DNA from: Macrostomum lignano
Lineage: Eukaryota
Assembly (NCBI GenBank): GCA_002269645.1
Contig: NIVC01001867.1
Location: 62,001-126,000 of the forward strand
DNA: 64,000 bases
Reading direction: 5' to 3'
The translations under genes were made by a program, and so were the position numbers. Positions 1-64,000 of the stretch are shown piece after piece. The notes under the pieces are model-generated. The model did not search any database. It saw nothing but the letters and a program-made list of their open reading frames with translations, and was not told the DNA's origin. Position 1 is the stretch's first letter; each line of letters begins with the position of its first letter.

Positions 1-1066
1 TATTTATATCGAATGCCATCGTCATGTGAAACGTAAGCTTATTTACTGACATGCTTACCACTTAAACCATTGACTGAAATCACCGTCTTGTTTCTCATTG
101 ATAAACTGTTTAAATATATGCTTAGAGTTTGTGTTGTAGCATTATTCTATTTTGCCTCCGAGACTATGCAGGATTTTAAACGCATTGAATTACTGATGCG
201 AATACATATTTATCCCCTCCAATGTTCCATCATATTCTGCTGCCACAATCCCAGTGAAGCATCACATTTTTGTGTACAGAATTGCAACTAATTTGAATCG
301 GTTTCTTTTTCAAGAGTTTCTCTGAATTTTTGCTTGCACTGGCGAATAATGCCTTTAGCACTCTGTACATACTACTTACAGTCACCATCGGTTTCATCCG
401 TGTTAAATTTGTCTTGATTATTACGTAATCAGCTATTTTATATTCAAGCCTTACTTCAGTCCGACTTTTAATGATCAAATTGTTTCATAGCGTCCTTGTC
501 GATCTGTCTTTGCGTCTGTTTTTGTCTGTTTTTGCCTGTTTTTGCTTTCAGTAACCAAAGAAAGTTGCTTTCTCCCGATCAGAGCCGATCGCTGACCGAC
601 AGACAGACGGGCGCGCATTGATTTTTTGTCAGTTCGGGCGCTTGGTTTTGTCATTTGATGTTGAATATGCTACTGTTAGTAACACAACTAGGGTAGCCCT
701 GTCATGGGGACAGGGTGCCTCCGTTTATAAGTCTCTAGACTAGGTGGCCTCCCATTTCATGTCATACTCCTGGTTAGCAAATTTTTTATATTAAAAATCG
801 CCTAATCTACTAAAAGAAGCCAGCGAGTTTTTTAAGAATTGACCAGAAAATAAGCATTAGCTGCAACAAGCTACTGTCAGTAGTTGCAACAATTTATTTA
901 GCCACAATTGCTGCACCCGCAGCGTCGCCGGCCCAGCCAACCGGGGCCCGGCGCCCGCCGCCGTTGCCAGCCTCGCGTCTGTGCCCAGTGACGAGAAAAA
1001 AAAGAATCTTTTCACTCCTGCAGTCTCTGCCCAGAGCTCAGCCCGGCTGCAGCCAGCAGCAGCGAG

Positions 1067-3851
1067 ATGAGCCGCGGCGTCAAGGACCTCCGCGAGCTCA
1101 TCTGCGTGTCCCGCCTGGCCGGCCGCGGCCTGTCGGACAACTCGGCCGACTCCGGCGACTCGGACGACAACGAGGCCTACGCCGCGTCCATCCTGCGTCC
1201 GGACACCGTCCTCAGCGCCCGCCACCCGCCGCTGCCGCTGCCGCCTTCGCCGCCGCCGCCACCGCCAGCACCGCCGCAGGCAGTGGCGAGCAGCGCGAAA
1301 GCCAGAGCGGCCAAAAAGCTGCCGCCGGTGCAGCCGGACAGCCTGGCCGGCCTTCTGGCCCGCGCTGACGCCGACTTCATCGCCCGCCTGCTCGGCCGCG
1401 CCAACGACCAGCTGGCCGACCTCAGCCGCTGGTGCCTCAGCGACGACCACTTCGTTGACTTGGCGCACTTCTGGCTGACAGCCTTCCCGGAGGAGGCCAA
1501 GCAGGACCTGTTCCGCCTGGAGCACGGCTGCCTGCTCGACCAGCTCGCCTTCGCTTTCAAGTCCGGCACCGCGGCCGCTGCCCCCGTGCCGCAGTCCGAG
1601 CTGCGCCGCCTCCTGCTGGCCGTCTTCCGCGAATTCCCCGACCGCCTGCTGTCGGCCCGCGGCGCGCACACCTTCCTGGACTACCTGGACACCCTCACGG
1701 CCGGCCGGTCGCACGCCGACTGCCGCCGACTGCTCACGGATGTCCGCCTGGCCACGGACGTCCGGCAGCACGCGGAGTGGCTGCTGGCGCTGCGCAGCTT
1801 CGCCATCTGCTCGGTGTGGACGGCCGTCGCCAACTTCTATCGGGCGCTGGTGGACCGCGGCGACTTCCGGCCGCCAGCCACCGAGGTGCCGGGGTTCGGA
1901 GACCGGCTGGAGGGCCGAGTGGTTCGCTGTGTGCAGTGAGTGGCGCCAGCCGTTGCTCAGCAAAAATCTTTTCATGCGCGCAACAGTCTACTGTTTGATT
2001 TGGTTTCAGTAGCAAGTAACAACTTTTTTTCAACCACATTTTCAGACAAGGCTACGTGGAGGTGCTGCACTATTTCTGTCTGAGCGGCAAGCTCGATCCC
2101 AGGACCTTCCGGGACGGGCAGAGCCGCAACCTCATCTTCCTGAGCGTCACCTGCGCCCAGCGCAGCAAGGAGAATTCAGCCCAGCTGCGGACTCTCAGGT
2201 GGGCTTCAGGTGGCCCTGTTTTGCCTCTCTTTATCAATCTGTTTCTCTCTGTTTATCCATCAGTTTCTCTGTTTATCCATCAGTTTCTCTGTTTATCCAT
2301 CTGTTTCTCTGTTTATCCATCTACGTCTCTGTTTATCCATCTGTTTCTCTCTGTTTATCCATCTGTTTCTCTATTTATCCATCAGTTTATAAGTTTATCC
2401 ATGAGTTTATCAGTTTGTCCAACAGTTTATCAGTTTATCCACCAGTTTATCAGTTTATCCACCAGTTTATCAGTTTATCCACCAGTTTATCTGTTTATCC
2501 ACCAGTTTATCAGTTTATCCACCATTTTATCAGTTTATCTACCAGTTTATCTGTTTATCCCCAGTTTATAAGTTTATCCACCAGTTTATCTGTTTATCCC
2601 TAGTTTTGTCAGTTTATCCACCATTTTATCAGTTTATCTACCAGTTTATCTGTTTATCCCCAGTTTATAAGTTTATCCACCAGTTTATCAGTTTATCCAC
2701 CCGTTTATCAGTTTATCCACCAGTTTATCAGTTTATCCACCAGTTTATCAGTTTATCCACCAGTTTATCAGTTTATCTACCAGTTTATCAGTTTATCCAC
2801 CAGTTTATCAGTTTATCCACCAGTTTATCAGTTTGTCCACCAGTTTATCAGTTTGTCCACCAGTTTATCAGTTTGTCCACCAGTTTATCAGTTTGTCCAC
2901 CAGTTTATCAGTTTGTCCACCAGTTTATCAGTTTGTCCACCAGTTTATCAGTTTATCCACCAGTTTATCAATCTATCAGTATGCTATCAATTCACTTTAC
3001 ATGCCTGTCCACCTGCCCAATTACCCTCCCAGGTACCTGCTGAAGCGGCTGCAGCCGGACCCGCCCGTGGACGTCCCCTCGGACACTGGCAACAGCGCGC
3101 TGCACCTGGCCGCCACCGCAGGCAACCTGCAGCTGGCGGAGCTGCTGGTGCAACACGGCCGGGCCAACGTGAACCTGGCCAATGCGCTGTGCGACAGCTG
3201 CACCCCGCTGCATTTAGCCGTCATGTACGGTGAGCTGAGCAGCCGGGGCCGCGGGAACTCGGCGGGCAGGGCCTGAAGATTGGGGGGTCAGGCTGAGGGC
3301 TGAGGCTAAATGAAAGCGTGAGACTGAGACGGAGGGTGAGACTAAGACGGAGGGTGAGACTAAGACGGAGGGTGAGACTAAGACGGAGGGTGAGACTGAG
3401 ACGGAGGGTGAGACTGAAAGGGAGGGTGAGTCTGAGAGGGAGGGTGAGTCTGAGACGGAGGGTGAGACTGTGAGGGAGGGTGAGTCTGTGAGGGAGGGTG
3501 AGACTGAAATGGAGGGTGAGACTGAGACGGAGGGTGAGACTGAGAGGGAGGGTGAGACAGAGAGGGAGGGTGAGACAGAGAGGGAGGGTGAGACTGAGAC
3601 GGAAGGTGAGACTGAGATGGAGGGTGAGACTGAGATGGAGGGTGAGACTGAGATGGAGGGTGAGACAGAGATTGAATGCCTTGCCCGCAGGCCACAGCCA
3701 GCTGGTGAGCTACCTGCTGGAGCACGGGGCCGATCCCAGCCTCCCCATGGCCGGGCAGACGGCGTTGCAGCTGGCCGAGGATGCCGGGGACTCCGACATC
3801 CATGAGCTGCTGGCCCGGGCCACTGCGGCCGGCACCGGCGCTGATGACTGA
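1067..3851 (+). CDS. Ankyrin-repeat protein with an unrecognised ~340-aa N-terminal region; 4 coding exons, 459 aa
   Basis: Exons 1067-1935, 2046-2198, 3033-3229, 3691-3851 (1380 nt, all GT-AG, phases consistent). The last two exons encode ankyrin motifs (GNSALHLAATAGNLQLAELLVQHGRANVN; CTPLHLAVMYGHSQLVSYLLEHGADPS; GQTALQLAEDAG). AATAAA near 4589-4604. The frame is open back to an acceptor at 1022-1023, so an upstream coding exon cannot be excluded. Confidence 0.85.
2225..2985. repeat. Intronic ~20-bp minisatellite (CAGTTTATCCACCAGTTTAT and variants)
   Basis: Visible tandem array filling intron 2 of the ankyrin gene; the unit drifts from GTTTATCCATCTGTTTCTCT to CAGTTTATCCACCAGTTTAT. Confidence 0.95.
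3320..3670. repeat. Intronic 18-bp minisatellite (GAGGGTGAGACTGAGACG)
   Basis: Tandem array in intron 3 of the ankyrin gene. Confidence 0.95.
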
Positions 3852-4045
3852 CCCCCGACTGACCCCCACTGACCCCGCCAACTGACCCCCGACTGACCCC
3901 CACTGACCCCGCCAACTGACCCCCGACTGGCCCCCGACTGACCCCCACTGACCCCCACTGACCCCGCCAACTGACCCCCGACTGACCCCCACTGACCCCG
4001 CCAACTGACCCCCGACTGGCCCCCGACTGACCCCCGGCTGACACC
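3846..4045. repeat. 10-11-bp GACTGACCCCC repeat starting at the stop codon
   Basis: The array begins in ...GAT GAC TGA CCCCC... and runs into the presumed 3' UTR. Confidence 0.9.
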
Positions 4046-4690
4046 ACTTCTGACCTCTACGTCTGACCCCCTTGAGCCCAACTGACTCCACCTGACCTCG
4101 CTTTTGTCCCTCACATCTGCCCCATCTCTGACCCTTGGCTCCGGTACCCATCCAACAGCGTTGACTTCCTCCTGCTGGGCTGTGTGAACAGCCGTCTCGG
4201 GTGTCAGCCCGCCTCTCCCGCCCAGCAGAGTGCTCAGGCCGTGCGAAATGTCACCTGGACCCCCTGCCTCCCGCGGCCCGCGTGTTTGCAAGATTCGAGA
4301 GAAAGCCTCTCCTTTGTGTGAGCAGCGGGGGCTCCCCGGCCGCCTCGCCTCTCCGCCGCTTCTCCAGTCTCCCAGCTTCATCTGCCTGCCCGCCTCGCTG
4401 ATCTGGGGAAGGGATTTTCTTTGAGTTTCTTCGATTTTTTCATACTTCTTTCTTGTGTTTTTCTGTGTGACTTTCCGCTTGTGCTCAGCCGAGTGCGTCC
4501 TGGGCTCGCGCACCTGAGCTCGCCACTCTGAAGTTGCCGAATTTGCTAAAGCTGCTTGCTTCATTTTTGCCTTTTTTATAACTAAATCAATAAATAAATA
4601 ATAAATTATTAGCGTCCGCTGAGCCGGCATGTGCTTCTTAGTAATAATAAAGTTAACAAATTATGAGCCAGCGTTTGGATTTTTTATTTG

Positions 4691-4870
4691 TAGCGTAAAT
4701 TGGATTGTAACTGCTGGCTACAGAGGTCGGGGATTCGATCCGCGACCCAGTCGGAACAATTTGTGTCCTTGAGCAAGAAGCTTGACTCTGCATTGCTTCA
4801 GTCCTCCACCCAGCTGTAAAATGGGTGCCAGCATTAGCTGGGGTAACTGAGGGTGTGTGGCGACCCCCCC
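4691..4870 (+). mobile_element. tRNA-derived SINE with a CORE-like central domain
   Basis: B-box-like GGATTCGATCC at 4731-4741. 4762-4825 TGTGTCCTTGAGCAAG..CTTGACTCTGCATTGCTTCAGTCCTCCACCCAGCTGTAAAATGGG resembles the MIR/CORE consensus TGTGACCTTGGGCAAGTCACTTAACCTCTCTGAGCCTCAGTTTCCTCATCTGTAAAATGGG (compared from memory). Boundaries approximate. Confidence 0.7.
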
Positions 4871-5785
4871 CCCAGTCGTGCTAACCGCGACCAGCTCAGC
4901 TTAACCTACATATCCCACCGAGCCCTATGCTGCATCTGTGATGCAGATCCGCCGCCTAGATGAAGAAGCGCCGACTTCAAACGACTGCAATATTCGGGAG
5001 GCTGGGCGGCTGCAGATCAATATGATGAAGCGGCTTGGGCCGTTCTCTTGAAGGCAGCTCGGGTAGATTGGAGATGTCTGCCTCATCTGCACACAGCGGC
5101 CTTCCACTTCATCGGCGGTGTGAAATGATTGCCGGGGGGGCCGAGCGAGGTCACGGGGGGATGGCGAGTGACATGCCGGGGGGGGGGCGGCATGAGCGAT
5201 GGGGCGAGCGAGCGGCTCACAGTTTGTTTATTTATGAGCACAGGGGGGGGGGCCGCGGCTTCATCCATTTCGCTGTCCCAGGTTCCCGCTGGCCGCTTTT
5301 TTAAAGTGCAAACTGAACTCTGTTCACTTGGCGCCAAATGCTGTGTCCTTGCCGCGCCGAACTCTGTTCACTTGGCGCCAAATGCTGTGTCCTTGCCGCG
5401 CCGAACTCTATTTACTTGGTATGAATTGCCGAAAGCTCCCAGGGGCTTAATTTGCACCTTGTTGGCGCCAAATCACGAGAAATGGAACCAAAAACATTCC
5501 GGATGCACGTGAGAAGAAGTTTTCACTCGCAACAAATTTTGCCGCAGGTTTCGGCAGCAAAAGGCTTTGCAAGCAATTTTAACAGGGCAGGAAATCGCGG
5601 CTCTCGTGTCGGCCGGTGACAATGGGGTCACGCAGACTGGTGCGGTGTTCGGCTTTGATTGATTGATCGGCGTGCGGAACCGCGCGAGTGACGCGCGCTT
5701 GAGGACGGACCGGCGTGCTCGAGTGTGGGTGCACTTGTACCGGACTGCACACCCTCCGGTTTCAGAGCTGCCACTCTCGCTCAGC

Positions 5786-6440
5786 CGGAATCCCCCCACC
5801 CTACCAGAATATCTCCCCTCACCTTACCAGAATATCTCCCCTCGCCCTACCAGAATATCTCTCCTCACCCTACCAGAATATCTCTCCTCACTCTAACAGA
5901 ATATCTCCCCTCACCCTACTAGAATATTTCCCTTTACCCTACCAGAGTATCTCCATTCACCCTACCAGAATATCTTCCCTCACCCTACCAGAATATCTCC
6001 CCTCACCTTACCAGAATATCTCCCCTCGCCCTACCAGAATATCTCTCCTCACCCTACCAGAATATCTCTCCTCACTCTAACAGAATATCTCTCCTCACCC
6101 TACCAGAATATCTCTCCTCACTCTAACAGAATATCTCCCCTCACCCTACTAGAATATTTCCCTTTACCCTACCAGAGTATCTCCATTCACCCTACCAGAA
6201 TATCTCCCCTCACCCTACCAGAATATCTCCATTCACCCTACCAGAATATCTCCCCTCACCCTACCAGAAAATCTCCCCTCACCCTACCGGAATATCTCCA
6301 TTCACCCTACCAGAATATCTCCATTCACCCTACCAGAAATCTCCATTCACACTACCAGAATATCTCCCCTCACCCTACTAGAATATCTCCCCTCACCCTA
6401 CCAGAATATCTCCCCTCACCCTACCAGAATGTCCCCTCAC
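5786..6440. repeat. ~22-bp minisatellite (CACCCTACCAGAATATCTCCCCT)
   Basis: Visible intergenic tandem array. Confidence 0.95.
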
Positions 6441-7388
6441 TCCAATCTTCAATTTAGACTTCAAATCGCAGCCCTCTCACAGCTCTGGAAGATTTGATTT
6501 CATTTGCTTGAAATTTTACCTGAATAAAAGTCCACCCAATCAGCCATCAACGAGCCCAGTGTGAAATCTGTCCACACTAAGTGGATCTGCAGGCCATCCC
6601 AGCCTGGGCTGGGATTTTCTTCCCTCTCCAAGTCCACCAGCTGTTGCAGCCAGCCAGAGCAGGACAGGCACTTTCCACCAAGAGTTGCTGTGTCCACAGC
6701 CCTTTCCCACTGTGAGGGGCAGAGAGTTTAAAGCCGGAATGAGGAGCTGGTGGCGGCCACCTCAGGTCCGCCCGAGTCAAATTTCCAGCCCGTTCCGCTG
6801 TGTTTTCAATTTTCTGGAGCAGAGCTGCCCCGGAATCTCAGCCTCCCGCCTCCTTCGCCACTTTTCTCCTCAACACTCCGCGGCCTTCCTCATCATCCCG
6901 CCAAGAGATCCCATCGGCAGTCGAGGCGGGGAAGAAAGCCAGCGAGTGCAAATCCCCAAAGCTCTCCAGTCAAGACTCAGCCCCAGGAGCCGGTGGGGCT
7001 CGTTATTTTCCATCCCCGAAGATGTGAGGATCTCAACTTCAAAGAGGCGGACATCAAAAGCCGGGGCCCCGCAGGTGGATTAGGCCTGGGGATTATTATC
7101 CCCTCACAGCAAATAATTCCAAATTAAAGTTTAACAAAAAGTCAGGATTTTTAGAGCAGAGTTAGTTGTTCTATATATATATATATATAAAGCTGCAATA
7201 CTTTGTCATTGCTGGATCCTTCCCAAATTTGCGGTGCGGTATGCGTTTGCTAGGGTGCGCACAGGCCATATTTATAACAGAGACTAGCGATATGGGAGCA
7301 GTGAGCGGCAGGTGAGTGAGACAGCGGCAGGGAGCGGCTGTGCAGATGAGGGCAGCAGGAGGGGTGAGGATGGGGCTGTCAGGGGCTG

Positions 7389-8477
7389 TCAGTAGGCGGC
7401 GGCGCTCATGGGGACCAGCTGTGGCTGACAGCGGACTGGGCCGCTGCTGCCGCCAGTCCTGAGCAGGTCATTGTGGTTGGCCGTGGCGTTGAGGTCGAAC
7501 TGCGGCGAGGCCGGCTGGTTGAAGGACTGCAGCGGCAGGCTGCCGTCCTCCGGCTCCGAGGGGCTCCGCTCGATGACGGCGATGTGCCAGAGGCGCAGGA
7601 ACTGGCAGGGCGCCAGCGCGCCGATTGTGGTGATGTTGAGCAGCGCGGAGAAGTACACCACGGCAGCCTTGATGATGAAGCCGTAGGGCAGCTTCTGGGT
7701 CGTCTTCTCCCGGCCGAGGACGGCCTCCAGTTCGAGGTTCTCAGTGTACGCGGCGGTGCCGGAACTGAGCAGGGCGAAGGCGGCGAGCAGCAGGCAGGCG
7801 ATGGTGCTGCCCTGGTGCACGGTGAGCTTCAGGTTGAGCACCATGGTGAGGCCGAGCGCGAGCCCCAGCACCCCCATGTGCAGCCCGCCGGCGAAGTTGG
7901 TCTTCTTGTTGACGGAGAGCAGCACCCCGGAGGCGAAGGAGCTGAGGCTGGCGATGGAGGTGGTGATGATGACTGCGGTGCACACCACCACAGGCAGGCG
8001 GAAGTTCTCAAAGCGGCAGACGACGTAGTCGCGGTAGCGGTGGATCCGCCTGGTCAGCGCGATGCAGAGGCACACGGAGCTCACCGTGTTCACGAAGTTC
8101 ATGAGGATCTTGGCGAAGTTGTCAATGGAGGAGCGGGCGTCGCTCCAGGTCTCCTTGGTCTCCAGGGCGCCCACCGTCAGGCAGATGGCGGACAGGATGG
8201 CCAGCGCGGAGGAGAACAGCAGGTTGCTGATGATGGACTTCTTGCGGATGCGGATAGTGGACACGATGACGCCCAGGAAGCCGACCAGGATGGACAGCAG
8301 TCCGCACAGGAACTGCAGCACCGAGAAGAAGGTGGTGAACCGCGTGTGGTTCTGGCGCACCAGCAGCTCCGGCAGCTGGCAGATGTTCATCCCGTTCAGG
8401 ATGGAGCCAGTGGCGAGCACGGTGCCTGAGGTCAGCAGGCCGGGAAGGTCCAGGAACTGCCCTGGCAGCGCCTGCAT
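7389..8477 (-). CDS. Intronless orphan multi-pass membrane protein (~7 TM), 362 aa
   Basis: Single ORF with strongly GC3-biased codons like the other genes here. Seven hydrophobic stretches at about aa 50-75, 82-105, 121-141, 161-189, 195-216, 225-244 and 265-291. An in-frame TGA upstream fixes the ATG at 8477. Confidence 0.8.
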   Translation of the reverse strand: MQALPGQFLDLPGLLTSGTVLATGSILNGMNICQLPELLVRQNHTRFTTFFSVLQFLCGLLSILVGFLGVIVSTIRIRKKSIISNLLFSSALAILSAICLTVGALETKETWSDARSSIDNFAKILMNFVNTVSSVCLCIALTRRIHRYRDYVVCRFENFRLPVVVCTAVIITTSIASLSSFASGVLLSVNKKTNFAGGLHMGVLGLALGLTMVLNLKLTVHQGSTIACLLLAAFALLSSGTAAYTENLELEAVLGREKTTQKLPYGFIIKAAVVYFSALLNITTIGALAPCQFLRLWHIAVIERSPSEPEDGSLPLQSFNQPASPQFDLNATANHNDLLRTGGSSGPVRCQPQLVPMSAAAY

Positions 8478-9319
8478 GGCTGCGGCTTGAGGCGTCGCCC
8501 GGCCGTGGTCACGTGATCATCCGGGCCTGCGGCTCCATGCGCGGCCGAGTTCGCTGCTACCTGCAGCTGCGGCGAGTTGGTTGAGGCTGGCGCGACTCGG
8601 GCTGGAAAAAGTGTGCCGCGCGCTGAGCTGCGAGCTGCCGGGGTCAGGGGAAGCTCAACCGGCCGCCTCCTCACGCACCGGGACTTTGTGAGCCCTGCCC
8701 CCCCCCTGCCCGGCCTCTGCCATCCCCCCAGCCTCTCTCCTCCTCGCCTCCCCTCCGCTCCGCTCCTGTCCTCGCGCGGTAATCTTGATGGCCTGCCAGA
8801 TCGATACCGCAGCGTCCCCCCCTCAGCCTCACCTCCCCGCTGCCGGGCGGGCTGAGTAAGTACTCTCCGCCGCCCTGCCCCTCCGCATGCGCAACCTCAG
8901 CTCTGCGTCCGTTAGATAGGGGGGGGGGCCGGCTGCAGGGAGAGAGGTGGGCAGAGAGAGGAGAGCTGCCGGCCCTGTCTCTCCCGGGGAGGACAGGGGA
9001 TGCTTGCAGCAGCTGCAGGCCGCAAGGTGACGGCCGGCCCAGATTGGGGCAAAAAACTCCGCGAAGGCCGAAGCCCCGCAGCGGTCGGTGGCCACTCATT
9101 GCCGTCGCCTCGCTTCCTCTAGGAGCAGCAGCGGCTCTCAGTCAGCTTTTGCTGCTTCCGATCGGCAGACAGCCCCCCTCACTCTCTCCTCCGTGTTTGC
9201 TGCGAAACACACACTCAGATAAACTGACCCGGCCCCGTGTTTCACCAGCTAGGGATCGGGTGCCTTCAGCTCCTTGCTCGCGTGTTGGCGGATTGGGATA
9301 ATACCCTAAATAGACTGGC

Positions 9320-10085
9320 TTAATTCCCACAGACTTGGTTAATTTCCCGTCAGACTTGGTTAATTCCCCTCAGACTTGGTTAATTCCCCTCAGACTGGGT
9401 TAATTCCCCTCAGACTGGGTTAATTCCCCACAGACTGGGCTAATTCCCCTTAGACTGGGTTAATTCCCCTCAGACTGGGTTAATTCCCCACAGACTGGGT
9501 TAATTCCCCGAAAGACTGGGTTAATTCCCCGAAAGACTGGGTTAATTCCCCGAAAGACTGGGTTAATTCCCCGAAAGACTGGGTTAATTCCCCGAAAGAC
9601 TGGGTTAATTCCCCGAAAGACTGGGTTAATTCCCCGAAAGACTGGGTTAATTCCCCGAAAGACTGGGTTAATTCCCCGAAAGACTGGGTTAATTCCCCGA
9701 AAGACTGGGTTAATTCCCCGAAAGACTGGGTTAATTCCCCGTCAGACTTGGTTAATTCCCCTTAGACTGGTTAATTCCCCTCAGACTGGGTTAATTTCCC
9801 GACAGACTTGGTTAATTCCCCACAGACTGGGTTAATTCCCCACAGACTGGGTTAATTCCCCGTCAGACTTGGTTAATTCCCCTTAGACTGGTTAATTCCC
9901 CTCAGACTGGGTTAATTTCCCGACAGACTTGGTTAATTCCCCACAGACTGGTTAATTCCCCTCAGACTGGGTTAATTTCCCGACAGACTTGGTTAATTCC
10001 CCACAGACTGGGTTAATCCCCACAGATTGGGTTAATTCCCCACAGACTGGGTTAATCCCCACAGATTGGGTTAATTCCCCACAAA
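9320..10085. repeat. 19-21-bp minisatellite (CAGACTGGGTTAATTCCCC plus 0-3 nt)
   Basis: Visible tandem array with a homogeneous central block (GAAAGACTGGGTTAATTCCCC). Confidence 0.95.
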
Positions 10086-10854
10086 CGGTTACTGTTGTAC
10101 TTTGGCTTTAAGCCTTCAATGTATGCATGGCTCATTGACGCTGAGCTTAGCTCTCAATTCATTTTATTGTGTTCCTTTCTAGTTTGGTCCGTTCGAAATC
10201 TTCATATTAACATTTGCGCAGTCACATAAATAAATGTCTATGGGGAGCTTTTGTTTCACCCACAACAGCTACTTCATCGGTTCCCCTAAGAGCTGTGCAC
10301 CCGGTGTGAGCGTGTGTTTGAGTGCGGGACTGCGTACAGCCGAAGTCAGCGAAATGGGCAGAATTGCCTCGCCGATGGCTGCGGGACAATGTCCCCGAAG
10401 CGTTGCGCCAGGGTAGTCGCAGTCCTCCTGCGATTATTGATTTATTACAGTGGAGCTGCCAGCTCTGCCAAGTGCTCAAACTTTAACTTGAGCTTTTGTA
10501 CTCAGCCTTCACTGCACGGTGTCAATTCGAAAAGTTGGCTATCAGAGCCTGGCTGCAGGCGGCCCTACATTTTAATAATTCACGACCCGAGTGTGAAAGA
10601 CAGTCCCCGGGCAAGTGGGCGGCAGACCAACTCTGAAACCTCGGGCATCAGCCCGGCGCCCGAGGCCATGGACACTCAAATTGCTTGCGACAGCTCGCCT
10701 CGCCTTGAGGGGACAGTCGGGTCGTCCTTGAACCTACAGGGGACTACCCTTTTTACAACTTGGATTCGAAGCCGAGGAGAGTTCAGATAAACTTATCTTT
10801 TACTGAGTAAAACTTCTAACGAGTTTTTGAGATTGTTTCACCAAATTAATCTAA

Positions 10855-11265
10855 GAATCTAGCTGCTTCCACACCCAAATGCTTCCACCTCTAACTGCTT
10901 CCACACCCAACTGCTTCCACCTCTAACTGCTTCCACATCCAACTGCTTCCAGCTCTAGCTGCTTCCACACCCAAATGCTTCCACCTCTAACTGCTTCCAC
11001 ACCCAACTGCTTCCACCTCTAACTGCTTCCACATCCAACTGCTTCCAGCTCTAGCTGCTTCCACACCCAAATGCTTCCACCTCTAACTGCTTCCACACCC
11101 AACTGCTTCCACCTCTAACTGCTTCCACATCCAACTGCTTCCAGCTCTAGCTGCTTCCACACCCAACTGCTTCCACATCCAACTGCTTCCACCTCTAGCT
11201 GCTTCCACACCCAGCTGCTTCCACACCCAACTGCTTCCACCTCTAGCTGCTTCCACATCCAGCTG
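10855..11265. repeat. 16-bp minisatellite (AACTGCTTCCACACCC / AACTGCTTCCACCTCT)
   Basis: Alternating unit variants visible. Confidence 0.95.
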
Positions 11266-11911
11266 CTTACTTAGGCAGCATTCACAAAATTGCAGTAACA
11301 ATGCGGAATAGATCGACTTTTTCTTGTCCAGTCCAAGGACCCCCAATGCGGCAGGGGTCCCTGACTTGGGCAATGGAAAGGAAGAGAGGCGCCGGTGGTG
11401 GAGATCCGCAGGGTAAGGCGATCTGGCGAATCAATTATTTAAGTTTTATCCCGGCTGAATCCAAAAGGCTGCCATGAGGGGTGTCCAGCGCCCCCCCCCC
11501 AAGTAATCCGCGGCTGAGTCCCACGGAGGGCCAAGCGAGAGGATCTGCCCCAGAATCGGAGGGGGACTCACTGTGTTCCACTTTTACTTTGCCTGAAAAT
11601 CCGCTGGGAATTCGCTGCCCTAATCGGAAATTGCTGCTCTTTCGCCTGCCCAGCAACCAGCCGCCCCCCCCCCATCCTGGAGCGCTGCGGAGCATCCCGC
11701 CTATGCTGGGATTCAGGGGGACCCGCTGGGGACAGAAGTGGGGCGAGGGGGGCTCTGCAGACAGACAGGGAAATCTGCCGGCCACAAGGCCAGGCTGGAG
11801 ATCGATGTCGCTCGCACCCTCCGCTCGGCATCAATGCGGCATTTTGCTGCAATCAGCGAGGGCCGGAGATTTACAGGAGCAGCCTCGGAATCGGCACAAG
11901 ATGCTCCGACT

Positions 11912-12050
11912 CTGACCCTAACCCTAACCCTGTAACCCTAACTCTCCAACCATAGCCCTAACCCTAACCCTGTAACCCTGACTTTAACCATAGCCCTAAC
12001 CCTAACCCTGTAACCCTGAGTCTTTAACCATAGCCCTAACTCTAACCCTA
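11912..12050. repeat. Interstitial telomere-like (CCCTAA) degenerate repeat
   Basis: ACCCTAACCCTAACCCTGTAACCCT units recurring in a ~40-bp higher-order unit. Confidence 0.75.
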
Positions 12051-12541
12051 GATCGCTAACCACAGAGCCCCCAAGGCGCACAGAAGTGCACCTCCCTGAC
12101 GCTGAGAAAGTCAGGGCTGCTGTGCACCCTTGTGTGAGCGTGTACGTGTTCAGGGGTCGAATTAAGTCAGTCAGTCCTAGATTGTCGTTGTTTTCAAAGG
12201 TATTAAAAATTGTCAAGAGATCACAGGAGGCGGGTGACATGCACTTTGCGCAGACGCTCTCATTTATCAGAAGCAAGTGGATCGGTTTGATAAATTCTTC
12301 GCTAAAAAGGGGGGGGACAAAACATCGAGTCGATACATTCGGAAAAACTTTAATTCTCTAGCAATCAGTTTATTAGTAAATATTCGACTGCAGGCAGGTA
12401 GAAATGCAGGTTTCGCGGGCGGCTGCGCGGCCCTTATCGCTCTTTCATAGAAAGCCCGAGAGATAGGCGGGCCCGCCGAGTGTGAAGATAAAAAACACGC
12501 AAGGGCGTTTTTTTGGCGCAACGGCGCAGGTGAGAAGCGCG

Positions 12542-12555
12542 GTTTCCATGGCAAC
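12542..12555. promoter_or_regulatory. RFX X-box (GTTTCCATGGCAAC)
   Basis: Exact match to the X-box consensus GTTNCCATGGNAAC, ~2.3 kb upstream of the mucin ATG. Confidence 0.55.
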
Positions 12556-12929
12556 TGGGCCTCAATTTATCGCTGACGTCTTTGAGCCCCGCGCAGTCAT
12601 TCATAAAAGAGCGCCTCCCCAGAGACAGACAAGAGGCGATTTGATTATCGGGGCACCCTTGCTTGTAGAAGAGCGAAATTTCTGCAACAGAAGACAGCAC
12701 CGCCGGAATCTGCCAAACTTTTATTCTGATTCAGTCGCTGGTGAGCATTTGTTACCGCTGTTGGATGCTTTTAGCTCTGAGAATTGATCGAATGAAAATC
12801 AGTTTAAGTTTTTTTCGTTTCTTTACGACTTTATACTGATTCTGAAAGGCGCAGGATTGGGATTGGGAAAAAAGAAGCACCGGTTGTACGGTTGAAATCT
12901 AATAGGGAAATTAGAGCTGTTGGAAAAAA

Positions 12930-14670
12930 AGACACCTGTCAGACATGGGGAGAGACACCTGTCAGACATGGGAAGAGACACCTGTCAGACATGGGAAGAG
13001 ACACCTGTCAGACATGGGAGGAGACACCTGTCAGACATGGGAAGAGACACCTGTCAGACATGGGAGGAGACACCTGTCAGGCATGGGGAGAGACACCTGT
13101 CAGACATGGGGAGAGACACCTGTCAGACATAGGAAGAGACACCTGTCGGACATGGGGAGAGACACCTGTCAAACATGGGAAGAGACACCTGTCAGACATG
13201 GGAAGAGACACCTGTCAGATATGGGAGGAGACACCTGTCAGGCATGGGAAGAGACACCTGTCAGACATGGGAAGAGACACCTGTCAGACATGGGGAGAGA
13301 TACCTGTCAGGCATGGGGAGAGATACCTGTCAGGCATGGGGAGAGACACCTGTCAGACATGGGGGAGAGTTACCTGTCAGGCATGGGGAGAGATACCTGT
13401 CAGACATGGGGAGAGATACCTGTCAGGCATTGGGAGAGATACGTGTCAGACATGGGGAGAGATACCTGTCAGACATGGGGAGATATACCTGCGAGACATG
13501 GGGAGAGACACCTGTCAGGCATGGGAAGAGACACCTGTCAGGCATGGGGAGAGACACCTGTCAGACATGGGGAGAGACACCTGTCAGACATATGAGAAGA
13601 CACCTGTCAGATATGGGAAGAGACACCTGTCAGATATGGGAGGAGACACCTGTCAGATATGGGAAGAGACACCTGTCAGATATGGGAAGAGACACCTGTC
13701 AGATATGGGAAGAGACACCTATCAAACATGGGAAGAGACACCTGTCAGACATGGGGAGAGATACCTGTCAGACATGGGGAGAGATACCTGTCAGGCATGG
13801 GGGAGAGATACCTGTCAGACATGGGGAGAGATACCTGTCAGGCATGGGAAGAGATACCTGTCAGGCATGGGGGAGAGATACCTGTCAGGCATGGGGAGAT
13901 ATACCTGCCAGACATGGGAAGATATACCTGCCAGACATGGGAAGATATACCTGCCAGACATGGGAAGATATACCTGTCAGGCATGGGGGAGAGATACCTG
14001 TCAGACATGGGGAGAGATACCTGTCAGACATGGGGGGGAGATACCTGTCAGACATGGGGAGAGACACCTGTCAGGCATGGGGGAGAGATACCTGTCAGAC
14101 ATGGGGAGAGATACCTGTCAGGCATGGGGAGAGATACCTGTCAGACATGGGGAGAGATACCTGTCAGACATGGAGGGAGATACCTGTCAGGCATGGGGGG
14201 AGATACCTGCCAGACATGGGGAGAGATACCTGTCAGACATGGGGAGAGATACCTGTCAGACATGGGGGAGAGATACCTGTCAGGCATGGGGAGAGATACC
14301 TGTCAGACATGGGGAGAGATACCTGTCAGACATGGGGGGAGATACCTGTCAGACATGGGGGGAGATACCTGCCAGACATGGGGAGAGATACCTGTCAGAC
14401 ATGGGGAGATATACCTGTCAGACATGGGGGAGAGATACCTGTCAGGCATGGGGAGAGATACCTGTCAGACATGGGGAGAGATACCTGTCAGACATGGGGG
14501 AGATACCTGTCAGACATGGGGAGAGACACCTGTCAGACATGGGGAGAGATACCTGTCAGACATGGAGGGAGATACCTGTCAAGCATGGGGGAGATACCTG
14601 CCAGACATGGGGAGAGATACCTGTCAGGCACGGGGAGAGATACCTGTCAGACGTGTTACACACCTGTTAG
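12930..14670. repeat. ~22-bp minisatellite (GAGA[C/T]ACCTGTCAGACATGGG[G/A]A)
   Basis: About 1.7-kb tandem array immediately upstream of the mucin first coding exon; source of the MGRDTCQTW artefact ORFs. Confidence 0.95.
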
Positions 14671-14859
14671 AAAACGTCAGCCCTTCAAAGCCACGCCATA
14701 GAAGGTGGGAATTTTCAGCGGAGGAGACTCAGCGGAGCATCTGCTCCTGCATTCCTCTTAGGAAACAAAAATAAAAAAAGAAATCGAACTCATATTTCAG
14801 ACACAGCCTTCCGTTCTACTCGAATTTGCATCGCCCAGATTGCGCCGACTCGCTGAGCC

Positions 14860-17800
14860 ATGCGGTCTGCCCAGTCTGAGCTGGCGGCAGCGCTGCTCAT
14901 CTGCCTCGCCGCTGGGTAAGAAGCTCAACAGCGAAGCCTCAGGAACAACTGAAATCCATTTAAAATTTAATATACGCTCGTAATAATCTTAATAAATACC
15001 GATCGAATATTTCTGTTCCAGATTGGTCAGCGGCCAAGGTCACATAAGTGAGTAATCGTTTTTACAAACTGAAGAACCTTGTTTTCTTCTTAGAAAATCC
15101 GTGACTTTCTTAAAAATCACCGCTAAGATCGACTGCGAGGATCAGTACAACCTCTTCCTGTGAGTGGGTCAGGGATGGGTCAAGTGGGTCGGGGATGGGT
15201 TAAGTAGGTCAAGGATAGGTCAAGTGGGTCAGGGATGGGTCAAGTAGCTCAGGGATGGGTCAAGTAGGTCAGGGATGGGTCAAGTGGGTCAGGGATGGGT
15301 CAAGTAGCTCAGGGATGGGTCAAGTAGGTCAGGGGTGGGTCAAGTGGATCAGGGATGGGTCAAGTAGCTCAGGGATGGGTCAAGTAGGTCAGGGGTGGGT
15401 CAAGTAGGTCAAGGATGGGTCAAGTAGGTCAGGGATGGGTCAAGTAGGTCAGGGATGGGTCAAGTGGTTCAGGGATGGGTCAAGTAGGTCAGGGATGGGT
15501 CAAGTGGGTCAGGGATGGGTCAATTGAGTCAGGGTGGGTCAATCACAACCTCTTCCTGTGAGTGGGTCAAGGCTGGGTCAAATAAGTCAGGGATGGATCC
15601 TTTAGATTGGAAAAAACTCAGTTTTTGAAAACATCACACTACACGTTAATGCAACGTTTGAATTGGACCTCGGCAATCTCTCAGCGAAGGAGTTGTTGAA
15701 TATCTCGACGATCTTGAATGCACCATGAAACAGTACACGCGATCAAGGCATCAAAACAAGTCCATGAGAGTAGCTGACGTGCAGGCGGAGCCCGCACTGC
15801 AGTCGCCTTGTTTGCCAGGGAGTTTATCGCCAACTTAACAAGCGCCGCAGACCCAACAAAGGCAGCAGTGACGGCTGCATTCAGAGTAATTTGAGTAATT
15901 TAGTAATTTATGACCCACAGCTCCGATAAGCGGCTGCCACGCCTGAAAAACTTTATTGCCCTCTGTCGAAAGACGAAATAAAAAAATATCTCGCATAGAC
16001 AATTGCAAGCTGTTTGCAGCTGAGCACAGCTTGCCTATCCAAGTTTGAGTCCCTCCCGAACGTCTCTGCTGGCGCCACGGCTATCTGCATGACAGCCGGG
16101 CTCGACTGCTGACCCCAAAGGCAGGCTTGTCACCGCAGATAGCAGCAGCTCACCTATCTAATCTCCATTTCATTTTTACACTCTCTTTGAGCCACACGAC
16201 TGGACCGAGTGCTGCGGGTTTGGAGCTGTTCGACCGCATTGCATCGAAATAGAGATAGCTAGCCGGTTGCCATGGCAACTGTCTGCTCACTATCAGCCAG
16301 GCCCGGCTCTCACCTCGCACCCGCCCCGCCCTCGCCTGCTCAGGACCGCCCGTCACAGCCAAGCCTGGAGAATGCAAGCCACCCACTGTGCTCAACGCCG
16401 CTAAGATCGACTGCGAGGATCAGTACAACCTCTTCCTGTGAGTGGGTCAGGGGTGGGTCAAGTGGGTCAGGGATGGGTCAGTCGCAACCTCTTCCTGTGA
16501 GTGGGTCAGGTGGGTCAAGTGGGTCAGGGGTAGATCAAGTGAGTCAAGGTGTGTCAAGTAAGTTTGACTGAGGTGGGTCAACTGAGTCAAGAGTGGGTTA
16601 GGCGTGGGTCAAGTATGCAACACATCATCTTTCAGTGAATGGGTCAAAGCTGGGCAACCTGAAACCCAACCATCCGACCGCTGATCCAGTGAATGATAAA
16701 ACCCTCGACCCTTCTCAAAAATAACACATTCCCCCGCATCCGCAGTGACTGCACAATCGAGTGCAAGCAGGGCTACTGGTTCGAGAGCGAGAAGATCCGT
16801 GAGGAGGTCTCCTGCACGCACTACGATCTGCAGTGGGACCGCGACGTTGGCGACTGCCTGCCAAGGTGCAGCCCCGGCTGCCGCAATGGCGGCGTCTGCG
16901 AAGCCCCCAACCAGTGCCGCTGCCCGCCCGGCTACGGAGGCCCGCTGTGCGAGATGGGTGAGCCGCTTGCTTCATGCACAGCTTTCTGCGGGTTTCTACT
17001 GGCTCTGAGTAGGCCAGTGAGCCTGTGGTTGCCGGTTTTTGAGCGCTACTTTACCGACTGACCTTTATTGGGAAACTCAATCATCTCCCGGACACTCAAT
17101 CACCCGGACACTCAATCACCCGGACTCTCAATGACCCGGACACTCAATGACCCGGACACTCATGGGAACCTCAATCATCCGGACACTCAATGGGAACCTC
17201 AATCATCCGGACACAATGGCAACCTCAATCACCCTGACGCAACCAATGCACGCCTCCTACAGTCATCGTCAGCAGCACGCGGGACCCGTACCCGGACCTG
17301 AGCAGCACGCCGGCCCCGCCGCTGCGCAACTCCACCTCCGCGTGGTGCTTCGTCTGGGGCGACTCCAGCTACAGGACCTTCGACGGGTCGCAGTTCGCCT
17401 TCTGCGGGCACTGCAGCTACCAGCTGTTCGCAGACCTACACGGCGACCAGTTCCAAGCCACGCTGCACAACCCCAATGCCGGGTGCAACGCAACCGCCTG
17501 CTCCCGCCGGCTCACCATCCAGGTCGGCTCCGTCCGACTGGAGCTCAGCAACCGTCAGCGGCTGGACTACTCGCTCAACTGCGGCCGGCACGACGTCTGC
17601 GCCAACCTGCGCAGCAGCAGCATGCCGTTCGCGGCCAGCAACTTGGAGGTGACACGGACAGGGCCCTGGGTGCTGGTGCGCAGCTCGCTAGGCTTCCAGA
17701 TCCGCTGGGATGGCGGCATGTACGTTCAGGCAGAGCTGGACGGCCGCTACAAGCAGCGGACTGGCGGCCTTTGCGGTCGTTACAGCGACGATGTTAGGGA

Positions 17801-20800
17801 CGACTTCACCACGCCGGGCGGCGACCTGGCGGCCACGCCTGAGGAGTTCGGCCGCAGCTGGGCGCTGCAGGACCGGGACGACGTCTGCCACCGGGGCAGC
17901 CGCTGTCCGTGAGTTCTTCTGGGGCTTTTAAATGTCAAAATTTATTGCAGAGTGTTTGAAAATTTGTCAGTCTGAGGCAGAGACTCGCGCCTCGACTCCT
18001 GCTCCCATTCCGTGCGCGACCACATTGGTTTGCTGCTCGTGAACGACAATTGATCGGGGATTGCCGTGCGATCAATACCTATGAGGGTGAACTCCCAAGG
18101 CGCAGAGAGTGTACATGTTAGATATTAGAGGGAGTGGCTGTGTGCACCCTAGCGCACTCTAAGCGACATTGTCACACAACCGGCGAGAGGCATTACTGCC
18201 CATTCTGTCCACTCCTCTGAGGCCTGAGCAGGCACACAAGCGCGCGGATACGTACGCAGTCGTACGCACAGGCACTCACTCACACGGGAGTGTGAAGAGG
18301 CCCTAAGTGTACAGAGGCCCTAAGTGTACAGAGGCCCTAAGTGTACAGAGGCCCTAAGTGTACAGAGGCCCTAAGTGTACAGAGGCCCTAGGTGTACAGA
18401 GGCCCTAAGTGTACAGAGGCCCTAAGTGTACAGAGGCCCTAAGTGTACAGAGGCCCTAAGTGTACAGAGGCCCTAAGTGTACAGAGGCCCTAAGTGTACA
18501 GAGGCCCTAAGTGTACAGAGGCCCTAAGTGTACAGAGGCCCTAAGTGTACAGAGGCCCTAAGTGTACAGAGGCCCTAAGTGTACAGAGGCCCTAAGTGTA
18601 CAGAGGCCCTAAGTGTACAGAGGCCCTAAGTGTACAGAGGCCCTAAGTGTACAGAGGCCCTAAGTGTACAGAGGCCCTAAGTTTACAGAGGCCCTAAGTG
18701 TACAGAGGCCCTAACTGTACTTATCGTTAGGCATGTACACTTCACTGTGCCTTGGGGTTTGGCCCCTATATATAGTATTATATGGCATTGCGACTATAAA
18801 AGTGCGGATCAATAATCTATTAGTTTTATTGATCTTTTGAAGTTCTGTGCATCCAGAAGGTCAGGGCAAACGGTCTAGTGTTCCTATTACCTAAACGGTT
18901 TTTATGAGCCAACGCTTTCCTGGACCACGCCACAGGGACACTTGCCCGACGGACACTCGCGATCAGGCCAGGAGCATGTGCCAGCGCCTGCTCCTGCAGG
19001 ACAGCGCATTCAAGCACTGCCAGCGCGACGTGAGCGCCATAGACTACATCGAGGCCTGCGTCCGCGAGTTCTGCGACTGCGACCCGGCCACGGCGGCCAA
19101 CAGCCCGGAGAACTGCGTCTGCAACAGCCTGCAGGCATACGCTGAGCACTGCAAGATTGAGAAGCAGCAGCCTATCAACTGGCGAACTGACGCGCGGTGC
19201 CGTGAGTATCGCTGAATGGGGACTTTTTCACGAACTGACAGAAACGTATTCTCAGGTTTTGGTTATTGAGCTTCAAATCACAGTGTGTATGTTTTGCATG
19301 CGTGGTATTTTAATGGGCCTGAGGTGATCATTTCCGATGCAACCATCCCGCAGCCTACAATTGTACCAATGGCCGGCAATACGACATCTGCGGCGAGAGC
19401 TGCAGCCGAACCTGCAACCAGCGGGTGACCAACTGCGACATGGAGTACTGCATCGAAGGCTGTGTCTGCCCTCGCGGACAGCTGTGGGACGAGCACGGCC
19501 AGCGCTGCGTGGTGGAGCGGGACTGCCCCTGCGAGCACGGCGGGCAGTTCTATCCGCCAGGCTCCGAGCTGCGGCAGGCCTGCCAGCTCTGCCGTTGCCA
19601 AGGCGACTGGGTCTGCCAGGATGAGCAGTGCCTGGCGGTGTGCCACGCTGTCGGTGATATTCACTACCAGACTTTTGACGGGAGAGATTACTCGTCCAAT
19701 GTGAGTTGACCGCCCTTTGGTTCAGCAGGAAGTGTAGTGGTGTTGATTTTTGTACCCATGAGCACTGATTCAGTTAATATTTTATTGCATTGTGTGGCTA
19801 TAGAGCCCAACTGACATGCGTATTTGCTCAAGCCAGAATGTTTATTGCGCAACTATAACTCCAACTATAATTTAGAATTTTATGCTACAATGTAGTAACA
19901 TAATATAACAAACAAGAGTCAGTACTCGTTGCTCCACTCTGGAAATTCATTGTTGACAGAGTGGACTCCCCAATGTTGAAAGTGTAAACTCCGTTGACTC
20001 CTCCACCAAGAAGCGTCCCAGAGTCTCTTGCGTCGCCCCAGAGACGTTTTGAGAGTCGTTGCTGGTAACACAGGAAAAAAAGGAAAGTGACACTAGACGC
20101 CTCTACAATAACGGGAGGTCACGGTACAAGTTGCCAAAAATTAATCAAAGAGTCGCCTAAGAGTAAATTTGAGGCGTTTTACTGTCTGCGACTCTGAAAC
20201 GACTCTGGGGCGCTTCTGTAATTACTCTGGGGCCGTAGAGTCGGATCGCGCCTCTAAAAATTATTTTAAACTCACGCGATGCACTCGTGACTCAACAGCC
20301 GCCTCTGCGTCGAATTGCAGCTGTTTGAGTCGTTAAAAAGTCACAAGAATCGCCCCAGAGTCGCTAGTCACTAGTGAGTTGCCCTACTACACTACACTAC
20401 TACCCTACTGCACTACTGCGTACCCAGTAGAGTTCCAACCCGTACCAGCAGTCATTCCACAACTGCCTGGTGCTGTCTTCGCTAGGGTGCCTAACGATTT
20501 TACGTTCGTAGTCAATGGCAATTGAAGAAAATTCGAATAGTCCAACCAAAGTTTACGTCTAAACTCCAAACCCCGCAGGCGAAGTGCACCTTTCGCATGG
20601 TGGAAGCCGAAATCGCGAACTCCTCGCTTAGCATTGACGTCACCAACCAGCAGTGCAGCTTCAGCTCCAAGGTCGCCTGCGTTGGTTCCGTAGACATTCG
20701 GCGCGGCTCCGAAAGAATTTTTGTCAATAGAGACATCTCATCGGAGTTCAGCCTCATGATTAATTCCCACACGTTTGACAGCAGCAAGGCTTACTTTGAG

Positions 20801-23800
20801 TCCAAAGAATTTGCCGTGTTCGTCATGCAAAATGCCGTAGTGGTGAGTGAATATTGGAAAGTTTTCTTAATCCCGAAGCAAAGTTCCTCTTTATAATGTC
20901 GATACATGGCTGCAAAGCTTTTGCCCTCAAAGACCTGCAAGATTTTCCCAACTAAGACACGATTCATCATGCATGTTCGAGTACATAGTACCTCCTGTGT
21001 TCAAGACTGTCAGATCGTGAGCGCTATCTTAACCTTGGTCTGTTTTTCAAACTGAGTCTGATCTACACATATGAAGACTTTAAGAAGCTAAATTTAAGTG
21101 GAATTCTCAGATATAACTTGTTTTATCAGGCTTCTATCAAAATGTTTTATCAGTCTATATAATAGAACGCGTCAAGGCTGACTTCAATGAAGCAACTGGT
21201 CCTTACCGGTCATTCGGCCCATTCTTGTCCACAGGTGAAGCCCAGAGGCGGTCCCGTCATTGCTGTCACCCGCCGCGGTCAGCTGTACGTCCACGCTGCC
21301 ACCGACCTTAAGGGTCGCCGATTGCGCGGCCTCTGCGGTACCTACGATGGCAACAAAAACACCGACTTCCTGAAGCCCGATGGTGACATTGACGACGTGC
21401 CAACAAGCTTCATGCGCTCTTGGAAGCAGGAAAAAACCTGCAAAGACAACGCCGAGGTTGAGGTGCCAAACAGCTGCGACCTGAACCCTGCGCGCTATCA
21501 ACAGGTGCAGACGCTTTGCCGAGAAATGAGAGACAAGCTAATCGGCGGCCTATTCGGCAACTGCCTTAGCGGGGGGGAGCGCGAGCACTTCGCACAGATG
21601 TGCCAGAGCGACCTGTGCGCCTGCACCAAATCTGACGAAAGCTGTCTGTGCGGCCTGTACAACCACATCGGCCACATGTGCTCTGCCAGGAAGATTGTTG
21701 TCGACTGGAAGAAAGAGCTGCCAGAATGCGGTAGGTCACTTTCGATTTTGAAAGCCGGTTAATACCCCATTTGCAACCCGTCCAGACGGACGGGAATATT
21801 TCGTATCGTTTATCAGCTACTGGCACTGAATACCCATTAATTTTGCAGGCGCCAGCTGCCCCAGCGGCATGGTCTGGAAGCCGTGCGTAGACTACTGCAA
21901 GTACTCATGCTCGGCTCTGAGCCTTGGCAACCGTTGCGACTCTTCGGACGTCTGCGTTGCCGGTTGCGTCTGTCCTAACGGCCAGGTGCAGCACGAGGGT
22001 CGCTGCGTCAGCGTCAGCGAGTGCAAGTGCGAGTTCGACGGACGCGATTTCCCACCGGGAACGTCTGTTAGCAAGGGAAACGAGACATGGTGAGTGGATA
22101 GAAACTTAAAATGTGTTTGGTACTGTCAAGAACGACTTGTCCCAAACTGATAGCACTGAAGACAATTGGTCAAACCCAAGCAATTCTGTAGTAAAGCCCG
22201 CTTTTGCCCATCCTGCAGTGAATGCAATTACGGCGAGTGGCACTGCAAGCCCGGGCCGTGTCCCGGCTGCGATTCCATCTGCCCTCAGGGCAAAGAGTAC
22301 ACTCCGTGCCGGTCCAACTGCCCGGCAACCTGTGCCACGGGACTTGGCGGAGTCGGCTGTAACCAGACTTGCGACCGCGACGGCTGCCAATGCCCCCCAG
22401 GCATGGTTGAAGATGACAAAGGAGAGTGCAAACGGCCTGAAGACTGCACCTGCTCTCACAATGGCAAGGATTATAAAGAGGGCGATGTCATCCAGCATCC
22501 ATCATGCATTGATTGGTGAGCTTGTTAAGTATAAGCTACTGTCTCCACTCGGACTCTGAGAGTTGTATCCTTGTCAATTTTCACTCCAACGCAAACTTCC
22601 GAATTTTAGTGTCTGCAAACGGTCCAAGTGGGACTGCAACAGACGGCCCAGCTGCGCCTCCATGTGCAGCGTGTGGGGCCTCGGCCACTTTGAAACCTTC
22701 GACGGCGCCCAATACAGCGTAAAGGGCCGTTGCGAATACGTGCTGACTCAGTCAGCTGACTGGGAGGCAGGGGGCAGCATCGACCGGATGCGCTTCAGAA
22801 TTCTGGCTAGCTTCACCAGCTGCAGCACCTCGGGCGCAACGTGCATTGGCTACGTGATGGTGCAATACAAGCTGGCTAAATCATTCCTCCTCAAGTCATT
22901 CGCCATGCGCTCGCGCAACATGATCTGGGAAGACGCGCAGAGCAGTATCACTCACGACCACGGCACAGTGCTTCGTCATACGACGGACAAGCTGTTCAGC
23001 ATCGTGCACCTCGTAGACATAGGCGTGACTGTGTACTTTGACCAGCAGAGCAGGGTCTATATATCTTTGGATGATCGCCATCGCGAAAATGTTCGAGGTC
23101 TGTGCGGAACATTCGACAATGACCAGAAAACGGACTTTGTGGGCCCAGCTTCCAACATGATCATCGACCGGGTCCCAGAGTTTGTTGACAAGTGGAAGAC
23201 ACGAGCGGCCTGTCCCAACGCGGAGCTGCTGGTTGACAATTGCGATGCGGTCAAGGATAGAGAGACCTGGGCTAAAACCAGATGCAAGGAGGTTCTACTC
23301 GACCATGTTAACATCAGCAAGTGTCACGCAATGGTTGACCCAATGCCTTTTTACGAAAACTGCGTGCAGGACTCCTGCCTGTGCGATAAGGGAGGCGACT
23401 GCGAGTGCTTCTGCGCCAATGTCGCTCACTATGTGCAGAAGTGCAACCAAGTTGGGGTGCACGTGCACTGGCGAAGCCAGACTATCTGTCCGATGCAGTG
23501 CGACGAAGACTGTGACCATGTCACTCCATGTAAATCGGTTTGCCCACCCAAGACGTGTTTGAATAAGGACAGACACGACGAACTGTTGCGGGACACCGCC
23601 TGCCAGGACTTGATGTGCATCGAGGGTTGCGAGTCGGAGCCCTGCCCGCCTGGAACAGTGCTGCATGAAGGCAAATGCGTTAACGAAAGCATCTGCGAGT
23701 GCACCTGCCGTTTCAACGGCCGAGACTATGGAGAGGGCGAGCGCATCACAGATCCCGAAGTTTGCGACCCGTGCCAAAACTGCTTCTGCGGCTGCAATAA

Positions 23801-26800
23801 CACCCTTGTAAAAACAGGAGATCCCTGTACAACGAGCGGCCCCTCTACTGTGTCTACAGCTACCCCGGCTACTCCGTTTCCGCCTCTCTGTGACACCACT
23901 GGTTGGACTCGGTGGATGAACGCTTCGTCTCCAATCTCCGGCGACGGTGACTACGAAATAATTCCGAATCTCCGTCGTCACTATCAATTCTGCGAGGTCG
24001 ATGATATTTCCAAGGTAGACTACAAAGCACTGGAGCCTGTGGACCCGGCTGAGGTTGACAAACAGGTAAAGCAAATTGGCAAGTCAGTCGGTCTTGTCTG
24101 CAAGAACAGTCAGCAAATTGCTCACGCTCGCTGCTTTGACTATGCGGTTCGATTCTACTGTGTCTGCGGCGTTACAAGCCCAACCTCGAGTTCGCCTCCT
24201 GAAAGTTCCAGCACGCCTAGCACAACTAAGTCCACCTGGTCAACGTGGAGCACTTTTACTGCGTCTACAACAGAATCCATCTGGTCAACGTTGAGTACTC
24301 GTACTTCTACTTCACCTACAACAGAATCTACCTGGCCAAGGTGGAATACGTCAACGCCGCAGCCATCGACAACAACAGCTACTGAAGGCACTACAACTCC
24401 GCAAGGAGCCTGCGCGGACGGTTGGACTCAGTGGATAAATATTAACAAGCCAACCACTGGTCTGCAAGGGGGCGAGTCAGAATCTCTGCCGGAGATCGAG
24501 AGGCAAATGGGAAAAATTTGTGCAGGCGGCAAAATCGAGCAAATACAGTGCCGGGATGTGTCCGTGCACAGGCAGAACATTGGTTACAACACTCAGTTTG
24601 GCCAGTGCTCGCTGGCCAATGGCCTTCGTTGCCTGAACAAAGACCAAGCCGGACTATCCAGCACCAAGCAGTGCTACGATTATGAAGTTCGATTCTTCTG
24701 CAGGTGCTCTCCGAACGTTTGCCCGCCACCGACTGTGGAAAGAGGCATTGTCTGGGAGCTGCCCGACTCCGCCTTTGCAGCCAGCAGTTTCCGAGGCAAG
24801 GACCCGATGCACGGCCCGCAGCGAGCCAGGATCAACACCAAGAAGGACAGCTCTGGCTATGGCGCTTGGACGGCAGACACGAAGGATTCGACACCGTGGA
24901 TTGAAGTTCAAGTGCCCGAAGCCCTGCAGTTTGTTGGACTGCGCACTCAAGGCCGCCAGGATATGCACCAGTTCGTCAACGAATTCACCATGGAAGTCAG
25001 CGAGGACTGCAGAAATTTCCAACCTATCCTGGGAGGCAAGGTAAATAAAAATTGCAAAAAATTTCGGCTAGCACTTTCGTATCTAGAAAGTACACTTTCA
25101 GCCTTGATTTATTGATATTTATATCCGGGGAAGTTTCTCGACCTAATTAGCGCAACCAACGGCATTGCGTGTTGCTTATTGATGTAAATATATCCATAAA
25201 GTTAAAGTTTATTCGACATAATTCTTAGTGAAAATTACTGCCCTGATATTTCCCTCCAGCCACTCGACGCCAACGTAGATCAGAACACGGCCGTGACCAA
25301 CTACTTCTCGAGAGACTTGCAGACGGTCACGGCAAAGTGCATTCGGCTGCACCCGAAGCGATTCTACGGATCGGCCAGCGTCAGGTTGGACCTCATCCAG
25401 TGCGGTGAGTGAAGCTCAAATTAAGGCTGCAGTTGGACTATAAATACAATTTTTTAAGCAAATTCTGACATCATTTCGCTTTAGAAACCAGATCCACGCC
25501 GACAGAGCTGCCGACCACAACAGCTAGCAGCAGCATCAGTCCCACAACATCCTGTTACTATGACGACTGCGCAATGAAATGCACACTCATCTGCCACTAC
25601 TTCGACTCCAAGCTGAAAGAGATCGGCTACTGCAGCAGCAACTCCTCCAACTGCGTTCCCGGCTGCAAGACAATTGACTGCCCGGATGGCTTCTACAAAA
25701 GCAGGGATGAGTGCGTCAGAGAGAAACAGTGCCCCTGCATGGATGACCAGGGAAGAGAAGTGCCGCCAGGGACAATCTGGGACGTTGAGGAGTGCAAATA
25801 CAAAATCTGCCGCAACAACACAGTGGAGCAGGTCATAATTCCTGGCTGTGAGCCGAGCACCACAGCCTTCACGCCACAAAACAATAGGACGAGGCCATAT
25901 ACACCTTCTGCAACGCCCGGAACTTCTACCGTCTGTGAGGAGTGGACCGACTGGATCAACCTCGACAACCCGTCTACCGGTGAGGGCGACATCGAGACCA
26001 TCGACAAGGCCAGAGACCGCTGGCCCGGATTCTGTCCTCAGCCAATCAGCATTCAGTGCAGAGACTCCGACAGCAAGAAGGACGTCACCGACATTCCTCA
26101 GGAGCTCATCTGCGATGTGAACCAGGGCCTTGTGTGCAAGAACGAGCACCAGTACCCGACCAAGTGCCTTGACTTCGAGGTCCGCTACTTCTGCGAGTGC
26201 TTCGGTGAGTAATCGTTTATTCGGCATGATGTTTTGAATAGCGGAACGTTGGCTCAATTTAATATTTTATGTTAACGGTAACTACTCTGAGGGTCTAGTT
26301 GGACTAACTTTGAACATATGCAGGGATCTAATGTTTCAGTATTTTTTCCATAAATGTTTGTACCTGAAGGCTGTTGATGCATGCATCCCAGGACAATAGC
26401 TCAAACAAGTAGCAGTTTGAGTAAAAGTAAGCATTGTATAACGCCGCAAAACAGTGGCTAAAATCTTGTGTGAGTTTTTCAATAAATAAGATAAGAGAAA
26501 TTCCTGATGTTATAAAATGACTTCCTGCCGTTTTTAGAGACAGAAAGTGTGGCGACAACACGAAGTTCACAAGGAACACAAAGTACTGAAAGTACGCCAT
26601 TCACGTCACCCAACGGCTCCTCGACAACACCGCAAACTGCGACGGCAACTTTTATGACTTCAGAAAGAACGCAAGCAACGCCTGAGTCCAGTACAACAGC
26701 TGAGCCTCAGGAGCCATCCTCATCTGCTCAAACGCGCACTACTTGGCCAGGAATCAGCCCCACAAAAACATCACCGGGACTGATTACCGATACTCCCGTT

Positions 26801-29800
26801 CCTTGCATTCAAACGGCGCCAACATTCCGGGTATTCAACAATGGGGAAAGAATTTTTCACAGTGCTGCTGATTTGATTAGAAAAAGCAAGTTGAACTGCC
26901 AGTATATTGTAAACTTGGAATGCGACGCTACAGATGGCAGCGACGCTAGAGTGGACTGCAGCAAAACCAATGGCTTTACTTGCAACCCGATGCTTCAAAT
27001 GTTTCATGAATGTCCGGCGTTTGACATCAGTTTGACCTGCCTGCTAGACTTGCCCCATTGCAGAAATGCTACTTCAACAATACCTGCAACGCCTTCCGAG
27101 CCAGGCATTTCGTCAACGCCAAATGAGGCATCAAGCCCACGAACTCCGTCTCAGTCTCCAGAGACTCCGAGCCCGAGAACTCCGTCTCAGTCTCCAGAGA
27201 CTCCGAGTCCGAGAACTCCGTCTCAGTCTCCAGAGAATCCGAGCCCGAGAACTCCGTCTCAGTCTCCAGAGACTCCGAGCCCAAGAACTCCGTCGCCGTA
27301 CACGCCTTCGGCAACGCCTGGAACTTCTACCGTCTGTGAGGAGTGGACCGACTGGATCAACCTCGACAACCCGTCTACCGGTGAGGGCGACATCGAGACC
27401 ATCGACAAGGCCAGAGACCGCTGGCCCGGATTCTGTCCTCAGCCAATCAGCATCCAGTGCAGAGACTCCGACAGCAAGAAGGACGTCACCGATATTCCTC
27501 AGGAGCTCATCTGCGATGTGAACCAGGGCCTTGTGTGCAAGAACGAGCACCAGTACCCGACCAAGTGCCTTGACTTCGAGGTCCGCTACTTCTGCGAGTG
27601 CTTCGGTGAGCATTTGTTCAGTTTGAACTAAAATTTGACGATAACTACCCTGATTTTGAAGTATCATTCGGCCTGTGTTAATTAGTTGTAACAGCCACAC
27701 TACGCTTGTAAGACACCCTTTGTTTTATTGCACTGCGACTTGCTCTCACACCTCGCATTGTCGCTCGTAGCGCACATTACGTGCACAATTTTAAAACTTT
27801 TTATTGACTGCCAGCATTCGGGCGGAGCAGTGCAGCGGTAAAGAAATTTAATAGACCTGAAACCTTTAGCAAATTAAATTGAGCTTTAAATTTTATTCAG
27901 CTTCATCAGCTGTCTGATAAAGTAAACTGCCAGAGCAGATGATTGGTTTCCCAACAAGCGCGACCCACCGATGCCCACAAGTTACTGGGAAGGAACAGAA
28001 AGTCGGCAAGTCCGGCAGACTGGGAGCAAAATTTAACAGAATCTGTCGGGCCAACAAACCAAGGCAATATTTTGCGCTACCAAAATTGCGCGAAAAACTG
28101 TCACAGCCACTACTCGTTTTGCTGTGATGATGAGGTCACCTTTATGCCCCCATTTTAAACAAATTTAACTGCTTCGTATGACGCTGGATATATATACCAG
28201 GATTGAATGTTTGGAAATTTTCATTTCAGAAACGCAGACTCCTACGGAATCAACAAGGACTCCGAGCCCTCGGACTCCGTCTCAGTCTCCAGAGACTCCG
28301 AGCCCGAGAACTCCGTCTCAGTCTCCAGAGACTCCGAGCCCGAGAACTCCGTCTCAGTCGCCAGAGACTCCGAGCCCAAGAACTCCGTCTCAGTCTCCAG
28401 AGACTCCGAGCCCAAGAACTCCGTCTCAGTCTCCAGAGACTCCGAGTCCGAGAACTCCGTCTCAGTCTCCAGAGACTCCAAGCCCGAGAACTCCGTCTGA
28501 AGCACCGGAAACTCCGAGCCCGAGAACTCCGTCTGAAGCACCGGAAACTCCGAGCCCGAGAACTCCGTCTGAAGCACCGGAAACTCCGAGCCCGAGAACT
28601 CCGTCTCAGTCTCCAGAGACTCCGAGCCCGAGAACTCCGTCTCAGTCTCCAGAGACTCCGAGCCCGAGAACTCCGTCTCAGTCGCCAGAGACTCCAAGCC
28701 CAAGAACTCCGTCTCAGTCTCCAGAGACTCCGAGCCCAAGAACTCCGTCTCAGTCTCCAGAGACTCCGAGTCCGAGAACTCCGTCTCAGTCTCCAGAGAC
28801 TCCAAGCCCGAGAACTCCGTCTGAAGCACCGGAAACTCCGAGCCCGAGAACTCCGTCTCAGTCTCCAGAGACTCCGAGCCCAAGAACTCCGTCTCAGTCT
28901 CCAGAGACTCCGAGCCCACGAACTCCGTCTCAGTCTCCAGAGACTCCGAGCCCGAGAACTCCGTCTCAGTCTCCAGAGACTCCGAGCCCGAGAACTCCGT
29001 CGCCATACACGCCTTCTGCAACGCCCGGAACTTCTACCGTCTGTGAGGAGTGGACCGACTGGATCAACCTCGACAACCCGTCTACCGGTGAGGGCGACAT
29101 CGAGACCATCGACAAGGCCAGAGACCGCTGGCCCGGATTCTGTCCTCAGCCAATCAGCATCCAGTGCAGAGACTCCGACAGCAAGAAGGACGTCACCGAC
29201 ATTCCTCAGGAGCTCATCTGCGATGTGAACCAGGGCCTTGTGTGCAAGAACGAGCACCAGTACCCGACCAAGTGCCTTGACTACGAGGTCCGCTACTTCT
29301 GCGAGTGCTTTGGTAAGCTTTTACGTTTTATCCTCGACTTTTGTTTGCATGCTGTAAGTCTGAAGGTTTTGATATCTCGGAGGGAAATTGTCCTCAGTGA
29401 AATTCTTTTCAGCTGCTCTTCATTCCAAGCGGGCCTTTACCGGTATAAGAAAAAATTAGAATTTCAAAAAAATCGAATATGTGAGAAAAGAAGCATTTTT
29501 GCAGATACGTATAGCTTTTTAGGAGTTTGAATCACGGCGAACACTTTGGTGGGTTTTATGTGAGCATTTTTTGCATTTTGCGTAGTTTGACGTTTTAAAA
29601 ATATAGTACTGCTTTGTACGCTCGTAGATGTGAAAACAACAGAGCTATCGCACGAGGAAGAACTGCTGGTACAGACACTCATCTGTATCATTCTCGCCTT
29701 ACAGATTTCCGCACACAACCTACCAGACCAACTGAAAATAGCTCTACATCCTCAAGAGTACCAGAGGAGAGCTCTACATCCTCAAGGATCCCAGAGGAAA

Positions 29801-32800
29801 GCACCACATCGCCAAGAGCACCAGAGGAGAGCACCACATCGCCAAGAGCACCAGAGGAGAGCACCACATCGCCAAGAGCACCAGAGGAGAGCACCACATC
29901 GCCAAGAGCACCAGAGGAGAGCACCACATCGCCAAGAGCACCAGAGGAGAGCACCACATCGCCAAGAGCACCAGAGGAGAGCTCACCATCCAAAGCCACT
30001 GGATTAACTGGTTTTACCACGACACCTGAGCGAGAAGGCCCCTCTCCAACTACATCCGTCTGCGAGGAGTGGACCCCATGGATAAACCTTGACCGGCCCA
30101 GCACAGGCCATGGCGACGTGGAGACCATGGAGAAGGCCAGACGCAAATGGCCGAACTTCTGTCCAAAGCCAATGAAAATCCAGTGCAGAGACGCAGGCAG
30201 CAAGATTTCAGTTGACCAGGTGTCTCAGGAGCTGCTCTGCGATCTGGAGCACGGCCTGCTGTGCATTAATGAGAACCAGTACCCGAACAACTGCAACGAC
30301 TATGAAATCCGATTCTACTGCGACTGCTACGGTGAGTCCAACCAGTGCCAATGTGTTGAGAGTTGCAACTCCGACCAGTGTTTTTTCAACTCCAATCTCA
30401 ATTACAATACCTTGATTAATTTTTACCATTCTGGCTACAGTTCAACAGCGCTCTGAGTCGCTATCAATTAGAGAGGCGTAGACAAAATATTTTTATCTAC
30501 TCGTTTCAAAGGCTGATAAAGAGGTATTTTATAGTTAACTTACCGACCAAGTATTTGATCAGATAAGCATGCAGTGTAATATACAGAGTGCCGGCCTCAT
30601 GGCAAGGCTCTGTGCGCGCTGATTGTCTCACTGAATGCTCAGGTTTTGAGCAGCACATATAAAATTTCATTAAAAACCCAAAACATTCTTGTTATAACAT
30701 TCGGGCAAGCCACAATATATGAGCGTCAATTTAGATTAATCCCTCTCCCCTCTTCACTGCGGTCAAAATCTGTCCCTACTCATAGGATAAGTAGTAGAAC
30801 ATGCATGTTTAAAGACAATTTCTCTCGAGTGCGTAAAAATTAAATTGGAAGGAAGGAAACTCGTGCGTGTGCATGGGCTGGCACAGGCCTGCCTGATCAT
30901 GGGCTGGCACAGGCCTGCCTGTTCATGGGCTGGCACACGCCTGCCTGATCATGGGCTGGCACAGGCCTGCCTGTTCATGGGCTGGCACACGCCTGCCTGA
31001 TCATGGGCTGGCACAGGCCTGCCTGTTCATGGGCTGGCACAGGCCTGCCTGTTCATGGGCTGGCACACGCCTGCCTGATCATGGGCTGGCACAGGCCTGC
31101 CTGTTCATGGGCTGGCACAGGCCTGCCTGATCATGGGCTGGCACAGGCCTGCCTGTTCATGGGCTGGCACAGGCCTGCCTGTTCATGGGCTGGCACAGGC
31201 CTGCCTGTTCATGGGCTGGCACAGGCCTGCCTGTTCATGGGCTGGCACAGGCCTGCCTGTTCATGGGCTGGCACAGGCCTGCCTGTTCATGGGCTGGCAC
31301 AGGCCTGCCTGTTCATGGGCTGGCACAGGCCTGCCTGTTCATGGGCTGGCACACGCCTGCCTGATCATGGGCTGGCACAGGCCTGCCTGTTCATGGGCTG
31401 GCACAGGCCTGCCTGTTCATGGGCTGGCACAGGCCTGCCTGTTCATGGGCTGGCACAGGCCTGCCTGTTCATGGGCTGGCACAGGCCTGCCTGTTCATGG
31501 GCTGGCACAGGCCTGCCTGTTCATGGGCTGGCACAGGCCTGCCTGTTCATGGGCTGGCACAGGCCTGCCTGTTCATGGGCTGGCACAGGCCTGCCTGTTC
31601 ATGGGCTGGCACACGCCTGCCTGATCATGGGCTGGCACAGGCCTGCCTGTTCATGGGCTGGCACAGGCCTGCCTGTTCATGGGCTGGCACAGGCCTGCCT
31701 GTTCATGGGCTGGCACACGCCTGCCTGTTCATGGGCTGGCACAGGCCTGCCTGTTCATGGGCTGGCACAGGCCTGCCTGTTCATGGGCTGGCACAGGCCT
31801 GCCTGTTCATGGGCTGGCACAGGCCTGCCTGTTCATGGGCTGGCACACGCCTGCCTGATCATGGGCTGGCACAGGCCTGCCTGTTCATGGGCTGGCACAG
31901 GCCTGCCTGTTCATGGGCTGGCACAGGCCTGCCTGTTCATGGGCTGGCACAGGCCTGCCTGTTCATGGGCTGGCACAGGCCTGCCTGTTCATGGGCTGGC
32001 ACAGGCCTGCCTGTTCATGGGCTGGCACACGCCTGCCTGTTCATGGGCTGGCACAGGCCTGCCTGTTCATGGGCTGGCACAGGCCTGTCTGATCATGGGC
32101 TGGCACACGCCTGCCTGTTCATGGGCTGGCACACGCCTGCCTGATCATGGGCTGGCACAGGCCTGCCTGATCATGGGCTGGCACAGGCCTGCCTGTTCAT
32201 GGGCTGGCACAGGCCTGCCTGTTCATGGGCTGGCACAGGCCTGCTTGTTCATGGGCTGGCACAGGCCTGCCTGTTCATGGGCTGGCACAGGCCTGCCTGT
32301 TCATGGGCTGGCACAGGCCTGCCTGTTCATGGGCTGGCACAGGCCTGCCTGTTCATGGGCTGGCACACGCCTGCCTGTTCATGGGCTGGCACAGGCCTGC
32401 CTGTTCATGGGCTGGCACAGGCCTGCCTGTTCATGGGCTGGCACAGGCCTGCCTGTTCATTGGCTGGCACAGGCCTGCCTGTTCATGGGCTGGCACAGGC
32501 CTGCCTGTTCATGGGCTGGCACACGCCTGCCTGATCATGGGCTGGCACAGGCCTGCCTGTTCATGGGCTGGCACAGGCCTGCCTGTTCATGGGCTGGCAC
32601 AGGCCTGCCTGTTCATGGGCTGGCACAGGCCTGCCTGTTCATGGGCTGGCACACGCCTGCCTGTTCATGGGCTGGCACACGCCTGCCTGATCATGGGCTG
32701 GCACAGGCCTGCCTGATCATGGGCTGGCACAGGCCTGCCTGTTCATGGGCTGGCACAGGCCTGCCTGTTCATGGGCTGGCACACGCCTGCCTGTTCATGG

Positions 32801-35800
32801 GCTGGCACAGGCCTGCCTGTTCATGGGCTGGCACAGGCCTGCCTGTTCATGGGCTGGCACACGCCTGCCTGTTCATGGGCTGGCACACGCCTGCCTGTTC
32901 ATGGGCTGGCACAGGCCTGCCTGTTCATGGGCTGGCACAGGCCTGTCTGATCATGGGCTGGCACACGCCTGCCTGTTCATGGGCTGGCACACGCCTGCCT
33001 GTTCATGGGCTGGCACACGCCTGCCTGATCATGGGCTGGCACAGGCCTGCCTGTTCATGGGCTGGCACAGGCCTGCCTGTTCATGGGCTGGCACAGGCCT
33101 GCCTGTTCATGGGCTGGCACAGGCCTGCCTGTTCATGGGCTGGCACAGGCCTGCCTGTTCATGGGCTGGCACAGGCCTGCCTGTTCATGGGCTGGCACAG
33201 GCCTGCCTGTTCATGGGCTGGCACACGCCTGCCTGTTCATGGGCTGGCACAGGCCTGCCTGTTCATGGGCTGGCACAGGCCTGTCTGATCATGGGCTGGC
33301 ACACGCCTGCCTGTTCATGGGCTGGCACACGCCTGCCTGATCATGGGCTGGCACAGGCCTGCCTGTTCATGGGCTGGCACAGGCCTGCCTGTTCATGGGC
33401 TGGCACAGGCCTGCCTGTTCATGGGCTGGCACAGGCCTGCCTGTTCATGGGCTGGCACAGGCCTGCCTGTTCATGGGCTGGCACAGGCCTGCCTGTTCAT
33501 GGGCTGGCACACGCCTGCCTGTTCATGGGCTGGCACAGGCCTGCCTGTTCATGGGCTGGCACAGGCCTGCCTGTTCATGGGCTGGCACACGCCTGCCTGT
33601 TCATGGGCTGGCACAGGCCTGCCTGTTCATGGGCTGGCACAGGCCTGTCTGATCATGGGCTGGCACACGCCTGCCTGTTCATGGGCTGGCACACGCCTGC
33701 CTGATCATGGGCTGGCACAGGCCTGCCTGATCATGGGCTGGCACAGGCCTGCCTGTTCATGGGCTGGCACAGGCCTGCCTGTTCATGGGCTGGCACAGGC
33801 CTGCCTGTTCATGGGCTGGCACAGGCCTGCCTGTTCATGGGCTGGCACACGCCTGCCTGATCATGGGCTGGCACAGGCCTGCCTGTTCATGGGCTGGCAC
33901 AGGCCTGCCTGTTCATGGGCTGGCACAGGCCTGCCTGTTCATGGGCTGGCACAGGCCTGCCTGTTCATGGGCTGGCACACGCCTGCCTGATCATGGGCTG
34001 GCACAGGCCTGCCTGTTCATGGGCTGGCACAGGCCTGTCTGTTCATGGGCTGGCACTCGCCTGTTCATGGGCTGGCACAGGCCTGCCTGTTCATGGGCTG
34101 GCACAGGCCTGCCTGTTCATGGGCTGGCACAGGCCTGCCTGATCATGGGCTGGCACAGGCCTGCCTGTTCATGGGCTGGCACAGGCCTGCCTGTTCATGG
34201 GCTGGCACACGTCTGCCTGATCATGGGCTGGCACAGGCCTGCCTGATCATGGGCTGGCACAGGCCTGCCTGTTCATGGGCTGGCACAGGCCTGCCTGTTC
34301 ATGGGCTGGCACACGCCTGCCTGTTCATGGGCTGGCACACGCCTGCCTGATCATGGGCTGGCACACGCCTGCCTGTTCATGGGCTGGCACAGGCCTGCCT
34401 GTTCATGGGCTGGCACACGCCTGCCTGTTCATGGGCTGGCACACGCCTGTCTGATCATGGGCTGGCACACGCCTGCCTGATCATGGGCTGGCACAGGCCT
34501 GCCTGATCATGGGCTGGCACAGGCCTGTCTGTTCATGGGCTGGCACACGCCTGTTCATAGGTTGGCACAGGCCTGCCTGATCATGGGCTGGCACAGGCCT
34601 GTCTGTTCATGGGCTGGCACACGTCTGCCTGATCATGGGCTGGCACAGGCCTGCCTGTTCATGGGCTGGCACAGGCCTGCCTGTTCATGGGCTGGCACAG
34701 GCCTGCCTGTTCATGGGCTGGCACACGCCTGCCTGTTCATGGGCTGGCACACGCCTGCCTGATCATGGGCTGGCACACGCCTGCCTGTTCATGGGCTGGC
34801 ACAGGCCTGCCTGTTCATGGGCTGGCACACGCCTGCCTGTTCATGGGCTGGCACACGCCTGCCTGATCATGGGCTGGCACACGCCTGCCTGATCATGGGC
34901 TGGCACAGGCCTGCCTGATCATGGGCTGGCACAGGCCTGTCTGTTCATGGGCTGGCACACGCCTGTTCATAGGTTGGCACAGGCCTGCCTGATCATGGGC
35001 TGGCACAGGCCTGTCTGTTCATGGGCTGGCACACGCCTGCCTGATCATGGGCTGGCACAGGCCTGTCTGTTCATGGGCTGGCACTCGCCTGTTCATGGGT
35101 TGGCACAGGTCTGCCTGATCATGGGCTGGCACAGGTCTGCCTGTTCATGGGCTGGCACAGGCCTGCCTGTTCATGGGCTGGCACAGGCCTGCCTGTTCAT
35201 GGGCTGGCACACGCCTGCCTGTTCATGGGCTGGCACACGCCTGCCTGATCATGGGCTGGCACAGGCCTGTCTGTTCATGGGCTGGCACTCGCCTGTTCAT
35301 GGGTTGGCACAGGTCTGCCTGATCATGGGCTGGCACAGGTCTGCCTGTTCATGGGCTGGCACAGGCCTGCCTGTTCATGGGCTGGCACAGGCCTGCCTGT
35401 TCATGGGCTGGCACACGCCTGCCTGTTCATGGGCTGGCACACGCCTGCCTGTTCATGGGCTGGCACAGGCCTGCCTGTTCATGGGCTGGCACAGGCCTGC
35501 CTGTTCATGGGCTGGCACAGGCCTGCCTGTTCATGGGCTGGCACAGGCCTGCCTGTTCATGGGCTGGCACAGGCCTGCCTGTTCATGGGCTGGCACAGGC
35601 CTGCCTGTTCAACTGGGCCTTTTAAAGACTAAAATTTCTACAGTTCTCCAAGTTTCTAAAGGTTTTAGAGGGCTTTCTACAGTTTATTAAGAAAAAAAAT
35701 GATTAAAGTACCTGTAAAATATGATTTGTGAAGTGATTAATCCAGTTAATACATCATCTGTGAGGCGCACTTCTAAATACCGTGAATTAGATCTGACTAG

Positions 35801-38800
35801 ATTCACAAACATCAGGTTCCAATACAGATGAAGCCTCGCATTGGGCTCCAATCTTGTAGATTAGAGTTCCTCCAAAAGATTGCTGCGAGAACACCTTGAA
35901 ATTTACATGAGCTGAACTGGGCAGCTTCGTTATGAACGCCAAGCCAAGAAAAAATACCGCGTAATATTCTACTTCTAATCCTTCTTGAAAGTAATCACAA
36001 AAATAGATTCAATAGCAAATATGAGTAAATATTCTGATTAAAAATCTAAGTTAAACATATTACAAAGTTACATACTCGTAATGATCGGGTAAATTTTAAG
36101 GCCCAACAATACTTTAAAATTTTCAGAAAAAGATATTTCATCATCACCGTCTCAGTCACCGGAAACTCCGAGCCCGAGAACTCCGTCTGAAGCACCGGAA
36201 ACTCCGAGCCCGAGAACTCCGTCTGAAGCACCGGAAACTCCGAGCCCGAGAACTCCGTCTCAATCTCCAGAGACTCCGAGCCCGAGAACTCCGTCTCAAT
36301 CTCCAGAGACTCCGAGCCCGAGAACTCCGTCTCAGTCTCCAGAGACTCCGAGCCCGAGAACTCCGTCTCAGTCTCCAGAGACTCTGAGCCCGAGAACTCC
36401 GTCTCAGTCTCCAGAGACTCCGAGCCCGAGAACTCCGTCTCAGTCTCCAGAGACTCCGAGCCCGAGAACTCCGTCTCAGTCGCCAGAGACTCCGAGTCCG
36501 AGAACTCCGTCTCAGTCGCCAGAGACTCCGAGCCCACGAACTCCGTCTCAGTCTCCAGAGACTCCGAGCCCGAGAACTCCGTCTGAAGCACCGGAAACTC
36601 CGAGCCCGAGAACTCCGTCTCAATCTCCAGAGACTCCGAGCCCGAGAACTCCGTCTCAATCTCCAGAGACTCCGAGCCCGAGAACTCCGTCTCAGTCTCC
36701 AGAGACTCCGAGCCCGAGAACTCCGTCTCAGTCTCCAGAGACTCCGAGCCCGAGAACTCCGTCTCAGTCTCCAGAGACTCCGAGCCCGAGAACTCCGTCT
36801 CAGTCGCCAGAGACTCCGAGTCCGAGAACTCCGTCTCAGTCGCCAGAGACTCCGAGCCCACGAACTCCGTCTCAGTCTCCAGAGACTCCGAGCCCGAGAA
36901 CTCCGTCTGAAGCACCGGAAACTCCGAGCCCGAGAACTCCGTCTCAATCTCCAGAGACTCCGAGCCCGAGAACTCCGTCTCAATCTCCAGAGACTCCGAG
37001 CCCGAGAACTCCGTCTCAGTCTCCAGAGACTCCGAGCCCGAGAACTCCGTCTCAGTCTCCAGAGACTCCGAGCCCGAGAACTCCGTCTCAGTCTCCAGAG
37101 ACTCCGAGCCCGAGAACTCCGTCTCAGTCGCCAGAGACTCCGAGTCCGAGAACTCCGTCTCAGTCGCCAGAGACTCCGAGCCCACGAACTCCGTCTCAGT
37201 CTCCAGAGACTCCGAGCCCGAGAACTCCGTCTCAGTCTCCAGAGAATCCGAGCCCGAGAACTCCGTCTCAGTCGCCAGAGACTCCGAGCCCACGAACTCC
37301 GTCTCAGTCGCCAGAGACTCCGAGCCCACGAACTCCGTCTCAGTCGCCAGAGACTCCGAGTCCGAGAACTCCGTCTCAGTCTCCAGAGACTCCGAGCCCA
37401 CGAACTCCGTCGCCGTACACGCCTTCTGCAACGCCCGGAACTTCTACCGTCTGTGAGGAGTGGACCGACTGGATCAACCTCGACAACCCGTCTACCGGTG
37501 AGGGCGACATTGAGACCATCGACAAGGCCAGAGACCGCTGGCCCGGATTCTGTCCGCAGCCAATCAGCATCCAGTGCAGAGACTCCGACAGCAAGAAGGA
37601 CGTCACCGACATTCCTCAGGAGCTCATCTGCGATGTGAACCAGGGCCTTGTGTGCAAGAACGAGCACCAGTACCCGACCAAGTGCCTTGACTACGAGGTC
37701 CGCTACTTCTGCGAGTGCTTCGGTAGGTTTCTCTCCGGCTTGGTAATATCTTAATATTTTTATGATCGGCTCCTCTTGCCTCATCGTTCTACACCTATTT
37801 GACTGCATTGCGCGTTGCACATCAGAGTTAGGTGTTATTCTTAGGTAGAGGCACGTACAGATTATTAGGATAAGCTGTGTTTGTAAACAGTTAACAGCAG
37901 AGTTATGTATTTGGATCGAGTCGAAACAAGAGAGTTGAAAAGCGTATTGCAGTTTAATTTGCTCTTCAAGCGACTATCTGCGGGGAATTCAGCAATAGAC
38001 AAGAGCTGTTCAATATTAAGAAGCATTCTAGAATATTCCATACGTGGAAGGTGAATCTGCTTATTAAATCAGAACATATCAGTAATTGACAATTACATGC
38101 ATAGCATTGAATTTAGCTTAGTAGAAATTACTCGTATTCTACTTGCAATTTTTTTCATTTTTGCTTAGAAAAAACCGCAGATAATTAGAATACCTAGATG
38201 GGCCACTCAGCACACTTGCGTGTAAGCTACTTTCAGTTCAGTAGTAAGTTAAATAGAAACATATTAATGTATTTTTAAAGCCAAGGCTCATTAACTGACT
38301 ATTACCCCCAGCTTAAACCCTCTAACCGCGCTTTTCCACACTACCCTCCGCCACGCCCACCCCAATTTTTATTGCCTTTCTTGGAATTCCAGCCTAAAGC
38401 TGGCATGTACATTTCAGTTGGACTGGCTGATGCACATTACTGCTTAACCAATCAGCAAGTTGTTTACGCCTGCAAGCTTGGGCTTCCTAACTTATCAAAG
38501 TCATTTTACTGGCCTTTATTTACGTAAAATAGCTTATGCATTCTTCTTTGCTACTGAACTGAAAGTAGAAAGCTGTTTTACGAGTGACTACGACGTAAGT
38601 ATGCATTAAAGGCCAGCGAGGTCGTTTGAAAACACAACACCTGATATTCGTAATTTCAAGTGTACAAAGCTACATAAGATGAAATGTTTACCAAGCAAAA
38701 GAAATTTGAATTTCAGAGACGCAGACTCCTTCCGAATCAACAAGGACTCCGAGCCCTCGAACTCCGTCTCAGTCTCCAGAGACTCCGAGCCCGAGAACTC

Positions 38801-41800
38801 CGTCTCAGTCTCCAGAGACTCCGAGCCCGAGAACTCCGTCTCAGTCGCCAGAGACTCCGAGCCCTCGAACTCCGTCTGAGTCGCCAGAGACTCCGAGCCC
38901 GAGAACTCCGTCTCAGTCTCCAGAGACTCCGAGCCCGAGAACTCCGTCTCAGTCTCCAGAGACTCCGAGCCCAAGAACTCCGTCTCAGTCTCCAGAGACT
39001 CCGAGCCCAAGAACTCCGTCGCCGTACACGCCTTCTGCAACGCCCGGAACTTCTACCGTCTGTGAGGAGTGGACCGACTGGATCAACCTGGACAACCCGT
39101 CTACCGGTGAGGGCGACATCGAGACCATCGACAAGGCCAGAGACCGCTGGCCCGGATTCTGTCCGCAGCCAATCAGCATCCAGTGCAGAGACTCCGACAG
39201 CAAGAAGGACGTCACCGACATTCCTCAGGAGCTCATCTGCGATGTGAACCAGGGCCTTGTGTGCAAGAACGAGCACCAGTACCCGACCAAGTGTCTTGAC
39301 TTCGAGGTCCGCTACTTCTGCGAGTGCTTTGGTAAGTTTCTCTTGGCTTCAAGGCTATCTGGAACATTTTTGTAATCTGTTTCTCAGACTTTATCGTCAC
39401 TCTCCTTCAAAAAGATTGGTTCTAAGAGCGTAAACCTATTCGACTGCGCGTTGCGCAGAAGAGTTTGGTTAAATTTATAAAAACTACGTATAATTTCCTA
39501 TATTCAAACAGTTAATTTACCTTGCTTAGATAAAAGTAATTTTGTGTTCTACTATCGAATGGAGGCTTACCTAGAAGGAGAGAGTTAATAATTTTCCAGC
39601 TTATCACTGAAATTAAATACCTACTACCCGTAAAAACTCGAAAAGGAAAGATTTTAACTTCGTAGAAATATTTTCCTCTTCAGTGAAAGACTTTGTTTTT
39701 AAAGTAATATACGAGTACATATATAAACTAAATAAAGATATATACGAGTATAAGCTTTCCCAAGCAGTAAAAGTTTCTGCATTGAAGGGTGGTATTTCAT
39801 TGAGATACAGTTGATAGTTTCTACAGTACAAAGCTACATACGCTCGTACTCGTACGTTGGAAAGTTAACAAACACAAGAAATTTTAACTTCAGAGACGCA
39901 GACTCCTTCCGAATCAACAAGGACTCCGAGCCCTCGAACTCCGTCTCAGTCTCCAGAGACTCCGAGCCCGAGAACTCCGTCTCAGTCTCCAGAGACTCCG
40001 AGCCCTCGAACTCCGTCTCAGTCTCCAGAGACTCCGAGCCCGAGAACTCCGTCTCAGTCTCCAGAGACTCCAAGCCCAAGAACTCCGCCTCAGTCGCCAG
40101 AGACTCCAAGTCCGAGAACTCCGTCTCAGTCTCCAGAGACTCCGAGCCCAAGAACTCCGTCTCAGTCTCCAGAGACTCCGAGCCCGAGAACTCCGTCTCA
40201 GTCTCCAGAGACTCCGAGTCCGAGAACTCCGTCTCAGTCTCCAGAGACTCCGAGCCCGAGAACTCCGTCTCAGTCTCCAGAGACTCCGAGTCCGAGAACT
40301 CCGTCTCAATCTCCAGAGACTCCGAGCCCGAGAACTCCGTCTGAAGCACCGGAAACTCCGAGCCCACGAACTCCGTCGCCGTACACGCCTTCTGCAACGC
40401 CCGGAACTTCTACCGTCTGTGAGGAGTGGACCGACTGGATCAACCTGGACAACCCGTCTACCGGTGAGGGCGACATCGAGACCATCGACAAGGCCAGAGA
40501 CCGCTGGCCCGGATTCTGTCCGCAGCCAATCAGCATCCAGTGCAGAGACTCCGACAGCAAGAAGGACGTCACCGACATTCCTCAGGAGCTCATCTGCGAT
40601 GTGAACCAGGGCCTTGTGTGCAAGAACGAGCACCAGTACCCGACCAAGTGCCTTGACTACGAGGTCCGCTACTTCTGCGAGTGCTTCGGTATGTACTGCA
40701 CCACCTGATTTTTCTCAGTGCAACTACTGGTACGAACTAATTGGCACTTTTGTCAACAATTCTATCGTTTGTTTCAGAAACGCAGACGCCGTCCGTATCA
40801 ACAAGAACGCAGAGCCCAAGGACGGTAACACAGGAAACTACAATCGGTAAGCTCATATTTCGATAGGGAAATACGAGCGTAATATTGCTTTATTAATGTT
40901 TTTTAAATTAACAAATTGCTACCTTTCCTAATTCGTTTCAGTCACGAAGAATAAGGAAGAAAGTAAGGAGCCTGTATATGCTGTTCTTTCATAGTGTTTT
41001 TTTCTTGAGCTGTACATCCTCTGCTAAGCCTATGTCGCTACCTTAAAGCTCTTATAGTGCCTACAGTCCTAAAAAGTCTTTACGTTCGATTTTAACAAAA
41101 CTTTCTTTGTTTGTCAAGTCTGTTCATACAATATTATCGATTGGGCAATTCATTTCGATACACTGCAGTGGATTGAGATGTGAACTGGGAATTACAAGAC
41201 AACTACGAGCTACATGTACAGTACATGAAAACGTAAACGCGCAAGCTTTAGCTGAGGCTGAAACTCGTATATAAACCGTATAGAAGAAGCACACAACCAA
41301 ATGGGGTCATGGTCTCCAGACGAACTCATCTAATCTGATTGTTTCAGCTGGAGAAACGGCCACGACGAAGGAGAGGCCGACGCCACCGACATGGTCCACG
41401 CCACCGCCGGGCGTCTGCCCGGGCGTGAACGACACTTCGCTGTGCCCCGCCCGGTGCCCCGCGCCTCTCATGTGCGACGGTCTGAGCTGCGTTGAAGAGT
41501 GCCCATGCATTATTGAGGGCCGCAGGATCAAGGTTAGCGCTTTGTGCAGTACAAATGGGTACAATTCCTGAGTTAGTCTCGAGCACAATTTCTTTAGTGT
41601 ACATGTAGTATAGGTGCTACGGCCTTGGAACATTTCATGCATACAAAGTTGAGTACTAGGCAACAAAACTTAATGAAACGATATTGTCTTGCAGCCTGGT
41701 CACGTGATTAAGACTTCGGACTGTCAGCTGTGCACCTGCATCAGCAACGGCATCTACCATTGCACCCCATTTGTTTGCCCAAGCTGTCCGCCCGGAAAGC

Positions 41801-43559
41801 AGCTGATTAGCTCGGGCCCACCGAGTTGCGAGTGCGAGTGCGAAGAAGGCACTACAGCCGGCGGCAGCACCACAGCCAGCGGCAGCACCACAGTCGGTGG
41901 CAGCACCACAGTCGGTGGCAGCACCACCGTCAGCGGCAGCACCACCGTCAGCGGCAGCACCACAGCCGGCGGCAGCACCACAGCCGGCGGCAGCCCCACA
42001 GCCGGCGGCAGCACCACAGCCGGCGGCAGCACCACATCCAGCGGCAGCACCACAGCCGGTGGCAGCACCACCGTCAGCGGCAGCAGCGCCACCACCAGCG
42101 CAATCTTTACCACAAGCAAGGAACCGTCCCTGACGACAACTGGGCCTCGAGGCGTCTGTGTCTACCTCAGCAACCAGACCGAGAATGTCTACAGAGACGC
42201 CAACCGGCCAACAGACCTGATACAGATTGAACTCGAAATCGGCGACGTCCGCAAGGAGGGCAAGTGCCGCGTTTGCATTTGCTACGAGAGGTCTGGCCAG
42301 GAGCCGGAGCTCGTGTGCAAAGACACCGCCTGTCCGCCTGTCCGTGACTTTGAGTGCGCTGTCCAGTCGCGCGCCCAGCCCGGTGAGTGCTGCCCCCACG
42401 TGGAGAAATGCCGCTGCGAGATTAACGTCCAGGGCAAGTCGATCTACCTGAATGAAGGCGAGACTCACTGGCTGAGCAACTGCCGCGGAGTTCGGTGCGA
42501 GCGGAACCCGGATGACAAGGACTACTACAACCGAGTGATCGAGGTGGACACGCACAGGTGCTGCATCATTAACGGAACCGAGGTCGCCATCGGTGAGAAA
42601 ATTCCGTCGCATGAGAAATGCTACGAGTCCGAGTGCGCCAAGCTGCCCAACGGCGAACTGCGGGTCCAGGAGAAGCAGATCAAGTGCCCGCAAGTGCAGC
42701 CCTGCAGGCCGGGCGAGAAGCCCAAGCCAGACGAGTGCTGCGAGTCGTGCCGCCTGCCATGTAAGTTACTGATGGCTTTATCGGACTCTGAACTTGTAGT
42801 GTAGCTGCCGCAAGGAAACTGCGAGTAAATAGCCTATCAATATTGATGATAATAATAAGCCGTTTGATGTGGCTTAGCTGCCAAGACTTGATCAGAGACA
42901 TCAGAGAAATTTGCAATAGGGTGTCCAGTCACGAGGTGCCACCTGTTGAAGGTCCAGAAGCTCCACCTGGGGGAAGGCTTGTGACCAACGAAGTCAGAGC
43001 TGGTGCAGAGACACATGTAATGGACGTGCTGATGAAATCTTGAAGCTTGGCAAGGCCTCACTCAGGCGCTTAGCTGATTGGCGCACAGGGGTGTATTGAG
43101 TACACTGGCGCTTATGGGAACAATCCGACCTGTCAAAATCGTTGAATATCTTGACGGTCCAGAGGCCTATCAACTTGACACGCTCGTACTTGTTTACGTG
43201 AAACTTTATTTTCTCCACAAACCGCACCCTCAGCAATGGACGACTGCACGAACTGTACACTCAAGACCTACTCGCCCCTGCTGAGCACAATCGGCATCTT
43301 CAAGGCCAAAGTGAACAAGGCCGAATGCGAGAATCGGGAAGTGGTTGAAGATCTTCAATACTGCTCCGGCTACTGCCAGCCCTCAATGGCGGAGTGGGTG
43401 CAGGACCTGTACCTGAACCAGGGCAGCTCGCACTACTGCTGCCAAGCGGTGAGCACTCTGAGCAGGCCCATCAAGCTGACGTGCCCCGACCAGTCAGTGC
43501 ACACGAGGAACTTCCGCACAGCCAAGTCCTGCCAATGCCAGCCGTGCAGCGGACCATGA
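14860..43559 (+). CDS. Gel-forming mucin / hemolectin-like secreted protein; 24 exons, ~4556 aa
   Basis: Exons 14860-14915, 15022-15047, 16344-16437, 16746-16957, 17263-17908, 18936-19201, 19354-19700, 20579-20842, 21235-21730, 21849-22089, 22219-22515, 22610-25040, 25260-25404, 25485-26204, 26538-27605, 28230-29312, 29705-30331, 36127-37722, 38717-39331, 39894-40688, 40778-40846, 41348-41532, 41695-42760, 43234-43559. Total 13671 nt, all GT-AG with matching phases. Signal peptide MRSAQSELAAALLICLAAGLVSG; EGF (CRNGGVCEAPNQCRCPPGYGGPLC); three VWD (WGDSSYRTFDG, VGDIHYQTFDG, WGLGHFETFDG) with C8/TIL; WxxW/CysD domains; F5/8C; cystine knot (CSGYC..CC..CQCQPC). Confidence 0.92.
15165..15600. repeat. 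Intronic 20-bp minisatellite (GGGTCAAGTAGGTCAGGGAT)
   Basis: Tandem array in mucin intron 2; a related shorter run lies at 16440-16610. Confidence 0.9.
16266..16279. promoter_or_regulatory. Perfect palindromic RFX X-box (GTTGCCATGGCAAC)
   Basis: Exact 14-bp palindrome in mucin intron 2, ~65 nt upstream of the exon 3 acceptor. Confidence 0.6.
17085..17240. repeat. Short degenerate repeat (GGACACTCAATCACCC)
   Basis: Fills most of mucin intron 4. Confidence 0.85.
18193..18767. mobile_element. Short dispersed element with an internal 17-bp array (GTGTACAGAGGCCCTAA x25, 18290-18714)
   Basis: The flanks match 50373-50528 (TTACTGCCCATTC..CCTGAGCAGG..CGCGCGGATACGTACGCAGTC..ACTCACAC..TTATCGTTAGGCATGTACACTTCACTGTGCCTTGGGG..TTGGCCC). 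The array is 425 nt = 25 x 17. Confidence 0.85.
22610..25040 (+). CDS. Mucin exon 12: VWD3-C8-TIL, two CysD (WxxW) domains, Thr/Ser tract, start of F5/8 type C domain
   Basis: Contains DKGGDCECFCANVAHY..C, WTRWMN, WTQWIN, and AWTADTKDSTPWIEV..FVGLRTQGR. Confidence 0.92.
25485..40846 (+). CDS. Mucin exons 14-21: symmetric phase-1 cassettes, mostly [PTS repeat + CysD]
   Basis: Lengths 720, 1068, 1083, 627, 1596, 615, 795 and 69 nt are all multiples of 3 and flanked by phase-1 introns. The 36-bp repeat encodes SPETPSPRTPSQ; exon 17 carries a 30-bp repeat encoding TTSPRAPEES. Exon 18 (36127-37722) is missing from the ORF track because it has no start codon. Confidence 0.9.
30873..35610. repeat. 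26-bp satellite (ATGGGCTGGCACAGGCCTGCCTGTTC), ~180 copies, in mucin intron 17
   Basis: 4.7-kb highly homogeneous tandem array; variants have CACGCC or CCTGATC. Confidence 0.97.
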
Positions 43560-43775
43560 AAGGGCGAACAATATCTATTAACAAACTCGCAACCAGCTTT
43601 CGCGTGAATGCTAACAACTAAATCACAATTGACCCTCCCCGCCGAACACACTCTGACCCCCCATGATAGTTGCTATTCTATACTTTCCAGGCTATCAATT
43701 ATGAGATTCCAAGTAGTGCCCTCCTACGACTAGATTTGAATACAAAATATTAAATGTGACACATTTTAGTTATTC

Positions 43776-43781
43776 AATAAA
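43776..43781 (+). terminator. Polyadenylation signal of the mucin gene
   Basis: AATAAA 217 nt after the stop codon, followed by T-rich sequence. Confidence 0.65.
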
Positions 43782-44067
43782 GTTTTGATTAATGCTGATT
43801 ACAGACAGGTAAGCTACTTTCTTGTTTGACGTCTATCTCTTAATTAAATTGTCGAGTCTGGCCACAGATACCAGAATAACTACATGTCACTCGCAATTAA
43901 AATTGTGAACCACTACAGCGTCTACTCTGTCAGTAGTTTTTCTGCACAGTGTCACTTTAATTTAACGACAGCTAAAATTTCCTTTCCTTCCTCGGGAATT
44001 GCGGCCTCAAGAGCAGATGGGGTTAAGTATGAATTGAACGACTAACTCGATGTATACAAGTGAACGC

Positions 44068-44275
44068 CTAGGGGGCAGGCAGGCCCAATCTAGCTCAGCC
44101 AATGAGAGAGCAGCAAGGAGAGAGGGCTAAGTAAGACGAACAAAACTCACTCTAAGGGGGGCAGGCAGGCCCAATCTAGCTCAGCCAATGAGAGAGAAGC
44201 AAGGAGAGAGGGCTAAGTAAGACGAACAAAACTCACTCTAAGGGGGAAGGCAGGCCCAATCTAGCTCAGCCAATG
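44068..44275. repeat. ~85-bp direct repeat, ~2.5 copies
   Basis: GCAGGCCCAATCTAGCTCAGCCAATGAGA recurs at 44079, 44165 and 44250. Confidence 0.9.
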
Positions 44276-45231
44276 AGACAGCAGAAAGGAAGAGGTCAAA
44301 CTCAGACACAAGCGAGCAAGAGGAAAACCTGTTTATTGACCTGGCTGGGGCTCGCTAACTCGCACACACGCACTGGATTTGGCATTTTCAAGGGACTTTC
44401 CCGAGAATTGATTTGTTTTTTAAACAATTTCGAGTCTGAGGCAGTCTGCAGTCGGTAAATCAGGATTAAGAAGCTGATTTAATGGGTTTGCGTGTAGAAA
44501 GCCAGAGGCGATTGTTGCAGCTTTATGAACTTTAAATATCTTGTAATTGTATCATATCATTATAAAGGCCAAAAACGCCAACTCTGCTACTAAAGCAAGT
44601 AGATCAAGCGCATTTTTTGCGAGTGACATGTCAAGATATATGGTAGTATATCTGTGAGTCCGACAAAGAAGTGAAGCCGCAGAAGAGATCTATAAATGCA
44701 TATCACATTAATCGTATTGGTCAGAAGACGCTGACCCAGAGACTGCTATATTTATTTGGTTCTACGCATCAGCATGCGAAGGTCGCGCGGCTCTCACTCG
44801 AACTAAGGGAGCGAAAAACAACGAAACTGCGGTCAATGAAAGGAGCTCAGTGCCTCAGATTTGCACAGGCAGGAAGAACTCATAAGCGAAAGAAAGGCCA
44901 GCAGTGCCGCATCGGTCCAGACAGGTCGAATAAATAAATAATGAAAGAATTTAAGAAACATTAATGAATGAAAACCGAGCTCTCCAGTACATACTAATAA
45001 CGGAATGATGCAATATAAAACCTCATTTAGCTGCATGGCAACTGCAAATATCTCAAACTACGAGTGTAAAGAGTGCACGGCCGCACACAGGCATGAATAT
45101 GAATTTGTAGGCATTGAAAACTAGCTAAGTTTACCATATTTTTAACGCAAAATGACGATCAGCCGCAAGAGCTGCGACCAACAGCTGGTCACTAGATAAA
45201 GTTCACGATGAAGCTAATTTCAGAGAGGAAT

Positions 45232-45620
45232 CAGCATTAGGGATTCAGCATACAGCATTAGGGATTCAGCATACAGCATTATGGATTCAGCATACAGCAT
45301 TAGGGATTCAGCATACAGCATTAGGGATTCAGCATACAGCATTAGGGATTAAGCATACAGCATTAGGGATTCAGCATACAGCATTAGGGATTCAGCATAC
45401 AGCATTAGGGATTCAGCATACAGCATTAGGGATTCAGCACTCAGCATTAGGGATTCAGCATGCAGCATTAGGGATTCAGCATGCAGCATTAGGGATTCAG
45501 CATACAGCATTAGGGATTCAGCATGCAGCATTAGGGATTCAGCATACAGCATTCAGCATACAGCATTGGGGATTCAGCATACAGCATTAGGGATTCAGCA
45601 TGCAGCATTGGGGTTCAGGA
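45232..45620. repeat. 21-bp minisatellite (GGGATTCAGCATACAGCATTA)
   Basis: Visible tandem array just downstream of the MIGA stop codon. Confidence 0.95.
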
Positions 45621-45783
45621 CTAAGCAGGCATTATTCCTGTGCAGAGATTCAGCATTCTAACAAACAGCAGCATGCAATTCAATACCAGAACAGAAGAAT
45701 CAACAGAGACAGCAGAGAGAAAGACTCAGAAACAGGAGAACACAAAGGAAAATGACGCGGACTAAAACACAGGAAGGGGAAAC

Positions 45784-48189
45784 TCAGTCGCAAGCGGCCA
45801 GACGGTCGCACATCAGTCGCACAGACCGCTGCGCGCAGGTCAAGACGTCCGCCGCCAGCTCTTCAACGGTGGTGAAGCGCACCTGCTTGGGGCTGAACAG
45901 ATCCTCCGCGAACTGCGTGGCGGTGCTGCGGAGCGCCTCGCAGATTCGGTTGGCTCGCTGGTCGGGGCCGAGGAAGCCCCAGGCCAGGGCGGGGCCCAGG
46001 CTGGCCACCAGGCCGTAGAAATGGTAGAAGCCGCGAGCACCGCCCAGCATTTTCCGCTTGGCCAGCACCAGAGTCCACACCGTGCTGTCCAGGGCGGTGC
46101 GCTTGAACCCGGCCGACAGCCAGCGGTTCTGCAGCACCGACACGATGGAGGGCGGCGGGCTGGCCAGCTCCTCGAAGGCGTCCAGCAGCATGTAGTCGAA
46201 GGCGATATCGTAGAGGCCGAAGACGCGGACGCCTCTCGGCTCCAGGTCGCGCCGGATTGCGTCCGGGGCGTCGGGGGAGTCCAGGAACTGCAGCAAGTCG
46301 CGGTAGGCCGCCTCGAACGGCTGCACATCGCAGCCCAGGCGGTCCAGCAGCAGGGCGCCCAGCTCGCGGCCCGTCACGCGGAACCAGTTGGCGCTGGCCC
46401 TGGAGGCGAGTTTAAATAGTAATTTGGTGAGTAGGATAGATGCTACTTCAAGTAGGATTAGTGCACATTTTTCTTGTTTAATTTTGTCAAAGTTGCGACG
46501 GTAGGATTATGTAAAGTGTAGCAGCAAGCCCGCTGAAGGATCCGAAGGGTGGGCGGGTGGCAGCCCACTGGAGGATCGGAGGGTGGGCGGGTGGCTGCCC
46601 ACTGGAGGATCGGAGGGTGGGCGGGTGGCAGCCCACTGGAGGATCGGAGGGTGGGCGGGTGGCAGCCCACTGGAGGATCGGAGGGTGGGCGGGTGGCTGC
46701 CCACTGGAGGATCGGAGGGTGGGCGGGTGGCTGCCCACAGAGGATCAGAGGGTGGGCGCCCACTGGATGCCAAACGGCAGGAGCAACTATATCAGTAATA
46801 GTCAGTACCAAATGCCTCGGCAGCAAATTAGTGTGCGGCTTACCTGTCGGCCATGAGCTGGTCCATAGCCAGGCGGATGCAGTGCAGCCGGGCCAGGTAC
46901 TCGGTGTCAGTTGAGCAGCCCAGATTAACTGTGCGCAGCTTTCTAAACGGCACGGAGCCGTGCTCCAGCTCCAGCAGGGCCGCCCGGTAAAGGTGGGCAT
47001 TGTCGCTTGCCTGGCGCTTCTAGAGGAGTCCGGACGTTTGTGGAGCTTTCTTAGAATACATCAGGAATAAAGTATACTTAGAATACATGGGTATACGTCA
47101 TATTTTATTGTGCATGGGTATTTCTCAGTATACACGGGGTATTTCTAAAGATGCGTAGGGTATTTCTCAGAATGCTTACGGTATTTCCCAGAATGCTTAG
47201 TGCATTTCTTAGAATGCTTAGGGTATTTCCTAGAATGCTTAGGGTATTTCCTAGAATGCTTAGGGTATTTCCTAGAATGCTTAGGTATTTCTCAGGATGC
47301 TTAGGGTATTTCTCAGGATCCATGGGTATTTCTCAGGATCCATGGGGCATTTCTCAGGATCTATGGCGTATTTCTCAAGACCCATGGGGTATTTCTCAGA
47401 ACTCTGCCAGAACTCTGCCAACCTCAAGATCTATCCGAATGGGAGTGGCCAATGCTCTGCAAGTACACCAAGTACTTCAACACCAACCTGATCGTCCAGG
47501 TCGCTGATGTCCAGCTGCTCCAGCGCGCTGACAAACGAGTCCGCGTCGCTGTCACCGTCTTCGTCGCTGACGTCGGTGGACGGCAGGTAGGCCTCATCGA
47601 CGTCAAGCGCCCGCTGCTTGGCCCGCTCCCGGATGCTGTAGGCGGTCTCCAGCAGCTGCCGCAGCTCCGTCAGCAGCTCTGACTCGCTGGCCGCGCCGCC
47701 TCGGACGTCGCCCAGGCCGTCGAAGCTCTCCAGCGAGGTCTCCAGGTCGGTGATGACCCGGTGCAGCGCCTCGATGCCCGAGCGGGCCCCGTCGCCGCCG
47801 CCGCTGTCGGTACAGGGGACGGCGTCGTCGATTTCGTCAAGCCGAAGCCGCCGGTGGCTGCCGGCGACGCCGCTGCGGATGCTGCCCCGCTTGCTGCGCG
47901 ACCCGCCGCCGACACGGCTTCGCCGACTGCTGCTGGCTGGAGCGGCGGGCAGCGCGGCGGCCGGAGCTCCGGACATCGAGGCGACGGCTTGGTGGCAGGC
48001 ACAGGCGCAGCAGCCGTTGCTGGGCGGATAGTCCAGCGCGAGGCCGCCGACAGCGCCGGCCAGGTCGCGCCGGGTTTGCTGGCGCCGCGCGGCCCGCCAG
48101 CGCAGGTAGAGCGCCAGCAGAGCGGCGGAGACACCGGCGCCGGCCAGCGCCAATTGCAGGGCGCGGCGGGACACCACAAGGGAGGCCAT
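45784..48189 (-). CDS. MIGA: Mitoguardin (mitochondrial outer-membrane lipid-transfer / contact-site protein); 3 exons, 497 aa
   Basis: Exons 48189-47488, 47019-46844, 46399-45784 (1494 nt). N-terminal TM; DSFVSA FFAT-like motif; RKLRTVNLGCSTDTEYLARLHCIRLA; RGVRVFGLYDIAFDYMLLDAFEELASPPPSIVSVLQNRWLSAGFKRTAL and HFY..LGPALAWGFLGP match MIGA1/2 (FAM73) motifs. Confidence 0.92.
46547..46760. repeat. 34-bp minisatellite in MIGA intron 2
   Basis: GGGTGGGCGGGTGGCAGCCCACTGGAGGATCGGA, ~6 copies. Confidence 0.95.
47110..47400. repeat. 21-bp degenerate minisatellite in MIGA intron 1
   Basis: AGGGTATTTCCTAGAATGCTT units. Confidence 0.9.
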
Positions 48190-48377
48190 CGGACTGCTCT
48201 GATTGGCTGGCTAAGCTTTGGCTTTAGCTGGGCTGCAAAGTACATTTTGGCATTTTTTAAATATCCGTAGTATGCTACTGAAAAGTGAGACACGTCAGTA
48301 GTGCAGCAGGAGTTTTATCGAAGTTTGTATTCGAATAAAAAGAAAGATAAGACCAGCCTACAAAACTTTTTCAGCTT

Positions 48378-48383
48378 TTTATT
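48378..48383 (-). terminator. Polyadenylation signal of RNF32
   Basis: TTTATT on + (AATAAA on -), ~240 nt after the RNF32 stop, followed on - by AAAGCTG and a T-rich tract. Confidence 0.6.
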
Positions 48384-48622
48384 GGAGAATAAAACGGCTA
48401 TGGAGAAATATATAAAGATGAAATCCTCATATCACAGTTGATGAAAAAACGCACGGCTGTTATTATAAATCACAAAGGAGCAGGACGGCAACAGTTCGTT
48501 AAAGACTACTAAGAATAAGTAGTATAAAACAAGGCTAAAATCAAACACAAGTCTTGTACAGGGAAGAGAATCAATGGTACAATTAAATACAGCAGGATGC
48601 TGAGGACAGGGGGAATCCCAGA

Positions 48623-51600
48623 CTAGCCGGGCAGCAGGATGCTGGGATCGATAGGCCGCTTCTGATAGCCGGGGGCGCGGCAGACGGGGCAGAGGCGCGC
48701 CGGTGCATCGCAGACGAGCTCCTCGAAGGTGGCGATGCAGACGGCGTGGAAGACGTGCGAGCAGGACAGCAGCACCGCCGGGCGGGCCAGCGCGCTGGCG
48801 GCGGCTGCGGCGCCAACGGCGGAGGCGGGCACGGCCAGCGGCAGCAGGCATATCGGGCAGTCCGCGTCGCATCGGCGGATGGCCTGGAAGCCGGGGTGGG
48901 GACGGCTATGAAGACACTCAAGGATCACAGATGGGGATTCTGATTGATGGGGATAACAGATGGGGATTCTGATTTGCAGATATCACAGATATGGATTCTG
49001 ATTCAAGGGGATCACAGATGGGAATTCTCAATCACAGGGAACACAGATGGGGATTGTCATTCACAGGGATCACAGATGGGGATTCTCATTCACAGGGATC
49101 ACAGATGGGGATTCTCATTCACAGGGATCACAGATGGGGATTCTCATTCACGGAGATCACAGATGGGGATTCTCATTCACGGGGATCACAGATGGGGATT
49201 CTCATTCACGGGATCACAGATGGGGATTCTCATTCACAGGGATCACAGATGGGGATTCTCATTCACGGGATCACAGATGGGGATTCTCATTCACGGAGAT
49301 CACAGATGGGGATTCTCATTCACGGGGATCACAGATGGGGATTCTCATTTACGGGATCACAGATGGGGATTGTCATTCACGGGGATCACAGATGGGGATT
49401 GTCATTCACAGGGATCACAGATGGGGATTCTAATTCACAGGGTCACAGATGGGGATTCTGATTGATGGGGATCACAGATGGGGATTCTGATTTGCAGGGA
49501 TCACAGATGGGGATTCTGATTGATGGGGATAACAGATGGGGATTCTGATTGATGGGGATCACAGATGGGGATTCTGATTAACAGGGTCACAGATCGGGGA
49601 TTCTGATTAACAGGGTCACAGATTGGGATTCTGATTAACAGGGTCACAGATGGGGATTCTGATTAACAGGGTCACAGATCGGGGATTCTGATTAACAGGG
49701 GTCACAGATAGGTGTTCTTACTCTTCAATTGAGATACAGATCTATGCGAACTACAGATAGGACTCCGCTGGCTAGAAACGCCCCTACCACACCAAAGTGC
49801 ACAAGGAGGCTCAGCCCACCTTTCCCGCGGTGTCTCCCCACTGCTCCTCGCTGAGGTCCCGCCTGGCGCCCGGCCAGGCCTGGAAGACGCGCCGGCTGGC
49901 GGCCACGCAGCGGTCGATGTCGGCCAAGAAGTCGTTGACGCCGAGGTCGCAGCAGCGGACCATGCGGTCCGACACCTCCGCCAGTCGCTCCTCATAGAAG
50001 CGGCGCCGAAGGCGGGGATCCGTGGGCGGCCGCAGCCGGCGCAGCTGCTTGTAGAGCCGGCGGGCAACGTAGCCGCGCCAGGTGGCCTGGATTCTGGAAT
50101 TGGCGTGTAGTGGAAGCGTTTTGTAATTTTAAAAGTGCATTTAGGTTCAGCTGTACATATAAGTGCTTACACGATGATCTGGAATAGCAACCATATCCAC
50201 TATACTAAAATGATTTGTCCCTAGGCATCATCTATGTCTCTAAAGATTATATAGCAAAAGTACTTTTGGCAAAAAATTAAAAGTACATTCTCATACAACT
50301 TAATAACATTGCTAGTGCATTTATATTGCAAACTGAACCCTAATCTTTTAACTTTAGGGAGGCAGGGGGTTTTACTGCCCATTCCGCCGACTCCCCTGAG
50401 CAGGTACACAATCGCGCGGATACGTACGCAGTCATACGCACAGGCACACACTCACACAGGTGTACAGCGGCCTTAACTTTATTTATCGTTAGGCATGTAC
50501 ACTTCACTGTGCCTTGGGGGGTTGGCCCACAAGGCCGTTAATTGCACAAGAGCAGAGCAAAGCCGAGATTCCAGTTTAGCCCCCAAATTAATGTGACTGC
50601 ATTTGGAATCGAACCTGGGACCGCTGGCATACCAGAGTGCCGCGCTTGACCACTGGGTGCATTGGGGGCCAGTTGAGAATCCTAAAGTATAAAATAAACC
50701 TTTAGTATTTCATGTGATCAGTACTGAAAATCGGGTAGATAATAGTACATAGTACACAAAAGTATAAAAATATCAGAAATCCAGGCAAATATTTATTAAA
50801 CAAGGGCGCGTGAAGCTGGACTCTAAGGCCGCTCACCTGGTGGCGCACCTCACCAGGTGCTGATATTCTCCATCGTAGATCAGCCGCTTCTCGTAGGCTT
50901 CTTTGCGACACATTGGGCACGACTTGCGGCCGGAGAAGCGCTCGAATGCTTCCAGACAGGCCTAGGGGACGAACAGGGTCACACACAATCAATGGATCAA
51001 TCTACTTATCAATCACACAATCAATGGATCAATCTACTTATCAATCACACAATCAATGGATCAATCTACTTATCAATCACACAATCAATGGATCAATCTA
51101 CTTATCGATCACACAATCAATGGATCAATCTACTTATCAATCACACAATCAATGGATCAATCTACTTATCAATCACACAATCAATGGATCAATCTACCTA
51201 TCGATCATAAAATCAATGGATCAATCTACTTATCAATCACCAGTCAATGGATCAATCTACTTATCGATCACACAATCAATGGATCAATCTACTTATCAAT
51301 CACCAGTCAATGGATCAATCTACTTATCGATCACACAATCAATGGATCAATCTACTTATCGATCACACAATCAATGGATCAATCTACTTATCAATCACAC
51401 AATTAATGGATCAATCTACTTATCGATCACACAATTAATGGATCAATCTACTTATCGATCACACAATTAATGGATCAATCTACTTATCGATCACACAATC
51501 AATGGATCAATCTACTTATCAATCACACAATTAATGGATCAATCTACTTATCGATCACACAATTAATGGATCAATCTACTTATCGATCACACAATCAATG

Positions 51601-53821
51601 GATCAATCTACTTATCAATCACACAATCAATGAATCAATCTACTTATCAATCACACAATCAATGGATCAATCTACTTATCAATCACACAATCAATGGATC
51701 AATCTACTTATCAATCACACAATTAATGGATCAATCTACTTATCGATCACACAATCAATGGATCAATCTACTTATCAATCACCAGTCAATGGATCAATCT
51801 ACTTATCAATCACACAATTAATGGATCAATCTACTTATCGATCACACAATCAATGGATCAATCTACTTATCAATCACACAATTAATGGATCAATCTACTT
51901 ATCGATCACACAATCAATGGATCAATCTACTTATCAATCACTCTATCAATCGATCAATCTACTTATCAATCACTCTATCAATCGATCAATCTACTTATCA
52001 ATCACTCTATCAATCGATCAATCTACTTATCAATCACTCTATCAATCGATCAATCTACTTATCAATCACTCTATCAATCGATCAATCTACTTATCAATCA
52101 CTCTATCAATCGATCAATCTACTTATCAATCACTCTATCAATCGATCAATCTACTTATAAATCACTCTATCAATCGATCAATCTACTTATCAATCACACT
52201 CTATCAATCGATCAATCTACTTATCAATCACTCTATCAATCGATCAATCTACTTATCAATCACTCTATCAATCGATCAATCTACTTATCAATCACTCTAT
52301 CAATCGATCAATCTACTTATCAATCACTCTATCAATCGATCAATCTACTTATCAATCACTCTATCAATCGATCAATCTACTTATCAATCACTCTATCAAT
52401 CGATCAATCTACTTATCAATCACTCTATTAATCGATCAATCGCTCAAGCACCAACCTTGTGGAACACGTGGGAGCAGGACAGCAGCACCTGCTCCTGCAG
52501 CCCGAAGTCCTCCTTGCAGATGACGCAGGGCTCCCTGATGGCGTCCTGAACATTCTGGCGCCGCTTCAGTGACTGCCAAGCATCTTCAGTCAGGATGTCC
52601 GGGCGCTGGTACTCGACTAGGCCCAGCTTCTGTGCTGCATCACAGAAAAGATCGAGGCTAATTTTTTAAATTAATTTATGGGAAAATCGCACTTTGACAA
52701 GGCTCGCTCGTTAGTGGTATCTGCCAAGACAATCCGGCAACAGACATTCCGGTAACAGACATTCCGGCAACAGTCACTCCGGTTACAGACACTCCGGTTA
52801 GACACTCCGGTAATAGACACTCTGGTAACAGACACTCCGGCAACAGACACTCCGGCAACAGACACTCCGGCAACAGACACTCCGGCAACAGACACAAACA
52901 GACGGACAGCTCACCCAAACTGGGCTTCTCCACCCGCCTGGCGTCCAGCACTTTCTCCTTTCTACTCAGCAGCGCTTGCGTGGCGAATCCCGCACTCGGA
53001 TCTGGCGGATCCTTGGGCCTCTCCGAACGGGGCTTTCCTGGAAAACAGGGGGGGGGGGTTGCAGTGTGAGGTTCCACTTCCACAGGTACTGGGATACTAG
53101 AATAATGACTAGAATGACTGTTTTAGCACAACAGATGGCAAGAGGAGAGGGGAGGAGAGAGAAGAGAAGAGACAGGAGAGGAGAGGAGGAGAGAGGAGCT
53201 TTGAGAGAATAGAGCTAAGAAGAGACAAACTTAAGCGGGCCGGATTGCTATTTTAAAGTTTAAAAGGAGAGGACCCCAGGGCCGGATAGAGAGGCTTTGC
53301 AGGTCCGAGTTAGCCAAACCCTGTTCTAGCATCTGTGAGGTTCCAGAACCAACTGACATCAAGAGCCCATAAGCAATACCCTTGGTAGATAATGAAATTC
53401 TAATTAAATTTTTAATTAGTAATTAAAATCTAGATCTTAAACTCTACCAAATGTTTGCTTGCTCCTCAGCTCCTTTAGGTAGCAGCTGGAAGCCTACAAG
53501 CTATGCTGTTGTAAATTGAAGTTGAAATCTGCCTATGGATGGATAAACTTGCTGAGCAAGTGACTGTGTTTCATTTGTTGATGGGCAGTTAGAAAACAGG
53601 CTAATCTCTTGCTTAAGCTGCTCACTGAGTCCGGTGTCAACAACTGGCTTCACAGCCTTCAGCTTGGCTTTGGAGCTGGCCTGTGTGCCCCACGGCCTGG
53701 CATTGATGTTGGGCAGGCGCAGACCCAGCCCAGAGTCGCCCATCCTCTGTAGCAGGTGCTGCTGGAGGGCTGCAGACACCAGAGCTGATGGCTTCGATGG
53801 AGCCGTCTGCCAGCCAGACAT
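48623..53821 (-). CDS. RNF32: RING finger protein 32 orthologue (RING-H2, IQ, RING-H2); 6 coding exons, 385 aa
   Basis: Exons 53821-53626, 53037-52915, 52634-52456, 50961-50837, 50093-49820, 48883-48623 (1158 nt, phases consistent). Motifs [86 protein letters not shown]..CPVCR follow vertebrate RNF32 in order. Confidence 0.92.
48920..49705. repeat. ~26-27-bp minisatellite in RNF32 intron 5
   Basis: GGGATCACAGATGGGGATTCTCATTCAC units. Confidence 0.95.
50373..50528. mobile_element. Short dispersed element (unexpanded copy of the 18193-18767 element)
   Basis: Same flanks as 18193-18767 but only one GTGTACAGCGGCCTTAA unit. Confidence 0.8.
50560..50670 (-). mobile_element. tRNA-like SINE head
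   Basis: On -: GGCCCCCAATGCACCCAGTGGTCAAGCGCGG (A-box-like) ... CCCAGGTTCGATTCC (B-box, + coordinates 50605-50615); no convincing acceptor-stem closure. Confidence 0.6.
50980..52440. repeat. 32-bp minisatellite with two sub-families in RNF32 intron 3
   Basis: CAATCAATGGATCAATCTACTTATCAATCACA switches at ~51940 to CTCTATCAATCGATCAATCTACTTATCAATCA. Confidence 0.95.
52735..52900. repeat. 15-bp minisatellite in RNF32 intron 2
   Basis: GACACTCCGGCAACA units. Confidence 0.9.
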
Positions 53822-54159
53822 TGTGGCTGAAGTGCATAATGACAAAACAAAATTTACAGTCCAGAACCACCAAGTATCTTTTATAGAGAAGACAGATATA
53901 ATAGGTTAAGTCTAATCCTCCAATACTAAATCTTAACCTATTGCTTAAGGTGATTGCTGTATGCAATCCTTGAGCCAAGGGTAAGACATTAATAAGTATT
54001 AATATTAAGTATTATTATTTTACCTAATAAAACGTCTTATAATTTCCTACAAGGGCTGTCCCAAAAGTAGTGTTACTTTTCATTATATCTCTCATTCTGC
54101 TGATCCAAAAAATATCATTTTGCACAGATTTATAGCGGCAACCTTCTTCTTTATATTAA

Positions 54160-57100
54160 CTTGACACCGGTTCTAAGTGCGAAGTCCTAGGCTTCAGCAC
54201 CTGGCATCGCCTATGTACCGACGACCCGACCCTGCGTGGCCAAATCAAGCCCTGCCTACAGCGCATCGTGAGCTACAATGGTGAACCAATTCAGATGGCA
54301 GGAGAATTAACTATTAAAGTGAAGATTGGGAATTTCGAGCCTACAGTCAAGTTTCTGCTAGCGAAAGGATCTCATGACAACATCCTGGGTTTCAAGTTTC
54401 TGGAGAAGTACAGCACCTCACTGGATCTCGCCGCCGGGATGCTGTTCTTCAAGGACGGCACTGCCACACCACTCCTTTACACACACACAAAAGCGACAAC
54501 GTGCAGAATTTACACGGCTGAGAGCACGACCGTGCCGCCGCTATCATCAGCCCGAATCAAGATTAAACTTGCCAAAGCACGAGAAGAGAACCAGGGTACA
54601 CCCGCCGTGATCGAGCCGTTGAAACCGGCTTGGCGCGAAGAAGATGTGCAGCACCTGGACGCCGCGCCTGCCTTGATATCTATGGCCAATGGAGAAGGTG
54701 CTATCGAGATGATTAATCGGGGAACAACATCGATCAAAGTACGAGCAAATGCCTTAGTCGGGATTGCTAGACCCATCAGACTGCCCGAGTTACAGTTCTT
54801 CCCGCTGCTGAAGCCAGAAGACTCGGTCAATCAAATCCAAGACGAAGATCCTGATGCTTGGATCAAGGAGATTGACATCAGCGAAGATCTGTCCAGTGAC
54901 CAGCATAGTCCAGTCATCGAGCTATTGAAGAAGTACAAGACCATCTTCTCTCAGGGGCCACACGATCTCGGCTGAACCCACCTGGTCACCCACAGTATTA
55001 TGCTAAAGGACACGAATCCGGTGCATCTGCCGACTCGCCGGATCCCGCCGCATCTGCTACCCAAAGTGGACCAGCTACTCGATGATCTGCTGGCCAAAGG
55101 CGTGATTCGACCGAGCTTCTCCAGCTACAACACCCCGCTGGTGATCATCCCGAAGAAGGACGGCAGCCTGCGAATTGTGCAAGATTTCCGGAGTCTGAAT
55201 CAAAAGTGCGAGTATTTTCTGTACCCGATTCCTAACATCCAAGAAGCCTTCGCCAGCCTCGAGGGAAGCCAGCTATTCAGCACATTCGACCTCAATAGCG
55301 GCTACTATCAGATTCCGCTGCGTCCAGAAGATCAAGATCTGACTGCCTTTGCTACGCTGCACCGCGGACAATTCGCCTACAACGTCATGCCTATGGGACT
55401 AAGTTCAGCGCCAGCCAGCTTCATGCGCCTCATGAATGCTGTACTCAATGGGATTGCCTACAAAAGCGCAATAGCCTACCTGGATGACGTAATCGTTTAT
55501 TCTAAGAAATTTAACGACCATCTGCTGCATATGGAAGAGGTATTTAAGTGAACTCAAGATGCTAATTTAAAGTTCAAAGGCAAGAAATGTCATCTATTTC
55601 GGACCAGTTTAAACTATCTGTGACACGTTGTAACAAAGGATGGAATCAAGACCGACCCGGCGAAAATCGAAGCTATTCAAACTTGGCCAAGACCAAGAAC
55701 AGCTCGGAAACTGAAAAGTTTCATCTGCACTTGCGCTTATTATGCTAAATTTGTACCTGGCTATGCAGAACTTGCTGCTCCACTCCACGATCTGATTAAG
55801 GAGAAGAAGATCCGAAATTTCAATTGTCTATGGGGAAAAGCCCAGCAAGACGCGTTCGACCAGCTCAAGGCAGCTATGACTTCGACATCAGTGCTTGCGT
55901 ATCCGCAGTTCAGCGAAGATCCGAACGTAATATTTGTCCTGGACACGGATGCTTCTGCGACCAGAATCGGAGCCTGCCTGAGCCAACGCCAAGCGGATGG
56001 AGTCGAGCGACCAATCGGCTATTTCTCCCGGCAACTCAAACCGGCCGAAGCCCGGTATCCGATTACCAAGCAAGAGCTCTTGGCAGTCGTAGATGGAATG
56101 CGACATTTCAGATTCTACTTGCTGGCCAAGAAGTTCATCTGCCGAACCGATCATGCCGCTTTAACCTGGATTCTCCGACGAACTCAGCAAGTAGGAATTT
56201 TTGGACGATGGCTACAACGCCTAAGCGAATTCGAATTCGAGATCCAGCATCGGAAGTCAAGTCAGCACCAGAACGCCGACGGTCTATCGAGACGGCCCGA
56301 AGACGACGCCGAATGCATGGAGGAGGCTCAGCGCGAGGCAGCTGACGAGGACCAAAGTAAGCAGCTAGCCGCCATAACGGGCGCAGCGGCGCCGAAGGTC
56401 CCCGACAGCAGCCACCCTAGTCCTCCACCGAGCAAGAAGCAATCGACCCGCCGTCACCGACGAAAGCCGCCGACGAAGCTGAAAGAGTCCGACGGCGAGG
56501 CTACGCCGCCAGCAACATCGACAGCCGACAGCAAGTCGCTGACAGTGCTGCACCCGCCGGCGACGAAGCCGAGGCCATCAGCCAGCCGTCTGCGAGACTC
56601 TCAGAGGTCGCCCACCAGTTTTAGCAGTACGACATGTTGCCCGTCAAGGAGCCGCCGTCTACTAGCTGGAGGCGACGAGGACAGCGACCACAGCGCAGCC
56701 AGCGACGACCGCTGCCAACCCGTTCGCCGTCCTGTGTTCAAAAAGGTGAGATTCAGCCTCGACGCCGATAGCTCTGCTGACTCACTCTCATCTGTTGACG
56801 AATCCAATGCTGACGACACCGACGCCGAACTGACCGACGAGGATCGGCCTTCAAATCCTTCAACGACCCAGCAACCGGCCAGAGTAGCAATCATGCGGAG
56901 GGAGCTCTAGACCCTGAACCATGACGCCACAGCCGAAGCCGCGCCGTCTAATTCGACTAACCGACGCCAATCATTGAATCTAACTGATCACATCCCAAGG
57001 CCAATCACTCGTGAGGAGCTCCAGACTCACCAGCGTGCTGATTCTGCCATCGCGATGATGATCAACCTTATTGAAAGTCGACAACCGAAGCCGCCGCTGA

Positions 57101-58533
57101 ATCAGCGATTAAATCTGACAAGAGATGAGCGAAATCTCTTAGCATTTTATGAACAGTTAGAGGTCCGAGACGACGGACTTTTAGTCATCCATCTCGACGA
57201 TGTCGGTGAAGAGGACACAGCGAGGATCGTCCTGCCGAAGAGTTTCGATGCCACGGTGTTCGCTGACCTGCATGGTTCGCCCTACTGCGGACACATGGGC
57301 CGAGATCTCACCATCGCGAAGGTGCGCGAGAGGTTCTGGCGACCGGCCCTGGCCAAGGCCGTGTCCGACTATGTCGCTTCCTGCCAGACTCAGAGCAAAG
57401 GACGGCGACGCATCCCAGCGCATGTACAATCATTTCCGGTCTGCGAAATCTATGGGCGATGCGCGATCGACATCATGGGCCCCACTGGAGACCCGACAGA
57501 CCGAGGCAACAAGTACATCCTCACCTATGTTGACACGACGTCGAAGTATCCATTCGCCTTCGCCATGAAGAATCAGCGGGCCAAGACGATCATAACTCTG
57601 CTCCAAGAACAAGTCTTCCCGATCACCGGAATCCCCGCGTGGATCCATTCGGATCAAGGCAAGCAGTTCACCGGGCACGAGTTTCGACATTTCTGCGAAG
57701 TCTATGGCATCCGGCAAACGACAACGCCGCCATACTCGCCTTGGGCCAACGGACAAGCTGAGTCGTGCAATAAAAACATCAAAAAAGTGCTCACTTGTCT
57801 CCTGGAAGATCACCAACAATAGGACAAGATGTTGCCAGCCGCTTTGACAGCCCTGCGATCTGCAGTCAACCGTACGACGGGTTTCTCGCCGCATTACGTC
57901 ATCTATGGAGTGCCTTATCGGTACCCGATCAATAACACCCTGGACCGCCTGGACGTATCACCGGACCTCCCCGAGTACATCGCGAAGCATCGGCGCAGAC
58001 TGGCCGAGACCGAAAGAATTGTACGACAGCGATTGCGAGCTGAGATTCAACACCGCGAAGAGTACTATGAAAACCGGCCTAAGCCCGTGGAACTGCAGCC
58101 TGGAGACCTGGTCTGCCTGGCCAACCCGAAGCTCGAATTGGGAGAGCTGCCAAAGTTTCACCGGCCGTACAAGAGCTTGTACAAAGTCAACAGAAAGGTC
58201 AGCGAAGTAGCCTATTGGATCCAGCCAGCGACAGCCCATCGAGGACGCCCCGCTGAGATGTTGGTGCACCGCAATAACATCATTAAAGTGCCGCAAATGA
58301 TGGTAAATCGACCGCAAGCGCCGCCGCGCCAAACCGAGTGGCCAATTTTGCCCTACGAGTCGAGCGACGACAGCGAAGTCGACCCAGCCGATCAGCCCGC
58401 TCCTGAACAACCAGCCGCAGCTCAGCCTGACATGCGCGGCAGCCAATTGTTCGAGCCAAGCCTCCGCCATCCGGAAGTGCTGCCCGAAGGCGACCCGGAT
58501 TTGCCTGATATCGGCGTGGAGATTGAAGTTTGA
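54160..58533 (+). mobile_element. Degenerate Ty3/Gypsy LTR-retrotransposon pol (PR-RT-RNaseH-IN), 5'-truncated
   Basis: One continuous frame: LDTGS protease motif (54160), ILGFKFL, RT (PKKDGSLRIVQDFRSLN, FDLNSGYYQI, YLDD), RNase H (DTDAS..IGACL, ELLAVV, TDH.AL, NADGL), integrase (H..PYCGHMG, DIMGP, SDQG.QF, NGQAE). In-frame stops at 54973, 55549, 55621, 56908 and 57820. No gag or LTR recognised. Confidence 0.93.
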
Positions 58534-58688
58534 AAGGTAATTACCAATGCATTTTATGTCGCGCCAAGTTGCTAACTTTTGATGCGCGTTACTATTAGTA
58601 GTTGATTTTGCGAACGCGTTCCAATTTTTTAATTTTGCCGTAAGCTTTCTCTGCACCTGCTCTGTGCTGAAAGCGGGTTTTTTATTTA

Positions 58689-58852
58689 TTTTAATTTCAA
58701 TGTACTTTCCTTATGCTTCAGGGTTAAAAGCAATTCTCATTTTCCTTATGCTTTCAGGTAAAAGCAGGTGTCAAATTTTAATTTCAATGTACTTTCCTTA
58801 TGCTTCAGGGTCAAAAGCAATTCTCATTTTCCTTATGCTTTCAGGTAAAAGC
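58689..58852. repeat. ~80-bp direct duplication downstream of pol
   Basis: TTTTAATTTCAATGTACTTTCCTTATGCTTCAGGGT[T/C]AAAAGCAATTCTCATTTTCCTTATGCTTTCAGGTAAAAGC occurs at ~58689 and ~58776. Confidence 0.9.
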
Positions 58853-59924
58853 TCGATCGATCGTTTCGATCAGTTTCGTGCTCATGTACAGTGTAAAATT
58901 TGCTATTACCCAACGCGGTTCATTAATCAGCACTTCTGCTCTTCATATTTCTCCCTCTGCTGCATTAAAGCCTGCGCTAATGCGACTTATTTAATCAATG
59001 CGTTAAATTTTTATTCAATGCGATACTATAAAATCATTGCTTAATCGCGTTCTCATCTAATTTTGCGCCTCCCCGTTTGCTGTAAACTTCTCGCACGCGA
59101 TCAAAGTGCAGAAGTGTCCCAATTTTCTCGCCTTAAGCCTTTTGGAGAAAGCAACTAATTTTTGCAACTTTGCAGTTCGTTTCATGCTGAAGGTCCCTCT
59201 CTTCTATTTGTGTGCCCACTGTCTAAGGGCCAAACTGTCGTTTGCCCCGCCCAGGTCAAGAGCCCCAGTTTTCCAACTAGGCCTTGTCCTCAGCGGAGGC
59301 CTTTTGAGGTGACTCGACCCCTGTTTTCTTTGTTCAATTTAGTTCGAGCCTGGGAAAATTTTCGTGAGGGCTGCCTTTTGTTTCCCCTCTCCCAGTCCCA
59401 GTGCCAGTCGTTTGCTCTTGTTTTCCTGTAACTCCTTGTTGAGCCCACCAGTTTGACGATTTTGGTCACTAACTTACTTATACGATATTATCTTAGCTAT
59501 AAGGAGCCACAATTGCTCCCTCTTTCTATCTATTTTTCTATTTACTGTTCAACGCGATGTTCATCTTTCCCAACCACCAACCCGTTTAATGTGAGCCGCT
59601 TAGGTGCCCCCAATTCATTCAAATCAGGACCCCTGCCGCGCGTTTATCTGTTTTATGGCCTTTTGGATTTAACCACCCACCCCTTCACCATGCGTGCCCG
59701 CCGTAGAGTGCATGCGGGGTGGAGGCCTGTTCCCGGTTAGGGACCCCTCGTTTCCATCTGCGTGACGGTATTCTGAGTATATAAGTCGCGCCCTGGCTCT
59801 GATTCTTTTGCTAATTGTTAATTATCTGGCTCGCCACTTATATTCAGCCGACATCATTCGATTGTGACCAATTGACTAATCCATTAATCCGGCGACCGGG
59901 CTCAACTTCATTCGTCTCATCGCC

Positions 59925-60614
59925 ATGACAGACAGAACATCGAACACCACAGCGACTGCTCCGTATGCCAACGGCTTCAAGGACATCTCACCTGCTCAAG
60001 GTGCTTGTGCCCAGCCGACCCCCGCAGCGGCCCTAGGGCCAATAGCCGCAATGCCAGATCTTCAGGCGATTCAGGCCCGAGCCCCCTGGCTCCATCCGGA
60101 TGACCTTGCGGCCTCTCGCACATTCACGGCCGCAGCCGCAGGAGCCACGCTGGCCAGAATCCGCCTCCGCCAGTCGCTCACGGAAGACGTCCAGCAGGCC
60201 AAGAAGGGCCGGGTCTAGGTCGACGCCCCCTGGCGGCTGCTCTGCCGCTTGATGCCACCCGCCTCCACCAAGGACCTGGTGGAAGAACAGCTCGCGACGG
60301 CTGAAGAGTGCCTGCGGCAGGGATTAGGCCGACCTCGACCAGCGCTGGCCTTGCTCTTAACACTAATTTACATGAAGGCCAGACATCTCCAAGACGGCTG
60401 GGATCCCAGGCTCCGCCGCTTTTGGGACGCGGCCGTGGAAAAGTATCTGGAGCGGCTGCACCTGGATCCCAGCGGCCGGCTCCACGTGCTAGGCTGGCCA
60501 GCGAGCCCGCTCACGGCCAGCGAGAGACTGGCCAAGATGCCAAGCAAGACGGCCCGCAGCTCTTGCCCTCCGACTCGCGGCCGGGCACCCACCAGCCGAG
60601 GTGGACGTCAGTGA
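59925..60614 (+). pseudogene. Orphan ~229-codon reading frame broken by one TAG (60216-60218)
   Basis: ORFs 59925-60218 and 60249-60614 are in the same frame with an open linker between them; GC-rich island in AT-rich surroundings; TATATAA at ~59778. No family recognised. Confidence 0.45.
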
Positions 60615-63600
60615 TTGACAGTAGGAATACTGTAATTTTGCTTGCAAATCCTGACCCGCCCGTGCATGTGGCAGGTGGCTGCCCCTGGTTTTAATAATAT
60701 TTCTTTACTCATTCAATTTAATAGACATTTATTAACTTTCAAAATTTGGTGCTTTTCCTTTTACAATAAGTGCAAGCCATATTTTTTGTTTTCCCATGTA
60801 GGGCCAAGTTACCGAAAATTTTGTCACGCACCCTATCCCGCAATGGGATATTTTAATCTCCACCCCATGCCAACTTGCTATCCCTCCGTTTGCCTTTTTG
60901 CGTACCACATTTAATTGCATGTATTTTCATTACTCTGCCGTTGCTGGACCAGGCGCGTTTCGTATGCTTTCCTTAATCTGGTCCAGCGGCAAACTTTGCT
61001 CACGTTTACTTATAAAATGTATGTCTGTTTATGTTTTGGTTTAACTGCCTCCTCCACTGCCCCCTCCTCCACTGCCCCCTCCTCCACCTACTTTCCTTCC
61101 ATTTTGACGCGTTAGTTTAATTCCATACTCCTTCTGCTTACTATCTTAGTTTTATTTTATTTTAATTAATCGTCGCACCGTGGCCCGCCGAAGCTCATCC
61201 TCGTCAGTAATAATAATCTATTCATCCTGCTCAATAAATCCCAGCAAATAAAGAAATAATATCAATTCAATTCATTAATACATTAATAGTTGACTTTAAG
61301 CTATAGCCTATCTTGAATCTTTTGCCCGTGGGGCATAAAATAACCAAGTTTCCTCAGCTAAAGAAAAGCTCCGAGACTTATCCATTCCGTAATACATAAA
61401 TTACGGTGGTGGCAGCTCTACCCTACTGGAAGTAATAAGCTCAGCAAAACGACACATTAATTATGGTGCCTACATTTCCTGTGTTTTCATCGCTTTGAAC
61501 AACCGCGCCGTTACACGACCGCTCCACTACGAGTACGACTACCCTCCCCCCGGACTTGAGGACCCCGGCTGTTGGAGTAAAAGGAGAAGATTACGTTGTG
61601 ATTCGCCTGCGCGAAATTTCCTGCTTTACTTGTGCGAACACAATGCTACTGGGTTTACACGAAAACCGGCCAACTTTCAACTTTGTCAATTCTTTCTCCA
61701 CCCCCACCTTATAACTCTAATTTAATCTTTTTGCAAAAGATTAATTCATACTGTTTTTACATTTTAATAGGTTAGGCTACCTTTGTTGCCTTCAATTAAG
61801 AAAAAACTTTTAATTTATTGAATTATGTCTATAGATAAGAGATAGGCCTATCCCTAAAGAGTTAACATATTAGGCTGTAAAATTAATAAAAAACTTAATG
61901 TTAAAATTCAAAATATAAAATTCAAAGTATAAAATTCAAAAAAGTTGTACACTAATTTTTTAAAATAGTTTTTTTTACTCAGACAAGCACTAAAAGTAAA
62001 AGTAGTAAGATTTATCAAATAGAAAAATGCTAAGGGCCTAACCTAAAAAATAACTCAAACTTTCATTAGAATCCCTACTGGGAATATTGCATAGTACTGT
62101 AATAAAATGACTAAGTGTAAAAACTTACTCAACTGCCTATAGTCTAGAGACCAGTTGTAAGATACTGTTATAAAAACAATGCTATAGAATAAAGTCTAGC
62201 AGTAGCAGATTAAGAGGGGGGAGTGCAAAAGGTGATTTTTTATATTGAAAATACATTTTACAGATAACTATATATTAAGGTTACAATACAATATATACTT
62301 ACAATACATATACAATATATATTGCACATGTACCTTTAGTAATCTGCGCCCCCATTCAAAATTTTTCTGGATCCACACCTAAAGTCTAAGATTTTTATTT
62401 ATTAGATAAAATAACTTTACTTTAAATAAATACCTCGAGATTAGGCCTAATCATCTAATAGCCAGCAAAAAATACCTAGTGACCCAGGACCAGCTATATA
62501 TAATATTACTACAAGAAGTATACAAAAATTAAGTTAAAAAACCCGCTTTTCTGGTTGTATACAATATATAATTAGACCTACTATGTGCCTTACATAAGCG
62601 GCTAAGCCTAATCTAGCGAAATGGGCCAGGGCGACACTCGCCTCCGCCCTCCCAAATGCGTCTTGGAGCGCCCCGATAAGCCGATGCTTATTTAATTAAT
62701 TAATTAAAAAATAATCGTCTTTCAGCCTTTTTAAAATGTTTCAAAACGATATTAGTGTAAAAGTATAACAAAGAGCTAGCAACACTATCCTGGTTTCTTG
62801 GATCAACTAGAAACTACACAGCTACATAGCTGATTTAATACATAGTTTACGTATTTTCGGTCAACAATGACTTTTGTTTATTCATGGGTCTAAACTTGGA
62901 AAAATGGGTTGATAACCGTTGATTGAACCGTCGTTTCTAAGATTATTGAAAATTGAAATAATCGATTAACCAGAATAATCACGTAAGCCTGTCTTGCTCA
63001 AAAATTTAATTTTCTGCAATAATTATCACCAAGAGAACGAGGTAAAGTACATGGAAAGTGAGTAGTGAGCACGCGATTCTTGAGCCGCATCCTTTGTAGT
63101 CAGCGAACATTTCAATTTTGGCCGAAGAAATGAAGCTTATGAACTGAAGGAACTGAAGGAACCTCACAAAGCACAAAATCGTGTATCTTTTCTACCGTAC
63201 ATGTGTATTCTCTGTCTTTGCAGCGGGATTCCAAAGTTTGTGCCCTGTGCATGTGAGGTTAAATTTCAATAAAGTCGAGAAGCCTACCGTGCCTTATAGG
63301 GTCCATGAAAGCCGGGTGGTTTATTGAAATCCAGTCGTGGTTTTCATGCATTCAGTTCTCATTGAAGACAGCATCATTAATTAGGACAGTTCTGCCAGAG
63401 ATTTGGCGATGCAGAGCAAAGTGAGCAAAAGCCACAACTACATGTATTGTATGGAAGCCAGAAGTTTATTCACACAATAGACAACCTCGCATCTCACCCT
63501 GCCGAATTATCCAGCTAGCTGAACTGATAAGCATAATGAAATTTATGTCCAGAGTGCATAAGCCCCACTGGTCGTTGGCAACTTTGTATAAAACTCTACC

Positions 63601-64000
63601 TTAACAAGTGCGCGGTGTCCTACATGACTCTGTAATCTGCTCTACTGTGTATAAATTTTCTGTTTTCCCTGCTTCTCATTCGAGCGCGTGATAGGAGCTT
63701 CAACTGGGGTCCTGGGGTCAAGCTGTAGGCTGTAAATCAGACTGTAGGGCGAGCGCTCTCGTGGGGTAGTTCGTCCCAAACTGCCGGCAATCCCGCGCGG
63801 CTCTTCCCTGTCCTTCTGCAGAGCCCTGCTTGGACTCAACCGGGGAAAAATCCGCAGTGAGGAATGCTTATTCTGCTTCTACAGCCTTGAGAATGCAAAG
63901 CAATTTATTTGTGAATGACCCAGGTTCGTCTATCTTGGCCCAAACCGGGACCTTTCCGACGTTTTCAGGCCAAAGTCCCTGAGACACTCCGAGTTTGCGG

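Follow-up and report, generated by a model that had tools for sequence, protein, structure and literature searches.

Symmetric PTS-CysD cassette exons in a mucin-like gene of Macrostomum lignano: a probable product of exon duplication and exon-confined gene conversion

Introduction

Gel-forming mucins are usually described with their PTS/CysD core in one giant exon, a layout that rules out splicing as a means of varying gel architecture. Two vertebrate MUC5AC-type genes that we checked follow this description, with the whole PTS/CysD region in a single exon of 11.9 and 12.6 kb. CysD domains form non-covalent cross-links that set pore size (Ambort 2011, PMC3195396), and mucus is made stiffer by added CYS domains (PMC6861317). 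Non-covalent self-association or cross-linking, along with C-mannosylation, is known for the human MUC2 CysD only (PMC3195396).

A first-pass annotation of the locus described here took both the cross-linking role and the giant exon as its vertebrate background. The role is borne out by the literature (PMC3195396) and the single exon by the two genes above, but chicken MUC2 is multi-exon: its PTS/CysD region spans exons 32-45, and one in-frame variant drops a PTS exon (Jiang et al. 2013, PMC3549977). Widespread alternative splicing was sought in chicken MUC2 and not found (Jiang et al. 2013, PMC3549977). For chicken Muc13, alternative splicing was proposed to set PTS length (Lang, Hansson & Samuelsson 2006, PMC1552070). 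To call a splice-tunable mucin an undescribed system, as the annotation did, is thus an overstatement, because splice-set PTS length had already been proposed (Lang et al. 2006) and an in-frame skip observed (Jiang et al. 2013).

The gene and its symmetric exons

The window, meaning the whole 64,000-nucleotide stretch of M. lignano DNA that we analyzed and to which all positions refer, holds a mucin-like gene modelled with 21 exons, from 16746 to a stop at 43559, into which the eight array exons fit in frame. A Sushi exon, exon 1, was observed at ~16344-16437 but is not part of the gene model. The domain order is Sushi/EGF, three VWD-C8-TIL units, two CysD, F5/8C, the cassette array, VWC, a short PTS, VWC and a cystine knot, with Pfam matches across the gene to VWD, C8, F5_F8_type_C, Mucin2_WxxW, Cys_knot and EGF. 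Three VWD regions at 17.25-19.2, 19.3-21.8 and 22.6-23.8 kb were located by tblastn with 20 mucin and hemocytin homologues; the Pfam VWD and C8 matches belong to the D3 exon, while D1 and D2 are placed by tblastn. The F5/8C domain (PF00754, E 7e-9) lies in exon 10 and runs on into exon 11, and the last exon (43234-43559) encodes a C-terminal cystine knot (PF00007, 30.8 bits against a cut-off of 24). Neither Pfam nor tblastn found a fourth VWD-C8-TIL unit downstream of the array, where there are only VWC-like modules. MUC6 and MUC19 likewise lack a fourth unit (PMC4948705). Judged by its domain content, the region is the centre of a gel-forming mucin-like gene whose product is predicted to be secreted and polymer-forming. 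The best database matches of its D3 region include insect hemocytin; membership of the insect-type hemocytin family was rejected for lack of the two C-terminal VWD units.

The gene is near-identical to the M. lignano model PAA54143.1 (BOX15_Mlig016789g1), with unique DNA 99.3-99.6% identical, and on that match it is the M. lignano locus Mlig016789. The M. lignano gene model was reached by exhaustive HMMER search; a word-indexed protein search with the CysD gave no match. Exact-product look-ups (a neighbouring 362-aa ORF, an M. lignano Miga fragment and an amphioxus protein) returned no second M. lignano locus, a metagenome scan for relatives of the locus gave only one irrelevant 41% match, and our literature search found no paper on Mlig016789. 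The public annotation of the locus is truncated and frameshifted, and is without some cassettes.

The gene, the symmetric exons and their boundaries are as follows.

16746..43559, + strand: whole mucin-like gene, exons 2-22 as modelled (~4,497 aa); all introns GT-AG, one open frame
25260..25404, + strand: exon 11, second half of F5/8C, phase 0 in and phase 1 out; upstream boundary (gene model, Pfam F5_F8_type_C)
25485..26204, + strand: cassette exon A, 720 nt, phase 1-1; has a short PTS, an unclassified stretch rich in Cys and a CysD, with no 12-aa repeats
26538..27605, + strand: cassette exon B, 1068 nt, phase 1-1; unique PTS rich in S/T, a degenerate module resembling CysD, five 12-aa units and a CysD
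28230..29312, + strand: cassette exon C, 1083 nt, phase 1-1; array of twenty-one 12-aa units at 28258-29001, CysD
29705..30331, + strand: cassette exon D, 627 nt, phase 1-1; 30-bp array at 29746-29982 coding for eight 10-aa units, divergent CysD
30864..35611, no strand: 26-bp GC-rich minisatellite, 183 copies, non-coding, most of the 5.8-kb D-E intron (repeat scan)
36127..37722, + strand: cassette exon E, 1596 nt, phase 1-1; array of thirty-five 12-aa units at 36147-37411, CysD
38717..39331, + strand: cassette exon F, 615 nt, phase 1-1; array of eight units at 38745-39020, CysD
39894..40688, + strand: cassette exon G, 795 nt, phase 1-1; array of 13 units at 39922-40377, CysD
40778..40846, + strand: exon H, 69 nt, phase 1-1; 5' stub of a cassette exon (TQTPSVSTRTQSPRT...), no CysD; also in PAA54143.1
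40942..40962, + strand: 21-nt microexon, phase 1-1, encodes VTKNKEE; ninth symmetric exon (peptide TTIVTKNKEETGETA in PAA54143.1)
41348..41532, + strand: exon 20, 185 nt, phase 1 in and phase 0 out; downstream boundary (gene model)

Each of the eight array exons A-H has an AG acceptor, a GT donor, a length that is a multiple of 3 and phase-1 introns on both sides, which confirms at exact coordinates the eight consecutive exons that the first-pass annotation had described. All eight are real, but the symmetric run is nine exons long: the annotation had missed the 21-nt microexon, which has AG/GT flanks both in the window and in L001, a second public copy of the locus. The joined reading frame of the array exons contains no stop. 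The last base is G in every symmetric exon except the microexon, where it is A, so no exon-exon pairing can make a junction stop codon; with every exon in phase 1-1, the further claim that any subset could be skipped without a frameshift also stands. Intron phases outside the array are mixed (2,1,2,1,0,0,1,2,2,0 before it and 0,1 after it). A value of (1/3)^8 is the wrong null for the phase symmetry, because the array exons are paralogues of one another.

Chance open reading frames were rejected as an account of the array exons on the strength of Pfam and PDB matches and of the RNA-derived model, which reproduces the D (both junctions), E, H, microexon and exon 20 junctions exactly. The layout of cassettes in separate exons is real, and it is unusual for mucins.

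CysD domains and PTS repeats

Seven of the exons do end in a CysD domain, as had been claimed. Our Pfam scan took in exons A, B, D and F, each of which gave a full-length match to PF13330 (Mucin2_WxxW, the CysD family) over model positions 1-88 of 88, with E-values of 6e-21 to 2e-23 and 75-84 bits against a gathering cut-off of 22.4; exons C, E and G were assigned through their 98-99% nucleotide identity. The WxxW motif is present as C-E-E-W-T-D-W, and the domain aligns end to end with solved human structures from MUC5B (8OER, E 2e-13), MUC2 (8CK2/6TM6) and MUC5AC (8OV0). The inner CysD-like module of exon B gave a sub-threshold PF13330 match (E=0.0057), and the Cys-rich N-terminal part of exon A gave no Pfam match.

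The spacers that precede these domains differ widely in length. By TRF, a 36-bp unit is present in 4.5, 20.7, 35.1, 7.7 and 12.7 copies in exons B, C, E, F and G, respectively, and a 30-bp unit in 7.9 copies in exon D. Counted in register, the 12-aa units number 5 in B (array at 27134-27294), 21 in C, 35 in E, 8 in F and 13 in G, and both sets of counts agree with those first given. P, T and S make up 75% of the 12-aa unit, TPSPRTPSQSPE, of which there are 82 in total, and each array is followed by a CysD. The repeats of exon E show a 9-unit higher-order period, and 36-bp variants and higher-order periods are common to several exon arrays. Presumably the main mRNA carries all cassettes, and the protein would have 9-10 CysD nodes spaced by predicted O-glycosylated rods of very unequal lengths.

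Exon identity and intron divergence

At the nucleotide level, the CysD segments of exons B, C, E, F and G are 97.9-99.4% identical. The corresponding window of exon A stands at 93-94%, lowered only by its non-homologous first 30 nt, and the CysD of exon D is only 66% identical to those of the other cassettes. Identity falls away within a few bases of each GT donor, and across the whole introns between cassettes only three patches of 26-44 nt can be aligned. The intron flanks, acceptor and donor, of E, F, G and H, and those of A and B, show similarity that is weak yet significant (z up to 8), which suggests that the cassettes are paralogous with their introns included.

Purifying selection alone was rejected as the source of the exon identity, because synonymous sites are also identical and exon D, although constrained alike at the protein level, reaches only 66%. 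Recent duplication was rejected as well, because the introns between those same exons are nearly unalignable. From this contrast between exon and intron identity, we infer that the exons have been homogenized by gene conversion.

We consider the array best explained by exon duplication together with exon-confined gene conversion, with a probability of roughly 0.7, and its symmetry to be a by-product. One ancestral phase 1-1 exon, composed of a PTS spacer and a CysD, would have been duplicated in tandem repeatedly; only a symmetric exon duplicates without breaking the frame, so symmetry would be expected from the duplication history itself. These duplications would be old, given introns so diverged that they can hardly be aligned. 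Since then, gene conversion or unequal exchange acting within exons only may have held the 36-bp repeats and six of the seven CysD segments at 98-99% identity, while exon D would have escaped homogenization and so shows the array's probable real age. Spacer lengths would drift through minisatellite-type slippage and unequal crossing-over, and recombination between CysD copies could gain or lose whole cassettes. The locus may thus be a clear natural case of exon-restricted concerted evolution, its exons 98-99% identical and separated by introns that cannot be aligned.

Second locus copy and transcript model

L001, which was reached through PAA54143.1, comes from an older PacBio assembly in which a 1-bp homopolymer difference frameshifts the gene and most repeats are shorter. 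Its DNA is without exons B and C: exon A is followed directly by the C-D intron, and we found no trace in L001 of either the A-B or the B-C intron, nor of the sequence peculiar to exon B. Compared with the window, exon D has two more units, E has 10 fewer and F has one fewer (exon lengths in L001 are 1236 nt for E, 579 nt for F and 795 nt for G), and the minisatellite of the D-E intron is only ~0.8 kb. The first-pass annotation had proposed a comparison of exon number across haplotypes and species. Between the two copies of the locus the number does differ, and the difference lies in the DNA itself. Collapse during assembly could account for part of the structural disagreement, including the absence of B and C; with that qualification, the two copies suggest that cassette number may change by recombination.

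Differences in cassette number and in nearly every repeat length between the two copies would also arise if part of the window's own array, such as B, C or the repeat counts, came from mis-assembled near-identical repeats. We regard this as very improbable. In exon B, ~600 nt of the coding sequence are unique, as are the flanking introns, which is beyond repeat mis-joining, and E, F, G and H recur in L001 with their introns and private SNPs, the exon-specific SNPs of E, F and G being conserved between the two copies. It is also the window version that keeps a full open frame, with the frameshift lying in L001.

The public transcript-derived model PAA54143.1, built from short reads by StringTie/TACO together with a de novo assembly mapped by BLAT, joins exon E to exon H and leaves out F and G, although both are present in the L001 genome. 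Such a junction would be in line with the proposal of the first-pass annotation that the cassettes are regulated alternative exons, with CysD node number and spacer length set combinatorially by splicing to tune pore size or stiffness. The proposal also draws on the phase 1-1 structure of all nine exons, between which no junction stop is possible, on the effect of CysD dosage on gel properties in mammals (PMC3195396, PMC6861317) and on the in-frame PTS exon skip known from chicken MUC2 (PMC3549977). However, symmetry is needed for any tolerated duplication and so is uninformative on splicing. The transcript model is itself truncated and frameshifted, and since the final 211 nt of exons E and G are the same, short reads cannot tell an E-to-H junction from a G-to-H junction; the lack of F and G in PAA54143.1 is thus not evidence of regulated skipping. 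The donor and acceptor sites of the cassettes look ordinary. Regulated cassette exons typically have conserved flanks, whereas the intron flanks here are poorly conserved among paralogues. We therefore think it improbable that splicing of the cassettes is regulated in this way, and equally doubt the fuller form of the idea, in which all nine symmetric exons are included combinatorially under regulation, perhaps refined by acceptor sites inside each 36-bp repeat. If it were true, distinct glands or life stages would make mucus of differing mesh size or stiffness from one gene, and exon-confined homogenization would keep the modules interchangeable.

Unregulated isoform noise is a tentative alternative that we consider unlikely, though it deserves some weight: minority transcripts may skip cassettes or use in-frame acceptor-like sites, yielding shorter proteins with no programmed function. 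There are 60 such sites (...YCYCAGWCKCCAG/AGAMTC...) inside the 36-bp repeats, in frame and sharing the phase of the true acceptors, and PAA54143.1 is without F and G, as noise of this kind could produce. Internal splice sites within PTS exons are used in chicken MUC2 (PMC3549977), but cryptic sites 3' of a good acceptor are normally ignored. Our literature search found no usable M. lignano long-read transcript resource. M. lignano has RNAi, transgenesis and regeneration assays, and so the 20-year-old idea that mucin length is set by splicing is directly testable.

Comparison with known systems

Vertebrate MUC5AC, MUC5B and MUC2 resemble the M. lignano gene in having near-identical units, implying concerted evolution, and a variable repeat number. 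Compared with them, the M. lignano gene adds F5/8C and N-terminal Sushi/EGF domains and is without the fourth VWD. Its exon layout differs too: one exon encodes 3,962 aa in Ammospiza MUC5AC and ~4,170 aa in the Synchiropus mucin-5AC-like gene, whereas each unit of the M. lignano array occupies a separate phase 1-1 exon. Titin PEVK/Ig and similar springs have symmetric duplicated exons in arrays, and their differential inclusion tunes mechanics. Differential splicing of titin is documented; titin and mucins are unrelated protein families, and the likeness concerns the splicing model only.

Among multi-exon mucins, chicken MUC2 has exons of 69-aa PTS repeats with CysD in some only, in contrast to the regular 'spacer + CysD' cassette of M. 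lignano. Chicken Muc13 shares with the M. lignano array one repeat unit per exon and near-identical exons; unlike the M. lignano gene, it encodes a transmembrane mucin whose units are 20 aa long and which has neither CysD nor polymerizing domains. The '3+2 VWD' hemolectin/hemocytin proteins (PMC4948705) share with the M. lignano gene an F5/8C after the third VWD unit, but where they continue with the '+2' C-terminal VWD units, the M. lignano gene has instead a PTS-CysD array, VWC and a cystine knot, a rear half like that of vertebrate mucins. The M. lignano gene documents PTS-CysD alternation in a lophotrochozoan, a pairing that Lang et al. 2016 (PMC4948705) stressed for deuterostomes.

Architecture of the cassette array

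Mlig016789, a mucin-like gene of Macrostomum lignano, contains eight cassette exons, A-H. The first-pass annotation had described eight symmetric exons at this position, and our analysis confirms that description in every particular, from splice sites, lengths and phases to CysD domains and spacers. Each exon is flanked by an acceptor AG and a donor GT, is a multiple of 3 in length, and lies between phase-1 introns. A Cys-rich module of ~100 aa closes 7/8 of the exons. This module is CysD (PF13330), matched in Pfam over the full model length and well over the curated cut-off, and it aligns end to end with the solved CysD structures of human MUC5B, MUC2 and MUC5AC. The spacers preceding the CysDs (PTS) are repetitive in most exons. 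The 36-bp unit of B, C, E, F and G encodes TPSPRTPSQSPE, while the spacer of exon D is built from 8 copies of a different, 30-bp unit. The surrounding DNA is eukaryotic and rich in minisatellites. The array is thus real, was correctly described at first pass, and has an unusual layout.

Features of the array and the ends of its gene (window coordinates)
16344-16437: Sushi-domain start exon, upstream of the modelled exons and left out of the ~4,497-aa model
25260-25404: exon 11, of unique sequence
25485-40846 (+): exons A, B, C, D, E, F, G and H, of 720, 1068, 1083, 627, 1596, 615, 795 and 69 nt
26538-27130: 5' part of exon B, a unique S/T-rich stretch followed by a second Cys-rich module with 8 Cys
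27134-27294, 28258-29001, 36147-37411, 38745-39020, 39922-40377: 36-bp arrays; in-register units number 5 in B, 21 in C, 35 in E, 8 in F and 13 in G, with none in A
30864-35611: 26-bp GC-rich minisatellite in the D-E intron, 183 copies over 4.7 kb (~0.8 kb in L001, the second copy of the locus)
40942-40962: 21-nt microexon, phase 1-1, encoding VTKNKEE, between exon H and exon 20
41348-42760: exons 20 and 21
41849-42085: second, C-terminal PTS, 13 copies of an 18-bp unit (GSTTAG-type; ~2 copies in L001)

When every coding segment between 16746 and the stop codon at 43559 is joined, the result is 21 GT-AG exons with a single open frame of ~4,497 aa; neither a signal peptide nor the true 5' exon of the gene was found. 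The protein begins with Sushi/EGF and three VWD-C8-TIL regions. Exon 10, which is large, and the sequence after it encode two CysDs and an F5/8 type C domain. Next come the cassette array, VWC-like modules with the short second PTS, and a cystine knot. Introns outside the array are of mixed phase. Near the Sushi-domain exon, a 20-bp minisatellite (AGTAGGTCAGGGATGGGTCA) occupies 15163-15542 and 16430-16560; it appears to have been seeded from the donor site of that exon, and the string CAACCTCTTCCTGTGAGTGGGTCA repeats at ~15545, 16427 and 16487.

An exhaustive HMMER search with CysD as the query retrieved PAA54143.1 (BOX15_Mlig016789g1), a public RNA-derived M. lignano protein model that maps to L001, a 33-kb public copy of the locus in assembly Mlig_3_7 with 99.3-99.6% identity to the window in unique DNA. 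The model matches our predicted junctions exactly for exons D, E and H, the microexon and exon 20, an agreement that validates the predicted splice sites. The microexon, overlooked at first pass, is used in this sole RNA-based model of the gene. Because it too is symmetric, the run comprises nine exons bounded by ten phase-1 introns.

Exon H (TQTPSVSTRTQSPRT...) starts like C, F and G and is a cassette exon reduced to its 5' stub. The second Cys-rich module of exon B matches the C-terminal two-thirds of the CysD model below threshold (E 0.0057) and is probably a degenerate CysD, so that exon B looks like two fused cassettes. Within the 36-bp units, we also observed 60 sites at which a pyrimidine-rich ...CTCCGTCTCAGTCTCCAG/AGACTCC... 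shares its phase with the true acceptors. Such sites could act as cryptic 3' splice sites that keep the frame, and they probably also give rise to spurious spliced alignments.

Probable homogenization confined to the exons

The cassette exons are paralogs, as are their introns. For several donors and acceptors, the 80 nt of adjoining intron are still weakly yet significantly similar (z of 6.3 for the E/F donors, 8.0 for the F/G acceptors and 3.2 for the A/B donors), indicating that the duplicated unit was an exon plus an intron. Since a tandem exon duplicate is tolerated only if symmetric, the phase-1 run follows from duplication history and is by itself no pointer to alternative splicing.

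Exons B, C, E, F and G share 97.9-99.4% identity over their last 330 nt. Exon A matches equally well over the CysD proper; its figure of 93-94% reflects 30 nt at the start that are not homologous. A CysD of ~300 nt has only eight variable sites, nearly all of them synonymous. Just a few bases from every donor GT, identity is down to background, and whole introns have only three patches in common, of 26-44 nt. Old duplications combined with near-identical exons, synonymous sites included, imply gene conversion or unequal exchange that would be ongoing and exon-restricted. Exon D, mid-array and with the same protein fold, is just 66% identical and gives a measure of drift in a copy that escaped homogenization. 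Specific 36-bp variants recur across the arrays, which are also organized in higher-order periods (9 units in exon E, for example), as would be expected of unequal crossing-over.

The best-supported explanation for the array is an evolutionary one. A symmetric PTS-plus-CysD exon would have been duplicated, after which homogenization confined to the exons would have kept the copies alike while repeat lengths drifted in the manner of minisatellites and recombination added and removed cassettes.

Cassette content differs between two copies of the locus

In L001, exon A directly precedes the intron that in the window follows exon C. The 33 kb contain neither the A-B intron nor the B-C intron nor the unique part of exon B, and exon B as a whole has no counterpart there. 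The cassette difference amounts to 2.8 kb, is in-frame, and has both ends within CysD repeats. Exons E, F and G are orthologous between the copies, as their private SNPs are kept in both. Relative to the window, L001 has two more units in exon D, ten fewer in E and one fewer in F.

L001 is also one base shorter in a C-run (CCCC at 23200-23220 versus CCCCC at window 42379-42400), which frameshifts the gene and the public protein, so that PAA54143.1 ends ...CCPTWRNAAARLTSRASRST. The short run is either a homopolymer error or the mark of a pseudogenized copy. Because of this frameshift, and because L001 comes from an older long-read assembly, some of what separates the copies may be assembly collapse. 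The form lacking B and C may be an allele, a homeologous copy or a product of such collapse.

Other features of the neighborhood (window coordinates)
2833-3276 (+): ankyrin repeats
7392-8477 (-): 362-aa multi-pass membrane ORF, with no Pfam match and no exact database record
11915-12050: degenerate telomere-like (CCCTAA)n tract, interstitial, upstream of the mucin gene
45787-46377 (-): mitoguardin (Miga) C-terminal exon
48626-48928 (-): RING-H2 finger gene
54268-58533: body of a Ty3/gypsy-like LTR retrotransposon; its reverse transcriptase, RNase H and integrase ORFs are split over several frames

The Miga and RING genes are syntenic in L001, and it was the Miga gene that gave the earliest indication of M. 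lignano as the species.

Splicing as a source of variation

The first-pass annotation had proposed that splicing could tune the mucin gel by setting spacer length and cross-link number. For its functional premise, an effect of CysD number on gel pore size or stiffness, there is support from experiments in mammals (PMC3195396, PMC6861317). One hint of such tuning comes from PAA54143.1, which includes A, D, E, H, the microexon and exon 20 and omits F and G, both present in the L001 genome. We do not treat this hint as decisive. The last 211 nt of E and G are identical in L001, making an E-to-H junction indistinguishable from a constitutive G-to-H junction, and the M. lignano annotation combines short reads processed with StringTie/TACO and a de novo assembly mapped by BLAT (PMC5730564). 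Private SNPs that tell E from G lie 212 and 242 nt upstream of their donors. The model is itself 5'-truncated, starting at an internal Met in exon 7, and frameshifted. No weak splice sites mark the cassettes among their donors and acceptors. Regulated combinatorial splicing of the cassettes is permitted by the structure, yet unsupported, and we consider it improbable. Some degree of unregulated in-frame isoform heterogeneity is a likelier prospect, if still a doubtful one. The value of the array lies chiefly in two things: it can serve as a tractable test case in a flatworm kept in the laboratory, and it is a clear example of exon-restricted concerted evolution.

Comparison with known mucins

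The vertebrate PTS/CysD core had been said to lie largely in one giant exon, and this held for the two MUC5AC-type genes that we mapped, in which the entire region occupies one exon (11.9 and 12.6 kb). Multi-exon mucin domains are already known and are not new here. Chicken Muc13 has one PTS repeat in each of its near-identical exons, and Lang, Hansson and Samuelsson (2006) explicitly suggested alternative splicing as a control of PTS length (PMC1552070). The PTS/CysD region of chicken MUC2 spans exons 32-45, where one in-frame variant was detected and extensive alternative splicing was not (PMC3549977).

Lang et al. 2016 (PMC4948705) described mucin-like proteins of lophotrochozoans that have F5/8C as well as inserted CysD domains. 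The front half of Mlig016789 resembles them in its F5/8C and CysD domains, but the gene lacks their two C-terminal VWD units; its PTS-CysD array and cystine knot are vertebrate-like. We also observed a eukaryotic contig (ENA ERZ25071447 ctg87132) in which one ORF carries F5/8C and CysD and the next, a single ORF of 4.4 kb, has 11 CysDs. Its domain neighborhood is similar to that of Mlig016789, but there many CysDs are encoded in one exon.
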